From NCBI GenBank assembly GCA_964487375.1, contig CAZAQA010000008.1:61402-125401 (forward strand): 64,000 bases of DNA, read 5' to 3'. The stretch comes from an uncultured Anaerolineae bacterium. GTDB lineage: Bacteria > Chloroflexota > Anaerolineae > JAADDB01. A model generated the notes under the pieces. That model saw only the letters and a list, made by a program, of their open reading frames with translations, had not been told where the DNA came from and made no database searches. The position numbers were made by a program, and so were the translations under genes. Of the stretch, positions 1-64,000 are shown piece after piece (the first letter of the stretch is position 1; each line of letters begins with the position of its first letter).

Positions 1-19
1 CGACACACCGGGAGGTGAG

Positions 20-1360
20 ATGATGCATGTGGATCTGTTGGCAGAACACGCGACCGAACTGGTCACGTGCGCGACGGGAAATGGGCGTCCTAAGCGCGGA
101 GTGGAGATGGACGATGTGGGCATTATTCACGATGGTGCCGTGGCCATCCATCGGGGGCGCATCGTAGCCGTCGGACCGACCGCGGAAGTTCACGCCCAGG
201 TAGAGTCCGCCGATAGGGTCATTGACGCTCATGGGCACTCAGTCATTCCCGGTTTGGTCGATCCACACACCCACGCGGTGTGGGCGGGGGACCGCGCGGC
301 GGAGTTCGAAATGCGGCTCAAAGGCGCGAGCTACCTGGAAATTCTGGAAGCGGGCGGCGGCATCCTGCGCACAGTGCGGGACACACGCGAGGCCTCTCTG
401 GACGACCTCGTCCTGGAAACACGCCAACGCCTGGACCGGATGCTCCTCTCCGGCACAACGACAGCAGAGGTGAAAACGGGCTACGGTCTCGATGAGGAGA
501 CCGAGTTGAAGATGCTGGACGCGATTCGGGCGCTGGATGAGTCCAACGCCATCGACTTGATCCCCACGTTTCTGGGCGCGCACGCCGTGCCCCCCGAGTA
601 CGCGGACAACCCGGACGCTTATGTGGACTTCCTCGTGGAGGAGATGATCCCCCACGTTGCCTCGCTCCAGTATCGGGTGGAGGAAAGGGATGAGGCCGGG
701 GACATGGTGTACGCGGGGTACGAGCGGGCAGCCTGGTTCTGCGATGTGTTTTGTGAACGGGGTGCGTTCAGCCTGGAACAAACCCGGCGCATCCTCGAGG
801 CTGCGAAAGCCGCGGGCATGGACCTGAAAGTGCATGTGGATGAATTCGAACCCTCCCTGGGTGCCGTGCCCCTCGCTGTGGAACTGGGTGCGGTCAGCGT
901 GGACCACCTGCTAAGCACGCCGGAGGAGCACTTGCGCCTCCTGGCTCAGTCCGAGACGGCCGCGGTGGGTCTGCCGGGGACGCCCTTTGGCCTGGCCGAG
1001 CAGCACTACACGCGGGGACGCTTCATCATCGATGCGGGGGGCATCCTCGCCATTGCCACGGACCTCAATCCGGGCACCACGTGGTGTGAGTCCATGCCCA
1101 TGATGATGGCCCTGGCCACCCGCTACATGGGGCTCACCCCCGCGGAGGCGCTGAACGCGGCCACCACCAACGCGGCCTACGCCATTAAAATGAGCCGCTA
1201 TGTGGGCTCTATTGAGGTAGGCAAACAAGGGGATCTCGTCATCCTCGACGTGCCCGACTATCGCCATCTTTCCTATCGCTACGGGAGCAATCTGGTACAC
1301 ACGGTGATCAAAACAGGACGAGTTGTCGTCGAAGACCACAAACTGACCACAAGCCCATGA
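20..1360 (+). CDS. hutI: Imidazolonepropionase (histidine utilization)
   Basis: 446-aa ORF with metal-dependent amidohydrolase signature (DPHTHAVWAGDR; HVDEFEP) and overall similarity to HutI from memory; GGAGG-like RBS (gggaggtgaga) upstream of ATG at 20. Confidence 0.88.
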   Translation: MMHVDLLAEHATELVTCATGNGRPKRGVEMDDVGIIHDGAVAIHRGRIVAVGPTAEVHAQVESADRVIDAHGHSVIPGLVDPHTHAVWAGDRAAEFEMRLKGASYLEILEAGGGILRTVRDTREASLDDLVLETRQRLDRMLLSGTTTAEVKTGYGLDEETELKMLDAIRALDESNAIDLIPTFLGAHAVPPEYADNPDAYVDFLVEEMIPHVASLQYRVEERDEAGDMVYAGYERAAWFCDVFCERGAFSLEQTRRILEAAKAAGMDLKVHVDEFEPSLGAVPLAVELGAVSVDHLLSTPEEHLRLLAQSETAAVGLPGTPFGLAEQHYTRGRFIIDAGGILAIATDLNPGTTWCESMPMMMALATRYMGLTPAEALNAATTNAAYAIKMSRYVGSIEVGKQGDLVILDVPDYRHLSYRYGSNLVHTVIKTGRVVVEDHKLTTSP

Positions 1361-1431
1361 GGTAAACTAACGTAGCGTTTCCTCGGCATGGCTTGGTAGA
1401 GGTACGCTTTGAGAATCTAATGGTGTTCTGG

Positions 1432-1470
1432 GGCAGGGGCGGGCATGAACCGTCCCTGCCCTATTTGATA
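1432..1470 (+). terminator. Putative intrinsic terminator after hutI
   Basis: ggcaggg / ccctgcc 7-bp stem with 15-nt loop followed by ctatttgatatcttc T-rich tract, 70 nt past the hutI stop. Confidence 0.35.
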
Positions 1471-1520
1471 TCTTCAAGGTAAAACATTCGCAACAAGCTA
1501 AGGCATAAAGTTTCACGGCC

Positions 1521-2084
1521 CTAATGCTTCTGCGAACGGGCCTCCTGAAGAACAGTCTCAAAACGCTCAATCAAGGGTTCTTGTAAAGCCAATGAGAACT
1601 CTTGCAGCCACCGGCGTATATATTCCTCATCGAATTGATCGTGTTTGATAAGTATTGACCTTACATCTTCGATATCGCGCGCTCTACCGGCGACTATTTT
1701 ATGTATAATCACATCCTCAAGTGAGGCGAAGCGTACTTGAGCCTGCCCTATCTGAACACGATTGACGCGCTCCATAGCTTGGCGTTCGTAGGGGGAAAAC
1801 GAAAAAACAAAATCAACTCGTATACCTGTTTCTGGGTCCTCGCAGGGTAACACAAAGGTCTGGCGTGTAAAAACATCCGGATCAACCAAAACCCGCAGCC
1901 CAATGGATTGGGCCAGATCTCTTATTGCACGCACTTGAGAAAGCCCAACACCTAATGTGATATCGATATCTTTGGTCAGTCTGGGTTCTCCATACAAGAG
2001 CACGGCCTGACCACCTATAATCATGTAGGGAATATGCGTTTTCTCTAAGGCGTCTGCTACCTTTTCAATGAGTCGAATGAACAT
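1521..2084 (-). CDS. Nucleotidyltransferase-fold protein (minimal NTase / DUF6036-like)
   Basis: 187 aa; the motif IIGGQAVLLYGEPRLTKDIDITLGV fits the G[GS]x9-13Dh[DE]h minimal nucleotidyltransferase signature. Confidence 0.5.
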   Translation of the reverse strand: MFIRLIEKVADALEKTHIPYMIIGGQAVLLYGEPRLTKDIDITLGVGLSQVRAIRDLAQSIGLRVLVDPDVFTRQTFVLPCEDPETGIRVDFVFSFSPYERQAMERVNRVQIGQAQVRFASLEDVIIHKIVAGRARDIEDVRSILIKHDQFDEEYIRRWLQEFSLALQEPLIERFETVLQEARSQKH

Positions 2085-2286
2085 TTATCGCTTTCGCCCA
2101 ACGAATGTCAACCTCAATGCCATCTAGTGGATCCTTTAGAGGAAATGCACCCAACATTCGCGCTTGTTGATAGAGCCCTTCAACGATACGAACATTGGCC
2201 TTGTAGTTAGGACGTTGTCGCCGCATAAGGTCCGCTTCAAACTTTTCCAATATGTTCTGCTTCTGGCGAAGTTCTTGAATTCCCAT
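2065..2286 (-). CDS. Small hypothetical protein coupled to the NTase gene
   Basis: 73 aa from the internal ATG (MGIQELRQ...) with a GGAAGGAG RBS; overlaps the NTase start by 20 nt. The longer ORF-track start at 2322 has no RBS. Confidence 0.4.
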   Translation of the reverse strand: MGIQELRQKQNILEKFEADLMRRQRPNYKANVRIVEGLYQQARMLGAFPLKDPLDGIEVDIRWAKAINVHSTH

Positions 2287-2345
2287 CCTCTTTCTCCTTC
2301 CACACAACACACATTTTAGCACGCATGTTCATATCACACAACTGG

Positions 2346-3533
2346 TCACGTAGCCACCTGAAGGCAAATTGTTTCCACGTGTTGGGCTGTCTGTTCAATG
2401 CGGAATATGCTCTGGACGCGTTGGTACCCGGCCCACCCCATTCGATGCATCGCTGTCACATTCCCCAGCAATTGTTCTATGGCCTTGGCCAATGCGTGCT
2501 CGTCACAGGACGGCACAAGCCGTCCTGTCTCCCCGTCCACCACGATCTCAGGCAGGGCTCCGTGGGCAAACGCGACGACGGGCCGGGCCATGGCCATGGC
2601 TTCCACCACCACCAATCCGAAGGGCTCCGGGTCTCCTGCGTGCACGAACACATCCATAGCAGCCAGTGCCGGGCGTACATCGTCCAGGTGACCGGTGAAA
2701 ACCACCTGCTCGGCCAGTTCCAACTCCCGGGTCAGCATCTGCAGCCGTTGGGGATAATCGTCCTTGACCTGGAATGGCGTCCCCCCAACGACCACACCCC
2801 ACACATCCGGCCGTTGGCGGCGCACACGGGCCAGGGCGCGCAGGAAGCGATCGTGCCCTTTCCAGGGACGCAGGCGTCCTACTGTGCCCACCAGGGGCAC
2901 ATCCCGTGGAATGCCGTACTGGTCGCGAAAGAGGGTACCGTCCATACTGGGGTCGTACTTCTCCACCTCGATACCGTTGTAGACGACGCTCACCCGGCCG
3001 GGACAGGGGAGGTGGCGGGCCGTGGCTTGGGAGTTGGCAATCACCCGGGCAGCCGCATGGCAAAGGAGCCGCTTCCCCACGTGGTCGGGCCACAAATGGC
3101 GCGGCCTGGATTCGGACAGCCAGAAATCGCGCATGTGCCAGATGAAAGGGCGTCTGGCCAGGCGGGCCGCGAGGGCCGCGTAGAGGCTGGCGCGCACGGT
3201 ATTGCCGTAGATGACCTGAACATTCATCTCACGAGCCTGATAAGCGAGAGCTCGCGCGCCTCGCATCATATCCAGGGGGGAACGAGGGGAACGGCGCAGA
3301 CGGGGTAAAGGGAGGGGATGAACGGATATTCCCAGGGCTCGGGCACGCTGGGCCAGCGCGCCTTCAGGGCAGGTGAGGTGAGGCTGGACGCGTGTCCGGT
3401 CCAAATGTTTGAGCAAAAGGAGCAAACTATGTTCCGCGCCACCCAGCGCGGTGGCGTGATCGAGGAAGAGGGCCACCCTCGACACGGGCACGGACGTGTT
3501 CTGCTCGGCATCTTGGGACATGGGCGCTCTCAT
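2346..3533 (-). CDS. Glycosyltransferase family 4 (GT4/GT1 fold)
   Basis: GGAEHSLLLL N-terminal motif and C-terminal EPFGLVVVEAMAMARPVVA (EX7E-type) motif. Start set at the internal ATG 3533 (alternative 3521); the ORF-track start is 3617. Confidence 0.75.
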   Translation of the reverse strand: MRAPMSQDAEQNTSVPVSRVALFLDHATALGGAEHSLLLLLKHLDRTRVQPHLTCPEGALAQRARALGISVHPLPLPRLRRSPRSPLDMMRGARALAYQAREMNVQVIYGNTVRASLYAALAARLARRPFIWHMRDFWLSESRPRHLWPDHVGKRLLCHAAARVIANSQATARHLPCPGRVSVVYNGIEVEKYDPSMDGTLFRDQYGIPRDVPLVGTVGRLRPWKGHDRFLRALARVRRQRPDVWGVVVGGTPFQVKDDYPQRLQMLTRELELAEQVVFTGHLDDVRPALAAMDVFVHAGDPEPFGLVVVEAMAMARPVVAFAHGALPEIVVDGETGRLVPSCDEHALAKAIEQLLGNVTAMHRMGWAGYQRVQSIFRIEQTAQHVETICLQVAT

Positions 3534-4159
3534 CGGGTATTTCTCACCGATCACAGCCAGGCAAGTGCATGCAGCCTCATCATATGCCGTGACGTAGCGG
3601 GCGTGAGGCATGCCCAATACCGTCCGGCATCTCGTTTCATGGATGATACGCCTAACGTGTGGCTCAGCGGCAGCGGCGGCGACTGCACAACCACCATGGC
3701 CAACTTGCTACATCCTTTGCAAATCGCGCCCGCTTTCGCGAGCGGCGAAGCCGCTGTCCGCTGCAATCCCCCAATACGGCGGGCCGTCTTGTTGTTCGGA
3801 TGAAACAGGCTGGTACCGCCCGTGGTCTATTGAGGTCAGGCCGGACACGCAAGCCGAACATTCGCATTGGTGGCTCAGGCCCCGTCTAGAAATCTGGGCC
3901 GCGGCTCGGACGATTCCTTCATTGGTGGCACGGGTTGGCGAGACCCGGTGACCCCGCTCAGTAACGTGTCGATTTCGAGTGAGCCGTATGGTTCATCCCA
4001 TGGTTGACGTGGTGACGACATTCGCCCTTCTTCTTCCCTGTTCGCAAGGGGTTCCTGCTTACAGGTGTTTCCTGCTGCCCTGAATCCGGTTTCCGGCCTC
4101 AAAACGACCTCTTTCACTGTTTCTCAGTACGCGGGGTTAGGTGGGCAATCTTGCCCCTC

Positions 4160-4552
4160 TCACTCTAACCCTACCATGTGCTTTTCAATCCATGCCTCCA
4201 ACGCCTTCCGCCCTATTCGCCCAGCCGCCACCCCTCTCAAAACCTCCTCCTGCTCTGCCACATCCGCTTCTATCTCATATCCGTTCAGCATCAAAAACGT
4301 TTCCATTGCGGCGTGGGCTATCCGCTTATTTCCATCCACAAATGGGTGATTCTTTACTAAACTGTAAACCAACGTCCCTGCCTTCGCTGCCAAACTCGGA
4401 TAGAGATACTCGCCTCCAAACGTCATCCGAGGTTGCGCAAGCGCCGACTGCAATGCTCCCAAGTCACGGATCCCCTCCTCGCCGCCCCCTATTTTCATCA
4501 CGCCGTGATAAAGCACCAACACCTCACTCAAAGTGAGGTAGCGAATCACCAT
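4160..4552 (-). CDS. doc: Doc (death-on-curing) Fic-family toxin
   Basis: 130 aa carrying HPFVDGNKR, the Fic/Doc HxFx(D/N)GNKR motif; sits 5 nt downstream of a small antitoxin-like ORF. Confidence 0.85.
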   Translation of the reverse strand: MVIRYLTLSEVLVLYHGVMKIGGGEEGIRDLGALQSALAQPRMTFGGEYLYPSLAAKAGTLVYSLVKNHPFVDGNKRIAHAAMETFLMLNGYEIEADVAEQEEVLRGVAAGRIGRKALEAWIEKHMVGLE

Positions 4553-4557
4553 CCGCT

Positions 4558-4764
4558 TCAGACCCCCACCGCCAACCGACGATAAAGTTCACTATTCTTC
4601 TGCAGGACATACTCCATTGCCTGCAGAAACTCCTCATCAGGGCGACTAAGTAAATCTTCCACGATGGCCGCTAGAAGCGTTTCCGGGGGAACCCGCAACC
4701 GCTGGGCTTTTTCTTGAAGTTTTGCAAACTGCTCTTCGGTTAGGGGAATAGTGACCACGGTCAT
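4558..4764 (-). CDS. phd: Phd/RHH-like antitoxin of the Doc module
   Basis: 68 aa starting MTVVTIPLTEEQFAKLQEKAQRLRV (ribbon-helix-helix style N-terminus); GGAGCAGG RBS upstream of the ATG at 4764; the ORF-track N-terminal extension to 4902 is unsupported. Confidence 0.65.
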   Translation of the reverse strand: MTVVTIPLTEEQFAKLQEKAQRLRVPPETLLAAIVEDLLSRPDEEFLQAMEYVLQKNSELYRRLAVGV

Positions 4765-4891
4765 TGTCCTGCTCCGATCCCAACGAAAGGAATGCGCCTG
4801 GTTTCTCCTCTTTTTATTGTACACCACTTTGCCTGTGAGTGTTTCTACCCAACTATATGATTGACCTGTAAAATTGAAGCTAAAGACCATG

Positions 4892-4954
4892 TTATCCGAC
4901 AAATCTGTCGGATAAAGCCCCAGAGAAGGGGTTATCCAACAGATTTGCAGGATA
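4892..4954. promoter_or_regulatory. Putative Phd/Doc operator repeats
   Basis: Perfect palindrome TTATCCGACAAATCTGTCGGATAA (4892-4915) and a second related site TTATCCAACAGATTTGCAGGATA (4932-4954), ~130-190 nt upstream of phd on the minus strand. Confidence 0.4.
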
Positions 4955-5163
4955 TGGGCGTGTGTAGCAACAAAACGGCCGAATAGTGTTCCCTATCGGG
5001 GATATGACTTGCACTCCTACCAAAGCCCAACTGCGCCCGCTGCTCACCCAAAGTATATCATATCAACAAGCATACCCCAAATATTGCAGACATCACTCCA
5101 GGCATTGGCAGTACGCCCGGCCAATAACCGGCAAATGGGGTTGAACAGCCGCACCCACCGCGG

Positions 5164-6219
5164 TCATTCACCGCTGAGGGCCTCCTCCATCCGCTCGGCG
5201 GCATGCTCCCACGTCATGTGCGTTTCCACCCAACGACGGCCCGCCTGCCCCATGGCTTCACGCAGATGGGCATCCCTGAGCAAGTCGAGCAAGACGGCGG
5301 CCAGGGCAGCCGGGTCATCCGGAGGGACCAAACGTCCCGTTTCTCCGGGTACGAGAGCTTCTTCGGCTCCGCTCCCCCACGTCGTGACCACTGGCAGGCC
5401 ACTGGCCGCGGCCTCCAGAAAGACAATACCGAAGCCTTCCACACTGGCCCCACCCTGTTCTTCCCGAACGGGCATCACGAAGATATGGGCATTCTGATAA
5501 ACCCCCGGCAGGCCAGACTCAGGAACCCGCCCCACAAATTCCACCATCCCCTGAACATCAAGCTGGTGGCTTAATTTCATCAAGCGCTCCAGGTATGGGC
5601 CGGAACCGACGACCCGGTAGCGCAAATCCGGGAAGGACGTCCGCAGGAGGGGCAGCGCACGCAGGACGGTATCCACGCCCTTGCGGGGCACCAGGCGTCC
5701 CACCGTGAGCAAGACGGGGGGAAAGGAGGGGCGAGCGACGGGCGGCGTAAAGCGGGCCGGATCCGTGCCCGGATAAATGACGATGGGCAAAGGCAAGCCC
5801 AGACTTTGTAGATGACGGGCATTGGCTCGGGTGATGGTGATGAGCGGATGGGCGTGTGCCAAAAGCCGATTGAACAGGGGGCGATGCCATCGACGCTGTG
5901 CGGCGCGATAGTCGTTGCCGTAAGCCACGGCCGCGTAACGATTCGGAGCGACAAGCATCGCCAGGAGCAACAGCCGTGGGTGGGCGTGTCCCACGAGCAC
6001 CCGGTCGGGGTGGGAAGCGACCAGCGCACGCAACCAGAGGTCCCAGCGTGAGCGAGGAACGACCACGCGACGATAGGGTTCAGGGCCGGGGGCGGGCACC
6101 GGCGTGATAACCGTCACCGGATGATGCCGGGCGATCCGGCGCAGGATCTCGTACAAGTAGCGCTGCACGCCCCCCACGCCGGGAGGAAAGTCGAAGGTGA
6201 GACAGGTCAGGCGGCTCAT
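5164..6219 (-). CDS. Glycosyltransferase family 4
   Basis: Start MSRLTCLTFDFPPGVGGVQRY; C-terminal EGFGIVFLEAAASGLPVV motif. The ATG at 6219 overlaps the upstream gene's stop (ATGA); the ORF-track 5' extension to 6426 is rejected. Confidence 0.8.
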   Translation of the reverse strand: MSRLTCLTFDFPPGVGGVQRYLYEILRRIARHHPVTVITPVPAPGPEPYRRVVVPRSRWDLWLRALVASHPDRVLVGHAHPRLLLLAMLVAPNRYAAVAYGNDYRAAQRRWHRPLFNRLLAHAHPLITITRANARHLQSLGLPLPIVIYPGTDPARFTPPVARPSFPPVLLTVGRLVPRKGVDTVLRALPLLRTSFPDLRYRVVGSGPYLERLMKLSHQLDVQGMVEFVGRVPESGLPGVYQNAHIFVMPVREEQGGASVEGFGIVFLEAAASGLPVVTTWGSGAEEALVPGETGRLVPPDDPAALAAVLLDLLRDAHLREAMGQAGRRWVETHMTWEHAAERMEEALSGE

Positions 6220-7316
6220 GAGGTGTCCCTTTTGAAACGCTTTGGCTTCACTTTGGAGGAGGCAATCTCCCGAAAGAGGGCCTCGTAAGCATCCACCACT
6301 CGCTCCAGTGAGAAATCGCGGACCCGGCGGAGGCCCTGCTGTGCCCAATAGTGCCGTTCCTCCTCGCGGGACAGCAGTCGCACCAGCGTTTGACCTATCT
6401 CCTTCAGCGGGACAAGGAGGCCCCATCGGCCCTCATCCAGAACTTCGCGGGCACCATCGTTGGGTGTCGCTACGACCGGCGTACCGCTTGCCATGGCCTC
6501 GATGTAAGGAACGCCGAAGCCTTCATAGCTACTGGGCAGACAAAACACCCACGCCTGTCGGTACAAATCGGCCAGTTGCCGGGTTGAAGGATGCAAGAAC
6601 GAACGAATGTGGGGGACGGTTTCCACTTTCTCCCCAGAGACGAGCCACAGTTCCGCGTCCGGCCGCGCGGGGAGGACTTCCTGTCGGAAGATGCGGATCA
6701 ATTCATTGCCCCGTTTACGGCCACGCAGTGTGCCCACAAACAAGATAGAAGGATGCTCATTCTTGGTGTGACCGGGATGAAACAGTGACAGATCCACCCC
6801 GTTGGGAATAACTCGATCGATAAAGGGCAGATAGCGTCGGGTATTGGCACTGACGGCCACCGCGATCGTGGCCTTTGCCGCCTCCCACACTTCACGAGGG
6901 ACGAAGGTAAGGTACCACAGGCGTTTCTTCCAGGTCGGCGCGTGAATAGCTTCCCCCAGAGCCGCGCCGTGAAACGTGCGTACGAGGGGAATGCCGGGAC
7001 GCACGACCAGGGCGTCATCCCCGTGAGCGTGCAAAACGTCAAACGAACTAAAATCTTGTCGGGCGAATTTGCGAACAACGGTCCAGTTCCAGCGCCAACG
7101 GGACCAGGGCGTCTGGGGGTATGGGAGGACCACCTGCTTCACTTCGTAGCGAGCACCTGGTGGACGAGGATCGACGCTGAAGATGGTCACTCGGTGGCCT
7201 CGGTCCACCAGGGCGTTGGCGAGACGATGGGCCACGTAAGCCACTCCTCCTCGCTTCTCCTGACTCTGGGGCAGGTGCAGGGAAAGCACGGCAATCCGCA
7301 GTGAGGCGAGGCTCAT
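6216..7316 (-). CDS. Glycosyltransferase family 4
   Basis: MSLASLRIAVLSLHLP... with YEGFGVPYIEAMASGTPVV motif; start at 7316 overlaps the stop of the upstream GT2 gene (ATGA). Confidence 0.8.
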   Translation of the reverse strand: MSLASLRIAVLSLHLPQSQEKRGGVAYVAHRLANALVDRGHRVTIFSVDPRPPGARYEVKQVVLPYPQTPWSRWRWNWTVVRKFARQDFSSFDVLHAHGDDALVVRPGIPLVRTFHGAALGEAIHAPTWKKRLWYLTFVPREVWEAAKATIAVAVSANTRRYLPFIDRVIPNGVDLSLFHPGHTKNEHPSILFVGTLRGRKRGNELIRIFRQEVLPARPDAELWLVSGEKVETVPHIRSFLHPSTRQLADLYRQAWVFCLPSSYEGFGVPYIEAMASGTPVVATPNDGAREVLDEGRWGLLVPLKEIGQTLVRLLSREEERHYWAQQGLRRVRDFSLERVVDAYEALFREIASSKVKPKRFKRDTS

Positions 7317-8215
7317 GTTCCTGGCCTCCTTCCCGCCGCCCACCATCCATCCCACAAGCCAAGCAGAGAGGGGAGAACTAAATGCAACTGCCTTTGCCCC
7401 AGCCCACGCTTGACCAGAATCCAGCCAAGCTCCCGTTTTAGAAACCAGGGTAAATATCGATGTGAGATATTCTTGCGGAAGAAATAGGCGTTGTTGTAAT
7501 GACTTTCATAGTAGAAGCGCCCGGCATCCTCCTCCAGACTCGTCCGCACCCCACCGCGATTGTGCATCAGGTGGACGACCGCGGCCTCCGGGTCATACAT
7601 GATGATGTAGCCACGCTCACGGATGCGAAAGGAGAAATCCGTTTCCTCCCAGTTCGCCTTGCCAATATACCCTTCATCGAACAGACCCACGTCCAGGGCC
7701 AGGGTCCTGGGCACCGACATGTTACATCCAATCAAGCTGTCGGTCTCCCCGCGGGGCACCGGATGTTCCCAGTAGGAGTACATCCGCCCATCAGGGCGAA
7801 TGACGCAAACCTTGGGCTTCGGGGGCAAAGCCTTTTTCTCCGGTCGAATCCCACCGGTGACCGCGCCCACTTTCGGGTCTCTATAATTCCTGAGGTGCAA
7901 TTCAACCAGGTTGGGAGGGGGAATGATATCATCATCACAGTAAAGCAAATAGGCGCCGCGCGCCAGGCGCGCGCCCACGTTGCGAGCATGCGGCAGGCCG
8001 GGCGTGCTCAGGCGATGGTAGTGAAAATGAGGATGGCGGCCCAACGCTTGCAGGCACGCCTCCGTTGCCGGCCGGTGATGCGGCGTCTGGTCGATAACGA
8101 TCAGCTCGAGGTTCGAGTAGGTTAGTGAGAGCAGGTGATGAAGTGTCTGGCACAAAATCGCTTCCCGCTTGTAGGTGGGAACAATGATGGAGACGAGAGG
8201 CTTCTCAGCGGCCAT
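7313..8215 (-). CDS. Glycosyltransferase family 2
   Basis: VSIIVPTYKREAILCQTL N-terminus and LLYCDDDIIP (DxD) motif, as in GT-A fold GT2 enzymes. Confidence 0.8.
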   Translation of the reverse strand: MAAEKPLVSIIVPTYKREAILCQTLHHLLSLTYSNLELIVIDQTPHHRPATEACLQALGRHPHFHYHRLSTPGLPHARNVGARLARGAYLLYCDDDIIPPPNLVELHLRNYRDPKVGAVTGGIRPEKKALPPKPKVCVIRPDGRMYSYWEHPVPRGETDSLIGCNMSVPRTLALDVGLFDEGYIGKANWEETDFSFRIRERGYIIMYDPEAAVVHLMHNRGGVRTSLEEDAGRFYYESHYNNAYFFRKNISHRYLPWFLKRELGWILVKRGLGQRQLHLVLPSLLGLWDGWWAAGRRPGT

Positions 8216-9122
8216 CGCGCCCCCCTTCCTGAAGCCAGTTCGCTGACGAATGACGAACCCTGACCCCGGCCAAGAATCCTGCGGCCATCCCCAGCAAGCT
8301 GGGACCTAACAGACGAACCTTCCGCTGCTGCCAGACGACGCGATAGGCCAGGTGAACCAGGTGACGCCGCAAAAAAGGCAACAATCCCCACACTCGGCAG
8401 TGCTTAGCGAAGAAGTAAGCGTTGTTGTGAAACCAACCATAGACGTACCTGGACTCGTCCTCCTGATCACTGCGACTTCCTCCGCTGGGCCAGGCCAAAT
8501 GTTCGACGCGGGCCGCGGGGTCATAGAGCAGCCGATACCCCAGATCACGAACTCGCCAGGACGCGTCCGTCTCCTCACGATGGGCCCGTCCGATGAACCC
8601 TTCATCAAAGCCCCCTACCTCAACAAGAGCACGCCGTCGGAAGGACATATTACAGCCGACGACGCTGTCCACGGAAATCGCGGTGTCCGGCACCGGACGT
8701 ACTGCAACTTCACAATCGGATTGCATGTACAGCGGCCCCTTAGCACGCTTCAGATCAAGATGATCGGGGCCGGTGACGCCCCCCACACGGGGATCACCGT
8801 AGTGCCGAGCGTGTGCGACCAGCAAATCCTTCCCGGGAATGACATCATCGTCGCAAAAAAGCACCACGTCTCCTCGCGTTTCCAAAATCCCCCGGTTCCT
8901 GGCATAGCACATCCCCGTCCGGTCCAAATGGAGGACACGCGCCGGTGGGGGTAATGCCGCCAGGAAAGCGCGCGTCTCCGGCTCATGAAAGGGACTTTGA
9001 TCCACAATCAACAACTCCCACTCGGGATAGGCTTGCTGCAGAAGTCCTTTGATGGTGTCTCGCAGCACCTTCTCACGCCGATAGGTAACCACAATGACAG
9101 AAAGCGAGGGTAACGCTGTCAT
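8205..9122 (-). CDS. Glycosyltransferase family 2
   Basis: LSVIVVTYRREKVLRDTI and VVLFCDDDVIP motifs; paralog of the preceding GT2; 11-nt overlap with the upstream gene. Confidence 0.8.
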   Translation of the reverse strand: MTALPSLSVIVVTYRREKVLRDTIKGLLQQAYPEWELLIVDQSPFHEPETRAFLAALPPPARVLHLDRTGMCYARNRGILETRGDVVLFCDDDVIPGKDLLVAHARHYGDPRVGGVTGPDHLDLKRAKGPLYMQSDCEVAVRPVPDTAISVDSVVGCNMSFRRRALVEVGGFDEGFIGRAHREETDASWRVRDLGYRLLYDPAARVEHLAWPSGGSRSDQEDESRYVYGWFHNNAYFFAKHCRVWGLLPFLRRHLVHLAYRVVWQQRKVRLLGPSLLGMAAGFLAGVRVRHSSANWLQEGGRDGR

Positions 9123-10714
9123 GAGTCACCTCGCATGAATTCGAGCACACGAGCATATCCCCATGCTATCGGACTTGGCAGATACCGTTCTAGCCCGGCC
9201 AGAATGTCGTAATCGGCAGGCGAGAGGGCTTGTAGCCGGACGAGCCCGACCACATAAAGTCCCGCGGCAACGGCCACTGCCGCCAGAAGCCCTCCATACG
9301 TCCTCCAGGACGCATACGTCACCCAAGCGCTTGCCGCGGCCAGCAGGGAAGCGAGAACAATGCGCAAAATGGCATTGAGGGGAAATTCCACCTCAAGCAG
9401 TTTCACCGCGTAGTAGATGCCGACCACCCCAGAAATTGTTTGGCTAATGGAATTCGCCAGTGCGGCCCCCAGAGCTCCCAAGGGAGGAATCAGGATAAGA
9501 GCTAAGATCAGGTTGATGACAGCCATCAAAGAGCCCACACGCACGATGAGAAACTGCTTCTCAACGCTGTACAACGCGCTCGAGCTGACGGACGCCAGCG
9601 CGCCGACGGAACCCAACGTCAACATGATGGAGAGGGGCAGGGCCAGGGGTTGAAAGCCGGGACCGTAAAACGACGCCAGGCCGGTGGCCAGAGCCCCTCC
9701 GCCCAAACCGATAGGAATGGCAATAAAGGCCACAATTCGGTTGGCCGACGCATAAAGCCGGGCCAGGGTGGCATGAGCTTGCGCGCCGTTGAGCGCAGAA
9801 AAGGTCGGCAGCAGCACCCCTGAGAACATGGCCGGGATCGACATCAGTTTGATCGTGAGGTCAAAGGCGATGGTGTAGAAGGCGATATCGGCGTTGGTGG
9901 CGAACCACTTCAGGAATAGGACCTCAAATCGCTCATAGAGAATGGCATTCAGGAGAAGAATGAGCATCGCATCTCGACTGTAACGCAAAATCCGTCGCCG
10001 CAAGGCGGGGTGTATCCCACCTTTAAGGGAGAAACGAGGTTGAGGGTAATGGATCCGCAAGGGGCGAAGCAGCAGGGTGAGGACCACCGTGTGACGCAGC
10101 GCCAGGACAACCAACAATCCTGCCACCCCCCATCCCAGGGAGAGAACGAGCACCCCGGCCACGAGGTAGACCAAAGAACCGGCCACGTTGGCCTGTGCCA
10201 CAAAACGATAATCCTGCGTTCCCTTGCTCGCGGCCAGGGCAAATGTCGCGAGGGTGAAAGGCAAAATGGAGAGACCGATAAGGAGCCAGTACAGTCGTTG
10301 GGGGGGAGAGAGCAGGAATGTGTAGAGTCCAAGGAGTCCCCATACGAGTAAGCCAAGGAGGAATTCGTATGTGAACAACTGCCAGACGATTGAGGCGGCC
10401 ACATTGTGCTGCTTCTTGCCCAGGTATTCCGCACCGAACTTCACCGCGGCATTGGGCAACCCCATGTGAGTGAACAGGGCCGCGATGCTCAACACCCAGA
10501 GGAAATAGCCGTACTGCCCCATCCTGTCCGGCCCCAGCCAGCGAGAAAGAATGATGCTGGTGATGATGCCCAACAGCATCCCGCCGGTCATACTGATCGT
10601 GTTCCAAAATGTGTTCCGAGTGATTGTCCGTCCAACCCCCAAGGCGTCCACCTCACTCTCGGACTGCATACACATACCAACTGCGAGGAAACAGGTGATT
10701 TCCAACCCAGACAA
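9119..10714 (-). CDS. Polysaccharide biosynthesis protein / Wzx-like oligosaccharide flippase (MOP superfamily)
   Basis: ~12 predicted TM helices over 500+ aa with the typical Wzx layout; start ambiguous among 10714, 10669 and 10663. Confidence 0.7.
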   Translation of the reverse strand: MSGLEITCFLAVGMCMQSESEVDALGVGRTITRNTFWNTISMTGGMLLGIITSIILSRWLGPDRMGQYGYFLWVLSIAALFTHMGLPNAAVKFGAEYLGKKQHNVAASIVWQLFTYEFLLGLLVWGLLGLYTFLLSPPQRLYWLLIGLSILPFTLATFALAASKGTQDYRFVAQANVAGSLVYLVAGVLVLSLGWGVAGLLVVLALRHTVVLTLLLRPLRIHYPQPRFSLKGGIHPALRRRILRYSRDAMLILLLNAILYERFEVLFLKWFATNADIAFYTIAFDLTIKLMSIPAMFSGVLLPTFSALNGAQAHATLARLYASANRIVAFIAIPIGLGGGALATGLASFYGPGFQPLALPLSIMLTLGSVGALASVSSSALYSVEKQFLIVRVGSLMAVINLILALILIPPLGALGAALANSISQTISGVVGIYYAVKLLEVEFPLNAILRIVLASLLAAASAWVTYASWRTYGGLLAAVAVAAGLYVVGLVRLQALSPADYDILAGLERYLPSPIAWGYARVLEFMRGDS

Positions 10715-11375
10715 GAGGGAGAGCCAGCCGCGTCTTCACCAACGCCCGCCAGACAAGCCAAAAATAGCGGTCAGCCTGTTCATGGTTCCTCAGATGTCCC
10801 GTATGATCGAGGCGAGAGCGCAGCAGATTATGATAGAGTCCCCACATGCCCCACTCGAAGTTCTCCCCCCGCACATACTCGACGCGAAATCCACGCTCGG
10901 TCAGAATGGACTTCAGCGCGTGGAGGGAGCGCGGGGACGGGGGATGCGTGCTGTCCTGGTAATACCAGGGATTCAGCCGCCCGAACAGCTTTTCTGTCCC
11001 TATCGTCGGGTAGCCGACACACAATCGTCCGCCCGGGCGTAGAACCCGTCGCAACTCCGCTACGGCCTGGTCGATGTCCGGGAGGTGCTCCAGCACCTCA
11101 ATGGCCGTCGCTCCGTCAAAAACCTCGTCTGGGAAAGGCAAGGTCAGGGCATCTCCCTGGACGGCAAAATACGTCCTCTCGCCCGTCGATGAGTTGTTGT
11201 AAGGTCCACGACGGAGCAAATCCCCCGCGTAGTCCAGACCGAACACGGTGAAGCCATGACGCGCCAGCGCCTGTGCGATGGCCCCCCAGGAGCAACCGAT
11301 GTCCAGTACCGACTGGCCGGGCTGCAGTCCAAACAACGAGAGCCGTATTTTGCCTGCTCGTGCCGACTTAGCCAT
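10653..11375 (-). CDS. Class I SAM-dependent methyltransferase (Methyltransf_11-like)
   Basis: VLDIGCSWG (motif I), FGLDYAGDL, LRPGGRLCVGYP (motif post II); embedded in the glycan locus. Confidence 0.8.
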   Translation of the reverse strand: MAKSARAGKIRLSLFGLQPGQSVLDIGCSWGAIAQALARHGFTVFGLDYAGDLLRRGPYNNSSTGERTYFAVQGDALTLPFPDEVFDGATAIEVLEHLPDIDQAVAELRRVLRPGGRLCVGYPTIGTEKLFGRLNPWYYQDSTHPPSPRSLHALKSILTERGFRVEYVRGENFEWGMWGLYHNLLRSRLDHTGHLRNHEQADRYFWLVWRALVKTRLALPLVWVGNHLFPRSWYVYAVRE

Positions 11376-12624
11376 GTTTTCGCTCCTCTACCAAAACCTT
11401 GCGATAGACGGCCATCGTCCGGGCGACCATCTTCTCCCGCGAGAATTGGGATAATGCCCGCTCACGTCCGGCCTCGCCCATCTTTCGCCGCCGTTCCGGC
11501 TCTCTTGCCAATGCGACAATCGCCTCGGCCAGACCGGCCACATTCCCCGACCGAACCAATATCCCCGTCTGTCCGTCCACGATGATCTCCTCCGCAGCGC
11601 CGGCGCGAAAAGCCACAACTGGCTTGCCCCATCCCATGGCTTCCAGGTAGATCAGCCCAAAAGATTCGAACAGGGAAGGGGCCACAAAAATATCACAGGA
11701 AGCGTAGAGGCGTTCCAATGTTTCTTGAGAAACAAACCCGACAAATGTGGTGGCTTGGAGAGCTCGGGGATCAGCAAAGCTACGGAAATATTCCTGAAAA
11801 CTGCCAAAGTTCTCCGGAGCCATGCCTGTCTCACGTCCCACTATCAAGAATCGAACATTTGCTTCTGCCCTCAGAACCCGGGGAATGGCTTGCAGGAGGA
11901 ACTGAATACCTTTACGCGGTTCTAAGCGGCCGACAAAGAGAACCGTAACCAAGGATCCCGACCTCTCAGAAGGACGGGGAGTCTTCCCAGAGGGCATCCG
12001 CATCCCGTGTGGAACTACCGAAATCTTATGGGGGGAAATCCCCACGTTGTTCGTAAAGTACTCGGCTATATAATTGCTGTTGGCGATCACGTATGCCGCG
12101 TGGCGTACCGGCCAGTTCTCCAAAAAAGAGTGGAGACGAAATCCTACTCGCCGCGTGTTGACACCACTCATCTGGCCAACCACTGCCATGGGAGTGGAGA
12201 GACGGACGACAAGCGGCGCGCGAGGAAATAGACTGTAAACGAGCCCTTCGGCGCCCCAGTTTGGCATCTCGACGATGTCGAACGGACCGGACGCGTTTTC
12301 GATGCGACGGATAGCCCGATAGACCGCCAGACTGCGTTCCAGCAGGTGCCAGATCCCTCGTCCCTTGCGGCGGAGCGGCGCGGGCAACGGGAACCTGGCA
12401 GGCCAGATGCGGTGCACCATGACCGGACCGTCCCGGCGCTCGCCGCTATCACCCGCCGTCGCCTCGGCGATGACGTGAACAGTCTGCCCCGTCTCGGCCA
12501 GGCCATGAGCGAGTTCGTACACATATCTGGCGATGCCTCCGCTGCCTACCGGAGGATAAGCCCGGCTTACCAGGCAAATCTTTAGAGGCCTTCCTGCGCC
12601 GGTTTCCTCTTCGCTCTGCACCAT
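11368..12624 (-). CDS. Glycosyltransferase family 4
   Basis: KICLVSRAYPPVGSGGIARYV and ESFGLIYLEAMGWGKPVVA motifs. Start at the ATG 12624 with an AAGGAGGGG RBS; the ORF-track start 12696 lacks an RBS. Confidence 0.8.
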   Translation of the reverse strand: MVQSEEETGAGRPLKICLVSRAYPPVGSGGIARYVYELAHGLAETGQTVHVIAEATAGDSGERRDGPVMVHRIWPARFPLPAPLRRKGRGIWHLLERSLAVYRAIRRIENASGPFDIVEMPNWGAEGLVYSLFPRAPLVVRLSTPMAVVGQMSGVNTRRVGFRLHSFLENWPVRHAAYVIANSNYIAEYFTNNVGISPHKISVVPHGMRMPSGKTPRPSERSGSLVTVLFVGRLEPRKGIQFLLQAIPRVLRAEANVRFLIVGRETGMAPENFGSFQEYFRSFADPRALQATTFVGFVSQETLERLYASCDIFVAPSLFESFGLIYLEAMGWGKPVVAFRAGAAEEIIVDGQTGILVRSGNVAGLAEAIVALAREPERRRKMGEAGRERALSQFSREKMVARTMAVYRKVLVEERKHG

Positions 12625-12637
12625 ACCCCTCCTTGAC

Positions 12638-14209
12638 TCACCCTTCCTCCGCCTTCCGGGTCCCCTTATTATCCCTGTTCCGGTCCAATCGTGCACGTCC
12701 GGGCAGGATCTCTCGCAAGAAGCCCGGCATTCGCTTCAACTCATGCCACTCCATCATCACAAGAACCAGGACGAAAAGCGTGGGGAAAAGGAGGCCCTTC
12801 GCCCCAAGCCGCCAGCCGACTTGGGGCGTCCCCAGACTTTGGACACCCAGGAATCCTATCACCGAAGCCATGGCCACCGTGCCCGCCACCAGAGGGGGCA
12901 CCCACATGCGGAACAGGGAGTAGGTCACCACGATGCGCGTGTGGCGGTGCAAAAGCAGGAGCCCCAACAAGAGCATGGCATCCGCGGCCAGAGCGACGCC
13001 ATTGATCTGCCACAGTCGGGCACCGATAACCACCGCGGGGACGAAGAAGAACAGTTGCGCAAGCCGTACCCGGGCCACCGGTTCCGGCTTGCCCACGGCA
13101 AAAAGAAGGTTATTGCCGATGATGAGCAAGGGGTCGAGCACCATGTAGAGAGCCATCAATTGCAGGGTGAAGGCCATGGGCATCCACTTCTCGCCCAGCA
13201 GGTAAAAGACGAATTCGGGTGTCAGCAGGACGATCACACCGCCGGCCAGGAAACCCACGCGAATCAGCAGGCTTATCACTCGAAAATACGCCCTGGACAA
13301 GCGTTGGCGATCGTTCTGGAGACGGGCGAAAACGGGAGCCATCACGCTGAGCAGAGACGTGGCCAACAACCGGCGAGGATAACGAGCAAACTCGTAGGCC
13401 CGGTTGTAGTAGCCTAAGGCGGTGTTCCCCAGCGCGGTCCCCACCCAAAAGTCATCGAAACGGTCCAGGGCATAGCCGGTGTTCGCGCCCACCCAGCTCG
13501 CCCGCCCAAATCGCCAAAACCAGCGCGCGGCCTCCCGGTCAAACCCGAACGTCATCCGTCCCAAACGCCACACCCCCCAGAGGAGCAACGCCCGCATGAG
13601 AATGCCGCTCGCCTGTTCCGCCACCAGGCTCCACACACCCCAGCCACGCCAGGCCAGATAGGGCGCAACTGCCAGCATGGCTAATGACGCTGCCACGTTG
13701 ACCAGGGCCAGTTTTCCGAACTGAAAGTGCATGCGAATGAGCGTTTCTTGAACCTGATTAAACGCTGCCAGAGCCGTCACCAGGATCAGAGCGATCATGA
13801 CGGGTCTCAGGAACGGGCGCCCCGGGTAAAAGCGAGCAATGGGGAACGTGAGCAGGACGAGGAAGAGGGCAGAGCCGATGATCGTTACAGCCTTCAATGT
13901 CAGGTACGTGGCGTATAGGGGGCCGCGGTCGACTTGTTTGTGCAGGAGCGCCCGGTCCAGCCCCAGGGTCCGCAGACGATTTCCCAGGACGACGAAGACC
14001 ATGGCCAGGGTCATGGTCCCGTAATGATCGGGCAGCAAAAATCGGGCCATCAACACCGAACGCACAAATCCCAGGCCGATTGTGACTGCGGAACCGCCCA
14101 CTGTGTAGAGAGAGCCTTGCACGGCCACCCGGGCCATGCTCAGAGGGGCACCTGTGTCCTTTGTCCTGTCCACCTGGTCCTTCCCACCCGTTTTGCCAGA
14201 ATCCTTCAC
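12638..14209 (-). CDS. Polysaccharide biosynthesis protein / Wzx-like flippase (second copy)
   Basis: ~520 aa multi-TM protein with the same organisation as the 9119-10714 gene; start could be 14209 or 14137. Confidence 0.7.
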   Translation of the reverse strand: MKDSGKTGGKDQVDRTKDTGAPLSMARVAVQGSLYTVGGSAVTIGLGFVRSVLMARFLLPDHYGTMTLAMVFVVLGNRLRTLGLDRALLHKQVDRGPLYATYLTLKAVTIIGSALFLVLLTFPIARFYPGRPFLRPVMIALILVTALAAFNQVQETLIRMHFQFGKLALVNVAASLAMLAVAPYLAWRGWGVWSLVAEQASGILMRALLLWGVWRLGRMTFGFDREAARWFWRFGRASWVGANTGYALDRFDDFWVGTALGNTALGYYNRAYEFARYPRRLLATSLLSVMAPVFARLQNDRQRLSRAYFRVISLLIRVGFLAGGVIVLLTPEFVFYLLGEKWMPMAFTLQLMALYMVLDPLLIIGNNLLFAVGKPEPVARVRLAQLFFFVPAVVIGARLWQINGVALAADAMLLLGLLLLHRHTRIVVTYSLFRMWVPPLVAGTVAMASVIGFLGVQSLGTPQVGWRLGAKGLLFPTLFVLVLVMMEWHELKRMPGFLREILPGRARLDRNRDNKGTRKAEEG

Positions 14210-14256
14210 CCTGGAGATCGCTCAAGCACGCTCCCCCTTCACCCACCATCCCCCTG

Positions 14257-14955
14257 TTATCGTCCCGCTTCCTTCCCCAGGAAGCACGCAATCCCCTGGG
14301 CGATGCCCATGGCCGCGAGCTGGGGCTTCCGCGTCAAGAGTCGCCGGTCCCCCCCCAGGTAACCGGTTTCGACGATGGCAGCCGGGGTTCCCGGATCGAG
14401 CTTACGGAACGCATGGTACTGAAGCATGTCAGCGGTCACATGCCTGGCGTCGAAATTCAGGCCCGTGTTGAGCCAGTAGTAGTAGCGTAAGCAGCTCACC
14501 AGCCGATCGTCCCGCCCCGGGTGGGAGCTCTGTTCCCAACGGGCTACCTTGAAGCCGCTCAGCGGGAGGCAAGAATCCGCATGAATGGAGAGGAAGACGT
14601 CGGCTCGCAGGCCCTCCAAACGCGGATCGTACTCTTGCAATACCGTGACTTGGGCGCCGGCTGCCGCCAGGATGGTACCCAACGCGCGAGTCACCGTCCG
14701 GTTCACCTGGACCTCCGCCAGACCGTCGGCACAAACGGCCCCGCTATCGAATCCTAGATGCCCCGAGACCAGATCTATCTTTTGGCCACGCACGTGTGCG
14801 GCGTCGCCGGCGGGAAGCCGCGCGGGCAATGGAGAGGGACGGTCCTCCACGCGCAGGCGATGTTCATAAGACCGCACCCATAAGATCAGGACGATCAGGG
14901 CGAAGAGGAACATCCAGGTGGGAATGCGAGGCCGAGACACCCGTTTGGGGGCCAT
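14257..14955 (-). CDS. N-acetylmuramoyl-L-alanine amidase (Amidase_3 family) with N-terminal TM/signal anchor
   Basis: IDLVSGHLGFDSGAV (cf. IDPGHGG.DPGA) and DVFLSIHADS (cf. SIHADA) motifs; hydrophobic N-terminus MFLFALIVLILWV; start moved to the ATG 14955. Confidence 0.65.
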   Translation of the reverse strand: MAPKRVSRPRIPTWMFLFALIVLILWVRSYEHRLRVEDRPSPLPARLPAGDAAHVRGQKIDLVSGHLGFDSGAVCADGLAEVQVNRTVTRALGTILAAAGAQVTVLQEYDPRLEGLRADVFLSIHADSCLPLSGFKVARWEQSSHPGRDDRLVSCLRYYYWLNTGLNFDARHVTADMLQYHAFRKLDPGTPAAIVETGYLGGDRRLLTRKPQLAAMGIAQGIACFLGKEAGR

Positions 14956-14960
14956 TGGTG

Positions 14961-15683
14961 CTACCGCACACGAATCCGCACACACGCCTGCACGAACGTT
15001 CGGAAAAGGTGCATTTGAGCTTCTCGGGATTCTCCCTCGAACTCGTGAAAGCGCTCCGGGTGCCACTGGACCCCCACGATCCAGTGATGGTGCGGACTCT
15101 CCACCCCCTCCACCAGGGGAATCTCCCCGTCCAGGAAGGCCGATGCCTGAAGCGAAGGGGCCTTTTCTCGTTCACCAAGCCCCTGGTGATGGTGAGAATT
15201 GACGACAAGGCGCTCGTGCCGGCCTAATGCTTCCCACAGGCGCGTGTGGGGGCGAATGCGCACGACATGGCGCACGAGCGCCGTGTGGGCCTCGGTCATG
15301 TGGCCGGAAAGATGCTGGATGAGCGAACCACCAAAAGCGACGTTGAGCACTTGAATGCCCCGGCAAATGGCCAGTACGGGTAAATCCCGTTCACGCGCCA
15401 GTTGCAAGAGGCGGAATTCCATCTGGTCCCGCCCCTCGTGAATGCTATCGACATTGGTCCCGTCAATCTCCGCCCTGTAGTAGCGAGGATGAACGTCTCC
15501 GCCCCCGGCGAGGAGGATGCCGTCCAGCGCGTCCAGCCGTCGGGGGTCGAAGCGACAGGTGTCGGGGTGCAGGAAAATCACCTCTCCTCCACCCAGCTCA
15601 ATGGCCCGAACATAGTAACGCAACTTCTCGGGATTTTCTTCCGGGTCATATAGGGTGCTCAGGGCAATTCGAGGGGAAGACAT
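14961..15683 (-). CDS. Class I glutamine amidotransferase / gamma-glutamyl-GABA hydrolase family (peptidase C26)
   Basis: LAICRGIQVLNVAFGGSL (catalytic Cys), VNSHHHQG, VQWHPE motifs. Confidence 0.8.
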   Translation of the reverse strand: MSSPRIALSTLYDPEENPEKLRYYVRAIELGGGEVIFLHPDTCRFDPRRLDALDGILLAGGGDVHPRYYRAEIDGTNVDSIHEGRDQMEFRLLQLARERDLPVLAICRGIQVLNVAFGGSLIQHLSGHMTEAHTALVRHVVRIRPHTRLWEALGRHERLVVNSHHHQGLGEREKAPSLQASAFLDGEIPLVEGVESPHHHWIVGVQWHPERFHEFEGESREAQMHLFRTFVQACVRIRVR

Positions 15684-15711
15684 AGTGTGTTTTTCTCCCT
15701 GGCCATGGAAT

Positions 15712-16770
15712 TCACGATGCCGAGTCGTTTTTCAGGTCGAACAGGGGGCCCTGGGAAGCCTCCTCTGAAACGTTGGGGACAGGGATGTCCAGATGCCGAT
15801 AGGCGGCGTGAGTGGCCATCCGCCCTCGCGGAGTGCGTTCCAGGAATCCCAGTTGGAGCAAGTAAGGTTCGACCACATCCATGATGGTATCGGCCTCCTC
15901 ACTGATGGACGCTGCGATCGTCTCCAACCCTACCGGTCCCCCGCCAAACTTTTCGATGATGGTGCGCAAGACGCGGCGGTCGATATCATCGAGCCCCAAC
16001 TCATCCACATCCAGAAGTGCCAGGGCTTGACCGGCCACCCGAGCGTCGATAACCCCGTCCGCGCGCACCTGAGCATAATCGCGCACGCGGCGCAGCAAGC
16101 GCAGCGCGACGCGCGGGGTTCCTCGAGAGCGCCCGGCCACGACACGGGCTCCCTCTTCGGAGATGTCCACGTGAAGCAACCGGGCTGCCCGTTTGACAAT
16201 GGCGACCATAGCGTCCACATCATAAAAATCCAGGCGGAAGATGGCGCCAAAGCGAGCCCGCAAGGGAGCCGTAACCAAAGCCAGGCGTGTTGTGGCGCCG
16301 ATGACCGTGAAGCGGGGCAACTTCAGGCGGATGGAACGCGCACTCGGCCCCTTGCCCACGACAATGTCCAGGGCAAAATCCTCCATGGCCGGGTACAAAA
16401 TCTCCTCCACCGCCCGCCCCAGACGATGCACCTCGTCGATGAAAAGGATATCTCCTCCGCGCAGATTGGTGAGAATGGCGGCCAGGTCGCCGGCGCGTTC
16501 AATGGCCGGTCCTGCCGTGATCTTCAGGTTGACTCCCATCTCGCGAGCCAACACGTGAGCCAACGTCGTCTTCCCCAGCCCCGGCGGACCGTAAAAAAGC
16601 ACGTGATCGAGCGCTTCATTGCGAGCACGTGCGGCCTCCACGAGGATGCGCAGGTTCTCTTTTAGTCGCTCCTGACCGATGACCTCATCGAGTGTTTGAG
16701 GCCGCAATGCCGCGTCCAGAGGCATATCTTCAGCGCGTTCTTGCGGCGCAACGACACGATTGCTATCCAT
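15712..16770 (-). CDS. ruvB: Holliday junction branch migration helicase RuvB
   Basis: [12 protein letters not shown]...[20 protein letters not shown] (Walker A), IDEVHRL, typical RuvB C-terminal winged helix; start at ATG 16770 (MDSNRV...). Confidence 0.9.
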
Positions 16771-16821
16771 GGCATTCTTTGACCACCCGCCCCGACAGGG
16801 GCACACTCGACCAACCAGAGA

Positions 16822-17217
16822 TTAGAAAGGAATGTCCTCGCCGATAAAATCCCCTCCCTGCTCAGGGGCACTGGGAACATCCGCCTGGGAGGAACGGCCA
16901 CCCAAAAAGCGAACGTTGCGGGCTGTCAGTTCCAGCGTGGCCCGGGGATTGCCCTGGCTGTCGGCCCAGGCGTTGGCCTCGACTTCTCCTTCCACCAGCA
17001 CCAATCGCCCCTTGCTCAAGTACTGATTGCACAATTCCGCCAGCTTGCGCCAGGCCGTTACACGGAACCAGGTCGTCTTTTCCTGGGGTTCGCCGTTGCT
17101 GTTCGTCCAGCGCCGGTTGACGGCGACGCTAAACGAGGTCACGGGAACCCCTGAGGGGGTAAAACGCATCTCCGGATCCGAGCCCAAATTGCCCACAATA
17201 ACTACTCGTTGGTACAT
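16822..17217 (-). CDS. ssb: Single-stranded DNA-binding protein
   Basis: MYQRVVIVGNLGSDPEMRFTPSG OB-fold N-terminus and acidic C-terminal tail ending DIPF. Confidence 0.9.
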   Translation of the reverse strand: MYQRVVIVGNLGSDPEMRFTPSGVPVTSFSVAVNRRWTNSNGEPQEKTTWFRVTAWRKLAELCNQYLSKGRLVLVEGEVEANAWADSQGNPRATLELTARNVRFLGGRSSQADVPSAPEQGGDFIGEDIPF

Positions 17218-17592
17218 GGCCAGCCTCCATAGAAAAGGTCAACAAACATGTCGGACAAGTCGTCCTTCACCCCGCGTCCTCAAAATCAGGGTCCAGGGAA
17301 GCGGTAACACGAACATGCGACACCGGCAGGAATACCCGACTCCCCAACAACCTGAGGGGAAACCCCATATCGGACCTCTGGGACACTTGCTGCCGGGATT
17401 GTACCCCAGGCCCCCAAGGATGTCAATCGTCAGATTTCGGCTCCGAGAGATGATCGCTGTCGCGAAGCCCGGCAACCTAGCAGGATCGGGGCACAACCGG
17501 ACGATACGTTACGGTGGCCTGGAGAATGCCGTCCCACAGGCGCAATTCCCGTTGAGCGGGCGCCTGTGTCCGACCAAATGCCCCGTGACCGT

Positions 17593-18327
17593 TCAACGCG
17601 CGCGCCGATACACCCCCACAAGAACCGAACGAAATGGCCGGAAAGGAGGCAATGAAAGAAAGCGGCTGTAAAGGAGTCCAAGCACGTAGAGGGGACGGTT
17701 GAAAGCAAAATAACCGAACGTGCCATCGACCCGCAGTAGCCACTCCGGCTCCATCCCCGCCTCACGAAGGCAGGCGTCCAGTGACGAAGGCGTGTTACAG
17801 CGAAACGCCGTGGGGAACACGTGGTCCACCGGGACACCCAGGAGCCGTTTCACACGCCGATGCCAGACATACGGGAACAGGTGCGTCAGGAGAGAAGAAG
17901 GGGCGTAAAGGCAGGGGGTCTTGAAAAAGAATAGGCCCCCATCCTTCGCCCCGCGCCGGGACGGAGGAGACAGCACTCGGGCCACTTCGGCCATGCTCTG
18001 ATAGGGATGCACCAGGTGTTCGATGACATCGTTACAGACGATAACGTGAAAGGTGCCATCGGGAAAAGGCAACGCCTCGAGGGTTCCCTGGACGAACGCG
18101 TCCAGAATGTGGTGGGCGGGGCGCTGTGTGTCCACTCCGATGACCTGCCGCGCTTGCCCCACGAGAGAACGGAGAAACCAGGACCCCTGGCCGCCGCCCG
18201 CGTCGAGCACCAGCGTCTCCGGGGTCACGTGCGCGGCCAGTTCGCTGCGAAAACGGCCCCAGAGCTGCTTTTGAGCATCCGGAAACCAACGTCTTTCCAA
18301 TTCGGCGCGGTCGTTCCAGGTCAGCAT
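17593..18327 (-). CDS. Class I SAM-dependent methyltransferase
   Basis: VLDAGGGQGSW (motif I), FPDGTFHVIVCNDVIEHL; start at ATG 18327 (MLTWNDRAELER). Confidence 0.7.
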   Translation of the reverse strand: MLTWNDRAELERRWFPDAQKQLWGRFRSELAAHVTPETLVLDAGGGQGSWFLRSLVGQARQVIGVDTQRPAHHILDAFVQGTLEALPFPDGTFHVIVCNDVIEHLVHPYQSMAEVARVLSPPSRRGAKDGGLFFFKTPCLYAPSSLLTHLFPYVWHRRVKRLLGVPVDHVFPTAFRCNTPSSLDACLREAGMEPEWLLRVDGTFGYFAFNRPLYVLGLLYSRFLSLPPFRPFRSVLVGVYRRAR

Positions 18328-18522
18328 GGCAGAAGTATAACACGAGGGTGGCCGCCCTCCCCAATTCGCGACGCATCTGGTCGTCCGGCCGGCGGAACGT
18401 GGGGAACACGAGTTCCGATCGATGACCATCAGAGGGGCGGCGCGCCGCGCATGTGCTCATGCCGGACAAAGGCCATGCCCCTCCTGTCACCTCCCATCCA
18501 CCGAAACGAGTTCGACAGGCCG

Positions 18523-19212
18523 TCAGAGGCACACAGGAATGGCCTCGGCCAGTTGGATGACACCAGGGTGGACCCTGCAGCGGTAGGCATAAACGCGTAC
18601 TCCCCGGGTTGCGGCCCGGCGCAAGGCGTGTGCGAAGGCCGGGTCGGCCTCCTCGTGAGGCCGGAAGCGGAGGGCGTCCGGTCTCTGGACGACAAAGACA
18701 ATGGCCGCACACGCCCCTTGCCCCAGGACCATCGCCAACTCCTCCACATGTCGCTTTCCCCGGGCTGTGATGGCGTCGGGGAAGAGAGCCGTGCCCCGCT
18801 CCACCAAAGTCACCGACTTGGTCTCGACCCAACACCGACCCGCCTCCCCCTCCAGCAAAAGGTCGATACGACTACGTCCCAACCGAACCTCCCGCCGCAC
18901 ACGGCGGTAGGCGCGGAATTGGGGCAAACGTCCTTCCTGCACCGCCTCGGCGAAAAGAGCGTTGGGTAGGCGTGAGTCGAGGGAGACAAGTACATCATCC
19001 ACCCACACCATGAGCAGATCATAGGAAGTTTTGCGTCGGGGATTCTTCGCAGGGCGGACGAGCACCTGACGTCCGGGCACAAACAACTCGTGCAGGCGGC
19101 CGGAATTGGGCACATGAGCGGCCACTTCGACGTCATCCAGGCGGACGGTGGCCCGAAAGCGGTTGTCCCTTCGGACGAAAACCGCACTCAGCAGAGGCCC
19201 GGGAACGTTCAC
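18523..19212 (-). CDS. sfsA: Sugar fermentation stimulation protein SfsA (DNA/RNA nuclease SfsA family)
   Basis: Full-length similarity to SfsA from memory (RDNRFRATV...HVPNSGRL...VETKSVTL...DAITARGKRH); overlaps the downstream gene's stop (ATGA). Confidence 0.8.
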   Translation of the reverse strand: MNVPGPLLSAVFVRRDNRFRATVRLDDVEVAAHVPNSGRLHELFVPGRQVLVRPAKNPRRKTSYDLLMVWVDDVLVSLDSRLPNALFAEAVQEGRLPQFRAYRRVRREVRLGRSRIDLLLEGEAGRCWVETKSVTLVERGTALFPDAITARGKRHVEELAMVLGQGACAAIVFVVQRPDALRFRPHEEADPAFAHALRRAATRGVRVYAYRCRVHPGVIQLAEAIPVCL

Positions 19213-19874
19213 CGGGAAACGCCTCCCGAATGTCCGTTCTCTGCCTCCTCAACCACACGATAGGAATAGACGAAGAGCACCAACACAACCACGCCCAGCC
19301 CTCCCAACAAGACCCAGGGCAGGACGTGGGCGGAGAGGAGAGCGGTCAGGAGGAGGAGAATCCCCAGCCCTTGGAAGAGTCGGCTTCCCAACTGATGAGT
19401 CTTTCGCCAGCTCTCCTCATTGCTCAAGGTCCAGGGAGTGCGGATGCCGACGAACCAGTTAGGACGAACACGCGCCAGGAAGGATCCGATGAAGAGGAAG
19501 AGAAAGCCCGTTCCCAGGGAAAAGATGACATTCGGGTCCAGGTGGATCCCCACCCCCCACAACATGACGAAACTCTCTATACTGATCATGTAAAGCGTGA
19601 GCAAGATGGCAAATGCTTCATATGCGGAACGAAATGCAGCATAGTTCTGGCGTCGGGGATCGATGTGCGGCAGCAGCATGAACAGTGCGGCCAAGGCGAC
19701 GAGAAGAAAGGGAACCAGAAAAGCGGCCCAGAATCGAGGCATGGACCCGTCCACCTCTCCTCGAGCATTCCAATGCGTGGCCACCTGTGGCGTCAACTGA
19801 GGATAGAATTTCGCCCCAATCAGGAAAGAAAGGAGCACAAGGCTCCACATGATCAACGTCCCTCGCTTACTCAT
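19209..19874 (-). CDS. SdpI/YhfL-family membrane protein (DUF1648 + SdpI)
   Basis: Four-plus TM helices; WNARGEVDG and NWFVGIRTPWTLSNEESWRKTH motifs typical of the SdpI immunity-protein family. Confidence 0.65.
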   Translation of the reverse strand: MSKRGTLIMWSLVLLSFLIGAKFYPQLTPQVATHWNARGEVDGSMPRFWAAFLVPFLLVALAALFMLLPHIDPRRQNYAAFRSAYEAFAILLTLYMISIESFVMLWGVGIHLDPNVIFSLGTGFLFLFIGSFLARVRPNWFVGIRTPWTLSNEESWRKTHQLGSRLFQGLGILLLLTALLSAHVLPWVLLGGLGVVVLVLFVYSYRVVEEAENGHSGGVSR

Positions 19875-20142
19875 AGGTTCTCCCCACGGGGATCATCCCC
19901 CGTCTGCCTTCTTCCCCACCAAGCCCCTCGCGAAGAACCAACCTCTCACTTCACCGGATAAATTCTAGCACACGCCGCCTCTCCCTGTCACTTCCCCCCG
20001 GACACCGAAAAAACCGCTCGGATTCACGGACATATCACAAGCATGGACGGCATCCGACCACATCCCTTTGAGGATTTGCTCGCATCCGAAGACATGTTAG
20101 AATTCTTTCAGCCTGCTTGAACATGACGAGGAGGAGTTTCTA

Positions 20143-21348
20143 ATGGCACGAACATTTCGGCAAATGCCCCCCCATGGCGGAACGCTCATCGACAGGCTCT
20201 TACGCGGGAATCTGCGAGAGGCGGCCCTCGAGCGCGCCCGACGCCTGCCCACGGTCTACCTGGACCGGGTGCGTGTCTCCGATCTGGAGCTCATCGCCGT
20301 AGGGGCATACAGTCCTCTTACCGGTTTCATGGACCGGGAGACCTACGAAACGGTAGTCGAGGACATGCGCCTGCCCAACGGCCTCGCCTGGACCATTCCC
20401 ATCGTTCTGCCTGTCGACAGGACCACCGCGGACGCCCTCAAGGTCGGCCAGGAAATTGCCCTGGTGGAGCGAACCGAGTCCGGTGAAGACAACATCATGG
20501 GCATCCTGGAGCTGTCGGAGAAATACGAGTACGACAAAGAAAACGAGGCGGAGAAAGTCTACCGCACCACCGAGGACAAGCATCCCGGTGTGGCCCGCGT
20601 GTACCGCCAGGGAGATGTCTACCTGGCCGGGGACATCTGGCTGCTTAATCGGCCTAGCAAACTGGAATTCCCCGAGTTCCGTCATGACCCTGCCCAATCT
20701 CGGCGCTTGTTTGCAGCTCGGGGCTGGCGACGGGTCGTCGCCTTCCAAACACGTAACCCCATCCACCGCGCTCACGAGTACATTCAGAAGGTCGCCCTGG
20801 AGATCGTAGACGGCCTCTTCCTGCACCCCCTGGTGGGTGAAACGAAGAAGGACGACATCCCCGCGGATGTGCGCATGGCCAGCTACCAGGCGATCCTCCG
20901 CGACTACTATCCGGCCGAACGGGTCTTGTTGGGTGTGTTCCCGGCCGCGATGCGCTACGCCGGCCCGCGCGAGGCCATCTTCCATGCCATCTGCCGCCAG
21001 AACTACGGCTGCACCCACATGATTATCGGGCGAGACCACGCGGGCGTGGGCCACTACTATGGCACCTACGACGCCCAGTACATCTTCGACGAGTTCCTGC
21101 CTCACGAGCTCGCTATCACCCCCCTCTTTTTCGAGCACGCGTTTTACTGCACCAAGTGCCAGGCCGTCACCACCCGCAAGACATGCCCCCATGACCCGAA
21201 GTATCATATCTACCTGAGCGGCACACAAGTGCGCAAAATGTTGGAAGAGGGCACCCCCCTGCCGGAGGAATTCACCCGCCCCGAGGTCAGCCGCATTCTC
21301 ATGGACGCGGTGCAGAAGCGTAAGGCGGAGGAACAGGCGGGAAAATAG
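20143..21348 (+). CDS. sat: Sulfate adenylyltransferase (ATP sulfurylase), stand-alone catalytic form
   Basis: QTRNPIHRAHE, GRDHAGVG motifs; GAGGAGG RBS; no fused or adjacent APS kinase. Confidence 0.9.
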   Translation: MARTFRQMPPHGGTLIDRLLRGNLREAALERARRLPTVYLDRVRVSDLELIAVGAYSPLTGFMDRETYETVVEDMRLPNGLAWTIPIVLPVDRTTADALKVGQEIALVERTESGEDNIMGILELSEKYEYDKENEAEKVYRTTEDKHPGVARVYRQGDVYLAGDIWLLNRPSKLEFPEFRHDPAQSRRLFAARGWRRVVAFQTRNPIHRAHEYIQKVALEIVDGLFLHPLVGETKKDDIPADVRMASYQAILRDYYPAERVLLGVFPAAMRYAGPREAIFHAICRQNYGCTHMIIGRDHAGVGHYYGTYDAQYIFDEFLPHELAITPLFFEHAFYCTKCQAVTTRKTCPHDPKYHIYLSGTQVRKMLEEGTPLPEEFTRPEVSRILMDAVQKRKAEEQAGK

Positions 21349-21428
21349 CCGCGCCCGCGACGCGCGGGCCGGGGATCAGGGGCAGGACATCGCCCCAACG
21401 CAAAGTCTTCGTCATCGGTCTGGACTGC

Positions 21429-22742
21429 GTGGACCCGCGCCTGGTGTTCGACCAGTGGCGAGAGGACCTGCCCACTCTGCGCCAGCTCATGAGTGAAGGC
21501 ATGTACGGACCGCTGCGTTCCTCAGAACCGCCTATTACCGTGCCCGCGTGGGCCTCGATGCTCTCCGGAAAGGATCCGGGCGAACTGGGCATCTACGGCT
21601 TCCGCAACCGGGCCGATTACTCCTACAGCCACATGCAGATCGCCACCTCCCGCTCGATAACCCACCCCCGCATTTGGGACACCTTGGGCAACCGGGGCCT
21701 GACCTCCGTGGTCGTGGGCGTGCCTCAGACCTATCCGGTGCAGCCGGTCAACGGCTGGCTTATTTCTTCCTTCCTCACCCCACCCGGTGCGAAACAATGG
21801 ACGTATCCTGCCTCCCTGGCCGCGGAGGTGGAACACGTGTTGGGCGGCGAGCCCTACGAGTTCGACGTGATGAACTTTCGCACCGAGGACAAGGCCCGGC
21901 TCCTGGAGGACATTTACCGCATGACCGCGAAACGCTTTCGGCTTCTTCACCATCTGCTGAGAAAGCCGTGGGACTTTTTCATCTTCGTAGAGATAGGGAC
22001 GGACCGCATTCACCACGGTCTGTGGAAAGCCATGGACCCCCGCCACCCCAAGCACGTGCCCGGCAACCCCTTCCAGAACGCCATCCACGACTACTATGTC
22101 TATCTGGACCGGGAGATCGGTCGGCTGATAGACCAATTGGACAGGAACACCCGAGTCCTCGTGGTCAGCGACCACGGCGCCCGCCCCATGCTGGGGGGTT
22201 TTGCCATCAATGAGTGGCTCATCCGAGAGGGCTATCTGGTTCTCAAGGAATACCCGGAGCGCATCGTGCCCCTGGAGAAAGTGGAAGTGGACTGGAGTCG
22301 CACCCGGGCCTGGGGATCGGGCGGCTACTACGCGCGAGTACACCTCAACGTGAGAGGCCGCGAGCCACAGGGCATCATCCCGGCGGAGAAGTACGAAGAG
22401 GAACGGAATCTCCTCAAAGCGAAACTGGAGGCCACCCGAGACGAAAAGGGCCAGCTCATGGGCACGGTGGTGCGCAAGCCTGAGGAGATCTACCGAGAGG
22501 TGAACAATATCCCACCCGACCTCATCGTCTACCTGGGAGATCTGGCCTGGCGTTCTGTGGGCAGCGTGGGCCTGGGGCGAGTCCACACGTTCGAGAATGA
22601 CACCGGGCCGGACGATGCCAACCACGACTGGGAAGGCATCTTCATCGCCTGGGATCCGGAGGAACGCTGGGGAGGTCGGAGGGTGACCAGCTTGCAATTG
22701 CAGGCCATTGCCGGCATGATCGCGGACTGGCTGCAGCCTTGA
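21429..22742 (+). CDS. Alkaline phosphatase superfamily protein (type I phosphodiesterase/nucleotide pyrophosphatase-like)
   Basis: [27 protein letters not shown] and VVSDHGA motifs. The conserved KVFVIGLDC start of the family lies upstream (21402-21428) in frame, with no ATG/GTG/TTG before it, so the true start is unresolved. Confidence 0.75.
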
Positions 22743-22752
22743 GGAGGAAAAC

Positions 22753-23352
22753 GTGTACAAACGCTTGCTCATCGCAACCCATAATCGCGGCAAGCTGCGA
22801 GAATACCGTCATTTGCTGGAGGATTTGCCCGTCGACTTGACGTACCTCGACGACGTGGGCATCCAGGAGGACGTGCCCGAAACCGGCAGCACTTTCGAGG
22901 AAAACGCCGTGCAGAAAGCTCGGGCCTATGCAGCCATGAGCGGCATGCTTACCCTGGCTGATGATTCCGGCCTGGAGGTAGATGCTCTGAATGGAGCCCC
23001 CGGCGTGCGGTCAGCCCGTTATGCCGGCCCGCACGCCGGCGACCAGGAGCGCATTGACAAGGTGCTTCGCGCCCTGGCCGGCCTCCCCCCCCAGAAGCGG
23101 CAGGCTCGTTTCCGCTGTGTGATCGCTGTGGCCACACCAGAAGGAGAGGTCTACACCGCGGAGGGAACCGTAGAAGGCGTCATCGTCGAGAGGCCACGAG
23201 GGAATCACGGATTCGGCTACGACCCCATCTTCCTGTTGCCCGACCGGGGACAGACCATGGCCGAACTTCCCCCGGAGGAGAAAAACCGCATCAGCCACCG
23301 GGCTCGAGCGGCAGCGGCCATCAAGCCTACGTTGCGCCGCCTCATTGGTTAG
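22753..23352 (+). CDS. rdgB: Non-canonical purine NTP pyrophosphatase RdgB/HAM1
   Basis: [14 protein letters not shown]...[27 protein letters not shown]...FGYDPIF motifs. Confidence 0.9.
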
Positions 23353-23911
23353 ACGTGATCTCCTCCTCTCGGTCGATAAGGACGTCGACCCGCATAAGTC
23401 CCTGCTCCACCTGGACGCGCGTGGGAAAATGGGCCCGACGAATGACCCGCAAAATGCGGTGATTGTCGGGCTGGACATATGCGTACAATACCCGAACACC
23501 CTGGTCACGAGCCAGAACCGCCATCTCCGCAAGCAGGCGTGTGCCGATCCCTTGACCCTGCCAATCGTCTCGCACTACCACCGCGGCCTCGGCCTCTGAC
23601 TGGCCGGGGGCATGCGCAAAGCGGGCGCTGCCCACGATGATCCCCGCGTGCAAAGCGACCAGGGCTGCCCCCCGCCCCGGAGGAATGCCCTCGAGCTCGC
23701 CGGTGCGCCGCAGCAGTTGTTCTGATGGGGGATCGGGAACAGGGATATGAAAACGCCGGTAACGAGTTTCGGGAGAAAGGCGGCCAATGAACTCCACCAT
23801 TCGCTCCTCGTCGTCCGGGGCCAGGGGACGAATGAGGATATCCAACCCCCGACGAGTGCGGAAGACTTTCGGCCACCCTTCCCCAATCGTGGAAGTCATG
23901 CGCCTTTCCAC
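23342..23911 (-). CDS. GNAT family N-acetyltransferase
   Basis: Acetyl-CoA binding region [17 protein letters not shown] (Q/RxxGxG/A) and GNAT-like length. Confidence 0.7.
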
Positions 23912-24675
23912 CGGGGTTCGCGCTTTTCCACGAATGCCCTCATGCCTTCTTTCTGGTCCTGAGTGCCAAAAAGGGCGTAGAACAGAAGCCGCTCATGCTG
24001 GAGCCCGGCATCCAAAGTGCTGTTGAGCGCGTACAGAACCGCTTCTTTGCCGTACTGAATGGCCAGGGGAGCCCGTGCAGCCAGTTTGGCCGCCAGGCTG
24101 ATGGCTTCGTCCAGATAACGATCCTGAGGGTAGACATGATTGACCAGCCCGAGCTGCCGAGCCTCCTCCGCGGTCAGGCGTCGATCGTTCAGGATCATCT
24201 CCATGGCCAGGTATTTCCCGATGGTACGCGTCAAACGCTGGCTGCCGCCTGCCCCTGGGATGATGCCCAGGTTGATCTCCGGCTGGCCGAAGACGGCGCT
24301 TTCGCTGGCAATAATCATGTCGCAGGCCCAGGCCAGCTCAGCGCCCCCGCCCAGGGCATACCCGGACACGGCCGCGATGACCGGTTTGCGGGCCAGGGCC
24401 ACCGCGTCCCACCCGCGAATGAAGGGAGCGCTCTTCATTTCGGCCGGTGTCTTGGCCATCATCTCCTTGATATCCGCGCCGGCAGCGAAGGCCTTATCAC
24501 TGCCCGTGAGCACCACCGCACGCACGTCCGGATCCGCGTCCAGCATCGCGAACGCCTGGGCCAGCTCTTGCAAAACGGCCAGGTTCAACGCGTTGTACTG
24601 CCTGGGGCGATTCAACCGTACCAGAGCCACTCCATCAGCAGGGTGTTCAATGAGCAGAAATTCGAATGGGGACAT
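23896..24675 (-). CDS. Enoyl-CoA hydratase/isomerase (crotonase family)
   Basis: VALVRLNRPRQYNALN...VVLTGSDKAFAAGADIKEM oxyanion-hole motif. Confidence 0.85.
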   Translation of the reverse strand: MSPFEFLLIEHPADGVALVRLNRPRQYNALNLAVLQELAQAFAMLDADPDVRAVVLTGSDKAFAAGADIKEMMAKTPAEMKSAPFIRGWDAVALARKPVIAAVSGYALGGGAELAWACDMIIASESAVFGQPEINLGIIPGAGGSQRLTRTIGKYLAMEMILNDRRLTAEEARQLGLVNHVYPQDRYLDEAISLAAKLAARAPLAIQYGKEAVLYALNSTLDAGLQHERLLFYALFGTQDQKEGMRAFVEKREPRWKGA

Positions 24676-24729
24676 ACGTCACCTCCTCGTGACAAGATTG
24701 GACCTCAGCCGAAATGGGTCTTGGTCGCT

Positions 24730-25494
24730 TCACACCATCACCTTGCCGCCATCCACATGGTAGGCCTGGCCGGTGATGTACGTCGCGCCGTCGGAGGCCA
24801 GGAAGAGGACGAGGGCAGCGACCTCCTCCGGCTCGCCCAGACGGCGCAGGGGGATCTCTCGCATCCACTTCTCCATCATGGCCGGGTCTTGGCGAGCAGC
24901 CGCGGTCATCGGCGTGACGATGACTCCCGGACAGATGGCGTTGACCCGAACGCCGTAGGCCGCGAACTCTCGCGCGGCCTCTTTGGTAAATCCGGCGATG
25001 GCCGCTTTGCTGGCCGCATAGGCACTCCGGTGGTAAAGCGGTGTGGCCTTGCCGGCAATGCTGCTCATGTTGATGATTACGCCCGATCCCTGCTCCTTCA
25101 TCACCCGCCCCGCGGCCTGGGTGCCGAGAAAAACCCCCCGAGCGTTGATCGCCATGACTCGATCCCAGACATCGACCGTCATATCGAGAATGGAGGCGTG
25201 AGGTTCAACGCCCGCGTTATTGACCATCACGTCCAACCGACCCCAGCGGGCCATCACGGCCTGCACCAACGCCACGACATCTTCCGGTCGAGACACATCT
25301 CCCTCGTGCACCAGGGCCTCTCCGCCCAGGGATTCGATCTGGGAACCCGTTTCCTCAGCTTTTGTCCGAACCACATCGTTGACGGCCACGCGCATACCCT
25401 GCCGGGCCGCGGCCAGGGCAATGGCCCGACCGATGCCCTGGCCGGCGCCGGTCACCGCCAGGACCTTCCCTTCCAATTCCGGATAAACAGGCAT
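24730..25494 (-). CDS. SDR family oxidoreductase (3-oxoacyl-ACP reductase-like)
   Basis: VTGAGQGIGRAIA (TGxxxGxG), NNAG, YxxxK (YAASKAA) motifs; start at the ATG 25494. Confidence 0.85.
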   Translation of the reverse strand: MPVYPELEGKVLAVTGAGQGIGRAIALAAARQGMRVAVNDVVRTKAEETGSQIESLGGEALVHEGDVSRPEDVVALVQAVMARWGRLDVMVNNAGVEPHASILDMTVDVWDRVMAINARGVFLGTQAAGRVMKEQGSGVIINMSSIAGKATPLYHRSAYAASKAAIAGFTKEAAREFAAYGVRVNAICPGVIVTPMTAAARQDPAMMEKWMREIPLRRLGEPEEVAALVLFLASDGATYITGQAYHVDGGKVMV

Positions 25495-25516
25495 GATTCT
25501 CTCCCTCCTTATAAAC

Positions 25517-26434
25517 TCAGCGAGAACGCCGCCGGCGGGGCGTGTAGGCCCGCGCGCCTCCCACCGCAAAAGGAGCTTCCGCCTGCATCTCGGAACGCAC
25601 GTATGGATGAGGGTGAGCCAGATAGCGCTCTGCCGCCTGGCGTCCCGCTTCGATCATCTCGTCAATGTGAGAAAAATCGTTGAACGGCAGGTCTTTGAAG
25701 GCAGTAATGTGGATATGGTGGAGCTCGATGTGGGGGTCGGCCTGGGCATGATCCAGATCGTCCAGCAATGACTGGACGGTGAACGTATCCAGGACGCGCT
25801 TGAGCACGTTGAGCACGCCGTGGACAGGTTTGCGTTTTTCGCCGCCATATCCCACGTTGACCACGTAAAGGGTCGTCGCCCCTTTGTCCATGGCCACACC
25901 GGCAGGCGCGGCAGCCACGACGCCGCCGTCCACCAGTTGCAGACCGTGATACGCCACCGGAGGATGAATGCCCGGGACAGACACACTGGCAAGCACGGCT
26001 TCCACTAAAGGCGCCTGGGGATCCTCGCCAAACAGGTACAACCGGCTGGTTTGCAAGTCTACAGCCGTCAAATAGCACGGCATTTTCAGATCCCCGAACG
26101 TCCGTACACCCACGGGCAGGTTGCGTCGGATGAGTTCGCGGATTCCGTAGCTGGGGAAGAAGCTGTCCGCGCCGATGAGAAGACGCCAGGCCAGGGTCAG
26201 GGCATTGCCCGGGTAAACGGTGGAACGGTCCGCTTGATGCCAGAGTGCAGCCAGCTCGTCCATATTGGCCTCGCGGCCGCGTGCGGCCACATACGTCGCG
26301 TTGACGGCCCCAGCAGACGTTCCCACGAGGAAATCCGGCCAGATGCCGGCCCGAAACAACGCATCCATGGCCCCGACCTGCAAGGGGCCCCGATTGCCTC
26401 CACCGCTAAGCACCAGTGCGATCATCGTCTTCAC
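25517..26434 (-). CDS. Patatin-like phospholipase
   Basis: LSGGGNRG (oxyanion), GTSAG (GxSxG serine), DGG (Asp dyad) motifs. Confidence 0.85.
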   Translation of the reverse strand: MKTMIALVLSGGGNRGPLQVGAMDALFRAGIWPDFLVGTSAGAVNATYVAARGREANMDELAALWHQADRSTVYPGNALTLAWRLLIGADSFFPSYGIRELIRRNLPVGVRTFGDLKMPCYLTAVDLQTSRLYLFGEDPQAPLVEAVLASVSVPGIHPPVAYHGLQLVDGGVVAAAPAGVAMDKGATTLYVVNVGYGGEKRKPVHGVLNVLKRVLDTFTVQSLLDDLDHAQADPHIELHHIHITAFKDLPFNDFSHIDEMIEAGRQAAERYLAHPHPYVRSEMQAEAPFAVGGARAYTPRRRRSR

Positions 26435-26757
26435 CTGTGTGGGCCGCGAATGGCCGCGGATGTTTCTGGTCTGTCCTCATGTCCCCCCAAGGGCTCGCCG
26501 ACCAATGTGGTCCCTCGAGCAATCCCCCTATTTTCCTATGGTCTTTTTGTTCATCCAGATGTATGATTAGGCCAGATGTGCCAGATGCAAAGAAATCGGC
26601 CCGCTCGACCCGGTGGGGACCGTCCTGTGCTCCCCATCATATCACACGGGCTGCCCGGGGTTCAAAATCCTTGCGCCCCGGCCAACGACTCAAAAAACTT
26701 GGCTCGACATTGGGCTGATGAAACACCAGAGGCATTATCATCAGAAGGACGGACTCT

Positions 26758-29487
26758 ATGACCATTCCGACGTTTATTTCCAGAATGCGCGTGTGGGTAG
26801 GTAGTTTCATCCTCCTGCTCTTGCTCCTGGCAGCCGGGGGAGGCCTCTATGGAGCGCCTCTGTCCGCACAACCAGGAGGGGCATGGCCACATGGGCCACA
26901 GCCCGGCCACAGCCCGATCAGGACCGTTCCTTTTGTCCCGGGCCGCGTTTTGGTGAAACTCCGCTCATCGCCGGAAGGTCTCCGTTTCTTGGCCCGCCAA
27001 CCGGGTGTGTTGGCCGCGGCGTCCCTCCCTGCCCTGCACCTGGAAGTCCTCACGGTGCCGGTAGGCCACGAGCAGGAGATGGCCGAGCGCCTGCAAAGGG
27101 ACTCACGAGTCCTCTACGCGGAGCCGGATTACATTTACCAGGCCCTATCGACTCGGCCCAACGATCCTTTCTACACCCAGTACCAGTGGCAACTTCCTCA
27201 CATCGGTCTGGAAACCGCCTGGGACACCACACAAGGCAAGGACAGCGTTATTGTCGCCATCGTCGATTCCGGCGTCGATTTGAGCCACCCGGACCTGGCG
27301 AGCCACGTGATCCAGGGGCGCAACGTCATCGCCGGCAACAACACCCCTGAGGATGATCAGGGACACGGAACGCACGTGGCCGGCATTGTCGGCGCCATGA
27401 CGAACAACCACCTCGGCATCGCGGGGATCGCCTGGCACGTGAAACTCATGCCCGTAAAGGTCCTGGACAGCAGCGGCAGCGGGACCTCCACCCAGGTGGC
27501 CACGGGAGTCCGCTGGGCCGTGGACCACGGGGCCCGGGTGATCAACTTGAGTTTGGGCGGAAAGTCATCGTCCGCCACACTGCGCGACGCTATCGACTAC
27601 GCGTACGCCCATGACGTCCTGGTGGTGGCCGCGGCGGGGAACGCCTACCAAGATGGCAATCCTCCCATCTACCCCGCGGCCTATCCTCATGTCCTCGCTG
27701 TCGCGGCCACGGATGACCAGGACCGGCATGCCAGCTATTCCAGCAGCGGGCCTTTTGTAGATGTCGCTGCTCCCGGGGGCGACCCCAGCAGCAATGCCGA
27801 CCAGAATGATAGACATTGGATCCTCAGCACATACTGGCGCGGATCCAATTACGCTTACGCCTTCCTCGCGGGCACAAGTCAGGCCGCTCCCCACGTCTCC
27901 GGTCTGGCTGCGCTCCTCCTCTCCCTGAACCCGCGCCTCTCCGTGGACGATCTGACTCAGATCATCACCGGCACCGCGGTGGATGTGGAGTCCCCCGGCC
28001 GGGACGATCTGACGGGCTATGGGCGTATTAACGTGGCCGCGGCCGTTGCTGCAGTCCTGAGCACGCCCACGCCGACCAAGACGGCCACGGCGTCGCCCAC
28101 CCCGACCCTCACACCTACCCCCACGGCGACGGAGACGCCCAGCCCAACGCCAACGTTGACACCGACGCCCACGGCCTCTGCAACGCCTACGTGGACGTCG
28201 ACGCCAACGTTCACGGCGTCGCCGACTCCTACGCTAACGCCCTCTCCGACCGTCGGGAGCACGGTGACTCCCACCGCAACGCCGACGCCAACGCCATCGT
28301 CGACCCCCGCCCTGTACCCCTTGCACGACACACGTGTCAATAATGATTCGGGCAATGCTGCCCAGCGCCATCCCCATGTGCTTGTGGACGAGACGGGCGC
28401 GGTGTGGGTCGTCTGGCGCGACAACCGGAGCACACCGGCGGGCATCTATGTCGGAGTGCTCCACCCACATCAGGCGGGCTGGACGTCTAACGAGAGGGTG
28501 TCCCCCGTGTACGACTCCGACCTGATGGCCGTACGCCCGGTTCTTACCCGCCAGGAGAGAGAGACAGCTATCGTGTGGCAGGATACCCGCGGCCAGGATG
28601 AGAACGTCTACGTCTCCCTCTCCCTGGCGAATCCTTCTGTCTGGACGGCGCTTCAGCAGGTCAATGACGATTCCACGCCGCCTGCACAACAGTTCTCTCC
28701 CGACGCGGTCATGGATGCTGCGGGACGGCTCTACGTGGTTTGGACGGACACGCGTCACGGGAACCGCGATCTGTATTGGCGCACGCGCACATCGGGACAG
28801 GGAGCGCACTGGCAGCCGGCCGCGCCGGTGCCGCCCGCCAGCGGACCGGGTGTGCAGATGCAACCGGCGCTTGCTGTAGACGCGGCCGGCAAGGTGTACC
28901 TGGCCTGGGCCAACGAAACACCGGGGCGCATCGAGGTGGCCGTCTTCGACCCGAACACCCGGGTCTGGCAGACGCTGCCCGGGGTCGGCGGTGGATTCAC
29001 CCCCGGGGCCCAGCCGATTCTGCCCGACATCGTCGTGGAGAAAGGCCGTATCCACGTCATCTGGCAAGAAGTGCGCCGGCCGGAACAAGGGTTCGACATC
29101 TACCACAGCGTCTTCGAGAACGGAGCCTGGACCCCGGCCCAACGGGTGAACACGGACATCGGTGGGGCCATCCAGAGCGCTCCCCGTATCGCCAGAGCAC
29201 CGGACGGGGTGGTCGCGGTGTGGGAGGATTGGCGCTTGGGGCGACCTGACATCTACATGAGCTGGTGGACGCCGGAGAAGGGCTGGCTGCCAGAACGCCG
29301 GGTCGCGGACGAGTCCGTTTTTGCCCTTCGCTCTGAGCCGGATGTCGCGACCGACGCCCAGGGCGGAACGCACATTGTTTGGGTCGATGCCCGGAGCCTC
29401 GCTTCTGGTCCAGACATCTACTACCGTTACATTCCGCTCAGCTACCGTTACGCCACGTATGTGCCCGTAATGTGGGTACAGAGGTGA
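26758..29487 (+). CDS. Secreted S8 subtilisin-like serine peptidase fused to a Thr/Pro-rich linker and a C-terminal 7-repeat beta-propeller-like domain
   Basis: Signal peptide; catalytic triad motifs VAIVDSGVD, HGTHVAG, GTSQAAPHVSG; ~85-aa TPTPT linker; seven ~50-aa repeats each with V(V/I)WxDxR...G.(D)IY. Confidence 0.85.
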   Translation: MTIPTFISRMRVWVGSFILLLLLLAAGGGLYGAPLSAQPGGAWPHGPQPGHSPIRTVPFVPGRVLVKLRSSPEGLRFLARQPGVLAAASLPALHLEVLTVPVGHEQEMAERLQRDSRVLYAEPDYIYQALSTRPNDPFYTQYQWQLPHIGLETAWDTTQGKDSVIVAIVDSGVDLSHPDLASHVIQGRNVIAGNNTPEDDQGHGTHVAGIVGAMTNNHLGIAGIAWHVKLMPVKVLDSSGSGTSTQVATGVRWAVDHGARVINLSLGGKSSSATLRDAIDYAYAHDVLVVAAAGNAYQDGNPPIYPAAYPHVLAVAATDDQDRHASYSSSGPFVDVAAPGGDPSSNADQNDRHWILSTYWRGSNYAYAFLAGTSQAAPHVSGLAALLLSLNPRLSVDDLTQIITGTAVDVESPGRDDLTGYGRINVAAAVAAVLSTPTPTKTATASPTPTLTPTPTATETPSPTPTLTPTPTASATPTWTSTPTFTASPTPTLTPSPTVGSTVTPTATPTPTPSSTPALYPLHDTRVNNDSGNAAQRHPHVLVDETGAVWVVWRDNRSTPAGIYVGVLHPHQAGWTSNERVSPVYDSDLMAVRPVLTRQERETAIVWQDTRGQDENVYVSLSLANPSVWTALQQVNDDSTPPAQQFSPDAVMDAAGRLYVVWTDTRHGNRDLYWRTRTSGQGAHWQPAAPVPPASGPGVQMQPALAVDAAGKVYLAWANETPGRIEVAVFDPNTRVWQTLPGVGGGFTPGAQPILPDIVVEKGRIHVIWQEVRRPEQGFDIYHSVFENGAWTPAQRVNTDIGGAIQSAPRIARAPDGVVAVWEDWRLGRPDIYMSWWTPEKGWLPERRVADESVFALRSEPDVATDAQGGTHIVWVDARSLASGPDIYYRYIPLSYRYATYVPVMWVQR

Positions 29488-29542
29488 GCCCCTGGACCGC
29501 TTTCTCGCCTGACCGGTCCAGGACTTCGGCGCTCAGAGAGTC

Positions 29543-30031
29543 TCACCAGCCGAACAATTTCAGCCGGATCCGTGTCCAGAGGGAAGATTCCTTTCCAGGA
29601 CGCTGCAAGGAGAAGGACCATCCTTCCTCTCCTGGACCCTCCCGAATGTAAGCACGGATTCGGGCAACCTCCTCCGCATGTCCTCTGATGAGATCCAACC
29701 GCGGACGGGGAAACCAGTACGGGCAGCCGACGCACCAGGAGAGATCTCGGGGCAGGCGTTCCGGGGGAGCCAGCCGGTAAAAGTAGCGACAGGCAAAGTA
29801 AGCTGGCGGGTGAGGCGGATCGTCGATGAAACGAATGGGGCGCAGATACAAGCAGGCGCGCGGGTGACGAAGAGCCTCTGGGATGGGGCAGGCCCCACAC
29901 ACGCGCTCCAGGGCGGATGTCTCCTCCCCAACCCGGGCCAGAAAGGTGTCCCCGGCCACTGTACACACGAACTCTTCTCCCTGACCGTCTTTTGCTGGTC
30001 GACGCTGGCGGAACTCACATTCCGGTATCAT
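29543..30031 (-). CDS. Small Cys-rich hypothetical protein (third gene of an uncharacterised operon)
   Basis: 162 aa from ATG 30031 (MIPECEFRQ...), which overlaps the stop of the upstream gene (ATGA); 8 Cys including CGAC and CVGC pairs. An alternative frame (29560-30018) is also open, so the call is tentative. Confidence 0.4.
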   Translation of the reverse strand: MIPECEFRQRRPAKDGQGEEFVCTVAGDTFLARVGEETSALERVCGACPIPEALRHPRACLYLRPIRFIDDPPHPPAYFACRYFYRLAPPERLPRDLSWCVGCPYWFPRPRLDLIRGHAEEVARIRAYIREGPGEEGWSFSLQRPGKESSLWTRIRLKLFGW

Positions 30032-30822
30032 GGCTCCTCTCGCCTTTCTCCCGCGTAGAACGCCACCGCACGCACCCAGGAACGGGCTTCCTCCGACAAG
30101 TGAGGTTCCTCTCGGTGTTGCCATCCATGCTTACGGATGTACTGACTCAGGTGATCTCGCTGATCCAGAATTCGTCGACGCGCGTCCTGGGCCAGGAGCA
30201 AGGCCACGTTCGCATCCCGCTCCTCGGCCAGGAGAAGCGCACGGCGTAAATGAGGCAGACAGAGGCCATCAGAACTCTCGTACAAGGAGCGGAAAGAGGC
30301 CTCGGGATATCGTTTGATCAGCCAGATGAGGTGCGTGGTCTCCTGCTCCTGCCCGATCGCACAGGCCCGGCAGACGCCACGCGGGGCCAATCCGAACGGG
30401 AGATCCCCGGCTCGGCTGCCGGCGAAGAGTCGGAGCCAGACGTTGCGCAGGCGCCACCACCAACGAGGGGCTTGCCGCGCCTTGTGGCGCTGCATCTCGA
30501 TATAGGCGTCGATCCCGTCCAGGGTGTGCCGGAGCAAGTCCTCGTACAGGATGCCCACGCCTAAACCGTCTTCCCAGATTTGGGCCTCCAACCGCTGCAC
30601 GTACCAGGCGTGGGTGGGGCAAAACCCCAGCGCGGGGACGATGTGTCGCCGCGTGGCTCCGTCGTTGACATGTTCTCGCAACAACGAGAGCAAATAGCGG
30701 TGTTCGGCCTGATAGCGTAACCGACAGAGGGGACAACCCGGTTCCCGGAAAGCTACCTTCAGATCCAATGTGATGAGATCGCCATGTCCTGGCATCATCT
30801 GCTTCCTAAACGGCCTGGGCAA
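30028..30822 (-). CDS. Hypothetical protein with CxxC...CxxH...CxxC...CxxH motifs (putative Zn/redox site)
   Basis: 264 aa; GCPLCR, GFCPTHAW, GVCRACAIG, GLCLPHL; 17-nt overlap with the upstream gene and ATGA overlap with the downstream gene. Confidence 0.5.
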   Translation of the reverse strand: MPRPFRKQMMPGHGDLITLDLKVAFREPGCPLCRLRYQAEHRYLLSLLREHVNDGATRRHIVPALGFCPTHAWYVQRLEAQIWEDGLGVGILYEDLLRHTLDGIDAYIEMQRHKARQAPRWWWRLRNVWLRLFAGSRAGDLPFGLAPRGVCRACAIGQEQETTHLIWLIKRYPEASFRSLYESSDGLCLPHLRRALLLAEERDANVALLLAQDARRRILDQRDHLSQYIRKHGWQHREEPHLSEEARSWVRAVAFYAGERREEP

Positions 30823-32263
30823 TCATGCATCGCCGCGTTCGCTCGGCCAGGCTATAAAAGGCACGAATGGCCCCATGGGGAAAGCTGAAGCGCACGCCCT
30901 TCCCGCGCGTGTGGGGAAGGCGTACTTCGAGATAGGCGTTGAGGATGGAGTCCTGGAACACCAGGGTTCCCACATCTTTCAAAGCCCATTTTCTCGGCGA
31001 GGAGACGGACGCGGCCTGAGGATCCGGGATCTGCCACAGGGTCGACGGGGTGACGAGGAGCAGATGGGCCACAGCGGAGGGATGGGCCCAGGCCGGGAGC
31101 AAGGCCCACGTCTGCACCGGCTCGGAGAGATGGTCCTCAAGCCACTGCGAAAACCGGTCCTGCAGCGCAGTCACCTGCGCCGGATCGTTCGTGGCCGGGT
31201 CGACCAAAGGGGGCAAGGGGTCGAGGGGAGGCGGCACGTGGGCGCGGCGCAGGATGTAGCCGTTGCCGGCCCCGGGGAGGAACGATCTTAAGTGGACAAG
31301 AAGCTCCTCCAGGGCGGCATGTTGGGCTGCAGGGAACTCCCACACCACTTCCTCATCCCCCCGGGCCGTCCGCCAACGAGTGCGCAGGAGGAGCACATCG
31401 CCACTCAGCTCGTCCACACGGACATCGTTCAATCGCTCCAGGACCCCCATGTGAGACGTAAAACCGTAACGCACCCCGGCGCTGTCGGGTGGGACGAGTT
31501 CGGTCAGGTGCAGCAAACGCTGGTCCGTAAGAATGAGCACGCCTTCGTAAATGATCGGCCGTCGCCAGAAGGTCCCTTGCAGATGGCTGCGCAAGCGGGG
31601 ACGCCAAAGTGCGATGAGGATGCGCTCGTCCGGGGCTAAATGAGAGGCCACGTACCCTTGGAAACGCCGCGGAAGCCGGAAGAAGGTGTATTCGGCCTCC
31701 GTGTAATGTTCCACCCGGGCAAAGGCCAGTCGGCCCCGGTAGGGTGCGGGAGGACGCCAGAGGGGAGACGCTTCGTCTGTTGCCCGGGCATTCAGGGCCA
31801 GGCGATAGGCGCGCTGCGCCTCTTGAATCTGCGGCCACACCTGATCTCGCTCCAGCCAGGCATGCACATCCACGGCCGCGAAGACCTGCAACCCGGCCAT
31901 CACCTGCTGCCGCTGTTCCGCATCCAGGTCGGGGATGTCGGACAAGGAGGCACAGGTGGGATCGGCATCGGCAACCGCCACAAGTACCGGAGGCCGACCT
32001 TCCATGCCGTTGTGGATCCCGCCGATGATGCGGGCGAACAGCCGAGTTCCCGGCGGATGAGAAGCGGTGCCCAGGAGGAGAACGGGCAAAGGGGTATTCT
32101 CGACCGTCAGGGTGCGCAGTACAATGGCGTGGTCGACCGAAACCCGCCGATCGGGCATATGAATTTCTTGCAGGTGAAGACGTTCGTCCTCGGGATCAGG
32201 ACGGTACACTCCAACCGGTCGTCCCGGGCGCACGATCTCTATCTGCACGATACCCCGACTCAT
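30806..32263 (-). CDS. Hypothetical protein with a degenerate family-I inorganic-pyrophosphatase-like N-terminal domain
   Basis: 485 aa from ATG 32263. Residues ~5-130 (IVQIEIV...ENTPLPVLLLGTASHPPGTRLFARIIGGIHNGMEGRPPVLVAVADADP) parallel the PPase core (VVIEIP...DGDPLDVLV...[29 protein letters not shown]), but most metal-binding Asp residues are replaced. The remainder is unassigned. Confidence 0.5.
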   Translation of the reverse strand: MSRGIVQIEIVRPGRPVGVYRPDPEDERLHLQEIHMPDRRVSVDHAIVLRTLTVENTPLPVLLLGTASHPPGTRLFARIIGGIHNGMEGRPPVLVAVADADPTCASLSDIPDLDAEQRQQVMAGLQVFAAVDVHAWLERDQVWPQIQEAQRAYRLALNARATDEASPLWRPPAPYRGRLAFARVEHYTEAEYTFFRLPRRFQGYVASHLAPDERILIALWRPRLRSHLQGTFWRRPIIYEGVLILTDQRLLHLTELVPPDSAGVRYGFTSHMGVLERLNDVRVDELSGDVLLLRTRWRTARGDEEVVWEFPAAQHAALEELLVHLRSFLPGAGNGYILRRAHVPPPLDPLPPLVDPATNDPAQVTALQDRFSQWLEDHLSEPVQTWALLPAWAHPSAVAHLLLVTPSTLWQIPDPQAASVSSPRKWALKDVGTLVFQDSILNAYLEVRLPHTRGKGVRFSFPHGAIRAFYSLAERTRRCMIAQAV

Positions 32264-32863
32264 GGAATCTTCCTCGCGAACGTTTCTGCCTTGAAGCGCG
32301 TGTCTGCCCCCAAATCCGGCAAACAAAAAGCCTCTACCGAGCCAGGTCGGTAGAGGCCATCAGTCCCCACGGACACTTCCGGCGAGCCTCATCGCCATCG
32401 CAGGGAGTATACCATCAATTTGCCCCACCGCGCAACCCCATCAAGCGCGCAGGCAACCAGCCCCACGTCGCCAGTAACAGGTCCTGTCCTGGCATGAGGG
32501 CCGCCTTGCGGTGGCTCTGGCAGAATCATGCCTCCCCCGGGAAGTGCCTGAGCGTGACCATCGAACGAGAATTCCCGGAACGCGACGAGGCCGCCTCCGT
32601 GTTCCCGGAAACGGCCTCGTGCTCCCCACGCACCCACTGCCTGTAGCTCTATTATATACTCGATCCTGTTGCTTTTTTCTGTAAGCTTCCTTACATTACA
32701 GACTTACTGAATCGGGTTTTGGTCCGAAACGTCGCCAGCAGATCCCGGGGCCCGCTCCGAAGATCGAACCTGTGGATCATGATGCGGGGGTTCGCCCAAA
32801 CGGCCGGAGCAAGGTATACTTGAGCAAGAATCACCATCCGAAATGTCACCGGAGGAGAGCGCC

Positions 32864-35767
32864 ATGTCCGAGGAACTCATTCGTCAGGTGGCTGATGAAC
32901 TGACTCGCCGCACCACCGCGGAAGTCCGTTTCGACGATCTCACCCGTGTCCTTTACAGCACGGATGCCAGCATCTATCAGATAGAGCCTCTTGGAGTTGT
33001 CATTCCTCGCACGGAAGAGGATTTGATTGCAGCCGTGGAGATCGCGACGCAACAACGCATTCCTATTCTGCCCCGAGGCGGAGGCAGCAGCCTGGCCGGT
33101 CAAGCTGTTGGCGAAGCCCTGATCATTGATCTGAGCAAATATCTTAACCGCGTCCTCGACATCGACCCGGAGCGACGTCAGGTGACCGTACAGCCAGGTC
33201 TCACCCTCAACTTTCTCAATCGGGCTGTGGCCCCCTACGGGCTCATGTACGGTCCCGACCCCGCATCCGGGGAGCGAGCCACCCTGGGCGGCATTGTGGG
33301 CAATAACAGCACCGGCGCTCATTCCATCCTCTACGGCATGACTGTCAACCACGTTGTCGCCCTCGATGTCGTCCTCTCCGACGGCAGCCTGGCCCGGTTC
33401 GATTCGGTCGATGGGAAGGCGCTCAACACCCGCGCCCGAGGAAACAGCCTGGAGGCCCGTCTGTACCGCGAGGTTCCGGCGTTGCTCGACGACGCAGCCG
33501 AAGCCATCCGAGAGCGATTTCCTAAACACTGGCGTCGGGCCAGTGGCTATAACCTGGACTTCCTGCTCAAAGGATTAGAAGAAGGCCATTTCAACCTGGC
33601 TCAGGCTATTGTCGGCTCGGAAGGAACCCTGGCCGTGGTCCGGTCCATCACTTTGGGACTGGTAGACCGTCCTCGGCACAAGGGGTTATGTGTGGTCCAC
33701 TGCGACGATCTGATTCAGGCTATGCACGTCAACCTGGCCGCTCTGGAGTGCTGCCAACCTTCCGCGGTGGAGCTGCTCGACCGGAAAGTCATCGAGCTGG
33801 CACGGACTGTTCCTGAATATGCCCGGCAGCTCTCTTTTGTCCGAGGGAACCCCGAAGCGCTGATCATCGTGGAGTTCTATGGAGAAAGCGAAGAAGAAGT
33901 CAGGAGCCGAATCGATCAATTAGAAGCTCACCTGCGCCGGCGCAAATTGGCCGATACCTTCGTGCGCGCCCTGAGCCCCGAACAGCAAGCTCAGGTGTGG
34001 AATGTGCGCAAGGTCGGGTTAGGGCTACTCATGAGCACCCGAGGGGATTATAAGCCCATCGCATTCATCGAGGATGCGTCGGTGCCGCCGCAAGCGTTGC
34101 CCGATTATGTCACGGACATTCTCGACCTGATGCAGCGGACGAACACCCGGGTGGCCATGTACGCCCATGCCAGTGCGGGCTGCCTTCACATCCGCCCCTT
34201 GATCAACCTGAAAGACGTCCGCGACGTGGACAAGATGGCCGCCATCTCCCGCACCGTCGCCGATCTGATGGCGAAGTACGGGGGGGCCATGAGCGGCGAA
34301 CACGGCGACGGCTTGGCCCGCTCTCAGTTCATCGAACGCATTTTCGGTCCCGAGCTCTACCAGGCCTTCCGTCGTCTCAAAGGGACGTTTGACCCCCAGA
34401 ACCTCATGAACCCGGGCAAGATCGTAGACGCCCCGGCCATGACGGAACATTTGCGCTACGGGGCCGATTACTTCGTACGTCTGATCCCGACCACGTATGC
34501 CTGGGACGATTTTCAGGGATTCGATCGGGCGGTGGAACAGTGCAACGGCGCCGGCGTCTGCCGCAAACTCGACGCCGGGACCATGTGTCCAACGTTCATG
34601 GCCACCCGGGATGAAAAGGAGAGCACGCGCGGTCGAGCCAACACCCTACGAGCCTGGATGAGCGGCAAGCCTCTCAGTCCTTCGGACGAAGAAGTGTACG
34701 GCGTGCTGGACCTTTGCCTGGGATGCAAGGGGTGCAAATCTGAATGTCCCTCCGCCGTGGACATGAATAAGATCAAGACGGAGTGGATGGCCTGGTACTA
34801 CGATACTCACGGTCTGCCCCTGCGTAACTGGATCTTTGGCCACATCCACCAACTAAACGCCCTTGCTGCTCCGGTTGCGCCCCTGGCCAACCGCATTTTG
34901 AACGCCCGGGCCTTCAAGTGGGCAGCAGCTCGAGTGCTGAAAATCCACCCCCGGCGCACTCTGCCTGATCTGGCCGACGAAACGTTCCCGGCCTGGTGGC
35001 ATCGGCGACCGAAGAGAGTTCGCCAGGCCTCTCGAGGGCAGGTGGTTCTCTTCCCTGACACGTTCGTCACCTACAACGATCCGCACATTGGCCGGGCTGC
35101 CGTTCGCCTGCTGGAAACGGCCGGGTATGAGGTCATTGTGGCGGAAAAGCGAGTGTGTTGCGGGCGTCCCCTCCTTTCCAAAGGACTGCTGAAGGAAGCC
35201 CAGAAGAACGCCGCCTACAACGTGAATCTCCTGCTCCCCTATGCTCGCCAGGGTCTTCCCATCATCGGCCTGGAACCTTCCTGCATCCTGACCATGAGAG
35301 ACGAGTATCCTGATTTGGTAGCGGGCCAAGACGCCAAGACGGTGGCAGGACAATGCCTCACCATTGACGAATTCCTGGCCGACCTGCTCCGTCGGGAACC
35401 GGATGCCTTACACTTCGACGCACCCGAGCGTCCGGTCTACGTCCATGGCCACTGCCATCAGAAAGCCCTGGTCGGAACGGGGCCGACTCTGGAGGTGCTG
35501 AGAGCGGCCGGGTTCCGTGTGGAAGAAATTCCCTCGGGATGTTGTGGCATGGCCGGGAGCTTCGGCTATGAGCTGGAGCATTTCGACCTCAGCGTGGCCA
35601 TCGCGGAGGACCGACTGCTACCCACGCTACGCCAGGCCCCAGACGACGCCATCATCGTCGCTGATGGCACCTCTTGCCGCCATCAGATTGCCGACCTGAG
35701 CGAACGGACGGGTGTGCATCTGGTGGAGGTGCTGGCCGACGCGCTCCGGTCTCCTGCAGCTTCCTGA
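32864..35767 (+). CDS. FAD-binding oxidase fused to 4Fe-4S and CCG (GlcF-like) domains (YdiJ-like 2-hydroxyacid dehydrogenase)
   Basis: GlcD-like FAD-binding N-terminus (ILPRGGGSSLAGQAV), CxxCxxC motifs (CLGCKGCKSECP), C-terminal CCG repeats; start at ATG 32864 with a GGAGGAG RBS. Confidence 0.8.
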   Translation: MSEELIRQVADELTRRTTAEVRFDDLTRVLYSTDASIYQIEPLGVVIPRTEEDLIAAVEIATQQRIPILPRGGGSSLAGQAVGEALIIDLSKYLNRVLDIDPERRQVTVQPGLTLNFLNRAVAPYGLMYGPDPASGERATLGGIVGNNSTGAHSILYGMTVNHVVALDVVLSDGSLARFDSVDGKALNTRARGNSLEARLYREVPALLDDAAEAIRERFPKHWRRASGYNLDFLLKGLEEGHFNLAQAIVGSEGTLAVVRSITLGLVDRPRHKGLCVVHCDDLIQAMHVNLAALECCQPSAVELLDRKVIELARTVPEYARQLSFVRGNPEALIIVEFYGESEEEVRSRIDQLEAHLRRRKLADTFVRALSPEQQAQVWNVRKVGLGLLMSTRGDYKPIAFIEDASVPPQALPDYVTDILDLMQRTNTRVAMYAHASAGCLHIRPLINLKDVRDVDKMAAISRTVADLMAKYGGAMSGEHGDGLARSQFIERIFGPELYQAFRRLKGTFDPQNLMNPGKIVDAPAMTEHLRYGADYFVRLIPTTYAWDDFQGFDRAVEQCNGAGVCRKLDAGTMCPTFMATRDEKESTRGRANTLRAWMSGKPLSPSDEEVYGVLDLCLGCKGCKSECPSAVDMNKIKTEWMAWYYDTHGLPLRNWIFGHIHQLNALAAPVAPLANRILNARAFKWAAARVLKIHPRRTLPDLADETFPAWWHRRPKRVRQASRGQVVLFPDTFVTYNDPHIGRAAVRLLETAGYEVIVAEKRVCCGRPLLSKGLLKEAQKNAAYNVNLLLPYARQGLPIIGLEPSCILTMRDEYPDLVAGQDAKTVAGQCLTIDEFLADLLRREPDALHFDAPERPVYVHGHCHQKALVGTGPTLEVLRAAGFRVEEIPSGCCGMAGSFGYELEHFDLSVAIAEDRLLPTLRQAPDDAIIVADGTSCRHQIADLSERTGVHLVEVLADALRSPAAS

Positions 35768-35800
35768 CGTCAGCGGAGGCCTCAGAGTATGATGTCCGCT

Positions 35801-37060
35801 TCAGCCTAGCAAATCCCGGAGTCGATGTCCCAGTTGGGCGCTGCGAGCCCGTCTGGCCTTGCAGGTGAAGCAGAGGGGAGGGTCGCCCGGCGTTGTAGGC
35901 TGACCGCAATCCTCACAAGGGACCAACTCGCCCTCGTGAAGAAGGGCTTCCTCCCGAGTGGCCAGCCACTCCGTGTACGTCATATTGACGTAAGAAAGGG
36001 CCTCCTCCGGGCAGGCCAGGATGCAGACGCCACAGTCCACACAGTCCGGTGGTACGAAAGTAAGGGTGAAATGCCCTGGGTGCTCCTCTGAGGGAAACTG
36101 GGTATAGAAGCGAATGGCCGCGGTGGGACAAAATCGGGCGCACAGACCGCAGGCCGTACACGCCTCACCGATCTGAACGACGGTCCAGGGCAACCCCTCC
36201 AGGTCAATGGTCTCCTGCTGGGGGGAGCCCAAGCGTTGCAACGCGGCCGTCAGATGACGCCGTTGGGGCGGCAGGTGATAGGACAGGCGCTCCCGTGGTG
36301 ACAAGGCGCGAGGCTCAGGCGCAGGAGGATTCCACTTTTCAGCGGCAACGGCCGCAGCCACACGGGTCACGTTCCCCCGGAATACATCGAACAGTTGGCG
36401 TCGGGAAAGGGCCGAGACATGCCCCTTGTAGACCGGGACCGCGTGGTTCTCCCCCAAATCGTCCGGGGCAAGCGTGTGGGTGCGCACACGGGCCGGATGC
36501 CCCCACGCTTCCAAGAGGCGGTTGGCTTGCTGCGCGATCTCCAGGATATCGTCGTGTACAGCCGCGAGGGGACAGGTGGCGCAGGCCCGATCGTCCAGCC
36601 ACAAGTCCTCCGGCTGACGACGGACCATGTCGATGAGATCGCCCAGGGAAAGGGCGGCCAGGCAACGTCCGGTCTGCAAGCGGGCAGCTACCGGCGCGTC
36701 CGTCTCCCCTTGCTCCTGAACCGGGCAAAGCAGTTCGAGTGCGGAAGGAGCCAAAGCCCGGACATTCTCGTGCAGACGCCGCTGCCACACGGGCCGGGCA
36801 GGATGTTGGAAAGCGCCGGTCGGGCAGGCGTGTAGGCAAAGGCCACAGCGAGCGCATGCCTCCTCATCCAATGTGACCTTCGGCGGAGCCAACGCTTTCG
36901 TCTCTCCCAGGAAAACGGTGATAGCCCCAACCGGACACACATCCTGGCAAATGGTACACGCCCGCTGGCGAAAGCGGGTGTTCAAGCAGAGAGACTGCCG
37001 GACTTGCGGGGCGTCTCCGGTATCCAGCCCCAACTTCTGCGCAAGCTCCAGTAAATCCAT
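35801..37060 (-). CDS. 4Fe-4S dicluster (ferredoxin-type) domain protein
   Basis: Four CxxCxxCxxxCP motifs (CTICQDVCP, CARCGLCLHACP, CTACGLCARFCP, CVDCGVCILACP). Confidence 0.7.
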   Translation of the reverse strand: MDLLELAQKLGLDTGDAPQVRQSLCLNTRFRQRACTICQDVCPVGAITVFLGETKALAPPKVTLDEEACARCGLCLHACPTGAFQHPARPVWQRRLHENVRALAPSALELLCPVQEQGETDAPVAARLQTGRCLAALSLGDLIDMVRRQPEDLWLDDRACATCPLAAVHDDILEIAQQANRLLEAWGHPARVRTHTLAPDDLGENHAVPVYKGHVSALSRRQLFDVFRGNVTRVAAAVAAEKWNPPAPEPRALSPRERLSYHLPPQRRHLTAALQRLGSPQQETIDLEGLPWTVVQIGEACTACGLCARFCPTAAIRFYTQFPSEEHPGHFTLTFVPPDCVDCGVCILACPEEALSYVNMTYTEWLATREEALLHEGELVPCEDCGQPTTPGDPPLCFTCKARRARSAQLGHRLRDLLG

Positions 37061-37077
37061 ACCTTTTCCCCCGGGAT

Positions 37078-37980
37078 TCAGACAGTGCCACGATGCCGAA
37101 TCAACCGACGAATAGCGTATATCACAAGCGCTATCGGCAGCAAAATCAATCCCAGGAGTGGCAGGACAACGACCAGCAAGTAAATAGCCAGGTCGGCGAG
37201 GAGCTGGAACCCTCGCAGGAGCGTTCCCCAGGCCTGTCGCAAGGTGAAGCGGGGGTCCCAGTGGGTGTTCAGGGGCCGACTGAGTTCATAAGGGCTCAGG
37301 GTAATGGTGATTGTCGCCAGGGTGGTCAATTTGTCCAGCATCTGTAGCCGTCCCTGGATTTGCTCGATGTCCCCTCGTACTCGTGTCAGCTCTTGGTAGA
37401 CCTCCATGATATCCGACGCGCGCTGGCTGCGTTTACGCACTTCGCTGAGAAGGGTGCGCAATTCCTGTTCGGTCGCTTCCAGGTTCTTGAGCCTGGCCTG
37501 GAGGTCCACGTACTCCTGTGTGACATCGTTGGTCCGCAGTGATTCCCGGTCCACCCGAACGGCCAGACGGCGAAAGCGCTGCATGGCTTCGTCGAAACGT
37601 TTCTGGGGGACGCGAACTGTAATGGAGCCGGCCAGTTGCCCGTCTGAGCGATAGAGGGTGGATCGGGACACGTACCCTCCCATCTCTTCCGCAATTTGAG
37701 CGATCTGGTCCGCGACTTGCCGGGCGTCGACGACGACCAGGGTCAGGTTGGCGTCGTAGACGATACGTCGCGTCGTCTCGGGCTGGGAAGGCGCAAGACG
37801 TTCATTGTTCTGAACAGCACCAGTCGAGGGAGGCGTGGATCTCTCGGTCGGCGCAGGGACGGGAGGAGCGACTTTGAGCGTTCCTCCATGTCGCAAAGGC
37901 GCAGGTGCCGCGCAGGCGACGAGGAGAAGAAGCAACAACAAGCTCGATAGCAGGAAAGGGATGGATTTTGAAGGGTTCAT
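37078..37980 (-). CDS. DUF4349-domain lipoprotein
   Basis: Lipobox LLLVACAAP, coiled-coil rich middle and C-terminal TM helix; layout recalled as DUF4349. Confidence 0.65.
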   Translation of the reverse strand: MNPSKSIPFLLSSLLLLLLLVACAAPAPLRHGGTLKVAPPVPAPTERSTPPSTGAVQNNERLAPSQPETTRRIVYDANLTLVVVDARQVADQIAQIAEEMGGYVSRSTLYRSDGQLAGSITVRVPQKRFDEAMQRFRRLAVRVDRESLRTNDVTQEYVDLQARLKNLEATEQELRTLLSEVRKRSQRASDIMEVYQELTRVRGDIEQIQGRLQMLDKLTTLATITITLSPYELSRPLNTHWDPRFTLRQAWGTLLRGFQLLADLAIYLLVVVLPLLGLILLPIALVIYAIRRLIRHRGTV

Positions 37981-38240
37981 GAGCTACAGGTTCCCCTTTC
38001 TATGCCGTTTCTGTCCGGCGTCGGACGGAATCATGCGACCATGGCCCCCTCCCGGGAGGGCCAATGCCATGCTCTCGCGGGACGACACGATTTGCATCGG
38101 ACTCTGATCCCCGCGTCGTGGCCCGACGGCACTGAGCCTCGTATCCAAAGGATTCCTCTTCTGGTGGACGTCCTGACGCCCATCGGGGTTCCCCTTTTCG
38201 GAGATCCGGCGGAGGGATAGATCGTCACCCATGGACTTCT

Positions 38241-38990
38241 TCACCACCCGTAAGAGAGGCGGACGATGAGTCGGAGCGGCAGACCGGCCTGTCGCATGAG
38301 GTACTGCGTTCGCTCGATATCGTAGGGAATCCGGTAGTACGCCCAACGCCGTTCTTCCACATCCAGCAGGGCAAAGGCTGCGCGCGGATCCCGGTCGCGC
38401 GGCTGGCCAACGCTCCCCGGATTCACCAGCCAGCGGTCTGGATCGCGCAGGGTATACACTTCCTCCGGTTCCGGAACGTGCCAGGCGGTCATCCAACGAC
38501 CGCTTTCGTCCGCGAAATGATGGTACAAGGCGGGGATATGGGTGTGGCCTGTCAGGCAGACCGGCGTCTGGAAGTACTCGAACTGGGCGTGGGCCATGGT
38601 CGGGGTCAGGATATACTCCCAGACAGGGTCACGCGGGCTCCCATGGACGATGGTGTAATCTCCTTCGATCTGCTGTTCGGACAGGGAAGCGAGATAGGCC
38701 CGGGCATCGGGGGTCAATTGTGTCTGTGTCCATTCGACGGCACGACGGGCATCGGGGTTGAAGTCATTGACACGCACGCGACCAAGAGCGGCGGCGTCGT
38801 GATTTCCAAGGACGGCCAGGGCGTTGAGTTCACGCATTCGGGCAACACACTCATTGGGGTTCGGGCCATAGCCGACGATGTCGCCCAAGCACCAAAGACG
38901 GTCAAACCCTCCTTCCTGGCGAGCTGCTTCGAGGACTGTGTCCAGGGCTTCCAGGTTGGCGTGGATATCCGAGAGAACCAGAACACGCAT
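38241..38990 (-). CDS. Metallophosphoesterase (calcineurin-like phosphoesterase)
   Basis: VLSDIHAN, GDIVGYGP, GNHD motifs. Confidence 0.8.
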   Translation of the reverse strand: MRVLVLSDIHANLEALDTVLEAARQEGGFDRLWCLGDIVGYGPNPNECVARMRELNALAVLGNHDAAALGRVRVNDFNPDARRAVEWTQTQLTPDARAYLASLSEQQIEGDYTIVHGSPRDPVWEYILTPTMAHAQFEYFQTPVCLTGHTHIPALYHHFADESGRWMTAWHVPEPEEVYTLRDPDRWLVNPGSVGQPRDRDPRAAFALLDVEERRWAYYRIPYDIERTQYLMRQAGLPLRLIVRLSYGW

Positions 38991-39496
38991 TACTCCAGAT
39001 CTTCCTCCTCGGGCAAGATGTCCCAGGTGTCCAGCAGCCAGGCATCGGCAGCGATAAGGAGGGTCTCCGTTCCGGGGGCAGATTCAAAGATGAAGATGGG
39101 AACGCCCGTGTCCTCCTCTTCAGCGATCTCAACCAGTTGCATTCCACGATGGACTCGTTCGCTCAACAAGGACCGGATTTGCCGGAGTCCTTGCACATAA
39201 GGCTCCTGTTCGCTGGGGTAAATCATGGCGCTGTACAGCTCCAAGAGGTCACTGTCCTCGAAGTAGAGGTCCAGGTCGATGACGCTCTCGGAAGATTCCA
39301 GTTCCTCATCAGCGAGCTCCTCATCAGAGAGCTCCTCGGCCACGGTCGCGGCCAATGGCTCGGTCCAGAGGGTCACGCTCAAGACGAGCTGGCCGATCAA
39401 CTCTTCCAGTTGCAGCAACTGTTCCTCATCCAAAAGGGTCTCCAGAGAGAGATCGACGTCATCCGGAGGACCGTTGCCGTTGCTAGAGGCCGTCAT
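38990..39496 (-). CDS. Acidic hypothetical protein coupled to the phosphoesterase
   Basis: 168 aa from ATG 39496 with an AAAGGAG RBS; highly acidic (many E/D, e.g. EELSDEELADEELESSESVIDLDLYFEDSDLLE); the stop overlaps the phosphoesterase start (TAATG). Confidence 0.5.
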   Translation of the reverse strand: MTASSNGNGPPDDVDLSLETLLDEEQLLQLEELIGQLVLSVTLWTEPLAATVAEELSDEELADEELESSESVIDLDLYFEDSDLLELYSAMIYPSEQEPYVQGLRQIRSLLSERVHRGMQLVEIAEEEDTGVPIFIFESAPGTETLLIAADAWLLDTWDILPEEEDLE

Positions 39497-39865
39497 GGTG
39501 CTGCTCCTTTCTCCCTCACACCGCCTTCCACTCCGACATCGCCTGCTATCCTTGCTGCACCCAACGAGGTCACGAGAACCCGATGGGGCATAAGGGTTCA
39601 TGGACGCCGTCACGTCACTCCTATTCTACCACAGGTATGCCAGATCCTACGGACAATTGCATGCCGGGCCCACGATCGGCCGCACGTGGACCGGTATGCC
39701 GCCCGGGACCGGTACAACGCGGGGCGGGGCGAAGGGAAAAGGGTAAGCGAGAAGGTACTGCTCACACAAGGGAAAAGGCCTGCCTCCCCTTCATCGGGGA
39801 CAGCAGGCCTTGGTGTATCACGAATCATAGGGGATTGGCCATCCCCCCTATGTGATGCCGACGGT

Positions 39866-41521
39866 TTACTGGCCTATGGACAGGAAGGTGGCCGGCGCGG
39901 CCTTGGGCGTTACGAAGTGAATGTACGGATGGCCCGTGCCGGCGTGACAGGCGTTGCAACCCTGTACGGCCGCTTTGTAATCCTTCTCAAACGTCGTCTG
40001 GTCCTTCTCTTCAATGGCTTCGGCAAGCGGGTCCAGATAGGTGTGTTCGAAGTTCTTGAGCAGCTCAGCCTTCCCCGGCCGGGTGACCTCCCCGACCTCC
40101 TGGATCTCCCTCTGTTCCTTGAGCTCGTAAGCCGCCAAATCCCACTGTCCGGCTTCCGCCGCTGCCCAGACGTTGCCGAAGCGATAGGAGTATTCCATCA
40201 TTACCGTACCCAAACCCGGTTGAATGTTCCACAGGGCCAGGCTGCGGTCGGGCTTGTTGAAGAGGCCGTCGATCAGTGTCTTGGCATCCTCCAGGGTGGG
40301 ACGACCGGAGGGATAGGAGGGCTTGGTTGCCTGCGGGTGCTCTTCTTCTTCAGCCTTCTCCGGTTGGCTGGCTTTCAGTTGCAGGAACGGTTCCGGCGAG
40401 GTCGGCGGCATCTGGAAGTGGATGTACGGATGGCCGGTGCCGGCATGGCAGGCGTTGCAGCCTTCGATCGCGTCGGCGTAGGCTTTGTCGAACGCTGTCT
40501 TGTCCTGCGCCTCGACGGCTTTCATAACCGGGACCAGATAGGTGTGTTCGAAGTTCTTGAGCAGCTCGGCCTTCCCCGGGCGGGTGGTCTCACCCACTTC
40601 CTGGATCTCGGTCTGTTCCTTAAGCTCGTACTGCGCCAAGCCCCAGTCACCGGCGTCGGCCGCCTTTTTGGCCAAAGCGAAGCGCCGACTGTATTCCATC
40701 ATCACTGTGCCCAGACCCGGCTGGATGTCCCACAAGAGCAGACGGCGGTCGGGCTTGTTGAAGTAGCTACGGACCATCTGGTCCAGCTCTTGCCAGGTAA
40801 GCGGCTTGTCCGGTGCCGGGGTCGGTTTGGCTGTGGCCTTGTGTTCCTCTTCGGCGGCCGTCGGCTTGCTTGCCTCCAGCTTCAGGAAGTCCTCCGGGCT
40901 GACTTTCGGCGGGGTGTACTTAATGTACGGATGACCAGTCATGCCGTGACACCCGTTACATCCCCCTATAGCTGCGTTGTAGGCGTTGTCGAACGCCGTC
41001 TTGTCTTGCGCTTCGATTGCCTTCATGACCGGGTCCAGGTAGGCGTGCTCGAAGTTTTTCAGCAGGTCAGCCTTCTTCGGGCGGGTGGCCTCACCCACCT
41101 CTTGAATCTCGGTCTGCTCTTTGAGCTCGTACTGCGCCAGGCCCCAATCACCGGCGTCGGCTGCCGCCTTGACCTGGGCGAAACGCCGGGCGTACTCCAT
41201 CATCACGGTGCCCAGGCCGGGCTGAATGTCCCAGAGGGTTAGCTTGGGATCAATGTTATTGAACCTTTCCTCCAGAAGTTTTTGGACTTGGGCGGCCGTC
41301 ACGTCATTAGCCGCCGGAGCCTTGGTGGGGGCTGCTTTCGTTGGTGGCGCCTTTGTCGGCGCCTTTGTCGGCGGAATTTCGGTTGGCTTAGCCCGTGTAA
41401 CCGGAGCCTTCGTGGGCTGCGATGCGGGCGTTGAGGTGGCACCGCAGCCGGCAGCCAGTGTCGCCACCAGTGCGATGGACAACGTGACGATGAGAAATAT
41501 CCATTTCTTTTTCCTCATCAC
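39866..41521 (-). CDS. Lipoprotein composed of three tandem cytochrome c'-like (class II cytochrome c, C-terminal CxxCH) domains
   Basis: Lipobox LAAGCG; three ~165-aa repeats each ending with CNGCHGMTGH / CNACHAGTGH / CNACHAGTGH; the domain length and C-terminal heme motif match cytochrome c'. Confidence 0.75.
   Translation of the reverse strand: MMRKKKWIFLIVTLSIALVATLAAGCGATSTPASQPTKAPVTRAKPTEIPPTKAPTKAPPTKAAPTKAPAANDVTAAQVQKLLEERFNNIDPKLTLWDIQPGLGTVMMEYARRFAQVKAAADAGDWGLAQYELKEQTEIQEVGEATRPKKADLLKNFEHAYLDPVMKAIEAQDKTAFDNAYNAAIGGCNGCHGMTGHPYIKYTPPKVSPEDFLKLEASKPTAAEEEHKATAKPTPAPDKPLTWQELDQMVRSYFNKPDRRLLLWDIQPGLGTVMMEYSRRFALAKKAADAGDWGLAQYELKEQTEIQEVGETTRPGKAELLKNFEHTYLVPVMKAVEAQDKTAFDKAYADAIEGCNACHAGTGHPYIHFQMPPTSPEPFLQLKASQPEKAEEEEHPQATKPSYPSGRPTLEDAKTLIDGLFNKPDRSLALWNIQPGLGTVMMEYSYRFGNVWAAAEAGQWDLAAYELKEQREIQEVGEVTRPGKAELLKNFEHTYLDPLAEAIEEKDQTTFEKDYKAAVQGCNACHAGTGHPYIHFVTPKAAPATFLSIGQ
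39890..41390. repeat. Three ~500-bp tandem direct repeats inside the cytochrome gene
   Basis: e.g. gtgttcgaagttcttgagcagctc at 40044 and 40544, with a diverged copy near 41048; protein repeats 1 and 2 are ~80% identical. Confidence 0.7.
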
Positions 41522-41983
41522 GGGACTTCCTCCTTTTGCCTCAGATGTTAGGGGACCTTCGCCCTATACGATAAATAGTTTATTGCTCACACGTTGATGT
41601 TTCTCCTCGGACTACTCGATTCAGAGACAAAGCCGGACCGGCTCTTCTCGCTGGCAAGTCTGGACAACATTTTGGATACGTTCACCTCCTTTCCTCTCCT
41701 CGTTAATCGTCTGCTTGCCAGCAATTTTCAACGGTCCGTACCAGGGCATGGCAAACAAATGTACCCGCGGCGGAGATCGGCCTGTATCTAGTGTAGGAGG
41801 CTCAAGGTTCCCTGACTAGTCGTAAAATCCCCTATTTTTCGTGGGGAATTCTACGACCCAAGGAGGGCGTAGTGCTCTTCTTTTCACGGAAGAGGTGGAT
41901 TGGGATATCGTCTGTTGAGAAGAGTACGTGGAGGTGGAGGGGAAAGAAGACACGTGCAAGCAGGCCAACGTATTTCCACAAAA

Positions 41984-42649
41984 TCAGGTGACGTCGAGGA
42001 GTCCCTTGCGTACCGCGTAGCGGATTAACTCAGCGCGATCACGGAGGTTGAGTTTCTCCAGGAGGACGTTGCGGTATTTTTCGACTGTGCGGGGGCTAAT
42101 GTTGAGCTTTGCCCCAATCTCCCGATAGGTCAGACCCTGAGCAATGAGCCGTAACACTTCGCGCTCGCGCTCGGTCAAGCGGGCCAGGCGGTCGAATTCG
42201 TCGCCCGACTGGGCACGACGGATGTAATCGTCCAGGAGTAGTCTGGCGACGGAGGGATAGAGAAATACCCCGCCGGCAGCCACAACTCGTACTGCGGAGA
42301 AGAGTTCTTCCGGCGACGCTTCCTTGAGCACATAGCCGGAGGCGCCGGCGTTGATGGCCTGGAAGAAGTACCCTTCATCTTCATGCATGGTGAGGACCAC
42401 CACCTTGACCGGCCGCGGGAGGCTGAGGGACATAATCCGACGGGTTGCTTCCAGACCGTTGATATCGGGCATGCCCAGGTCCATGAGCACGATGTCCGGT
42501 TGTAATTCTTGTACTTTGGTCAATACGTCCCGACCGTTGTGGGCTTCGCCGATCACCTCGATATCCAATTGCGATTCCAGAAGCAAGCGGATTCCGGCCC
42601 GTACCACCGCGTGATCGTCGGCGATAAGAACCCGGATTTTAGTCGTCAT
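41984..42649 (-). CDS. Response regulator transcription factor, NarL/FixJ (LuxR-type HTH) family
   Basis: REC domain (IRVLIADDH...D...) plus C-terminal LuxR HTH (LTEREREVLRLIAQGLTYREIGAKLNISPRTVEKY). Confidence 0.9.
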   Translation of the reverse strand: MTTKIRVLIADDHAVVRAGIRLLLESQLDIEVIGEAHNGRDVLTKVQELQPDIVLMDLGMPDINGLEATRRIMSLSLPRPVKVVVLTMHEDEGYFFQAINAGASGYVLKEASPEELFSAVRVVAAGGVFLYPSVARLLLDDYIRRAQSGDEFDRLARLTEREREVLRLIAQGLTYREIGAKLNISPRTVEKYRNVLLEKLNLRDRAELIRYAVRKGLLDVT

Positions 42650-44622
42650 GAGGAGGACTCCTTAGTTCCTAACGGGAGGTCAACGACTATGGTGGTGCCG
42701 GCCCCAGGCGCTGATTTGATCTCAACAGTGCCGTCAAAGAGAGCGGCACGTTCTTGCATCCCCAGCAATCCCCATCCGCGACCGCTCTCATCGGACGGCA
42801 GGACGGAGGAGGGGACAAACCCCTGACCATCGTCTGAAACGGTCACATGCAACCGGGAATCGACTCGCCGGAGGGAAATTTCAACGCGAGAGGCCTTCGC
42901 ATGAAGGGCAACATTCATAATCGCCTCCTGGAGGATACGAAAGACCACTGTTTCCAGTTGAGGCGGCAGGCGGCCCTGTAGGCCCTCGGCGATCACCGAT
43001 ATTTTCAAGCCGGCGCGACGAGAGATGTGGTTGCTGTAGCGGCGTAATGCCTGAACCAGGCCCAAATCATCCAGGGCCGCCGGGCGCAGATCCAGGATAA
43101 TGGAACGCAGAGTGCCCATCATTGACGTGGCGATCTCGGAAGCATCCTCAAGGATGGTGACGGCACGCTCCGGGTCGGCGGGGAGGGCCGTGGCGGCGGC
43201 GCCGATTGTCATGCTCAGGCCGCTGAGTTCCTGTCCCAACTGGTCATGGAGATCACGAGCCACGCGGCGGCGTTCTTCTTCCTGGGCGGTGATGATCTTG
43301 TCCAGCAGCCGACCGCGTAAGGCATCCTTCTTTCGAATCTCCTCGTACAAACTGATATTCTCGATAGCCACGCCGATTTGCCGACCAATGGCCTTGAGCA
43401 AGCCCCAGTCGCCTTCGTCAAAAGGTTGGCCCTTGGAGTTCATCAAGTTGAGCACGCCAAGAGAGTTGTCCCTGGCCACAAGAGGGACAGAAACTCCATG
43501 CTGGAGGGGCATCCCGTCGATCTCCAGGGTGGACATGGGTGGACAGAAGTATGTTTCTAGGGGCGGGCTGACTTCACGAGTCTCCATGACATAGTGGCAA
43601 AGACAGCCCTCCACCCCTCCGTTGCAGGAGAGAACGGGTTCGGGAATGTGCAATTGACAGACAATGTGCATCCGGCCTTCTGAATCGGGCATGGTGATCC
43701 AACCGGCCGGTATACCCAACTCTTCCAGCACGCAGATCAGGGCGTCCCTCAGCATCTCTTGCATCCCCAGCGGCCGGGTCACGGTCAAAGCAACAGCGTT
43801 GAGAATTGTGCGATCGCGATCAGCAATTTCGTACTTTTGACGCTCGGCTGCCTCCAGGCGACGATCTGTTTCCACAACGAACACTTCTTGGCTAAGCCGG
43901 ATGAAATATGTCAGTCCCATCCCGATAATCGATCGCAAAAGGGGTACGGGGAAGCCAAGAGTACTGCTGAAGATCTGGTCATGCAGCCAACGGGTCCAGA
44001 GAATGTCATGGGGGGGTGTGATTAACCCGGAAAGCAGGGCGTAGGCGAAGAAAAGATAAGCAACGCGAGACATGTACGTCGCGATGCGCGGCAGAGCCAT
44101 ATCGCGTACGCGCCGTGACTGGCGTAAAAAGCCCACGCCACTGAGCAGAGAGCCTGGAAACCCCAGAAGCACGCGTACCCATATCTCCCCCGTAATGCGC
44201 AAATGGGCCAGGCTAAACGGTTCAACCATGTTGTTGATGCTTAAGACGACGAGCCATAACACAGTCATAGCAAGGGTGGGCACCCAGCGCCATCTTTGAT
44301 CGTAAGTGTCCGGTACGGTCAAACTCAAGCCAAACTGGAAGAGTGCGACAAACGACACGGACATCAAAAACAACTGTACAAGATTGAGGACCTGGACTAC
44401 AGAGGAGGGGAGATAACGAGCCTGAATGGGAATGAAAAGGTATCCCCATTCTGTCAGGCCGTGGGTCATGCCGAAGACCGCCAGCCAGGGCAAATAGCGG
44501 GCTATTTCCAGTTGGCTGTACTTGCGACTTTGTAGGACAACAGAAAGGCCCAGCGTGAAAAAGGCGAGCCCGTAAATGAAAAAGATAACCGGTTCGTTGA
44601 TTTCAAAGAACTGGTTTATCAT
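42646..44622 (-). CDS. Sensor histidine kinase: large N-terminal membrane domain, GAF, HisKA_3, HATPase_c
   Basis: ~250-aa multi-TM N-terminus, a GAF-like middle, H-box RVARDLHDQLGQ (HisKA_3), and G-boxes in the C-terminus; ATGA overlap with the response regulator gene. Confidence 0.85.
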   Translation of the reverse strand: MINQFFEINEPVIFFIYGLAFFTLGLSVVLQSRKYSQLEIARYLPWLAVFGMTHGLTEWGYLFIPIQARYLPSSVVQVLNLVQLFLMSVSFVALFQFGLSLTVPDTYDQRWRWVPTLAMTVLWLVVLSINNMVEPFSLAHLRITGEIWVRVLLGFPGSLLSGVGFLRQSRRVRDMALPRIATYMSRVAYLFFAYALLSGLITPPHDILWTRWLHDQIFSSTLGFPVPLLRSIIGMGLTYFIRLSQEVFVVETDRRLEAAERQKYEIADRDRTILNAVALTVTRPLGMQEMLRDALICVLEELGIPAGWITMPDSEGRMHIVCQLHIPEPVLSCNGGVEGCLCHYVMETREVSPPLETYFCPPMSTLEIDGMPLQHGVSVPLVARDNSLGVLNLMNSKGQPFDEGDWGLLKAIGRQIGVAIENISLYEEIRKKDALRGRLLDKIITAQEEERRRVARDLHDQLGQELSGLSMTIGAAATALPADPERAVTILEDASEIATSMMGTLRSIILDLRPAALDDLGLVQALRRYSNHISRRAGLKISVIAEGLQGRLPPQLETVVFRILQEAIMNVALHAKASRVEISLRRVDSRLHVTVSDDGQGFVPSSVLPSDESGRGWGLLGMQERAALFDGTVEIKSAPGAGTTIVVDLPLGTKESSS

Positions 44623-45205
44623 GGATAAACTCTAACGTATCCTCGTTCAGAGGTCAAAAAGGACATTCACTTCCCCCAATTTTACTCTCACTCCCCCTGG
44701 GCAGCAAGGAGCAAGACGGTACAAGAGACCACATTCGATTGCCGGTGTCCGGTCCGGATAGTGATAGGATCGCCCCCCTCCCTCGGGGCTTTTGCCTATG
44801 GCCCTGAGGGGGTGAGGGATGAGGGCTTGAACCTCATCCTCTTCCCTTCGCGACAAGACGGCCCCCCACACGCCCAGCGCCCCGTGGATTTTAGCATGGA
44901 GAAGCCCTAGTACCTGGTCAATCATGGAGTGATGGATAAGCCATGGACTTTCCTGAGCCAGGATCTCCAAGAACGGGGAGGCGAAAGCACTGCCTTCGTC
45001 CACCTCTGGCCGTACAGGCAAATGAATTCGGCAGCCCTGACCCTGTAGCGGGTCGCTTTTACTATCAGGAGACTTTTGACCGAGTCCTCGTTTCTGATCT
45101 GCCTCATTGGACAATCGGTTGCTCTCGGACTATAATGTAGGGCGTGGGGTAAATCTCCACGGACAACCTATTCGGGTGTCACTACCTTCAAAGGGGAGGG
45201 TTATC

Positions 45206-46471
45206 ATGAGTGACAAAGTAGTCGTGCAGGAATTGAATCCTTTCGCCATTGCACAAAGGCAGTTCGACGAAGCTGCCGATTTCCTCAAGCTGGACCGGGC
45301 CACACGTGAATTGCTCCGATGGCCCATGCGAGAGTTCCACTTCCAGATCCCCGTACGGATGGATGACGGATCGGTTCGTGTCTTCAAAGGATTCCGGGTC
45401 CAGTACAACGACGCCCGTGGACCGGCCAAGGGGGGCATCCGTTTCCATCCTAAAGAGACGATCGATACCGTACGAGCACTGGCCGCGTGGATGACCTGGA
45501 AGACAGCCGTTTTGGATCTGCCCTTGGGAGGCGGCAAAGGCGGCGTCATTTGTAATCCCAAGGAGCTGTCCGAGAAGGAGTTGGAGCGCTTGAGCCGGGG
45601 CTACATCCGCCAGGTCGCCCGCTTCATCGGGGCCAACGTGGATGTGCCTGCACCGGACGTGTACACCAACCCGCAGATTATGGCCTGGATGATGGACGAA
45701 TACGACACCATCGTGGGCCACAGTGAGCCCGGGGTGATCACCGGCAAGCCGGTGGAACTTGGAGGTTCGAAAGGACGCAACGATGCCACAGCACGAGGAG
45801 GCATTTACGCGGTCCGTGAGGCCGCGAAAGTCCTGGGGCTGGAGCTGAAGGGACAGCCTGTGGCCATTCAGGGGTACGGCAATGCCGGCTCCTATGCCCA
45901 CAAGCTGGCCGTGGAAATCCTGGGCATGAAAGTCGTTGCCGTCTCCGATTCTAAGGGCGGCATCTACGACCCGGATGGGCTCGACTACGAGCAGGTATTC
46001 GAGCACAAGATGCGCACCGGGTCGGTAGTGAATTTCCCCGACACCACACCCATCTCCAACGGGGAATTGCTGGAGCTGCCGGTCATGGTTCTTTTCCCGG
46101 CCGCGTTGGAGGATGTGATCACGCAGGAGAACGCGGGGCGCATCAAAGCCAAGATCGTCGCCGAGCTGGCCAACGGGCCGACGACGCCGGACGCCGACGT
46201 CATCCTGCACAAGAACGGCGTGTTCGTTATCCCCGACTTCCTCTGCAATGCCGGTGGGGTCACAGTGTCCTACTTCGAGCAAGTTCAGGATGCCATGAAC
46301 TATTACTGGACAGAGGAGGAAGTCTACCGTCGCCTGGACGAGAAGATGACCCGGGCCTTCCACGACGTGTATAACAAACTGGAGGAGACGGGCGTTCATC
46401 CTCGCCTGGCAGCCTATCTGGTTGCCGTTGACCGAGTCGCCAAGGCAACTCGGTTACGTGGCTGGGTGTGA
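45206..46471 (+). CDS. gdhA: Glu/Leu/Phe/Val dehydrogenase (glutamate dehydrogenase)
   Basis: KGGIRFHP (GGxK catalytic Lys region), GYGNAGSY Rossmann motif; start at ATG 45206 with an AAGGGGAGGG RBS. The ORF-track start 45107 is unsupported. Confidence 0.9.
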
Positions 46472-46707
46472 GGCCTCCTCGAACATAGGTCCACCCGACC
46501 GAGAAACCTTCGAAAGGGAGATCAACCAAGGGCCTGCAATGCAGGCCCTTTCTGTGTTCTCACTGGGCCTGGAGCAACTGCTCTCTATGATCCATATCAT
46601 GGCTGGAAGTCCGAAATCAATGGTATGCTACAGGTGGTTGCAGGGAATTGCCCGTTGCCGAATCTCATGTCGTAGCGCACCTTGCCTGAAATGAGCGAAG
46701 GAATTCC

Positions 46708-47220
46708 ATGAGACAACGCATCCTCGTCCCGTTGGACGGTTCCAAGCCCGCGGAAGAAGCGATTCGTTATTTGCAGGCATTCGTTGCGCCGGAGGCCAAT
46801 GAGGTTCATCTTCTGACGGTTCTACCGGACATCGATCGGCTGGAAAACGTGGTGCAATTTCCTTTTGTGAACTCGGAATTGCAGGAGGCTGGCAAAGTCG
46901 CACGGGAACACCAGGAACAGTTCACTCGCGCCTATCTGGACATGGTGGCATGGGGTCTGGAAGACCAAGGATATCAAGTGCAGAGCCACATCGCCTACGG
47001 GCAACCGGCCATGGGCATTGTCCATATGGCGCAAGCACTGGACGTCCACTTGATCATCATGACCAGCCACGGGCGAGGGGAAAACGTCCAGTGGCATTAT
47101 GGGGGGGTGGCCCAGCGGGTGCTGGATGCCTGTGCGTGTCCTATCCTGATCGTGCCGGTGAGGGAAAGCATTCTCAAGGCTTCTACTGCCTCTTCGGAAG
47201 AAGGGCAGATGGCAGCATAA
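46708..47220 (+). CDS. Universal stress protein (UspA family)
   Basis: ILVPLDGS N-terminus and C-terminal GSHGRG...VAQRV ATP-binding motif. Confidence 0.8.
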   Translation: MRQRILVPLDGSKPAEEAIRYLQAFVAPEANEVHLLTVLPDIDRLENVVQFPFVNSELQEAGKVAREHQEQFTRAYLDMVAWGLEDQGYQVQSHIAYGQPAMGIVHMAQALDVHLIIMTSHGRGENVQWHYGGVAQRVLDACACPILIVPVRESILKASTASSEEGQMAA

Positions 47221-47355
47221 AAAGGGCAATTCTCGAAGCGATCGCCCGCTTCGGTGATGCTTTTAGAATTGCGGCCGGGTACACTGTTGTTCCTCCCTGA
47301 CGGGAGGAGAGGGGGGAAATTTCCCCCACCCTGACAACCGACGCCGCGCTTGGGG

Positions 47356-47398
47356 AAGGCATGGACTTTCGGTCCATGCCTTTCTCTTTGTCTCTTCG
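47356..47398 (+). terminator. Putative intrinsic terminator downstream of usp
   Basis: 11-bp stem aaggcatggac/gtccatgcctt with tttc loop followed by ttctctttgtctcttc; a second hairpin tcctccc-tgac-gggagga at 47291-47308. Confidence 0.5.
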
Positions 47399-47650
47399 CT
47401 GTCATGAGAGGATTTTCGAAGCAGACCGAAAGCCTAAGGGTGTCTCAGGAGCCTCTTCCACACTCCTGAAGCAGGTCTCGGCGCCCTATGGGGGAGTAAT
47501 AGAGAGTGAGGTTCTGGAGGTTCCCGGGGGCCGTAGAGTTTCCGGGAATGGTTCCAATTTCCCTCGAGGGATACTGCGCGCGGCTGGTCGAGAGGCAAAG
47601 GGGGGGCCGTCTGTGCAAGACGATACGGCCCCTGCCAGCGCCTGAGTCTG

Positions 47651-47941
47651 CTACAGCAGTTTCTCGTCCCAGCCGCTCAGAACGTCGAGGGTAGTGATGA
47701 TGCCTTTGGGGAAGGTGGCGAAGTACTGGATGTGCACTTTCGCCTGGCGTCCATCCTGAAGGGCCAGGTACAAGGTATCTCCCTTGAACAACGCCAGGTT
47801 CTTCCGGGGGACATGGTCCAGGGTGAAGGTCACCCGATCACGCGGCTTTCTGTCCGGCGTGTGGACCCAGGTTGTAATCTCGGCATTTCCCTCAGCCAGG
47901 GGCTCTTTGAGGCGCTTGGGATCCCATAACGTTCCCCGCAT
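47651..47941 (-). CDS. Small hypothetical protein (96 aa)
   Basis: Strong GAGGAGG RBS 7 nt upstream of the ATG; no recognisable motif. Confidence 0.45.
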   Translation of the reverse strand: MRGTLWDPKRLKEPLAEGNAEITTWVHTPDRKPRDRVTFTLDHVPRKNLALFKGDTLYLALQDGRQAKVHIQYFATFPKGIITTLDVLSGWDEKLL

Positions 47942-48440
47942 TGGTCAGCCTCCTCGTCGAATCGGGATGCGCAAGCCAGCTAAAAGCGCAAGGTTATTGT
48001 AATCCTGGCCCGGTGCTCTGACAAATTCACCTCTCACTTGGGGAGGAGTGCCTCCCAATCCCAGAGCGACCAATTCTTCGCGCCCTTCCTCACCCTGATA
48101 CAAAAGGCGCTCGACATAAGTGACAAAACGAAAAACCGGCATAATGGCCCGGTCGACTCGCCTTCACCTTTCTGCATTGATTCTAATTCTAAGGGAATCC
48201 CAAAACTTGTCCGTATTTGCATGAAATGGTATAAACGACTATACTCCGAATGAGGGTAAAATATGGGCATGACAAAGGACATGTGGGCTACGTCTATCGT
48301 CCAAAAGCAAATGGCCTGTGCTTTCACCTATGAGGGTAATTGGTCACTTTAGTTGTTTACCGAACTGGCGATGAGATTCCGGTCTGCATCCGTAATGACC
48401 TATCAGGCACACTGTATCATGTACAAGGAGGATATGAATC

Positions 48441-48761
48441 ATGTCAAAGGTAAGAAAAGTAAGTGCCAAAGAACTCGATTCCATGCTGCAACCCAAGATG
48501 CCGTCACCAAGGACTATAGAGCGCCGCAAAGCCATCGAACGCTTTAAGGAATTCCTCCTCACTTTGGCCCCGGGCGAAGGTGGAGAGATCAAACTGGAAC
48601 CGAACGAGAACCGCCAATTGATCAAGAAACGTCTCCTGCGGGCTGCAGAAGAACTGAACATGGAACTCGAGTTTATCCGCAAGCGCAAGCGTATCGTGTT
48701 CCGGGTGGTCCCCCCTGCCGGAGAGAACAGGTCGGAGGATTCCGACGCAGAGAAAGCGTAG
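48441..48761 (+). CDS. Small basic/acidic hypothetical protein (106 aa)
   Basis: AAGGAGG RBS 7 nt upstream of the ATG; Lys/Arg/Glu-rich, predicted helical; no family recognised. Confidence 0.5.
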   Translation: MSKVRKVSAKELDSMLQPKMPSPRTIERRKAIERFKEFLLTLAPGEGGEIKLEPNENRQLIKKRLLRAAEELNMELEFIRKRKRIVFRVVPPAGENRSEDSDAEKA

Positions 48762-49002
48762 GGAAATCGTCAGGTTAGCGTCAAGCATCCTGTCCGCCTT
48801 CTGCGTAGGATAGAGGTGAAGCACCTTCTTCTCCTCCTTTCTGATAGGGGGCACTGGCAAGGGCGGGCCAGTGCCCCCGGTCGATCTGCGGCCTTTCCCA
48901 TCCTACCGACGCCCGCGAAAAAATAGCCTTTCCCCTGACTCTGCTGTATCATGCCTACGTTTTCCATCTATCTTGAAATGTGCGCGTTATGAGGAGGTTG
49001 TC

Positions 49003-50262
49003 ATGGCTTCAGAGGAGAAGCGTCGGAGCGCCTACGAGGTCGCCAAAGCCCAGTTTCACGCGGCAGCTCAGTACTTGAATCTCCCCGAGGATATTCAGGA
49101 ATTCCTGTTGACCCCCAAACGAGAACTCATTGTCCACTTCCCCGTCATCATGGACGATGGCAAGCTGCGTATGTTCACCGGCTATCGGGTCCACCACAGC
49201 ACCGTCAAGGGGCCCACCAAAGGGGGGATCCGCTACCATCCCAGTGTGACCCTGGACGAAGTGCGGGCCCTGGCCATGTGGATGACCTGGAAGTGTGCCC
49301 TGATGGATCTCCCTTACGGCGGGGCCAAAGGAGGGGTTGCCGTCGACCCCTACAGCCTCTCCGAAGGGGAACTCAAACGGCTGACCCGACGCTATACGTC
49401 CGAGATTAGCATCCTCATTGGACCGGAACGAGATATCCCTGCACCCGACGTGGGCACAAATCCCAAAATCATGGGCTGGATGATGGACACCTATTCCATC
49501 CACCAGGGCTACGCGGTGCCCGCGGTCGTGACCGGCAAGCCTATCCCTGTGGGAGGGTCCAAGGGCCGTGTGGATGCCACCGGCCTGGGCGTCATGTACA
49601 CAACCCGGGAGACACTCCACCGCAAGGGTATTCACATGCATGATGTCACCGTCGCCGTCCAGGGCTTCGGCAACGTGGGATCTGTCGCTGCCATGGCCAT
49701 GCACCGTGAAGGAGCAAAGATCGTAGCAGTGAGCGACGTGAACGGCGGTATCTACAACCCCAACGGGCTCGACCCGTTCGACCTCAAACGCCATGTGGAG
49801 AACACAGGCACCGTGGTCAGTTATCCCCTGGCCGACCCCATCACCAACCGGGAATTGCTGACCCTGGATGTAGACGTCCTGGTGCCGGCCGCGCTGGAAG
49901 GGGTTATCGATGGCGATCTGGCCCAGGAGGTCAAAGCACGCTTCATCGCCGAAGGGGCCAACGGCCCTCTGACCGTCGACGCGGACCGGATCTTGCTGGA
50001 CAAGGGGACGACCATTATCCCCGACATTCTCTGCAATGCCGGCGGTGTGGTGGTCTCTTACTTCGAATGGGTCCAGGACTTGCAATCCTTTTTCTGGACC
50101 GAGGACGAAATTCGGCGTCAGCTCAAGCGTATTATGCTGACGAACTTCGACGCGGTGTGGAACCAGGCCATCGGAAAGGGCATCGACCTGCGGACCGCGG
50201 CCTACACGCTGGCCATCAGCCGGGTGGCCGAAGCCCTGGAAGCTCGCGGGGTCTACCCCTAA
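49003..50262 (+). CDS. Glu/Leu/Phe/Val dehydrogenase (second glutamate dehydrogenase paralog)
   Basis: [15 protein letters not shown] motifs; start at ATG 49003 with a GAGGAGG RBS; ~50% identical to the 45206 copy. Confidence 0.9.
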
Positions 50263-50332
50263 AAAGCTCCTCGAATTCTCGTGTGCCGTCCACGGCTCCC
50301 CGTCGGACGGTACACGATGACTTTTCGTTCTT

Positions 50333-51247
50333 CTAGGCGGAAGGGGTCTCTGAACGGGGCTCCTCCTGGCCTGAAGCTGCCCGAAGGCGTGAGCGAGCCA
50401 GGGTCACGTAATCCTGGTTCACCTCGTAACCCACGTAGTGGCGTCCGGCCCGAAGCGCGGCCAGCGCCGTCTGCCCACTGCCCATGAAAGGATCCAGCAC
50501 GACTTCGCCGGCAAAGGTGTAAAGTTGCAGGCAACGATAGGGAAGTTCCACCGGGAACGGGGCCGGGTGTCCCACGCGCCGGGCTTTCTCCGCCGGAAAG
50601 GTCCACACACTGCGGGTAAATTCCAGGAATTCATCCCGGCTAATGGTACTTTCCCGTTTGGTCGGGTTCGGACGTCGGAACATATCCTTGCAGAACACCA
50701 GGATGTACTCGTGCACATCACGCAGAGTGGGGTTACTGGCCGAACGCCAGCTTCCCCAGGCCGTGGACGGGCTGGCGCTGCTGGCCTTGTTCCAGATGAT
50801 CTCCCCCCGCATGAGGAAGCCCAGGCTCGTCATATCTTCGATGATGAACGCGTGCAGGGGCAGATAGGGCCGGCGTCCCAAATTGGCCACGTTGATGCAA
50901 GCCCGGCCACCGGGCACGAGGACTCGATAGACCTCGGACCAGACACGGCGCAAGAAGGCCCGGTACTCCTCCAGGGTCAGGTCCTCGTCGTACTCCTTGC
51001 CCACATTGTAAGGGGGAGACGTGACCATCAGGTGGATGCTGTGGTCCGGCAAGGCGCTCATGTCCTCCGCCGAGGCCTGCAAAATATGGTCGCGCACCTC
51101 AGCAGGAAGGGGTGTTTCTTCATAGGGGACAAGGTGCTCTTGAGGAATGCCCGCGTAAAGCCGTCCCGTGTAGAATCGGGTCGCATCGTGGCTCTCGCGA
51201 GCAGGCGCGCCAAAGGCGCTTGTCTGCGAACGTTTGCGCCGTCCCAT
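50333..51247 (-). CDS. Site-specific DNA methyltransferase (N4-cytosine/N6-adenine, PF01555 family), apparently solitary
   Basis: Catalytic TSPPY motif and C-terminal SAM-binding DPFMGSGQTALAA (FxGxG) motif; no restriction endonuclease gene adjacent. Confidence 0.8.
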   Translation of the reverse strand: MGRRKRSQTSAFGAPARESHDATRFYTGRLYAGIPQEHLVPYEETPLPAEVRDHILQASAEDMSALPDHSIHLMVTSPPYNVGKEYDEDLTLEEYRAFLRRVWSEVYRVLVPGGRACINVANLGRRPYLPLHAFIIEDMTSLGFLMRGEIIWNKASSASPSTAWGSWRSASNPTLRDVHEYILVFCKDMFRRPNPTKRESTISRDEFLEFTRSVWTFPAEKARRVGHPAPFPVELPYRCLQLYTFAGEVVLDPFMGSGQTALAALRAGRHYVGYEVNQDYVTLARSRLRAASGQEEPRSETPSA

Positions 51248-51342
51248 GAATGAACCGCCCCGGACCGCAGATAAGGCGGGCAGGCAGGATATCTCTCACC
51301 CACGCCTACCCGCCTTCCATGAAAAAAATCAGAAATCGCCGC

Positions 51343-52509
51343 TTACTGGCTCTTGATTTCCGTCCAGATCTGATCGTACGTGGTCAACGCATCTCCAACG
51401 GGCTTCAACCATTCCAGCTTCGCCATGACATCGGCAGGTGGGTAGATGGCCGGCTCGTTGATGATCTCCTTCTTGATGTACTTCTTGGCCGCCTCGGACG
51501 GGCTGGCGTAATAGGTGTAGTTGCTGATCGCCGCCTGGCTCTTGGCAGCCAGCAGGAAATTGATGAAATGTTCGGCCGTGCGCTTGTGTTTGCTGGAGGC
51601 GGGTATGGCCATGTTGTCCACCCACTTGACCCCGCCTTCCTTGGGGATGGCATACCACCACACAGCCTTGTCATTCTTCTTGTCGTACGTCTCCCAGACC
51701 GCGGAGAAAGCATCCCCTGACCAAGCGTGGGAGAGGACGACTTCCCCGGGGACAAGCAAGGTGTTGTCGTAATCCGAGGAGTTGAAGGTCTTCCAGTACG
51801 GCTTGGCCTTCAGGATAAGATCGCGGGCCTTGAACAAGTGATCTTTGTTCGTGTCGTTGACAGAATATCCCAGGTACTTGAGCGCTGCGCCGATCAACTC
51901 ACGCTCGTCATCCAGAACGTTGATGCCCTTGTCCGAATACTTCTTGAGGTGCCCGGGATCGAACAAGTACGCCCAGGAGTCCGGCGGAGTATCACCGAAG
52001 ACGGCCACCTGGTAAGCCAGGCCCGTGGTACCCCACTGGTAAGGGACAGAATACTGATTGCCTGGGTCAAAGGGAGGATTCTTGAAATCCTTCATCACAT
52101 CCTTGAAGTTAGGGATATGGCTCATGTCCAGCTTCGCCAACAGCCCCAGTTTAATCATCTGCGCCACCATGTAGTCTGAAGGGAAGATGACATCATAACC
52201 GGTGGCCCCGGCCTGCAGTTTGGCCAACAGTTCTTCGTTGGAGGCGTAGGTATCGTAATTGATTTTCACGCCATAGGTCTTCTCATACTGTTTCAAGAGG
52301 GATTCGTCAATATAGTCCGTCCAGTTGAACACGTTGAGTTCCGGGGCCAGCTTCGGCCCGGCCTTGCTGCTTGCGGTGGGTCCGGCGGCCGGCGCGGCCT
52401 GTTTAGGCGTCGGCGTAGGAGGGACCGGGGTCGGCGTAGGCGCGGCGCCTGGTCCACACGCGGCAACAATAAGCATGACGGCGAGCAGTATCCCCAGGGT
52501 GTACTTCAT
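51343..52509 (-). CDS. ABC transporter substrate-binding lipoprotein, spermidine/putrescine (PotD/PotF) family
   Basis: Lipobox LIVAACGP; LNVFNWTDYIDESLL...GYDVIFPSDYMV typical of polyamine SBPs; start at ATG 52509 with a GGAGGAGAGG RBS; no permease or ATPase genes nearby. Confidence 0.8.
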   Translation of the reverse strand: MKYTLGILLAVMLIVAACGPGAAPTPTPVPPTPTPKQAAPAAGPTASSKAGPKLAPELNVFNWTDYIDESLLKQYEKTYGVKINYDTYASNEELLAKLQAGATGYDVIFPSDYMVAQMIKLGLLAKLDMSHIPNFKDVMKDFKNPPFDPGNQYSVPYQWGTTGLAYQVAVFGDTPPDSWAYLFDPGHLKKYSDKGINVLDDERELIGAALKYLGYSVNDTNKDHLFKARDLILKAKPYWKTFNSSDYDNTLLVPGEVVLSHAWSGDAFSAVWETYDKKNDKAVWWYAIPKEGGVKWVDNMAIPASSKHKRTAEHFINFLLAAKSQAAISNYTYYASPSEAAKKYIKKEIINEPAIYPPADVMAKLEWLKPVGDALTTYDQIWTEIKSQ

Positions 52510-52968
52510 GACCTCTCCTCCTTCCGCAAGTGATTTATGGTGATCTTCATCCAAAGCGAGGTTAGCCCCAATAGTACATGAATCCATCTCATTTGCCAAA
52601 CCGCTGAACCCTTGAGCTCCGTCCCCAACGTCGGCTCGGGCCTCCGAGGATGGCCATGGATGCGTGAACATGCCCCGCTGCCCCCTGTGGCGTAGAGCTT
52701 TTCCATGTTCCAACTTTTAGCAAGTCCATGGAGGTGTCGTTCCGGCCATCAAGCCGTTGTATGGCTGTGGAAAGATCGTCGGGTGGACGATGCCATCGCC
52801 TACCCTTTGACGATACGCGTAAAAACTTTGAGAAGCCCTACTGTGGCGAGCGCAAGGTTGCCTCTCCCCAACAGAGGGTGTATTATGATAGAAGGAAGGG
52901 CAACGGTGCTCTCCTTCCCGGCTGCGGTCTTCCGTGCCGACAACTGAAAAAACTCAAAGGAGAGTGCG

Positions 52969-54015
52969 ATGAACATACCCGGCAAGATGCGTGCTGTGGT
53001 CAAGGCCCGCCCCGGTCCGGGCCTGAAGCTGGCCATGGTGGATGTCCCTACCATAGGCCCCCGAGACGTCCTCATCAAAGTCCGCGCCGCCTCCATTTGT
53101 GGCACCGACCTCCACATTTACCGCTGGGACCCCTGGGCCCAACAACGCATTCACCCGCCCATCATCATCGGCCACGAATTCTGTGGCGACGTCGTGGCCG
53201 TGGGCGAAGAAGTTCACGACGTCAAAGTGGGCGATTATGTCTCCGCAGAGAGCCACATTGTCTGCGGCACCTGCGCTTACTGCCGCACGGGGCGGGGCCA
53301 CCTCTGCCCTCATACCCAGATCATCGGTGTGGACCGAGATGGCGCCTGGGCCGAATATGTGGCCATCCCGGCGGTCAATGCCTGGCCCAATCCCCCCAGC
53401 GTGCCCCCACACATTGCCACCCTGGAGGAGAACTTCGGCAACGCGGTGCACACCGCGTTTGCTATTGACTTGCGGGCGAAGAAAGTCCTGGTCACCGGTT
53501 GCGGACCAGTGGGCGTCATGGCCATCGCCGTGGCCCGAGCCATTGGGGCTCGGGCCATCTACGCCACCGACATCTCAGAATATCGCCTGGGCCTGGCCCA
53601 CAAGATGGGCGCGGACGTCACGATCAACGCCCGTGAGGAGGACGTGATCGCCCGGGTTCTTGCCCTGACCGAGGGCGAGGGCGTGGACGCCTGGTTGGAG
53701 ATGTCTGGTGCGCCCGCAGCCATCCGCCAGGGGTTCGAGGTCCTCAAGCCGGGCGGAGACGTGGCCATGCTGGGCCTGCCGCCCCAGCCCGTACAAATGG
53801 ACCTGAACAACTGGGTGATCTTCAAGGGGGCCAGTATCCACGGCATTATTGGACGGCGCCTCTGGGAAACCTGGTTCCAGATGCGAGGTCTGCTCCGCAG
53901 CGGCGCGGTGAATCTGGAAACCATCGTCACCCACCAGTTTCCTCTGGAGGACTTCGAAAAGGCCCTGGAGACGATGGCTTCGGGCGAGAGTGGCAAAGTG
54001 GTCCTGATCCCCTGA
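52969..54015 (+). CDS. tdh: L-threonine 3-dehydrogenase (Zn-dependent MDR)
   Basis: ICGTDLHIY (cf. ICGTDVHIY), [15 protein letters not shown] Rossmann motif. Confidence 0.9.
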
Positions 54016-54041
54016 GGGTCGAGCACAAGGAGGGTATCATC

Positions 54042-55226
54042 ATGAGCGATCCATTAGCCTGGATTGACGAGGCGTTGCAGGACTTGAAAAATCGTGGTCT
54101 TTATATCACCATCCGCACGGTGGAATCCCCACAGGGTGCCTGGCTGGTGGTGGATGGCAAGCGCGTGTTGAACTTCTGCTCCAACAACTACCTGGGCTTG
54201 GCCGACGATCCTCGACTGGTCCAGGCTGCCCGGGAGGCGACCGAACGCTTGGGGGTGGGGCCGGGTGCGGTGCGCACCATTGCCGGCACGATGAAATTGC
54301 ACATCGAGCTGGAAAAAGCTCTGGCCGAGTTCAAAGAAGCGGAGGCGGCCATCTCCTTCCAGTCCGGCTTCAACGCCAACCTGGCAACTATTCCGGCCAT
54401 CGTGGGACGTGGGGATGCCATCTTTTCTGACGAGCTCAACCACGCCAGCATCATTGACGGCTGTCGCCTGAGCCGGGCGCAGATCATCCGCTATCCTCAC
54501 ACCGACGCTGAGGCCCTGCGGCGGCTCCTGCAAGAGCGCCGCGACCAGTACAAGCGAGCGCTCATCGTCACCGACGGCGTGTTCAGCATGGATGGCGACA
54601 TCGCCCCCCTGCCCGAACTGACGGCATTGGCCGAGGAGTTCGACTGCATGATAATGGTCGACGACGCCCACGGCGAAGGTGTGCTGGGCCATGGGGGACG
54701 CGGTATTGTCCATCACTTCGGGCTGCAAGGACGCGTGCACATCGAAGTAGGCACCATGTCCAAGGCGTTTGGAGTTGTCGGCGGCTATGTGGCCGGGAAC
54801 GCTCGGGTGGTGGAATGGCTGCGACAACGGGGACGGCCCTTCCTCTTCTCATCGGCCATGACCGTGCCCGACACGGCAGCCTGCCTGGCCGCGGTGAACA
54901 TCCTCCAGGAGAGCACCGAGTTGGTGGACCGATTGTGGGAGAACACGCGCTACTTCAAGAACAAGATGAAGGAACTCGGCTTTGACATCGGGCACAGCGA
55001 GACCCCCATCACGCCGGTCATGCTGGGGGAGGAAAAACTGACGCAGAGGTTCAGCAAACGCTTGTTCGAGGAAGGGATCTTCGGCACGGCCATCGTGTAC
55101 CCCACCGTTCCTCAGGGCAAGGCTCGCATCCGGGTGATGATCTCCGCCGCACACAGTAAGAAGGACCTGGATCGAGGGCTAGAGGCGTTCGCCAAGGTGG
55201 GACGGGAACTGGGGGTCATTTCCTAA
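54042..55226 (+). CDS. kbl: Glycine C-acetyltransferase (2-amino-3-ketobutyrate CoA ligase)
   Basis: Class-II aminotransferase fold with PLP lysine region GTMSKAFG; adjacent to tdh as in the threonine degradation operon. Confidence 0.9.
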
Positions 55227-55278
55227 GCAGGCGTTGTTCCGGCAGTCGCGCCGTGACGTGTGCGCCCTGAAGACCGCC

Positions 55279-55330
55279 GGGTAGGTGAGGGCAGTGCCCT
55301 CGCCTACCCTTTAACCATCCTGACTTTTCT
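55279..55330. terminator. Putative terminator hairpin between convergent kbl and HD genes
   Basis: gggtaggtgagggc-agtg-ccctcgcctaccc imperfect 13-bp stem followed by tttaaccatcctgacttttctattcc. Confidence 0.4.
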
Positions 55331-55916
55331 ATTCCCGTCGTCCGGCCAGACCCAGATCCTCAGCGATGCTCTTCATAGACTCCAGGACCGTTGCCACATG
55401 TTCCCACAGGTCCATGCCCAGTTCACGGGCTCCCATCTCGATGTCGGATCGACTCACTCCGGCCGCGAAGGACTTATCCTTCCACTTCTTCTTCACGCTC
55501 TTCACCTTCACATCGCGGATATCCTTGCTGGGGCGCACCAGCGCCACCGCCGTGATTAACCCGGTAAGCTCATCCACGGCAAAGAGCGCCTTGGCCAGCA
55601 GACTCTCCCGAGGGACGCCCAAATGCGGCGCGTGCCCGGCCACTGCCTCGATGAGTTCCTCCGGCCAGCCCCACTCGCGAAAGAGGCGCAATTCTGTGCG
55701 CGGGTGTCCGGCCTCCTCGTCGTCCATGTTAGGATGACGCTCGTAATCCAGGTCATGGACAAGGCCGGTAATCCCCCAAAGTTCCTCGTCCTCGCCAAAC
55801 TTGCGCGCGTAAGCCCGCATGGCCGCTTCCACGGCCAACGCGTGTTTACGCAAATTGGGGGATTGAATCCACTCCTGCACCAAGGCCCATGCTTCCTCTC
55901 GTGTTGGCAATGGCAT
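55329..55916 (-). CDS. HD-domain phosphohydrolase
   Basis: H...HD motif (GLVHDLDYERHP), metal-binding His/Asp pattern of the HD superfamily; start at ATG 55916. Confidence 0.65.
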   Translation of the reverse strand: MPLPTREEAWALVQEWIQSPNLRKHALAVEAAMRAYARKFGEDEELWGITGLVHDLDYERHPNMDDEEAGHPRTELRLFREWGWPEELIEAVAGHAPHLGVPRESLLAKALFAVDELTGLITAVALVRPSKDIRDVKVKSVKKKWKDKSFAAGVSRSDIEMGARELGMDLWEHVATVLESMKSIAEDLGLAGRRE

Positions 55917-55926
55917 CGCTATCCTC

Positions 55927-56703
55927 CTATCGATCCAAGAATTGAGCAAAGGCATTCCGCCCCGCTCGGTTTCCTTGTTCGTCCGCTTCTCGCACTGCCT
56001 CCTGCTGCACCCGCAAAAGCTCTTGAATCCCCTTCCAAGCCAGATCGAGCAAGGTGTTCAACGTGTCGCGGGAGAAGGGCTCTCCCTCCGCAGTGCCCTG
56101 GACTTCGACAAAGTCCCCCACCGCGTTCATGACGATGTTCATATCCACTGCGGCGCGCACATCTTCCTCGTAAGCCAGGTCCAGCATAGGAACGCCATCG
56201 ACGACCCCCACGCTGACCGCAGCCACCGCGGGCTTGAAGACGCGCGCGGACACATCACCGGCCTCCACCAGGCGACGCAAGGCCAGGGCCAGGGCCACAT
56301 ATCCCCCGGTGATGGCGGCCGTCCGTGTTCCGCCGTCGGCCTGGAGCACATCCGCGTCGATGATGATCTGGCGTTCGCCCAGGGCTTCCAGGTCGACGGA
56401 GGCGCGCAGGGCCCGCCCGATGAGCCGCTGGATCTCCTGCGTGCGCCCCCGAGCGCCCCTCCGTTCCCGGGACGTACGGATCGGCGTGCTGCGAGGGAGC
56501 AACGCATACTCCGCGGTGACCCATCCCTTCCCGTGACCTTGCAACCAGGGAGGCACTCGCTCCTCCACCGTAGCCGTACAGAGCACAACCGTGTTTCCGG
56601 CGCGGATCAGGACGGAGCCCTCCGCGTGCATGGTGGCCCCCGTCTCTATCACCACAGGCCGCAACCGGTCTGCTCGACGGCCATCCCCTCGCGTGTGAGT
56701 CAT
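55927..56703 (-). CDS. rph: Ribonuclease PH
   Basis: 258 aa: [13 protein letters not shown]...[16 protein letters not shown]...RTSRERRG...[17 protein letters not shown]...VAAVSVGVV, a classic RNase PH. Only this part of the 647-aa ORF-track entry is real. Confidence 0.9.
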
Positions 56704-56753
56704 GATTCTGCACTCTCGACTGCACGTATTTTTATGATCACCATGATAAAAAT

Positions 56754-56782
56754 TTGCACCCTCCCAGGAATACAGATATAAT
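56754..56782 (+). promoter_or_regulatory. Sigma70-like promoter upstream of the radical SAM array
   Basis: TTGCAC -17 nt- TATAAT, ~78 nt upstream of the first radical SAM ATG (56860), in an AT-rich spacer. Confidence 0.5.
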
Positions 56783-56859
56783 AGCCTCGCTTGCAGAAGG
56801 TGACAAAGAATAGTCGACGCGCTTGTGTTTTCAACACACACACTTGAGGAAGGAGAACG

Positions 56860-58356
56860 ATGCGGGTTCTGCTGATCAACCCCAAATTTCGGTTGCCCAT
56901 CGACACACGGACGACGCCTCACCTGGGCCTGGCGTACCTGGGTGCAGTCTCGGAGGAAGCGGGCTACGAGGTTCGCATTTTCGACGCCGACATCGAGGAT
57001 CAACCTCTGGGGGACTTCATCCGTGAATTCCGCCCCCACGTGGTCGGTATCACGGCCAACACGCCCCAGGTGATGCAGGCCTGGCGCACGGCCGAGCGCA
57101 TCAAGGCCGTGCACGATGTGCCCATCGTCCTCGGTGGCCCCCATGTCAGTGTCCTGCCCGAGGAGTCCGTGGCTCGGCCCGAGGTGGACATGGTGGTCCG
57201 CGGGGAGGGCGAGGAAACCTGGTTGCACATCTGTCGCACTGTCGAATCCTACCTGAAGGACCAGCCGACATTCAGCACAGAAGCGTTGATGAACCCGGCC
57301 CTGGGCTTGTGGAAGGATGTGCAGGGCATCACCTACCAGACCAGCGACGGCAAAGTGCACTCCAACCCGGACCGACCGGCCATTCGGGACTTGGACAGCC
57401 TTCCCTGGCCGGCCTATCACCTCTTTAAGATGGAGAAGTATACCAATCTGCAGCCGGCGATGGACAAGGTGGATGGTTCCCGCTCTTTCTCTATCATGAC
57501 CAGTCGCGGCTGTCCTTATCGTTGCACGTTCTGCTCCCAGTCTATCATGCCGATTCGCTGGCGGGCGCGCTCGCCGGAGAACGTGCTGGAGGAGTGGCGG
57601 CATCTGGTCGTGGACCTGGGCGCGGAGGAAATCGGCGTGTTGGACGATTCGGCCAACATCCGCATGGACCGGTTGATGACGCTGGCCGACTTGCTGATCG
57701 AAAACCGATTGAACCACGTCCCCTGGATCTTCGTCAACGGCATTCGCGCCAACCTGGCCATGAAGGAACTGTTGCGCAAGTTGAAAGAGGCCGGGCTCAA
57801 GCGTACCGCCTTCGGTGTGGAAACCGGAGACCCTGAACTTCTCCTCTCGGTGGACAAGCGAGTGGACCACGATACCATTCGACGGGCGTTCAAGAATGCC
57901 AAGGAGGTGGGGCTAGAGACCATCGGCTTCTTCATCATCGGCCTGCCGGGGGACACCCGAGAGAGCATGCAGAAGACCATCGATTTCGCCATTGAGTTGG
58001 ACCCGCTCATCGCCAACTTCAGCATGATGACGCCGTACCCGGGGACGATTGTGTACGAGATTGTGAAACGACAGGGACGATTGCTGGTGCAGAACTGGGA
58101 GGATTACGTGTTCTTCGACAATCGGGCCCGCTTCGAGATGGGAGACCTGACCGCGGAGTTGATGGAGGAGATGTTCCGCAAGGCGTACCGCCAGTTCTAC
58201 TGGCGGCCCAAGTACATCCTGCGAGCCATCCGGCGACCTGACTTCTGGCTGAACTTCGGCCGTAATCTGCGCATCGCCTATCGTACGGTGTTCCCACGCA
58301 AGGAGAAGACGGAACTGCGCCGTCAGATCGAGGCGGAGGCCCTTTCCGCCTCTTGA
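56860..58356 (+). CDS. B12-binding domain-containing radical SAM protein (copy 1)
   Basis: N-terminal cobalamin-binding Rossmann region (RVLLINPKF...[20 protein letters not shown]) and radical SAM CxxxCxxC ([11 protein letters not shown]); GAAGGAG RBS. Confidence 0.85.
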
Positions 58357-58425
58357 ACGCATATCCTGAATCAGGCCATGTTCGTCTAGTTTGTACCGGG
58401 ACCATATCGAGACAAGGAGCCAACC

Positions 58426-59898
58426 ATGCGCATATCGTTCATTGAGCCCAAGTGGAACCAGTTGGTCAACAGCTACCCATCGCTGGGATTGGGCTACCTG
58501 GCCGCGGTCGCGGAACAGGAAGGCCATGAGTGCCGCATCCACGATTTTGGCCTGCGCCCTCAGGTGCCCGTCGAGGAGGACGTGAAATCAGTGCTGGACT
58601 TCAAGCCGGACCTGGTGGCCTTCACTTCCATGACCACGTCGTACTACAGTGTGGAAAAGGCCGCGCAGATTATCAAAGAGGAACTTGGGGTCCCCATTAT
58701 TATTGGTGGCCCCCACGCCACGACCCTGCCGGAGGAGACCCTAAAGAATCCGAACATCAATTTCCTCATTTTTGGCGAGGGAGAGGTCGCCTGGCGCAAT
58801 TTCATCCAAGCCCTCGCCGCGGGAGACGACCGTTGGGACATGATCGCCGGGCTCTGGTATAAGACGGAAGACGGCACGATTGTGAGCGGGGGCAACGCGC
58901 CCCTGGTGAAGAACCTGGATGAGCTTCCTTTCCCGGCCCGACACCTGTTTGACCTGGAGGCATATCCCCTGTACGCGCCTAACGGGGAACGGATGATCAC
59001 TCTCATGTCCAGCCGGGGATGCCCGTATAACTGTTCGTTCTGCTTCAAGGGCATTGTAGGGCGCACCTACCGCCAGCGCAGCCCGGCGAATATCGTGGCC
59101 GAAATTCGCCAGATCATGGAATCGTATGGTACCCGCAATTTCTACTTCATCGATGACCTGTTCACCATCAACGTAAAACGGTTGGAGAAAATCCTCGATT
59201 ACATGATCGAAAGCGGGCTGGACATTCGTTTTCGCTGCCTGGCCCGGGTGGATCGGGTCACCCCGGAGCTGTTGAAGAAGATGTACAAGGCCGGATGTCG
59301 CCAAATTCACTACGGCATCGAGTCGGGCAACGAGGAGGTGCTGAAGCGCACGGCCAAGCACATCAACCTGGAGCAGGTGCGCCAGGCCGTGCAGTGGACG
59401 GAAGAAGCGGGCATTGCCAGCAAGGGGTATTTCATCCTCGGCCTGCCGGGAGACAACGAGCAGACCATCCAGGAGACCATCGAGTTCGCGGCCAGCCTGC
59501 CACTGACCGAGGCCATGTTCTCCATTGCCACGCCTTTCCCGGGCACCAAGCTGTGGCAAGAGCTCATCCGGCGACGACCGGAGTTGAAGTACAACGCGGA
59601 CTTCACCAAGGCCTACTATTATAACTCTTACACCTCAGAGATCGCCCCCTTTATGAACGTGTCGGATGTGTCGGACGAGGAGCTGAGCACACTGGCCATC
59701 AAGGCCCGGCAGCGTTTCCTGGAAGCCAAAGCGCGACGCACGTACCACAAGGCCTTTGGGCCCACCCTGGGCGAGGTCTTCTGGAAAGTCAGTCGCAACG
59801 AGGCTGTTCGATCCATGGGCCGTGGCCTGATGAACCTGGGCATGTTCAAGCGCTTCAAATATTACAAGACGGTTGGGGAGGCTGAATTGTGGTCGTAA
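58426..59898 (+). CDS. B12-binding domain-containing radical SAM protein (copy 2)
   Basis: MRISFIEPKW...[20 protein letters not shown] and SRGCPYNCSFC; AAGGAG RBS. Confidence 0.85.
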   Translation: MRISFIEPKWNQLVNSYPSLGLGYLAAVAEQEGHECRIHDFGLRPQVPVEEDVKSVLDFKPDLVAFTSMTTSYYSVEKAAQIIKEELGVPIIIGGPHATTLPEETLKNPNINFLIFGEGEVAWRNFIQALAAGDDRWDMIAGLWYKTEDGTIVSGGNAPLVKNLDELPFPARHLFDLEAYPLYAPNGERMITLMSSRGCPYNCSFCFKGIVGRTYRQRSPANIVAEIRQIMESYGTRNFYFIDDLFTINVKRLEKILDYMIESGLDIRFRCLARVDRVTPELLKKMYKAGCRQIHYGIESGNEEVLKRTAKHINLEQVRQAVQWTEEAGIASKGYFILGLPGDNEQTIQETIEFAASLPLTEAMFSIATPFPGTKLWQELIRRRPELKYNADFTKAYYYNSYTSEIAPFMNVSDVSDEELSTLAIKARQRFLEAKARRTYHKAFGPTLGEVFWKVSRNEAVRSMGRGLMNLGMFKRFKYYKTVGEAELWS

Positions 59899-61049
59899 AT
59901 GGAAACGGCAAGAAGCCGAAATCCACGCTGACGTTCGAACAGAAGTTACAACGAAAGTTCCGCTATTACCGACGCAAGGCCCTGCAGCCGGTACGCTGGC
60001 TGACGTACGAAAGCGGCCAGACACGCCTGGTGCCCCCCCCGGACCGGATGTACATCGAATCGACGAACATTTGCAACCTGAATTGCATTATGTGCCCCAC
60101 GGGCCTGAAGCAGATCACCCGGCCCCACGGGTTCATGGACTTTGAGGTGTTCAAGCAAATTGTGGACGAGATGGCGCCCTGGGTGAGTGCAACCACGTTG
60201 CACATCTGGGGCGAACCGTTGATGCACAAGCGCATTTTCGACATGGTGGCCTACTGCCGCCAAAAGGGGCTGCGGGCGGAAATCAGCACCAACGCTACGT
60301 TGCTGACGGAGGAGAAATCACGACGGCTACTGGACGCGGGTCTGGACGCGATTTACCTCTCCATCGATGGCCTGCGCCCGGAGACGTACGAGAACATTCG
60401 CGTCAGAGCGGATTTCGAGCGCACAAACACAAATATCCGCCGCTTCATCGAGCTGAAGGTGCAAGGGGACTATCACACCTACGTCAACATCCAGATCATC
60501 AAGATGAAGCAAACCCTGGACGAGATCCAGGAGTTCGTGCAGGTCTGGAGTCTGCCGGGAGTCGACCGCATCAACGTCAAGCCCTTCGACTCCTGGGCCG
60601 ACCAGATCGAGGAAATCTCGGAGTTGCGTCCGAACGAGGTGAAGCTGCCCCCTAGGCGCTGGGCCTGTCCCAACCTCTGGTATCACGTGCACATTTACTG
60701 GGATGGCTCCATTGCCATGTGCGACCGGGATTTCAACCTGGAATTCCCCCTGGGCAATGTCATCGACGAGGACGGCAAGGTCCGGGTCATGAAGAACTGG
60801 AACGGTCCGCAGATGCAGGAACTGCGGCGCCGCCATCTGGAGAACGACATGGCCGATGTGTCGCCCTGCAATTCCTGCACCGAATGGGCCTGGTGGAAGC
60901 CGGCACCCTTCTTCTCCCAGGGCAACCGCCCCGTGGAAGAGGGGAGCGCCCAGCGGCGGTTGAACACGTCGCCCAACGGCTCAGGGCCTATCGTCATCGG
61001 GCTGGATGAAATCGGGATGGTGGACGGGACGCAGGGAAGCAGTCAGTAG
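59889..61049 (+). CDS. Radical SAM protein with C-terminal SPASM/twitch-like Cys cluster
   Basis: CNLNCIMC (CxxxCxxC) and a C-terminal Cys-rich region (CPNLW...MCDRD...PCNSCTEW). The in-frame start is either GTG 59889 (10-nt overlap with the upstream gene) or ATG 60048. Confidence 0.75.
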   Translation: MVVNGNGKKPKSTLTFEQKLQRKFRYYRRKALQPVRWLTYESGQTRLVPPPDRMYIESTNICNLNCIMCPTGLKQITRPHGFMDFEVFKQIVDEMAPWVSATTLHIWGEPLMHKRIFDMVAYCRQKGLRAEISTNATLLTEEKSRRLLDAGLDAIYLSIDGLRPETYENIRVRADFERTNTNIRRFIELKVQGDYHTYVNIQIIKMKQTLDEIQEFVQVWSLPGVDRINVKPFDSWADQIEEISELRPNEVKLPPRRWACPNLWYHVHIYWDGSIAMCDRDFNLEFPLGNVIDEDGKVRVMKNWNGPQMQELRRRHLENDMADVSPCNSCTEWAWWKPAPFFSQGNRPVEEGSAQRRLNTSPNGSGPIVIGLDEIGMVDGTQGSSQ

Positions 61050-61099
61050 GAAACGAGACCAGCAAATGAGGACCACGTCTAGAGCCGAGGAGGAAGGCG

Positions 61100-62551
61100 A
61101 TGAAGACGACATTACTGTACGCGGGGATTGCCGGATACGGCTTCAACTCCTTGAGCCGCGGCATGGAAGCGGGATGGATTTCCCATGGGTTGGCCTCTAT
61201 CAGTGCGGCCGCCAAGGCGGAGGGATTCGAGATTGATTTAATCGACTTGCGAGCGCTGCAGGGCTGGGACCACTTTCGCGAGGAATTCAAGAAGCGAGAC
61301 CCGGATGTGGTCGGCGTGACGATGATGTCCGTGGACTACAATCCGGTCAAGCGCGCCTTGGCGATCATGAAGGAGGTCAAGCCGGAGGTGGTGATCGTCC
61401 TGGGCGGTGCCCATGTGACTTTGGCCCTGGACGACGCCCTGCGCATGCCCAACGTGGACTATCTGATCCTGCACGAGGGCGAAATCACCTTTCCCCGGCT
61501 CCTGCACGCGCTCAAGGATGGACGCCCACCGCGCCAGAAGGTCCTGCGGGGCATCACGCCCGACCTGGACAAGATCCCTTTCTCCGACCGCGATTTGTTC
61601 CTGCACGAATGGCGCAAGTGGGGCTACACCCTGGACAGCCCGGAGGTGCCCTTTGTCAAGGAGCTGCCGCCTCCTTTTGTGACGATCATCGCCGGGCGCG
61701 GGTGTGCGTACAAGTGCTCCTTCTGCAAGCCGGGTGAGGACTTGATTTTCGGCAAGCGGGTGCGTCGACGCTCGGTAGAGAATGTCATCGAAGAGCTGAA
61801 GATGCTGCGGGACAAGTACCATTTCGCCTCTTTCATGTTCCACGATGACTGCATCACCGAGGACCGGGAGTGGGTGATCGAGTTCTCCCGGCGCTACAAG
61901 GAGGAGGGATTCACTCAGCCCTTCTTCTGCCAGTCGCGCGCCGACATCATCACCCGTCACGAGGACATGGTGGCGCTGATGGCCGATGCCGGGTTGGCCG
62001 GGTACTTCATCGGCTTCGAGTCGGGCAACCAGCGGGTGCTCAACTTCCTGCGCAAGGGGACCACGGTCGAGCGCAACATCCGGGCCGCGAAGACGTGCAA
62101 GAAATACGGGCTGGCCATTTGGGCCAACTACATGATGGGCATTCCCACCGAGACCAGGGAAGAGGTCATGGACACGGTGCGGATGATCCGGGAGATCGAC
62201 CCGGACTACTTCAGCCCCTCCTTTTTCACGCCCCATCCGGGCACGGACCTGTACGATTACGTCATGGAGCACAACCTGAGCCTGATCACCGACTACGACC
62301 AGTATCGGCGCAACCCAACCGAACCCAAGATCAAGGGGCAGGACTATGAGTTCCTGAAGTGGGCGCGCGATTTCAGCCAGAAGCGCAAGTTCAAGAACCG
62401 CTTGCGCCGCGGGTTCCGGGCCTTCCGGGACAAGTGGCTGGACCCGCGTCGGTACATACGTAAGCTGCGCCGCATGTTGGGGCTTGACCGACCCGACACG
62501 CCCAGCCGTCCGCCGCAAACGGGCCAGCCTCATTGGCAGGTGACGGGATAG
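61100..62551 (+). CDS. B12-binding domain-containing radical SAM protein (copy 3)
   Basis: LGLASISAAAKAEGFEIDLIDL B12-like N-terminus and GRGCAYKCSFC; GAGGAAGG RBS. Confidence 0.85.
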   Translation: MKTTLLYAGIAGYGFNSLSRGMEAGWISHGLASISAAAKAEGFEIDLIDLRALQGWDHFREEFKKRDPDVVGVTMMSVDYNPVKRALAIMKEVKPEVVIVLGGAHVTLALDDALRMPNVDYLILHEGEITFPRLLHALKDGRPPRQKVLRGITPDLDKIPFSDRDLFLHEWRKWGYTLDSPEVPFVKELPPPFVTIIAGRGCAYKCSFCKPGEDLIFGKRVRRRSVENVIEELKMLRDKYHFASFMFHDDCITEDREWVIEFSRRYKEEGFTQPFFCQSRADIITRHEDMVALMADAGLAGYFIGFESGNQRVLNFLRKGTTVERNIRAAKTCKKYGLAIWANYMMGIPTETREEVMDTVRMIREIDPDYFSPSFFTPHPGTDLYDYVMEHNLSLITDYDQYRRNPTEPKIKGQDYEFLKWARDFSQKRKFKNRLRRGFRAFRDKWLDPRRYIRKLRRMLGLDRPDTPSRPPQTGQPHWQVTG

Positions 62552-62574
62552 GATGTCATTCTCGGATCGAGCCG

Positions 62575-62898
62575 ATGAGCACAACATTCGAAAGAATACA
62601 ACACTTGGTAGCAAACGGAGATGTCCTGATTTCGCGTCACGGATATAACGAATTAGCACAGGATGGGATTTCCGTTCAGGAGGTGGTTGAGGGACTTTAT
62701 GAGGCTATCTTGGTGGAGGACTACCCTGAGTATTACAAGGGGCCGTGCGTGTTAGTCCTCCAATACGATAAGAAAGGTTGTCCCATTCACGTCGTATGGG
62801 GAATACCTCGGGGCAAAGATTCTCCCGCTGTTCTCGTAACAGCGTACAGACCGGATCCTGAAAAGTGGGATAAGACGTTTCGGAGACGAAAGAAATGA
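62575..62898 (+). CDS. DUF4258-family toxin-like protein
   Basis: 107 aa from ATG 62575: ...ISRHGYNELAQDGISVQEV...HVVWGIP...VLVTAYRPD matches the DUF4258 profile from memory; noticeably AT-richer than its flanks. Confidence 0.6.
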   Translation: MSTTFERIQHLVANGDVLISRHGYNELAQDGISVQEVVEGLYEAILVEDYPEYYKGPCVLVLQYDKKGCPIHVVWGIPRGKDSPAVLVTAYRPDPEKWDKTFRRRKK

Positions 62899-63113
62899 AG
62901 AAGGTCAGACGTCAGAAGGAATTTGTGCACGTCGGTGACTATGTGGCAGAAGTCGACATTGGCGTTATTTACACAGATGATGAATGGTCTCCTTATATTT
63001 CCTTGGAGGATGCGCGACGGTTGGATGAAGTGCGAGAAGCCTTAAGAGCAGGAGACCTGAAAAGGGCTGCTACAATGGCGCGAGTTTATAAGCTCGTTCC
63101 TGTGGCCGCGTAA
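62895..63113 (+). CDS. Small partner protein of the DUF4258 gene (putative antitoxin)
   Basis: 72 aa; ATGA overlap with the DUF4258 stop; no motif recognised. Confidence 0.45.
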   Translation: MKKVRRQKEFVHVGDYVAEVDIGVIYTDDEWSPYISLEDARRLDEVREALRAGDLKRAATMARVYKLVPVAA

Positions 63114-63177
63114 CTCGGAGTGCTTATATTCGGAGCGATTGGAAATCGTGAATCTCTTTCCGTGGGGAATCCTATAA

Positions 63178-64000
63178 ATGCGCGTTTTGTTAGCCAGTCC
63201 AGAAAGTAAGGTCTGGAGTTCGAGGAAACATATTCCGTTGGGCCTGGGCTACCTGGCCGCGGTGCTGCGCGAGGCCGGCCACGAGCCCATGATCTACGAC
63301 GCCGCGGTGGAGGATGTGCCCATCACCTATTACCTCGACCGGGCCGAGGAAGAAGGACGCCCCTACCGCATGGTGGGCATCACCGCCACCACGCCCCTCA
63401 TCGAGGAGGCGTGGGACATGGCCCTGGAGGTGAAGAAGCGTTACGGCGTTTACACCATCCTCGGCGGCCCCCACCTGACCATCATGCCGATGGAAACCAT
63501 GGAACAAAAGCCGTGGGTGGATTTTGTCTTTCGCGGGGAAGCGGAGCACGGCCTTGTGGAGCTTGTAGACGCACTGGAATCAGGGCGTGACTACGGGGGC
63601 ATCCCGGGACTTTTCTTCCGCCATGGCGAGGACATCATTCCCTCCTCGGAATCGCCCATGATCGAGGATTTGGACGCGCTCCCCTTTCCCGCACACGACC
63701 TGTTCAAAATCGAACGCTACACCAACCTCCAGCCCTTGACCGACGGGCTGGACCCACACGCGCGTTCTTACACTATTCTCACCAGTCGCGGTTGCCCCTT
63801 CCAATGCACCTTCTGCTCCAAGCCCGTCACCGGAGACACGTGGCGGGGGCGGTCGGTGGAGAACGTCATCGCCGAGTGGCGCTGGCTGGTGCGCGACCTG
63901 GGCGCGACGGAAATCGGCATTACCGACGACATCTGGAACTTGAAACTGGACCGGGCTAAGGCCATCTGTAAGCGATTGATCGAGGAGGACCTGAATGCCG
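63178..64000 (+). CDS. B12-binding domain-containing radical SAM protein (copy 4), 3'-truncated by the window end
   Basis: ATG at 63178; [13 protein letters not shown]...[20 protein letters not shown], then [12 protein letters not shown]; the frame stays open to position 64000. Confidence 0.8.

Follow-up and report, generated by a model that had tools for sequence, protein, structure and literature searches.

The gene at positions 26758..29487 of the window (the whole 64,000-nucleotide stretch of DNA analysed here) encodes a subtilase whose C-terminal half is a repeat region left blank by Pfam, which raises the question of what this half is and what it might do for a protease. The ORF given in the initial annotation was confirmed in its exact coordinates (stop codon included), (+) strand and length of 909 aa, and comprises a pre-pro-subtilase followed by a linker, a propeller and a tail; all features described below lie on the same (+) strand. 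The ATG at 26758 is preceded by a Shine-Dalgarno-like GAAGGA (26744..26749, 8-9 nt upstream) and is for this reason favoured over the later start of JGI protein P0023, which is 100% identical to the gene product and was called with 832 aa.

The N-terminus (aa 1-33; 26758..26856) resembles a signal peptide, with basic residues R9 and R11 preceding a hydrophobic Leu/Ala/Gly run and a putative cleavage site. AlphaFold2 (AF2) predicted a helix at aa 4-30 and disorder at aa 30-56, and the hydrophobic N-terminus is comparable in all orthologues. A propeptide of the fervidolysin-N-pro/I9-like type follows (aa 56-131; 26923..27150), with β-α-β-β-α-β topology; the Pfam model PF22148 (Fervidolysin_NPro-like) matches aa 56-124 with 32.7 bits (cutoff 21), and the prodomain fold spans aa 59-129 in the AF2 secondary structure. 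AF2 confidence is low at the propeptide/protease junction (aa 132-144), where aa 134 aligns with residue 3 of mature thermitase. The catalytic domain (aa 132-435; 27151..28062) contains a Peptidase_S8 match (PF00082) at aa 162-422, spanning profile positions 2-288 of 288 (E 2e-62; 211.6 bits, cutoff 21.8), and its PDB matches include thermitase 1TEC (E 6e-58), Ak.1 protease 1DBI (E 3e-56) and fervidolysin 1R6V (E 2e-40). The triad residues occur in the expected order and with the oxyanion Asn, namely D170 (DSGVD; codon 27265-27267), H203 (HGTHV; 27364-27366), N295 (AAGN; 27640-27642) and S374 (GTSQAAP; 27877-27879), all four invariant across 23 orthologues. The secreted-type S8 subtilase with D/H/S motifs that had been read from the ORF is thus intact, and its sequence assigns the protein to the thermitase subgroup of Peptidase S8. 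Identity as a mycosin (TIGR03921) was rejected, with 242.2 bits against an equivalog cutoff of 278.75, and no ESX genes were found in the neighbourhood of the gene; the JGI label "mycosin" on some relatives is an over-annotation.

Between the protease and the repeats lies a Thr/Pro-rich linker (aa 436-521; 28063..28320) that is predicted to be disordered, with an AF2 pLDDT of about 35 over aa 438-518. Thr accounts for 35 and Pro for 23 of the 90 residues at aa 436-525, bearing out the spacer of about 85 aa first proposed, and a comparable T/P/S-rich stretch is present in 45 of the 52 orthologue clusters. Its origin by recent tandem expansion was rejected, the DNA holding no real tandem repeat, and a weak 18-nt periodicity (64% matches) was seen. 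The full-length AF2 model (pTM 0.49) shows independent domains joined by this disordered segment.

The repeat region (aa 522-892; 28321..29433) consists of seven units at 28330-28488, 28492-28650, 28654-28818, 28825-28974, 28981-29136, 29140-29292 and 29296-29430, whose cores lie at aa 552, 606, 661, 716, 768, 821 and 874 with a period of 52-55 aa. When an HMM built from six units was scored against the seventh, the left-out units reached 15.8-44.6 bits, whereas none of 200 shuffles per unit exceeded 11 bits, placing the seven repeats first counted by eye far beyond chance. The repeat motifs then described stood in part: the V-W-x-D/E-x-R core is present in six of seven units, unit 4 being degenerate (AWANET) here as in the orthologues, and the turn reads exactly "DIY" in units 5-7, being replaced by DLY in unit 3, NVY in unit 2 and GIY in unit 1, and lost from unit 4. 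The strand-1 motifs PDIVV, PDVAT, PDAVM and PALAV correspond to "PDIAV", so that the subtype can be described as "PDIAV / VWxDxR / DIY" throughout 28321..29433. AF2 modelled the region with good confidence (pLDDT 81.4, pTM 0.81) as seven units of three long strands and one short strand each, also within the full-length model, in keeping with the seven-bladed propeller that had been suggested, here predicted with four-stranded blades. Each blade but one also carries a second, invariant Trp (W575, W629, W685, W737, W791 and W843), which the initial annotation had overlooked.

Rather than an unnamed fold, these repeats represent a divergent lineage within the BNR/Asp-box (sialidase-clan) propellers. 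The gene product itself had no Pfam match to BNR_2, BNR_4 or BNR at E ≤ 1, and neither Pfam nor NCBIfam returned a PPC, Fn3 or P-domain, the standard modules already discounted, or a Tachylectin/PLL lectin, PD40, Kelch or WD40 match. Its relatives are informative: P0147, P0149 and P0151 (E 4e-74 to 6e-68 to the module) score 114.6, 109 and 86.9 bits with BNR_2 (PF13088; cutoff 31.4 bits), P0004, P0005, P0018 and P0022 score 44-65 bits, and relatives also match BNR_4 (PF15892) and BNR (PF02012). In a BLASTP alignment the propeller matched P0149 blade for blade (E 1e-38), with canonical SxDxGxTW boxes lying opposite the retained Trp (L-H-P-H-Q-A-G-W against S-T-D-G-G-A-T-W). A phmmer search with the module found relatives in 10,922 cluster representatives, with E-values as low as 1e-98. 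The Asp-box, xx(S/t)x(D/n)xGx(T/s)(W/f/y), sits in the loop that connects strand 3 to strand 4, and its D/n at position 5 and aromatic residue at position 10 are obligatory (PMC2716378). The canonical form S.[DN].G.[TS][WFY] was matched nowhere in the module or in all 52 S8-fused clusters; the D/N at position 5 is absent everywhere and the position-10 Trp alone survives, in six of seven blades, the second Trp of each blade being this Asp-box remnant.

Structural comparison agrees with this placement. In Foldseek, sialidases and the seven-bladed BNR_4 enzymes of GH145/PL42 matched best (E 1e-9 to 1e-7, TM 0.50-0.55), and all top matches belong to the sialidase superfamily with probability 1.00; since TM ranges over 0.43-0.55 and identity over 8-13% across the matches, the relationship is one of superfamily and not a close one. 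Searched against the PDB as a single sequence, the module had chance matches only (E ≥ 0.047), and a profile of orthologue modules detected GH145 proteins 5mvh and 4irt (E about 2e-3) as the sole solved structures. BLASTP, phmmer, the GH145 profile matches and the fold together establish that the module shares an ancestor with genuine Asp-box propellers. The comparison with BNR/sialidase, PD40 and Tachylectin families suggested at the outset therefore ends essentially in a BNR/Asp-box match at superfamily level, through relatives and fold, which is the kind of outcome that the initial annotation had itself named as a refutation, with Pfam BNR membership reached only transitively through homologues; the idea of a module outside named families holds insofar as its own sequence passes no Pfam propeller model and fails at the superfamily level. 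A huge propeller subtype thus escapes the Pfam BNR thresholds once its Asp-boxes have decayed.

The architecture of S8 domain, linker and propeller recurs in 52 protein clusters, mostly from Chloroflexota, where it is common yet unlabelled in domain databases, and a fusion of S8 with a propeller of the BNR type was not described in the literature searched. A related-locus search with a 4-sequence alignment returned only 9 loci, and three lineages had three unrelated gene contexts. Here the upstream neighbours encode a patatin, an SDR and an enoyl-CoA hydratase, and a convergent fluoride-riboswitch operon lies downstream; as the neighbours are housekeeping genes and the contexts of the three lineages are unrelated, we rejected any functional inference from operon structure. 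The sortase, S-layer or glycosylation context that had been proposed as a check was not borne out, no such genes (glycosyltransferase genes included) being nearby or conserved in the three contexts, and the orthologues instead carry a putative "YLP-box".

This box concerns the C-terminal tail (aa 893-909; 29434..29484; SYRYATYVPVMWVQR), which is a degenerate copy of it by comparison with orthologues. Orthologue C-termini follow (E)R[FY]xx[YF]LP[LIM][VIL]x[KR], with the YLP 7-9 residues from the C-terminus and then a basic residue, and such tails were present in 41 of the 52 orthologue clusters. Of 286 proteins, 53 carried the motif at the C-terminus where 0.33 would be expected, an enrichment of about 160-fold, and the S8-only relatives P0092 and P0102 have the linker followed directly by the YLP-box. 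The tail of orthologue P0048 scored 15.9 bits with NF050076 (cutoff 15) and 14.4 bits with NF053834 (cutoff 10), and that of P0092 reached 10.6 bits with the YLP-box models. The tail of the gene product, YVPVMWVQR, had no match to either model at E ≤ 10, so surface sorting may have been lost in this lineage, even as the tails of most orthologues point to cell-surface display of the family. AF2 confidence is low over aa 900-909. Docking of the tail in the S8 active site, or its service as a confident closing strand, was unsupported (pLDDT below 50). The literature search retrieved no relevant paper on the YLP-box.

Turning to function, we consider the propeller most likely to be a non-catalytic binding or scaffold module, because its conserved positions all belong to the repeat motif and its loops 2-3 are short throughout. 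Among the 23 orthologues every module position that is invariant or at least 90% conserved lies within the motif (N, Q, P, G, W, D, R, D, W); the conserved Arg and Asp are solely those of W-x-D-x-R, and no blade-specific His, Tyr or Glu reaches that level. Loop 2-3 measures 10-13 residues from Trp to Tyr in all seven blades, and the catalytic and ligand residues of known Asp-box enzymes all lie on their variable loops 2-3 (PMC2716378). The same propeller type occurs elsewhere joined to PKD, FlgD_ig/T9SS tails, Big_13, CARDB, He_PIG or lipoprotein signals, and sister S8 enzymes carry Kelch, CAP + CarboxypepD_reg or DUF11 modules in its place. A substrate- or surface-binding role, as first put forward, accordingly appears plausible from the company this propeller type keeps, beside PKD, Big_13, CARDB and lipoprotein signals.

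A rival reading, in which the propeller captures peptides or proteins as substrates in the manner of sortilin Vps10 or gates the S8 site as in prolyl oligopeptidase and tricorn, would suit a protease, for which a substrate-capture module is useful; Asp-box propellers do include the non-enzymatic, peptide-binding Vps10/sortilin domain, and relative P0005 has a faint Sortilin-Vps10 match. We nevertheless think it improbable, since gating propellers pack directly onto the catalytic domain, whereas the 85-residue linker with its predicted disorder and the full-length pTM of 0.49 would fit flexibly linked domains; moreover, 144 of the 150 best relatives have this propeller type without any protease, and the propeller of sortilin has ten blades around a wide tunnel, against seven blades here. 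The strong conservation of D, R, N and Q in each blade could also mean seven equivalent ligand sites and not pure structure. Multi-site lectin propellers are typically regular in sequence from blade to blade, and a multivalent lectin similar to tachylectin, PLL and CV39L-type propellers, with the polar residues of each blade (RVNDD...Q, W-x-D-x-R, DIY) forming up to seven equivalent sugar sites, would bind a repetitive polysaccharide avidly. The polar motif is retained in six of seven blades and across orthologues, and Foldseek places the CV39L lectin among its top matches (E 5e-9); the TM to CV39L is only 0.44, however, with an rmsd of about 14 Å, a motif conserved over more than 10,000 clusters and many phyla fits a blade-stabilising role better than a single ligand, and the Asp-box is documented as structural and not ligand binding, so that we hold this reading to be equally doubtful.

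Lower still we place a bifunctional enzyme in which the propeller, as a sialidase-like hydrolase or a GH145/PL42-like rhamnosidase or lyase, would strip glycans from glycoproteins whose protein core the S8 domain cleaves. Sialidases rely on an Arg triad, a Tyr/Glu pair and an Asp, and GH145/PL42 enzymes on His residues and a neutralising Arg; judged by conservation among the 23 orthologues, the module appears to have neither set (GH33 or GH145/PL42), no His, Tyr, Glu or Arg being conserved beyond the repeat motif. That the best structural matches are without exception glycosidases or lyases, that the profile-level PDB matches are GH145 proteins only, that some relatives have weak matches to NCBIfam AlphRhmnaseBT3686 and that PL42/GH145 enzymes are themselves seven-bladed BNR_4 propellers would speak for such an activity. 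Identity to these enzymes is, however, only 8-13% with TM at most 0.55, and the short, uniform loop 2-3 contrasts with the variable loops 2-3 from which Asp-box enzymes build their sites; giant surface proteins carry tens of copies of the same blade type, unlike enzymes, and many GH145 members are themselves inactive. Finally, one could argue from the absence of any matching Pfam model that the repeats owe their similarity to chance or low complexity and that the C-terminal half does not fold as a domain; this can be virtually discounted, since left-out units scored 16-45 bits and shuffled ones never more than 11, AF2 gave a confident model, 10,922 cluster representatives are homologous to the module, and two Trp in each blade are invariant among orthologues.

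We therefore favour, with reasonable though not high confidence, a stand-alone exported pre-pro-subtilase tethered by a disordered stalk to a non-catalytic binding or scaffold propeller, with a decayed YLP-box at its end. The N-terminal segment would carry the protein across the membrane; the fervidolysin/I9-type propeptide, by homology, would assist folding as a chaperone, inhibit the enzyme for a time and be removed near residue 131/132, as in thermitase-type enzymes. The active thermitase-like domain would then remain joined to the propeller through the Thr/Pro stalk of about 85 residues, which may allow the catalytic head to sweep its surroundings, with the propeller probably anchoring it to some surface or polymer, which may be insoluble substrate material or belong to the cell itself, as envelope or sheath. 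The last ~15 residues would be the remains of the putative sorting tag that most orthologues and many other Chloroflexota surface proteins carry. Should the propeller prove to be an anchor that binds polymers, it would go some way towards explaining how proteases are kept near the cell or on particulate substrates, a matter that concerns the filamentous Chloroflexota of sludge, sediments and mats.

A broader proposal, which we regard as speculative and rather unlikely, is that the "PDIAV / VWxDxR / DIY" propellers form a distinct and very large family (>10,000 clusters), Asp-box-derived and Asp-box-less, whose polar ring provides equivalent polymer-binding sites and which, with the Thr/Pro stalk and the YLP-box, constitutes an uncharacterised display system of Chloroflexota. 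If so, proteases and giant adhesin-like proteins would be positioned on the filament surface or sheath, and the ligand of the polar ring would be a repetitive envelope or matrix polymer. The protein-level biology would not surprise a specialist; modular secreted subtilases with exchanged C-terminal binding modules are commonplace. The gain lies in annotation, as a Chloroflexota exoprotease family today labelled merely "S8 family peptidase" can be described more fully as a thermitase-like protease with a disordered T/P stalk, a divergent BNR-superfamily seven-bladed propeller and a YLP-box tail.

Among known proteases, fervidolysin shares the propeptide type and a pre-pro layout with C-terminal accessory domains; these are β-sandwiches and differ from the propeller, whereas thermitase lacks the C-terminal module that the gene product bears on its long disordered stalk. 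The YLP-box, a putative sorting motif (NF050076 "sort_motif_YLP"; NF053834 "ultrashort_CTERM") passed by orthologue tails, is not followed by a transmembrane helix, unlike LPXTG, PEP-CTERM and PGF-CTERM. NCBIfam NF053835 ("PDIAV motif-containing lipoprotein") and the TIGR04275 repeat ("beta_prop_Msarc") represent the same blade subtype; relatives P0146, P0149, P0151, P0159 and P0163 (E 1e-60 to 1e-77) pass NF053835 with 106-172 bits, whereas the gene product, a protease-bearing non-lipoprotein with no lipobox Cys at its N-terminus, scores 38.1 bits against a cutoff of 90. Sub-threshold NCBIfam hints on the gene product later turned out to indicate the correct subtype. The literature search found no relevant paper on the PDIAV family, whose name has no function attached.

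GH145 (BT3686, BACCELL_00856 5mvh and BACOVA_03493 4irt) and PL42 FoRham1 have seven blades, as here, and matched in Foldseek at E 1e-7, TM 0.50-0.53 and 10-13% identity; these are stand-alone enzymes with conserved catalytic His/Arg and no protease fusion, whereas the present propeller is joined to a protease and shows no such conserved residues among the orthologues. With the Asp-box/BNR propellers at large (Quistgaard & Thirup 2009, PMC2716378) it shares four-stranded blades and the Trp at the start of strand 4, and its blade count matches that of the established seven-bladed members GH74, GH145 and PL42. In typical Asp-box propellers almost nothing is conserved beyond the Asp-box itself, whereas the blades described here are unusually regular and strongly conserve the pattern "PDIAV ... 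VWxDxR ... DIY".

The open reading frame at 26758-29487 of the forward strand, listed with 909 codons as the initial annotation had it, carries a Shine-Dalgarno-like GAAGGA 8 nt upstream of its ATG and has a GC3 of 0.76, typical for real genes of the window. An identical protein of only 832 aa (P0023) is encoded on the JGI metagenome contig Ga0117756_1000149, where the gene call (L001 6001-8499) begins at Leu78 of the window protein (affected stretch 26758-26991), so that the signal peptide and half of the propeptide are missing. The ATG at 26758 is favoured by the alignment of orthologues as well as by the Shine-Dalgarno-like motif, and the later start of P0023 is probably wrong. The N-terminus of the window protein, with basic residues followed by a Leu/Ala/Gly-rich run modelled as a helix (residues 4-30), resembles a Sec signal or signal-anchor, and such an N-terminus is present in all orthologues.

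According to Pfam, aa 56-124 form an N-terminal propeptide of the fervidolysin type, and aa 162-422 match Peptidase_S8 over its full length (E 2e-62). The closest solved structures to this protease half were thermitase (1TEC, E 6e-58) and Ak.1 protease, with fervidolysin matching at E 2e-40. Since residue 134 is the alignment partner of mature thermitase residue 3, the propeptide should be cut near residue 131/132; the junction at aa 132-144 was of low confidence in the full-length AlphaFold2 model. D170, H203, N295 and S374 were invariant in 23 full-length orthologues, for which reason the S8 enzyme is expected to be active. Some relatives are named mycosin in JGI, a label to be ignored because the window protein did not reach the TIGR03921 equivalog cutoff (242 vs 279 bits) and no ESX genes surround the S8 gene.

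The segment following the protease (aa 436-525) contains 35 Thr and 23 Pro in 90 residues, and its core (aa 438-518) was modelled with a pLDDT of about 35. Downstream of Peptidase_S8, where Pfam gave no match, seven repeat cores lie at aa 552, 606, 661, 716, 768, 821 and 874, spaced by 52-55 aa. The seven repeats noted previously are real, as each unit scored 15.8-44.6 bits against an HMM of the other six in leave-one-out comparisons, while composition-preserving shuffles (200 per unit) never exceeded 11 bits. The V-W-x-D/E-x-R core occurs in six of the seven units; units 5-7 keep a literal DIY turn, which is degenerate in units 1-3. Unit 4 (aa 690-739; 28825-28974, forward strand) has lost both, with AWANET ... 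RIEV in place of the motifs, and this degeneracy is conserved in the orthologues (consensus 'YxxWxxxxxGxxxIxxA'). The adjoining 'LPGVGGGF' (aa 740-747), one of a small number of blade-specific stretches conserved in the closest orthologues, is thus a candidate for functional asymmetry. AlphaFold2 modelling of aa 522-909 with 17 distant homologues gave an all-beta fold (pLDDT 81.4, pTM 0.81) with seven sets of strands, each of three long and one short, which bears out the proposed seven-bladed propeller. The same strand pattern recurred in the full-length model built from the 23 orthologues, whose overall pTM of 0.49 fits two independent domains, protease and propeller, that would be flexibly tethered.

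The initial annotation had placed this module perhaps outside named families, which was not borne out: four independent lines agree on the BNR/Asp-box (sialidase-clan) superfamily, of which the module is a divergent member. As a single sequence it retrieved no match from the PDB, and the window protein remained below every curated propeller threshold (PDIAV_lipo, 38 vs 90 bits; none reached in Pfam). An exhaustive search of 1.84 billion cluster representatives returned 10,922 relatives of the module at E <= 1e-3, 3,761 at <= 1e-10 and 268 at <= 1e-30. Module homologues carry textbook Asp-boxes between blades, e.g. 'SSDGGRSWSTPMRVNDD...PNLALD..NNIYIAWTDMRNGNNDVYF', and four of them exceeded the Pfam BNR_2 gathering score of 31.4 bits (P0004, 44.4; P0005, 65.1; P0018, 51.5; P0022, 59.0 bits). 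The close, non-orthologous relatives P0147, P0149 and P0151 (E 4e-74 to 6e-68 to the module) matched BNR_2 at 87-115 bits, plus BNR_4 and BNR, and NF053835 ('PDIAV motif-containing lipoprotein', cutoff 90) was passed by P0146, P0149, P0151, P0159 and P0163 with 106-172 bits. BLASTP aligned the module with P0149 blade for blade (E 1e-38), the 'STDGGATW' of the latter sitting opposite 'LHPHQAGW', 'ANPSVW' and 'FENGAW' of the window protein. Foldseek against the PDB retrieved, with probability 1.00 and TM 0.50-0.55, sialidases (pseudaminidase 2W38, E 1e-9; Neu2; P. gingivalis and C. perfringens sialidases) and GH145/PL42 enzymes, and a profile of the orthologue modules matched GH145 structures only (5MVH, E 1.5e-3; 4IRT, E 2.3e-3). 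BT3686 (GH145) and FoRham1 (PL42) are propellers with seven blades, the latter belonging to Pfam BNR_4 and having an SxDxGxTW motif (PMC8377490); as Asp-box propellers with 5, 6, 7 and 10 blades have been listed (PMC2716378), seven-bladed BNR propellers are an established class.

In known Asp-box enzymes, catalytic and ligand-binding residues reside in variable 2-3 loops on the top face (PMC2716378), whereas this loop is short and uniform in the window module, the stretch from Trp to Tyr measuring 10-13 residues in each of the seven blades. Every module column that was invariant or at least 90% conserved in the 23 orthologues falls within the repeated motif (N528; Q536, Q700, Q806 and Q858; P648, P756 and P809; G547, G656 and G869; 13 Trp; the D and R of W-x-D-x-R and the D of DIY), and the same alignment contained no blade-specific conserved His, Tyr or Glu. 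Proteins of 2,000-4,300 aa contain dozens of copies of this blade type. It also occurs together with PKD, FlgD_ig/T9SS tails, Big_13, He_PIG and lipoprotein signals. Sister proteins keep the thermitase-like S8 and fervidolysin-type propeptide core with differing C-terminal modules (P0074-P0098, P0101, P0103, P0109, P0113 and P0124-P0131), namely CAP/PR-1 with CarboxypepD_reg, Kelch propellers, DUF11 and dockerin-like domains; in sister enzymes of the same clade the propeller is exchanged for Kelch, CAP with CarboxypepD_reg, or DUF11. Such variation on one S8 core indicates that modules are actively shuffled among Chloroflexota exoproteases. Conservation, short loops, giant multi-copy proteins, domain partners and module swaps together point to a binding or scaffold module outside the cytoplasm that has no catalytic role and can be exchanged between secreted proteases. 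This supports the earlier reading of the seven-bladed propeller as probably a binding module. The propeller might, less probably, have a multivalent lectin-like role.

A permuted order was seen in the relative P0125 (1279 aa, JGI), in which CARDB is followed by a BNR propeller with canonical Asp-boxes, 'VVYLPLIAKSG', the S8 catalytic domain and, at the extreme C-terminus, a propeptide-like domain; this could be a genuine circular permutation, an internal YLP-box beside the protease N-terminus, or an artefact of gene calling or assembly.

The S8-linker-propeller layout (800-960 aa) was found in 52 of the 114 listed S8 homologue clusters, 45 of them with a T/P/S-rich linker. Those with a taxonomic name belong to Chloroflexota, Caldilineaceae, Anaerolineae or Anaerolineales, and their annotation goes no further than 'S8 family peptidase'; the fusion is common in Chloroflexota though unannotated. 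The closest match in GTDB genomes was an Anaerolineae MAG at 41% identity, and the blade type occurs also in Eisenbacteria, Beta- and Gammaproteobacteria. The S8 gene neighbourhoods of three lineages were unrelated to one another, and no sortase, S-layer or glycosylation context was found in these or in the window. Here the gene is flanked by a divergent patatin/SDR/enoyl-CoA hydratase cluster on one side and a convergent operon on the other. The latter comprises a fluoride riboswitch (RF01734; 32344-32405, minus strand; 34.4 bits vs a gathering score of 34, E 9e-6) and, directly downstream on the same strand, genes for a 506-aa protein (30806-32326) matching inorganic pyrophosphatase PF00719 at its N-terminus only (24.2 bits), a DUF6062 protein (30028-30822) and a 193-aa protein without Pfam match (29543-30124), possibly forming a fluoride-responsive operon of largely uncharacterised function that converges on the S8 gene. 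On the other side, a 562-aa ORF (23995-25683, forward strand) almost certainly represents a spurious, high-GC shadow ORF, because the minus-strand enoyl-CoA hydratase (23896-24675) and SDR (24730-25569) genes to which it is antisense match Pfam strongly.

The orthologues end in a tail with the consensus (E)R[FY]xx[YF]LP[LIM][VIL]x[KR], which passes the NCBIfam cutoffs for the 'YLP-box putative sorting motif' (NF050076 and NF053834). The tag, of the form YLPL[IV]x[KR], also terminates many secreted or giant proteins that are otherwise unrelated, among them S8-only proteins directly after the T/P linker (P0092, P0102), S8-Kelch proteins (P0103, P0124), the BNR-only P0005 and giant proteins of 3,500-3,700 aa (P0252, P0270, P0276). 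Among 286 fetched proteins, 53 had [YF][LI]P[LIVMA][LIVMAT] in the last 13 residues against 0.33 expected (about 160-fold C-terminal enrichment), the motif usually starting 7-9 residues before the C-terminus without a following TM helix. The tag suggests that members of the family are displayed on the surface, where the T/P stretch would serve as a stalk; our literature search found no paper on the YLP-box. The tail of the window protein (29434-29484, forward strand), YVPVMWVQR, fails both cutoffs, the tag having drifted in this lineage and its closest relatives P0024 and P0026.

The window protein thus belongs to known kinds, a modular secreted subtilase and a BNR-superfamily propeller, and its main interest lies not in the fusion but in a very large propeller subtype that lacks Asp-boxes, together with the ultrashort YLP-box tag. 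The Asp-box, xx(S/t)x(D/n)xGx(T/s)(W/f/y), occupies the loop between strands 3 and 4, and in known structures the D/n at position 5 and the aromatic at position 10 are never substituted (PMC2716378). No match to it occurred in the window module or in any of the 52 S8-fused clusters; the remaining 144 top relatives had about 0.32 canonical Asp-boxes per blade core. With the motif absent and homology present, we classify the module as an Asp-box-decayed 'PDIAV/VWxDxR/DIY' subtype, homologous to Asp-box propellers yet failing their motif-level definition. Compared with these propellers it keeps only the position-10 Trp, which together with the strand-2 Trp makes two invariant Trp per blade in the orthologues. 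Ordinary Asp-box propellers show very little conservation beyond the Asp-box, whereas the window blades are unusually regular, following the additional pattern 'RVNxDxxxxxQxxPxIAxDxxGxxxVVWxDxRxGxxDIYxxxxxxxxxxW'.

What the first reader, a model, noticed from the sequence alone, without database searches (positions are those of the whole stretch)
29543..32326. Translationally coupled three-gene operon: pseudo-pyrophosphatase protein + CxxC/CxxH protein + small Cys-rich protein
Three minus-strand genes overlap at their junctions (a 17-nt overlap, then ATGA), implying tight co-expression. The first (485 aa) has an N-terminal region that follows the family-I inorganic pyrophosphatase core almost residue for residue, but the metal-binding aspartates (DGDPLD and DEAGED positions) are replaced (ENTPLP, HNGMEGR). 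That pattern suggests a catalytically dead scaffold fused to ~350 aa of unassigned sequence. The second (264 aa) has two CxxC and two CxxH motifs spaced like a Zn or redox site, and the third is a ~160-aa protein with 8 Cys. I do not recognise any of the three as a characterised family. The operon sits between a secreted protease and a redox enzyme, with a 515-nt non-coding region upstream.
Basis: partly seen in the sequence, partly recalled or inferred. Interest (0 to 1): 0.7.

Follow-up and report, generated by a model that had tools for sequence, protein, structure and literature searches.

The report
Fluoride-switched operon with dead pyrophosphatase

Summary
The three minus-strand genes exist as described. 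ORF1 (485 aa) has a family I pyrophosphatase fold with 13 of 14 catalytic residues replaced, followed by two PH-like domains. ORF2 is DUF6062, with two invariant Cys3His sites. One detail needs correcting: ORF2 most likely starts at ATG 30795/30798, so there is a 7-10 nt gap after ORF1, not a 17-nt overlap. The ATGA overlap between ORF2 and ORF3 is real.

The main new result is in the "515-nt non-coding region". It holds a fluoride riboswitch (Rfam RF01734, 32405-32344) whose pseudoknot strand is also the 5' arm of an intrinsic terminator (32358-32318). That is the layout of a transcriptional ON switch.

The same aptamer precedes ORF1 homologues or their operons in every one of 26 Anaerolineae-type loci with upstream DNA, and in 38 of 41 loci of a distant subfamily. 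Those operons often also encode MutS-like ATPases, CrcB and DUF190-CBS. DUF6062 and ORF3 homologues also recur behind their own fluoride aptamers.

So this is a fluoride-inducible operon of three uncharacterised fluoride-regulon families. The regulation is well supported. The protein functions are inferred: ORF1 is non-catalytic, and ORF2 and ORF3 probably bind metal.

The parts
32406..32435 (-). Candidate promoter: -35 TTGCGC (32435-32430), 18-nt spacer, extended -10 TGG-TATACT (32414-32406). Tentative.
   Evidence: Read directly from the sequence. The consensus scan with stricter rules reported no promoter, so this is inference only. Its position just 5' of the aptamer fits a short leader.
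32344..32405 (-). Fluoride riboswitch aptamer (crcB motif, RF01734). P1 pairs 32396-32393 with 32384-32381. P2 pairs 32374-32371 with 32366-32363. The pseudoknot pairs GAGGC (32390-32386) with GCCUC (32357-32353).
   Evidence: Rfam scores 34.4 bits (gathering score 34), E 6e-7 regional and 9e-6 over the whole window; it is the only Rfam hit in 64 kb. My own covariance model gives 67 bits. Across 82 distinct related aptamers, 95.5% of cells are paired and 9 of 13 pairs show compensatory changes, including in the pseudoknot, which the model did not encode.
32318..32358 (-). Intrinsic terminator (expression platform): a 12-bp stem GGCCUCUACCGA / UCGGUAGAGGCU, a 6-nt loop, then UUUUUGUUUGC. The 5' arm contains the aptamer's pseudoknot strand.
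   Evidence: It is the only terminator-like site in 29300-32900. It is the dominant element of the minimum-free-energy fold, -45.8 kcal/mol, z = -3.75. The 15-nt overlap with the aptamer (32358-32344) is read from coordinates.
30806..32263 (-). ORF1, 485 aa. It has a PPase-fold pseudoenzyme domain (aa 1-160, nt 32263-31784), a disordered linker (aa ~164-185), a helix plus PH-like domain 1 (aa 187-330, nt 31705-31274, the most conserved part), and a helix plus PH-like domain 2 (aa 361-485, nt 31183-30809).
30028..30795 (-). ORF2, DUF6062, 255 aa (alternative starts ATG 30798 and TTG 30822). It is all-alpha, with two invariant Cys3His sets: C21/C24/C59/H62 and C142/C145/C179/H182.
29543..30031 (-). 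ORF3, 162 aa, a small 8-Cys protein (motifs CxxCPxP, ACLxL, FxCRxFYxL, CxxCxxWFPRP). Its start overlaps the ORF2 stop (ATGA).
   Evidence: Homologues P0057 (47%) and P0058 (45%), plus six metagenome loci. All 8 Cys are conserved in every sequence that covers them (7 full-length sequences; the eighth, L076, is partial). The frame is verified. There are no Pfam, NCBIfam, PDB, PHROG or PADLOC matches.

Best explanation
This is a fluoride-inducible operon.

Regulation. Transcription starts just upstream of 32405. At low fluoride it stops at the leader terminator (32358-32318). When fluoride binds the crcB-motif aptamer (32405-32344), the pseudoknot GAGGC:GCCUC forms. This ties up the 5' arm of the terminator, so RNA polymerase reads through into ORF1-ORF2-ORF3. 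The three genes are packed tightly enough (a 7-10 nt gap, then an ATGA overlap) to be made together.

Products. The three products belong to three protein families that, in Chloroflexota, sit recurrently behind fluoride riboswitches.
1. ORF1 has a family I pyrophosphatase fold with the metal/PPi site destroyed, fused to two PH-like domains.
2. ORF2 is DUF6062, a helical protein with two Cys3His (zinc-type) sites.
3. ORF3 is an 8-Cys small protein.

My reading is that ORF1 does not hydrolyse pyrophosphate. It keeps the fold of fluoride's classic target as a binding or oligomerisation platform, and it works through its highly conserved central helix/PH1 region as an adaptor or regulator during fluoride stress. 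ORF2 and ORF3 are probably metal-binding partners.

What is shown by sequence and comparative evidence: the riboswitch, the terminator overlap, operon membership, the fold, the loss of catalytic residues, and the riboswitch linkage of all three families. What is inferred: the ON logic in vivo, non-catalytic adaptor function, metal binding, and any role in fluoride tolerance.
For: Riboswitch in the window:
- Rfam RF01734 scores at its gathering score and is the only Rfam hit in the window.
- The terminator overlaps the pseudoknot strand.

Conservation of the riboswitch upstream of ORF1 relatives:
- Rfam at gathering score finds the aptamer upstream on the same strand in 16 of 28 genome loci.
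- A covariance model built from those hits finds it in all 26 loci that have upstream DNA, including the cultured Anaerolinea thermolimosa and Leptolinea tardivitalis. Loci that were not in the training set score 48-69 bits.
- In a distant ORF1 subfamily, 38 of 41 metagenome loci have a same-strand aptamer within 1.8 kb upstream. The cores are canonical and covary, including in the unmodelled pseudoknot.

Operon partners are classic fluoride genes: two MutS_V proteins, CrcB and DUF190-CBS.

ORF1:
- PPase fold.
- Catalytic residues replaced, mostly by hydrophobic residues, and variable across the family: D65/D67/D70 become E/T/P here and F/E/A in the family.
- Full-length architecture is kept across most of the listed hits among 303 cluster representatives.
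- The centre of the protein is the most conserved part.

DUF6062:
- Riboswitch-led operons in L034, L035 and L036.
- It sits directly between aptamer and ORF1 homologue in about 16 loci.
- Its Cys/His are invariant.

ORF3:
- One homologue sits right after DUF6062 in an enolase-His_Phos_1 operon inside a fluoride island.
- Homologues in four of six metagenome loci (L051, L053, L058, L079) have an aptamer hit just upstream; the other two are cut at the contig edge.

Literature: PPase genes are among the most frequent fluoride-riboswitch-associated genes, and fluoride inhibits PPase and enolase (PMC11139923). [quoted passage not shown]
Against: - The window's aptamer scores only 0.4 bits above Rfam's gathering score. 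Many aptamers in the distant subfamily fall below it in Rfam and rest on my own model, which was trained on related sequences with flanks included.
- No experiment shows fluoride binding or induction here.
- This window has no crcB, MutS-like or DUF190 gene, so a role in fluoride tolerance rests on guilt by association.
- The exact gene order ORF1-DUF6062-ORF3 is unique to this contig. In most close relatives ORF1 stands without DUF6062 or ORF3.
- 'Non-catalytic' is inferred from lost residues. A new activity using other residues (for example the invariant SHPxxT motif) is not excluded.
- Metal binding by ORF2 and ORF3 is inferred from Cys/His patterns only.
Confidence: 0.8

Rival explanations
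1. ORF1 is an active, fluoride-resistant replacement pyrophosphatase. It would be induced to bypass the inhibited housekeeping enzyme, as proposed for bona fide ppa/ppaC genes behind fluoride riboswitches.
For: ORF1 has the PPase fold and meets the Pfam cutoff. It is under riboswitch control. There is precedent for riboswitch-linked PPase genes and for fluoride-insensitive PPases (PMC11139923, PMC5533749).
Against: 13 of 14 catalytic or metal-binding residues of E. coli PPase are replaced. The Asp triad D65/D67/D70 becomes E/T/P here and F/E/A in the family, D97/D102/K104 are variable, and several positions are hydrophobic. Divergent members also lack a complete triad. NCBIfam equivalog scores are 19 and 15 bits against cutoffs of 246 and 200. 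The PPase-like domain is less conserved than the centre of the protein.
Confidence: 0.05
2. ORF1 is a regulatory or decoy paralogue (prozyme-like). Its PPase-fold domain would co-assemble with, or bind, the housekeeping family I PPase oligomer, or another fluoride-sensitive phosphoryl-transfer enzyme. This would tune or protect that enzyme under fluoride stress, or tether it through the PH-like domains. This is a specific version of the best explanation.
For: The fold is kept without the chemistry across most of the listed hits among 303 cluster representatives. ORF1 is strictly coupled to the signal that reports inhibition of the parent enzyme. Dead paralogues that regulate their active relatives are a known pattern (general knowledge). 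PH-like domains are typical interaction modules.
Against: There is no evidence of interaction. No canonical PPase gene is nearby in the window or in any fetched locus. The most conserved part of ORF1 is not the PPase-like domain. Interface residues were not analysed.
Confidence: 0.2
3. The three proteins deal with metal-fluoride chemistry rather than phosphate enzymes. DUF6062 (2 x Cys3His) and the 8-Cys protein would bind or chaperone metals whose homeostasis fluoride disturbs, with ORF1 as a scaffold.
For: The Cys/His sets are invariant. Fluoride-island neighbours include a P-type ATPase, VIT1, DUF211, and a MoxR-DUF58 operon behind an aptamer-like element. One ORF3 homologue is followed by MoxR. 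Divalent-cation transporters are over-represented in fluoride-exporter operons (PMC11139923).
Against: No metal content data exist. Cys3His and Cys4 sites are most often purely structural zinc sites. DUF6062 has no structural relative that could guide function.
Confidence: 0.2
4. The riboswitch match is fortuitous or decayed. The operon would be an ordinary constitutive cluster of hypothetical proteins unrelated to fluoride, which is the context-free reading the first reader gave.
For: The score is only just above Rfam's gathering score. No fluoride exporter lies in the 64-kb window.
Against: The same aptamer sits in the same place in 26 of 26 testable close loci and 38 of 41 distant loci. The helices and pseudoknot covary. 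A terminator precisely overlaps the pseudoknot strand. All the conserved core nucleotides are present.
Confidence: 0.02

Closest known systems
Fluoride-riboswitch (crcB motif, RF01734) operons, e.g. Enterobacter cloacae FRM ppaC-uspA-eno-gpmA-crcB (PMC5533749) and the fluoride 'super-regulon' (PMC7266159, PMC11139923)
   Same: It has the same aptamer class, with P1, P2, the pseudoknot and a terminator-type expression platform. A gene of PPase ancestry is the first gene. Relatives' operons carry CrcB, MutS-like ATPases, DUF190-CBS, enolase, a phosphoglycerate-mutase-family protein, a Na+/H+ antiporter and Usp.
   Different: The PPase-derived gene is catalytically dead and fused to two PH-like domains. 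The other two genes (DUF6062 and the 8-Cys protein) are not in any description of the fluoride regulon that I could search. This window's operon contains no exporter or known fluoride-target enzyme.
Family I soluble inorganic pyrophosphatase (Pfam PF00719; e.g. E. coli PPA, PDB 1ipw, 6mt1, 4xel)
   Different: 13 of 14 active-site residues are replaced and the DxDPxD signature is absent. ORF1 has a 325-aa C-terminal extension. It falls far below the NCBIfam equivalog cutoffs.
Bacterial PH-like domain proteins (Pfam bPH_3 PF14470; PDB 3b77, 3hsa) and eukaryotic GRAM/GLUE/TFIIH-p62 PH domains
   Different: The window's own protein does not reach a Pfam E-value of 1 for bPH_3. None of the hits retrieved shows these domains fused to a PPase fold. 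No ligand is known.
Pfam DUF6062 (PF19538)
   Same: ORF2 is a clear member, at 42.4 bits against a cutoff of 27. All 120 listed homologues carry the domain.
   Different: Nothing is known about the family: there are zero papers in the searchable library. The link to fluoride riboswitches and the two invariant Cys3His sets are new observations here.

Membership tests
Fluoride riboswitch (Rfam RF01734, crcB motif) | Covariance-model score at or above the curated gathering score | tested here: met
   34.4 bits against a gathering score of 34, with full-length model match 1-64. It is the only Rfam hit in 64 kb. The margin is marginal.
Fluoride riboswitch (Rfam RF01734, crcB motif) | P1 and P2 helices plus a pseudoknot between the P1 loop and the 3' tail, with the conserved core nucleotides (GAUG...CUGAUG...CUAC) | tested here: met
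   All are present in the window's copy. On 82 distinct related aptamers, 95.5% of cells are paired and 9 of 13 pairs show compensatory changes. Pseudoknot pair 23-102 is AU 30 / GC 29 / GU 23. Slid controls reach at most 47%.
Fluoride riboswitch (Rfam RF01734, crcB motif) | An expression platform that competes with the aptamer (intrinsic terminator or RBS sequestration) | tested here: met
   The terminator at 32358-32318 shares 15 nt with the aptamer's 3' end, including the pseudoknot strand GCCUC.
Fluoride riboswitch (Rfam RF01734, crcB motif) | Selective binding of fluoride and fluoride-dependent gene activation | not testable with these tools
   This needs in-line probing, a transcription assay, or a reporter or RT-qPCR with NaF.
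Family I inorganic pyrophosphatase (PF00719; NCBIfam NF002317/NF002578) | PPase OB-like barrel fold | tested here: met
Family I inorganic pyrophosphatase (PF00719; NCBIfam NF002317/NF002578) | Sequence score above curated family cutoffs | tested here: inconclusive
   Pfam scores 24.3 against 23.5, just met, and 24 of 30 family members match at E <= 0.1. The NCBIfam equivalogs score 19.2 and 14.6 bits against cutoffs of 246 and 200, not met.
Family I inorganic pyrophosphatase (PF00719; NCBIfam NF002317/NF002578) | Catalytic and metal-binding residues (E. coli E20, K29, E31, R43, Y51, Y55, D65, D67, D70, D97, D102, K104, Y141, K142; signature D-x-D-P-x-D) | tested here: not met
   Only E20 is retained in the window protein. 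D65/D67/D70 become E/T/P (F/E/A in the family), D97/D102/K104 become M/P/V in the alignment (G/P/V in the alignment) and are variable in the family. The HMMER alignment to 1qez gives the same conclusion independently.
Bacterial PH domain (Pfam bPH_3, PF14470) | Sequence match to the family model | tested here: inconclusive
   There is no hit for the window's own protein at E <= 1, but 22 of 30 aligned family members match (best E 1.3e-5).
Bacterial PH domain (Pfam bPH_3, PF14470) | PH-like beta-sandwich capped by a C-terminal helix | tested here: met
DUF6062 (PF19538) | Score above the Pfam gathering score, and the family's conserved CxxC / CxxH pairs | tested here: met
   42.4 bits against 27. 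C21, C24, C59, H62, C142, C145, C179 and H182 are invariant in 35 sequences.
   There is no terminator-like site between 32318 and 29543. The ORF1-ORF2 gap is 7-10 nt, with a Shine-Dalgarno-like AGGAAG, and ORF2-ORF3 share an ATGA overlap. Actual coupling is not testable here.

The most novel reading that the evidence does not exclude
The PPase-fold/PH-PH protein, DUF6062 and the 8-Cys protein together form a previously unrecognised, Chloroflexota-wide branch of fluoride defence that does not rely on export. In this reading, a dead copy of fluoride's own enzyme target has been recruited as a fluoride-stress sensor, decoy or regulator of phosphoryl-transfer enzymes, or as a binder of metal-fluoride species. 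It would work with two new zinc/cysteine proteins.
Probability: 0.2. Interest if true: 0.85.

Novelty: new variant of a known kind. Interest (0 to 1): 0.66.

Why it matters
Fluoride riboswitches are among the best guides to what cells actually do about fluoride. Beyond the exporters (CrcB/Fluc, CLC-F), most of the regulon is poorly understood. Here a whole protein family (about 300 clusters at 50% identity) turns out to be a catalytically dead derivative of pyrophosphatase, a textbook fluoride target. It sits almost invariably behind a fluoride aptamer, often as the first gene ahead of MutS-like ATPases and CrcB.

Two further uncharacterised families, DUF6062 and an 8-Cys protein, join the same regulon. 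This gives three DUF-type families a testable physiological context, with two cultured hosts (Anaerolinea thermolimosa, Leptolinea tardivitalis) available for experiments.

It also cautions that some 'pyrophosphatase' genes counted in riboswitch surveys may be pseudoenzymes. Finally, it is relevant to engineering fluoride tolerance for organofluorine degradation.

Tried and rejected
- PADLOC and PHROGs: no meaningful hits, so there is no sign of a defence-system or phage origin.
- TTG 32326 as the ORF1 start: rejected. It would overlap the terminator U-run. Homologues and gene callers start at the ATG.
- TTG 30822 as the ORF2 start: disfavoured.
- Search for crcB, MutS-like, DUF190, MFS and HEAT partners in the 64-kb window: none found.
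- Search for a canonical PPase in the window and loci: none found.
- Relating ORF3 to the other small proteins that follow DUF6062 elsewhere (L034 189 aa, L035 143 aa, L036 195 aa, L018 195 aa): no similarity. They form two other families.
- ORF3 against PDB sequences: nothing.
- The search for related loci with the 20-sequence divergent alignment A4 failed because it had no conserved stretch. I repeated it with the 7-sequence alignment A5.
- Baker et al. 2012 (PMC4140402) is not held. Its list of associated genes is cited only through PMC11139923.
- The organism name could not be recovered from cluster look-ups. 'Chloroflexota' is inferred from the homologues' records.


Full report
**1. The observation**

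The three minus-strand ORFs are present at the stated coordinates.
- ORF1 is 485 aa from ATG 32263 to stop 30806. The longest ORF, from TTG 32326, would begin inside the U-run of a leader terminator. Homologues and public gene calls do not use it.
- ORF2 ends at 30028. The 17-nt overlap with ORF1 exists only for the TTG 30822 start. An AGGAAG motif sits directly before ATG 30798/30795, and the identical public proteins are 255/256 aa. The junction is therefore most likely a 7-10 nt gap.
- ORF3 (30031-29543, 162 aa, 8 Cys) overlaps the ORF2 stop by ATGA.

It gives tblastn E 4e-37 against E >0.3 for the others, and it has the high-low-high codon-position GC pattern of ORF1 and ORF2. The flanking genes are an S8 peptidase (convergent) and an FAD/Fe-S oxidoreductase (divergent).

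**2.

The 'non-coding' region contains the only Rfam match of the whole 64-kb window. It is a fluoride riboswitch aptamer (RF01734) at 32405-32344 on the operon's strand, at 34.4 bits against a gathering score of 34. P1, P2 and the conserved core are all present. The pseudoknot is kept through a double change relative to the Rfam consensus (GAGGC with GCCUC).

The only terminator-like site in 29300-32900 is a 12-bp hairpin plus U-run at 32358-32318. It dominates the predicted fold of the leader (-45.8 kcal/mol, z = -3.75). Its 5' arm includes the pseudoknot strand. This mutually exclusive arrangement is that of a transcriptional ON fluoride switch. A possible extended -10 promoter (TGG-TATACT, 32414-32406) lies just upstream. 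That is my reading only; the scan tool found no promoter.

**3. Is the riboswitch link more than chance?**

ORF1 has about 55 close homologues, all of about 475-515 aa. A genome scan returned 28 loci, all Chloroflexota. They include the cultured Anaerolinea thermolimosa IMO-1 and Leptolinea tardivitalis YMTK-2.

Rfam at its gathering score finds the fluoride aptamer upstream on the same strand in 16 of the 28. A covariance model built from those hits finds it in every locus that has upstream DNA. Nine loci that were not used to build the model score 48-69 bits. In L023, L025 and L026 the aptamer lies at the head of a longer operon. L015 and L018 are cut by contig ends.

An exhaustive profile search found 303 cluster representatives (98 at E <= 1e-30). 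Most of the listed hits that are not obvious fragments share the same full-length architecture. For a distant subfamily (about 25-35% identical), a metagenome scan gave 60 loci. Of the 41 with usable upstream sequence, 38 have a same-strand aptamer hit within 1.8 kb. Rfam's own thresholds confirm only some of these. However, the hits have the canonical core.

Across 82 distinct sequences, 95.5% of cells pair and 9 of 13 pairs show compensatory changes. This includes the pseudoknot, which my model did not encode (pair 23-102: AU 30, GC 29, GU 23). Slid controls pair at 47% or less.

**4. Gene neighbourhoods**

In the close relatives, the ORF1 homologue is usually the first gene after the aptamer. 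It is followed by two MutS_V-type ATPases, CrcB and DUF190-CBS. Sometimes a HEAT/zinc-ribbon protein, an MFS transporter or a 129-153 aa protein with no family is also present.

DUF6062 accompanies ORF1 in L018, L023, L025, L026 and L034. It sits directly between aptamer and ORF1 homologue in about 16 loci of the distant subfamily.

DUF6062-led operons without ORF1 also carry fluoride aptamers. L035 (Thermoflexus) reaches Rfam 34.7 bits. L036 reaches Rfam 34.1 bits and also encodes a Na+/H+ exchanger and a Usp-CBS protein. One distant DUF6062 gene (L037) has no aptamer nearby.

ORF3 is rare. Its homologue P0057 lies immediately after a DUF6062 gene, in an MFS - 129 aa - enolase - His_Phos_1 - DUF6062 - ORF3 operon. 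That operon is convergent with aptamer - ORF1 homologue - MutS - MutS - CrcB - DUF190-CBS (L029). Six further homologues sit 1.5-2.5 kb upstream of distant ORF1 homologues; four of them (L051, L053, L058, L079) have an aptamer hit just upstream, and the other two (L059, L076) are cut at the contig edge.

So all three families co-localise in rearranged orders in independent lineages (window, L029, L051/L053). This supports a functional link, not a chance neighbourhood. The 64-kb window itself has no crcB, MutS-like or DUF190 gene.

**5. The proteins**

*ORF1.* The AF2 model (pLDDT 84) shows four parts:
- a beta-barrel domain (aa 1-160);
- a disordered linker (aa 164-185);
- two beta-sandwich domains, each capped by a helix (aa 215-326 and 385-482).

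Of the 14 catalytic or metal-binding residues of E. coli PPase, only E20 is kept here. D65/D67/D70 are E/T/P (F/E/A in the family), D97/D102/K104 are variable, and several positions are hydrophobic. Divergent members keep scattered single aspartates but never the full set.

The PPase-like domain is only 30% identical between the window protein and its family. The central helix + PH1 region is 53% identical. It holds most of the family-wide invariant motifs (AEYTF..LP.RFQ.Y, L.PDERIL, LILTDQRL, PPDS...RYGF). ORF1 is therefore a PPase-fold pseudoenzyme whose functional centre is probably the middle of the protein.

*ORF2.* It is a clear DUF6062 member. Its model is all-alpha with pLDDT 94. It has eight invariant residues forming two CxxC...CxxH sets. 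No solved structural or sequence relative was found.

*ORF3.* All eight Cys are conserved in every sequence that covers them (seven full-length sequences plus one partial), in fixed motifs. It has no database family.

**6. Mechanism**

Shown by sequence and comparison:
- a fluoride aptamer coupled to a terminator upstream of a compact three-gene unit;
- each of the three families independently tied to fluoride aptamers.

Inferred:
- fluoride turns the operon on;
- ORF1 does not hydrolyse PPi and acts as a binding or regulatory module;
- ORF2 and ORF3 bind metal, most simply structural zinc.

Why a dead PPase? Fluoride inhibits PPase and enolase at around 100 uM, and genuine PPase genes are among the most common riboswitch-associated genes (PMC11139923). 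A riboswitch-activated ppaC-uspA-eno-gpmA-crcB operon confers resistance in E. cloacae FRM (PMC5533749). A paralogue that kept the fold but lost the chemistry could regulate, protect or localise the active enzyme or a related target. Alternatively, it may simply reuse an oligomerising scaffold. I rate the regulatory or decoy version at about 0.2 and a metal/fluoride-handling role for the trio at about 0.2. An active fluoride-resistant PPase is unlikely (0.05).

**7. Comparison and novelty**

The regulatory element is an ordinary member of a known riboswitch class. The cargo is not ordinary. In the searchable literature I found no description of a pseudo-PPase/PH fusion, of DUF6062 (zero papers), or of the 8-Cys family in connection with fluoride. 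The original 2012 survey could not be read, so it may have counted such genes as 'pyrophosphatase'. I class this as a new variant of a known kind: a fluoride-riboswitch operon with new protein families.

**8. Verdict**

The real significance is the fluoride riboswitch, which makes three unknown families experimentally approachable. Interest is 0.66. Confidence in the regulatory and comparative picture is about 0.8. Confidence in any specific protein mechanism is no more than 0.2.

Noticed in passing
L001:6772-7203, L029:6880-7269, L018:7832-8248, L026:4025-4474 and most of L040-L099: A 129-153 aa protein family with no Pfam match (my cluster c7) occurs in 50 of 60 loci of the distant subfamily and in several close loci. 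In L029 it heads the enolase operon. It looks like another uncharacterised fluoride-island family.
   Followed up: partly
L034:5850-5936 (-) with genes 4812-5819, 3521-4822, 1998-3509; L032:704-1675: A fluoride-aptamer-like element (Rfam 30.8 bits, below the gathering score; my model 30.4 bits) precedes a MoxR AAA+ - DUF58 - DUF4129 operon, divergent from a DUF6062 operon. One ORF3 homologue (P0058) is also followed by a MoxR gene. This hints at a link between MoxR chaperone systems and the fluoride regulon.
   Followed up: no
L029:183-272, 5329-5418, 6701-6786; L005:5308-5395: These are aptamer variants with a 31-35 nt insertion in place of the short P2. They are found by my model at 23-41 bits but are missed or sub-threshold in Rfam. 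They lie upstream of a P-type ATPase (followed by a dynamin-like GTPase with faint DUF6062 hits), an MFS gene and the enolase operon. Rfam may under-call fluoride riboswitches in Chloroflexota.
   Followed up: partly
L055 (9.7 kb): 1501-1568, 2648-2714, 3045-3112, 8066-8135, 8266-8332: There are five fluoride-aptamer hits in one 9.7-kb stretch. Many loci of the distant subfamily carry 2-4 aptamers on both strands. These are dense multi-riboswitch 'fluoride islands'.
   Followed up: no
L085:1263-1534 (-): A HEARO RNA (RF02033, 103.6 bits; HNH endonuclease-associated RNA, IS605/OMEGA-type element) lies inside a fluoride island locus.
   Followed up: no
L005:1821-2330, L006:2179-2691, L012:6398-6940, L023:3753-4241, L026:4471-4953, L034:9590-10081, L035:8187-8669: A 160-180 aa protein with an N-terminal zinc ribbon and HEAT_2 repeats recurs next to ORF1 homologues and DUF6062 genes. 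In L036 a HEAT domain is fused to an MFS transporter at the head of a riboswitch operon.
   Followed up: partly
L034:7788-8357 and L018:1274-1861; L035:7734-8165, L036:11985-12572, L025:6475-6885: Two further small-protein families follow DUF6062 genes in other loci: a ~190 aa family, and a 136-195 aa predicted coiled-coil family. They occupy the position ORF3 has in the window but are not similar to it.
   Followed up: partly
window 32389-32637 (-), 32441-32629 (-), 32494-32646 (+): Short ORFs (82, 62 and 50 aa; the last one called by a public pipeline) lie in the leader/promoter region upstream of the riboswitch. They have no support and are probably spurious in this 60% GC DNA.
   Followed up: no
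window 28100-28330 (within the S8 peptidase gene 26758-29487): The neighbouring S8 peptidase has a long Thr/Pro/Ser-rich linker (TPTPTKTATASPTPTLTPTPTA...) between the catalytic domain and a C-terminal repeat region. This low-complexity stretch creates long spurious antisense ORFs.
   Followed up: no

Follow-up and report, generated by a model that had tools for sequence, protein, structure and literature searches.

A three-domain c-type cytochrome lipoprotein adjoining a 7-TM/GAF sensor kinase and a NarL-type response regulator

Introduction

Cytochrome c' (PF01322; Alcaligenes xylosoxidans c', PDB 1E83/2YKZ) is a soluble (homo)dimer built on a four-helix up-down bundle in which the CxxCH haem motif ends helix 4. 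Rhodopseudomonas palustris cytochrome c-556 and Escherichia coli cytochrome b562 are low-spin four-helix proteins with His/Met ligation, in which the Met is close to the beginning of helix 1 and the His close to where helix 4 ends. A different architecture is found in Bacillus cytochrome c-551 and heliobacterial cytochrome c-553, monoderm lipoproteins in which a lipobox Cys and a flexible Pro/Ala-rich tether hold a single class I (Cytochrom_C fold) domain at the membrane's outer face, where it serves as an electron shuttle.

Among two-component systems, NarXL and NarQP couple a periplasmic four-helix nitrate sensor and a HisKA_3 transmitter to a REC-GerE regulator that recognizes paired half-sites near the -35 region. 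The regulator of HrrSA/ChrSA in Corynebacterium is of the NarL type and controls genes for haem proteins and respiration. Its kinases, HrrS and ChrS, are polytopic proteins with six TM helices and no large loops, and have been proposed to sense haem inside the membrane (PMC5812335).

The locus described here, from an uncultured Anaerolineae bacterium, resembles each of these systems in part. Its cytochrome shares the signal peptide, lipobox Cys and tether of c-551 and c-553, but carries three tandem class II-like bundles on the lipid anchor, unlike the single class I domain of those proteins or the soluble dimer of cytochrome c'. A conserved Met and the structural model suggest that the geometry of c-556 and b562 would apply to the haem ligands, although no sequence similarity to b562 was found. 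The kinase is similar to HrrS and ChrS in lacking large loops, a likeness of architecture only, and differs in having seven predicted TM helices and an additional GAF domain. The transmitter, the regulator domains and the predicted paired half-sites follow the NarXL/NarQP plan, whereas the sensor is a 7-TM bundle combined with a Cys-rich GAF domain.

Results

Gene layout

Three minus-strand genes were called as ORFs: a sensor histidine kinase (42646-44622, 658 aa), a NarL/LuxR-type response regulator (41984-42649, 221 aa), whose gene overlaps that of the kinase by 4 nt, and a three-domain c-type cytochrome lipoprotein (39866-41521, 551 aa; GTG at 41521, ATG at 41518). This agrees with the first-pass annotation, which had placed a two-component pair upstream of the cytochrome on the same strand. 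The kinase-regulator-cytochrome order is retained in three orthologous loci (L004, L011 and L012), where the flanking genes vary and the kinases are 73-75% identical to the one described here. The window, that is, the whole 64-kb stretch of DNA analysed, encodes no redox partner, and its sole CxxCH protein is the cytochrome.

The cytochrome lipoprotein

The N-terminus of the cytochrome, MRKKKWIFLIVTLSIALVATLAAG-C, is a signal peptide ending in LAAGC (41444-41521, minus strand) with a lipobox (…TLAAG-C26) assigned by eye against the lipobox pattern, and is followed by a Pro/Thr/Lys/Ala-rich linker. Five homologues (P0003, P0004, P0005, P0010 and P0023) likewise have a Cys following the hydrophobic stretch. 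Beyond the linker are three units of 167 aa with a spacing of exactly 501 nt, all on the minus strand: unit 1 (aa 51-217, 40871-41371), with Met107 at 41201-41203 and CNGCH at residue 188 (40946-40960); unit 2 (aa 218-384, 40370-40870), with Met274 at 40700-40702 and CNACH at residue 355 (40445-40459); and unit 3 (aa 385-551, 39869-40369), the modelled unit, with Met441 at 40199-40201 and CNACH at residue 522 (39944-39958). The 167-aa units and the lipobox bear out the earlier description of a single lipoprotein with three tandem domains, each with a CNxCH motif. Past the stop codon, minus-strand 3' end structures (39775-39852) fold at -50.4 kcal/mol (z -3.8) and consist of a hairpin, CATAGGGG…CCCCTATG (39826-39852), that carries an inverted copy of the 10-mer ATAGGGGATT, and, after it, a GC-rich hairpin (39775-39812) that runs into UUCCCUU and is likely to act as a terminator.

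Age of the triplication

The repeats had originally been described as 80-85% identical in DNA, pointing to a recent tandem duplication and a recombination-prone gene. Measured identity is lower, at 60-67% over whole 501-nt units, 67-71% over a 411-nt core and 69-79% in the best 86-300-nt stretches. Exact matches between units extend to no more than 16, 12 and 34 nt, and different codons are used at 31-50% of the amino-acid positions that are identical between units. When domain number was compared among relatives, the orthologues were found to retain three domains and three complete domains were present in 91 of 120 cytochrome homologues; in every domain of these 91 proteins the distance from the IQPGLGTVM motif to CxxCH is fixed at 89 residues. 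In 257 of 273 cases a domain is closest to the domain at its own position in another protein. Because the domains pair by position and the three-domain form predominates, the triplication is old and predates the split of at least the 32-member clade to which the window protein belongs, contrary to the recent origin first supposed. An identical protein (P0001, 100%, public collection) occurs on contigs from three separate JGI metagenome samples and, with the three-domain orthologues, eliminates an assembly artefact as the source of the repeat count.

Fold and haem ligation

The AF2 model of unit 3 (pLDDT 88.6) is a four-helix bundle (helices 34-52, 56-76, 78-100 and 104-124) with CNACH (118-122) at the C-terminal end of helix 4. 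Among haem proteins in the PDB, its best fold matches are cytochromes c', at a TM of about 0.5 and with E > 0.5 because four-helix bundles are generic; the NO-binding Kusta0087/88 bundle is a fold match at rank 41. PF01322 is the only recurrent Pfam match, and the whole cytochrome exceeds the gathering cut-off (31.3 against 26.5 bits) by summing three partial C-terminal matches. The single domains, in which helix 4 alone aligns, stay under the cut-off at 18.3, 13.8 and 17.5 bits, as do four single-domain relatives at 0-19.7 bits. Alignment to A. xylosoxidans c' with hhalign reached 83% probability over helices 3-4 only (residues 73-125), including the G-x-x-x-R-P turn and the A-x-D…F/L…G-x-C-x-x-C-H segment, and the profile-versus-PDB match to cytochrome c' spans residues 78-121 only (E 0.1-0.5). 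Helices 1-2 fail to align in both comparisons, so that homology to cytochrome c' was not found across the whole domain, and the helix-1 Met and the motifs Q-P-G-L-G-T-V-M and E-I-Q-E-V-G-E-T-T-R-P are peculiar to the present family. The domains constitute a family that is widespread and uncharacterised, with a remote relationship to class II cytochromes c (c'). The cytochrome c' identity proposed at first pass survives with respect to the four-helix bundle and the placement of the haem motif at the end of helix 4, with c' as the only consistent match in Pfam, the PDB and HH comparisons, but does not amount to plain family membership.

When domains were counted without requiring a Met, 324 of 326, and all 90 of 90 genome copies, had one at the start of helix 1. 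In the AF2 model it is located three residues inside helix 1, and the haem His is at this same bundle end, which suggests a His/Met low-spin electron-transfer haem; a five-coordinate gas-binding haem is disfavoured because the Met is so consistently kept, and nothing observed hints at a vacant sixth position. The relatives of the cytochrome have an electron-transfer setting. Single-domain members open cytochrome/Rieske/cytochrome b(+c)/cytochrome c operons at seven Anaerolineae-type loci and, in Dehalococcoidales, sit upstream of NrfC-NrfD-cytochrome c. Three-domain members are located within a Rieske/cytochrome b and multihaem cluster (L050), beside an MtrC-like cytochrome (L071) and inside a Mo-oxidoreductase cluster (L009). 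Fusions to a class I cytochrome c domain or to additional CxxCH pairs are seen in many homologues.

The regulator-cytochrome spacer

The imperfect palindrome reported earlier between the regulator and cytochrome genes (41819-41857) is present, lying 127 nt past the regulator stop codon, with 13 of 16 positions complementary as DNA and 15 of 16 paired on minus-strand RNA when G·U pairs are allowed. Folded as minus-strand RNA, it forms a hairpin of -27.6 to -27.8 kcal/mol (z about -3.5 to -3.7). An intrinsic terminator is not apparent, as the stem is followed by UAGUCAGG with no U tract and is absent from the terminator scan, and Rfam returned no match for the palindrome. The palindrome is not conserved as a hairpin (z of -3.7 in this spacer against -0.7, -0.7 and -2.0 in three orthologous loci); what is kept is a single arm, at a constant distance from a -10-like hexamer. 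The exact 10-mer ATAGGGGATT occurs in this spacer in all four orthologous loci, where it is the only invariant block of an otherwise unalignable sequence, and is found elsewhere among 90 loci as a single copy, 3' of the cytochrome gene. In each of the four, a TAnnnT hexamer is positioned exactly 40 nt after the start of the 10-mer.

This invariant block marks the conserved arm, the promoter-proximal half-site ATAGGGGATTTTACGAC (41819-41835, minus strand), and the arm with its fixed 40-nt spacing fits an operator for the regulator. The upstream arm, the distal half-site GGGGAATTCTACGAC (41843-41857, plus strand), has its inverted orientation in the present lineage only; L004, L011 and L012 have a GGGGATA(C/T) copy 24 nt upstream of the proximal site that is direct or self-palindromic. 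A predicted cytochrome promoter (41790-41818, minus strand), assigned by consensus only and not called by the scan tool, abuts the proximal site, with a -35-like TAGTCA (41813-41818), a 17-nt spacer and a -10-like TACACT (41790-41795).

The kinase and regulator

The N-terminal sensor domain of the kinase (aa 1-270, 43813-44622, minus strand) was modelled by AF2 as seven long helices with short loops (pLDDT 89, pTM 0.85) and has no Pfam match. It precedes a GAF domain (aa 287-421, 43360-43764; GAF_2, E 1e-11) and a transmitter (42667-43275) composed of HisKA_3 (aa 450-517, E 5e-17) and HATPase_c (aa 559-652, E 2e-14), an arrangement of the HisKA_3 and GAF class that confirms the polytopic membrane domain and GAF domain first annotated. 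Invariant positions of the 7-TM domain include H54, W59, R150 and Y194, all inside predicted membrane helices, and five Cys of the GAF domain are conserved among the four orthologous kinases. The regulator combines a receiver (aa 7-121; Response_reg, E 5e-29) and a GerE HTH (aa 157-212, E 6e-19) and belongs to the NarL/FixJ-type class, while the NCBIfam equivalog cut-offs are missed for NarL (157.9 vs 250), NarQ (81 vs 553) and NarX (65 vs 578).

In 18 of 85 loci the 7-TM domain lies within 4 kb of the cytochrome family; the gene arrangements number at least six, and the partners are of both the NarL and OmpR types. Its homologues adjoin the cytochrome family in several phyla, including Chloroflexota and Campylobacterota, and elsewhere adjoin other haem/redox proteins. 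Among loci chosen by the kinase domain, only 1 of 80 has this cytochrome. By summed category counts, at most 45 of 72 kinase-side loci have one of the following adjoining the kinase or regulator: a DoxX protein, a haem-b protein of the EB_dh type, a pair of small polytopic membrane proteins or a multihaem cytochrome.

Discussion

The best explanation of the locus, held as a whole with moderate confidence, is that a two-component system lies beside its target gene, and that this gene encodes a lipid-anchored extracytoplasmic cytochrome c with three haems in three four-helix-bundle domains derived from an old triplication. Gene structure, repeat age, the fold model, conservation of the Met, the gene neighbourhoods and the conserved motif with its spacing are results of the analysis; haem ligation, the electron-carrier role, binding by the regulator, the direction of regulation and the signal are inferred. 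As raised at first pass, a regulatory link to the upstream pair is likely; for EMSA, the palindrome proposed then is a sensible target. It should be noted that several observations count against this explanation: the lack of a redox partner in the window, single-domain Pfam scores under the cut-off and generic fold matches, the fact that conservation of a Met does not by itself prove ligation, the weak -35 hexamer of the predicted promoter (4/6) and the implied 5' UTR of ~265 nt, the three-domain homologues of L005 and L009 without a nearby two-component system, and the loose link seen in kinase-chosen loci.

The NO or CO binding suggested by the first-pass annotation would make the domains true cytochromes c', with a five-coordinate ligand-binding haem to which the kinase and regulator respond. 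The bundle and CxxCH placement, PF01322 as the best Pfam match with a whole-protein score above the cut-off, the hhalign probability over helices 3-4 and the fold match to Kusta0087/88 all agree with this proposal. It is nonetheless improbable: a near-invariant Met occupies the would-be sixth-ligand position, single domains fall below the cut-off with helices 1-2 unaligned, no NO-metabolism genes lie near the locus, and the relatives in quinol-oxidising Rieske/cytochrome b and NrfCD operons, or fused to class I cytochrome c, suggest electron transfer. Less probable by far, and already refuted, is a recent duplication or assembly artefact, for which the exact 501-nt periodicity might speak; DNA identity of 60-71%, different codons for identical residues, positional orthology across 91 proteins and the identical protein in several independent metagenome assemblies contradict it.

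For the palindrome, an RNA element at the 3' end of the kinase-regulator message, be it a terminator, a processing site or a stabilising hairpin, is an unlikely alternative to a protein site. The fold energy (z about -3.6), the better pairing as RNA than as DNA and the position past the regulator stop would suit such an element, but the missing U tract, the silence of the terminator scan and Rfam, and the absent or different hairpin in three orthologous loci, where one arm and its distance to the -10-like hexamer persist, do not. Rather doubtful is a further reading, in which the cytochrome is both signal partner and target of the kinase, the two would make up a sensing module, and the 7-TM domain may respond to the redox or haem state of the tethered cytochrome, or to haem or quinone in the membrane. 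The same 7-TM domain near the cytochrome family across phyla despite differing transmitter and regulator families, the haem/redox neighbours of many kinase-side loci, the invariant intramembrane residues with short loops, and the precedent of HrrS/ChrS (PMC5812335) argue for it; plain target-gene regulation accounts equally well for the adjacency, and the 1 in 80 kinase-centred loci weighs against it. As a tentative extension, the 7-TM domain may represent an undescribed intramembrane sensor family (for haem, quinone or redox) dedicated to extracytoplasmic haem/redox proteins, the cytochrome being a partner and target that reports electron flow on the outside of the membrane and the Cys-rich GAF domain a second, cytoplasmic redox input.

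Under the preferred explanation, a target cytochrome regulated by the adjacent pair, the 7-TM/GAF kinase would phosphorylate the NarL-type regulator and probably thereby activate the cytochrome gene. The regulator would bind the two GGGGAT(T/A)yTAC half-sites that form the palindrome and abut the -35 region, and the cytochrome would be transcribed from its own promoter with the -10-like hexamer at 41790-41795. Within each domain, the Met at the start of helix 1 would provide the sixth haem ligand opposite the CxxCH His at the end of helix 4, and the three haems would be low-spin electron carriers, not gas-binding sites. The cytochrome would most likely carry electrons between a quinol-oxidising complex and a terminal acceptor on the external side of the membrane.

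Gene layout and domain identity

The minus strand of the window carries three genes arranged head to tail. An ORF for a 658-aa histidine kinase with GAF, HisKA_3 and HATPase_c domains by Pfam (42646-44622) is followed, with a 4-nt overlap, by an ORF for a 221-aa response regulator with Response_reg and GerE domains (41984-42649) and, after a 462-nt spacer, by an ORF for a 551-aa cytochrome lipoprotein (39866-41521). Both the kinase and the regulator fall far under every NCBIfam equivalog cut-off, and thus neither is NarX or NarL itself. The cytochrome opens with a signal peptide ending in a lipobox (LAAG-C) and a PTKAP-rich linker, followed by three units at an exact spacing of 501 nt (167 aa) with the haem motifs CNGCH at residue 188 and CNACH at residues 355 and 522. 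The lipoprotein with three CNxCH domains beside a kinase/regulator pair, as described in the first-pass annotation, is therefore real on the evidence of the ORFs, the Pfam domains and the repeat spacing. It is the sole CxxCH protein of the 64-kb window, which encodes no obvious redox partner for it. The nearest genome matches occur in Ardenticatenales and other Chloroflexota MAGs, and a 100% identical protein is present on contigs from three separate JGI metagenome samples.

Several other features of the window should be noted. A 701-aa ORF (39137-41242, +) runs antisense through the entire cytochrome gene and has three repeats of its own; it is a by-product of the repeats and GC-richness of the opposite coding strand and is absent from public gene calls. 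Two paralogous glutamate dehydrogenase genes (ELFV_dehydrog) are found close together, about 7 kb apart at most, upstream of the kinase gene (45107-46471, +, and, in the coordinates of the compared locus L001, 1257-2516, -), with a universal stress protein gene between them. Several consecutive ORFs at 58426-64000 (+) have alike N-termini (…GLGYLAAV…EGHE…), which suggests a run of paralogous enzymes.

The whole cytochrome passes the Pfam Cytochrom_C_2 cut-off (31.3 vs 26.5 bits), a score reached only by adding up three incomplete matches to the final 30-40 positions of the profile; the single domains reach 18.3, 13.8 and 17.5 bits and single-domain relatives 0-19.7 bits. A profile of 57 domains gave weak cytochrome c' matches among PDB sequences (E 0.1-0.5, helix 4), together with spurious matches to a 'cytochrome c555 trimer' and ribosomal S20, and the only match of the whole cytochrome in the PDB sequences was to its low-complexity linker. 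AlphaFold models the third repeat (unit 3; 39869-40369, -; pLDDT 88.6) as an up-down bundle of four helices in which CNACH lies at the C-terminus of helix 4. Cytochromes c' are its best haem-protein matches in Foldseek (TM about 0.5), with E > 0.5 because the four-helix fold is generic. An hhalign comparison against Alcaligenes xylosoxidans cytochrome c' gave 83% probability over helices 3-4, and one against cytochrome b562 gave nothing. We read the domain, from these sequence and fold comparisons, as a probable remote relative of the class II cytochromes c, and not as a plain member of that family. The earlier cytochrome c' assignment thus holds as a distant class II relation and not at the level of single domains, all of which score below 26.5 bits.

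An exhaustive profile search places 1,724 clusters (50% identity) in the domain family at E ≤ 0.001 and 514 at E ≤ 1e-10. Almost all of the best 150 matches listed are single-domain proteins, mostly of 160-250 aa, with about eight three-domain clusters. The family ranges over Chloroflexota, Planctomycetota, Deinococcota, Campylobacterota, NC10, Proteobacteria and Archaea; no Pfam model is dedicated to it, and the literature searches turned up neither a paper on it nor a characterised member.

Age of the triplication

The first-pass annotation put the DNA identity of the repeats at ~80-85% and took this as a sign of recent tandem duplication in a recombination-prone gene. The measured identities among the three units are lower, at 60-67% overall, 67-71% in a 411-nt core and 69-79% in the best stretches, with longest exact common runs of 16, 12 and 34 nt and different codons at 31%-50% of the same-amino-acid positions. 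A homologue search returned 138 matches at E ≤ 0.001, and among the best 120 of these, which were examined, 91 comprise three full domains, in each of which exactly 89 residues separate the IQPGLGTVM motif from CxxCH. In 257 of 273 cases, the nearest neighbour of a domain is the domain at the same position in another protein. The triplication is therefore older than the divergence within at least the 32-protein clade to which the window protein belongs, and a recent, recombination-prone duplication is ruled out. An assembly artefact in the repeat count, another possibility raised earlier, is ruled out by the three-domain homologues and the same positional orthology. Concerted evolution or gene conversion was hinted at by within-protein domain identities (62-71%) that exceed those to distant orthologues, but is overruled by the positional orthology. 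The nearest-neighbour comparison loses its positional signal from one of the two large clades to the other, so that one old triplication and two cannot be told apart.

Proposed haem ligation and electron-transfer role

Of the 326 domains in the protein set, 324 have a Met three residues into helix 1, and so do all 90 copies from the genome loci, which cover many phyla; neither count was conditioned on the Met. In the up-down bundle, helix 1 begins at the end where helix 4 terminates, which places this Met like a sixth ligand. In low-spin proteins of the c-556/b562 type, the sixth haem ligand is a Met in this same placement. The position would fit electron transfer better than the binding of NO or CO.

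The gene neighbourhoods agree with such a role. In seven Anaerolineae-type loci (L035, L047, L061, L078, L080, L082 and L085), a 174-177-aa member with an N-terminal membrane anchor opens an operon whose next genes encode a Rieske protein, a fusion of cytochrome b with cytochrome c, and another cytochrome c; on the other strand, a NarL-type regulator and a 7-TM kinase follow (e.g., L085:669-5845). This single-domain member may be an unrecognised c1/f counterpart of Rieske/cytochrome b complexes. Among the Dehalococcoidales, a family member is followed by NrfC, NrfD and cytochrome c. The surroundings of three-domain members include a Rieske/cytochrome b cluster that also encodes NapC-type and c7-type multihaem proteins in L050, an adjoining MtrC-like cytochrome in L071 and a molybdopterin oxidoreductase cluster in L009. 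At the C-terminus, many homologues are extended by a class I cytochrome c domain or by two additional CxxCH motifs. Combined with the near-invariant Met, these neighbourhoods speak against the NO/CO-binding cytochrome c' that had been proposed. Most likely, the cytochrome is a tethered three-haem electron carrier with its own promoter, under the adjacent kinase/regulator pair.

A predicted operator and promoter

The kinase-regulator-cytochrome order is kept in three further loci (L004, L011 and L012), in which the cytochrome is 68-75% identical and the flanks differ. The regulator-cytochrome spacers of the four loci are unalignable except for one invariant block (AATAGGGGATTyTACsACTrG), and the exact 10-mer ATAGGGGATT occurs in all four. 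In each locus, the sole TAnnnT in the next 60 nt (TACACT, TATCCT, TATACT and TATACT) lies exactly 40 nt after the start of the motif, with a -35-like hexamer (TAGTCA, TGGTCG or TAGGCA) 17 nt ahead of it. This spacing places the conserved arm (41819-41835, -), the predicted operator of the regulator, directly next to the -35 region of a probable promoter. A second copy of GGGGAT lies 24 nt upstream of the conserved arm, and its orientation, inverted in the window and direct or self-palindromic in the other loci, accounts for the imperfect palindrome with 16-nt arms found in the window (41819-41857).

The palindrome is best read, from the spacer comparison, as a putative pair of regulator half-sites. 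A terminator is less likely: an RNA hairpin is predicted at the palindrome in the window (z -3.7), but the orthologous regions have z of -0.7, -0.7 and -2.0 and different folds, a U tract is absent, the site is not in the terminator scan list, and Rfam has no match across 39.5-45.2 kb. A likely terminator of the cytochrome gene is the separate strong hairpin, followed by UUCCCUU, that lies after its stop codon. The regulatory link that had earlier been called plausible is now better supported by the conserved gene order, the invariant spacer block and the 40-nt spacing. Beyond chance matches, the two arms are the only operator copies in the window, and the motif is absent upstream of more distant cytochrome genes.

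Elsewhere among 90 loci, the 10-mer is found only as one inverted copy just after the window cytochrome gene (39826-39852, -; ATAGGGGATT on the + strand), in a small hairpin directly after the stop codon. The window gene is bracketed by the motif, and the downstream copy is absent in L004, L011 and L012. The predicted 5' UTR of the cytochrome (41522-41783, -) has a length of about 265 nt, against 300-320 nt in the orthologues, with no Rfam match and no conserved block; in the window only, it holds a possible 27-codon ORF (MLSRLASEKS…) after AGGAGG. A promoter-like TTGACC-17-TAGAGT (44629-44657, -) ends 6 nt ahead of the kinase ATG (44622), and the kinase-regulator mRNA may therefore be leaderless.

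The kinase sensor

Residues 1-270 of the kinase have no Pfam match. Their model (pLDDT 89, pTM 0.85) has seven TM helices with short loops, helix 7 running on into the signalling helix, and a fold search returned generic GPCR-like 7-TM matches only (E 0.01-0.1). The domain is homologous to that of the kinases at the Anaerolineae Rieske/cytochrome b loci (37-39% identity, E 1e-43 to 1e-54), and homologues also lie beside the cytochrome family in L007, L015 and L050. More distant homologues beside the cytochrome family in Campylobacterota (25-27% identity, E about 1e-13) have a HisKA transmitter and an OmpR-type regulator, not HisKA_3 and a NarL-type one. Invariant residues, H54, W59, R150 and Y194 among them, lie inside the predicted helices.

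A 7-TM kinase occurs within 4 kb of the cytochrome in 18 of 85 non-redundant cytochrome loci, in at least six gene arrangements. A strict cytochrome-kinase module nevertheless failed the reverse test: among 80 metagenome loci picked solely for the kinase domain, only one carries the cytochrome family, and a Symbiobacteriaceae homologue adjoins an NrfD/4Fe-4S/molybdopterin enzyme instead. The neighbours in kinase-centred loci include a pair of small polytopic membrane proteins (14), DoxX (13), an EB_dh haem-b domain protein (10) and a c-type cytochrome with at least three CxxCH (8), non-exclusive categories that together cover at most 45 of the 72 loci with neighbours; six further loci ('u278'), an antisense artefact of the regulator gene, were left out of the count. 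The clients of the kinase family thus seem to be membrane and extracytoplasmic redox proteins at large, the cytochrome being one of them. The polytopic pair (about 138 and 193 aa; L114, L123, L136, L138, L141, L149, L170 and others, e.g., L149:7318-8362) has no Pfam match, and the conserved helix His of its larger member (HGM…, WHxFGMExKEHVAW) is reminiscent of haem-b membrane proteins.

The architecture of the window kinase would have a precedent in HrrS and ChrS of Corynebacterium, polytopic kinases for which haem sensing inside the membrane has been proposed (PMC5812335). The GAF domain (aa 287-421; 43360-43764, -) is found only in the kinases of the window clade, the same 7-TM family lacking it elsewhere. 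Five Cys conserved in the four orthologous kinases (…C-x~9-C-x6-C-x-C-x~18-C…) hint at a metal, Fe-S or redox site as a possible input.

Significance

The locus is a variant within the class II-like cytochromes, coupled to an unannotated family of 7-TM sensor kinases; the signal, redox partners and haem ligation of the system are those that we infer. The Anaerolineae are generally regarded as lacking an outer membrane, and the three-domain lipoprotein, if an electron carrier, would be a tethered electron wire in these organisms. The locus also yields a clean regulatory prediction, with two half-sites, a promoter and a cognate regulator, and draws attention to a 7-TM kinase sensor, so far unannotated, that goes along with haem proteins. 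These results do not overturn current views and instead fill gaps in the respiratory chains of poorly studied phyla.
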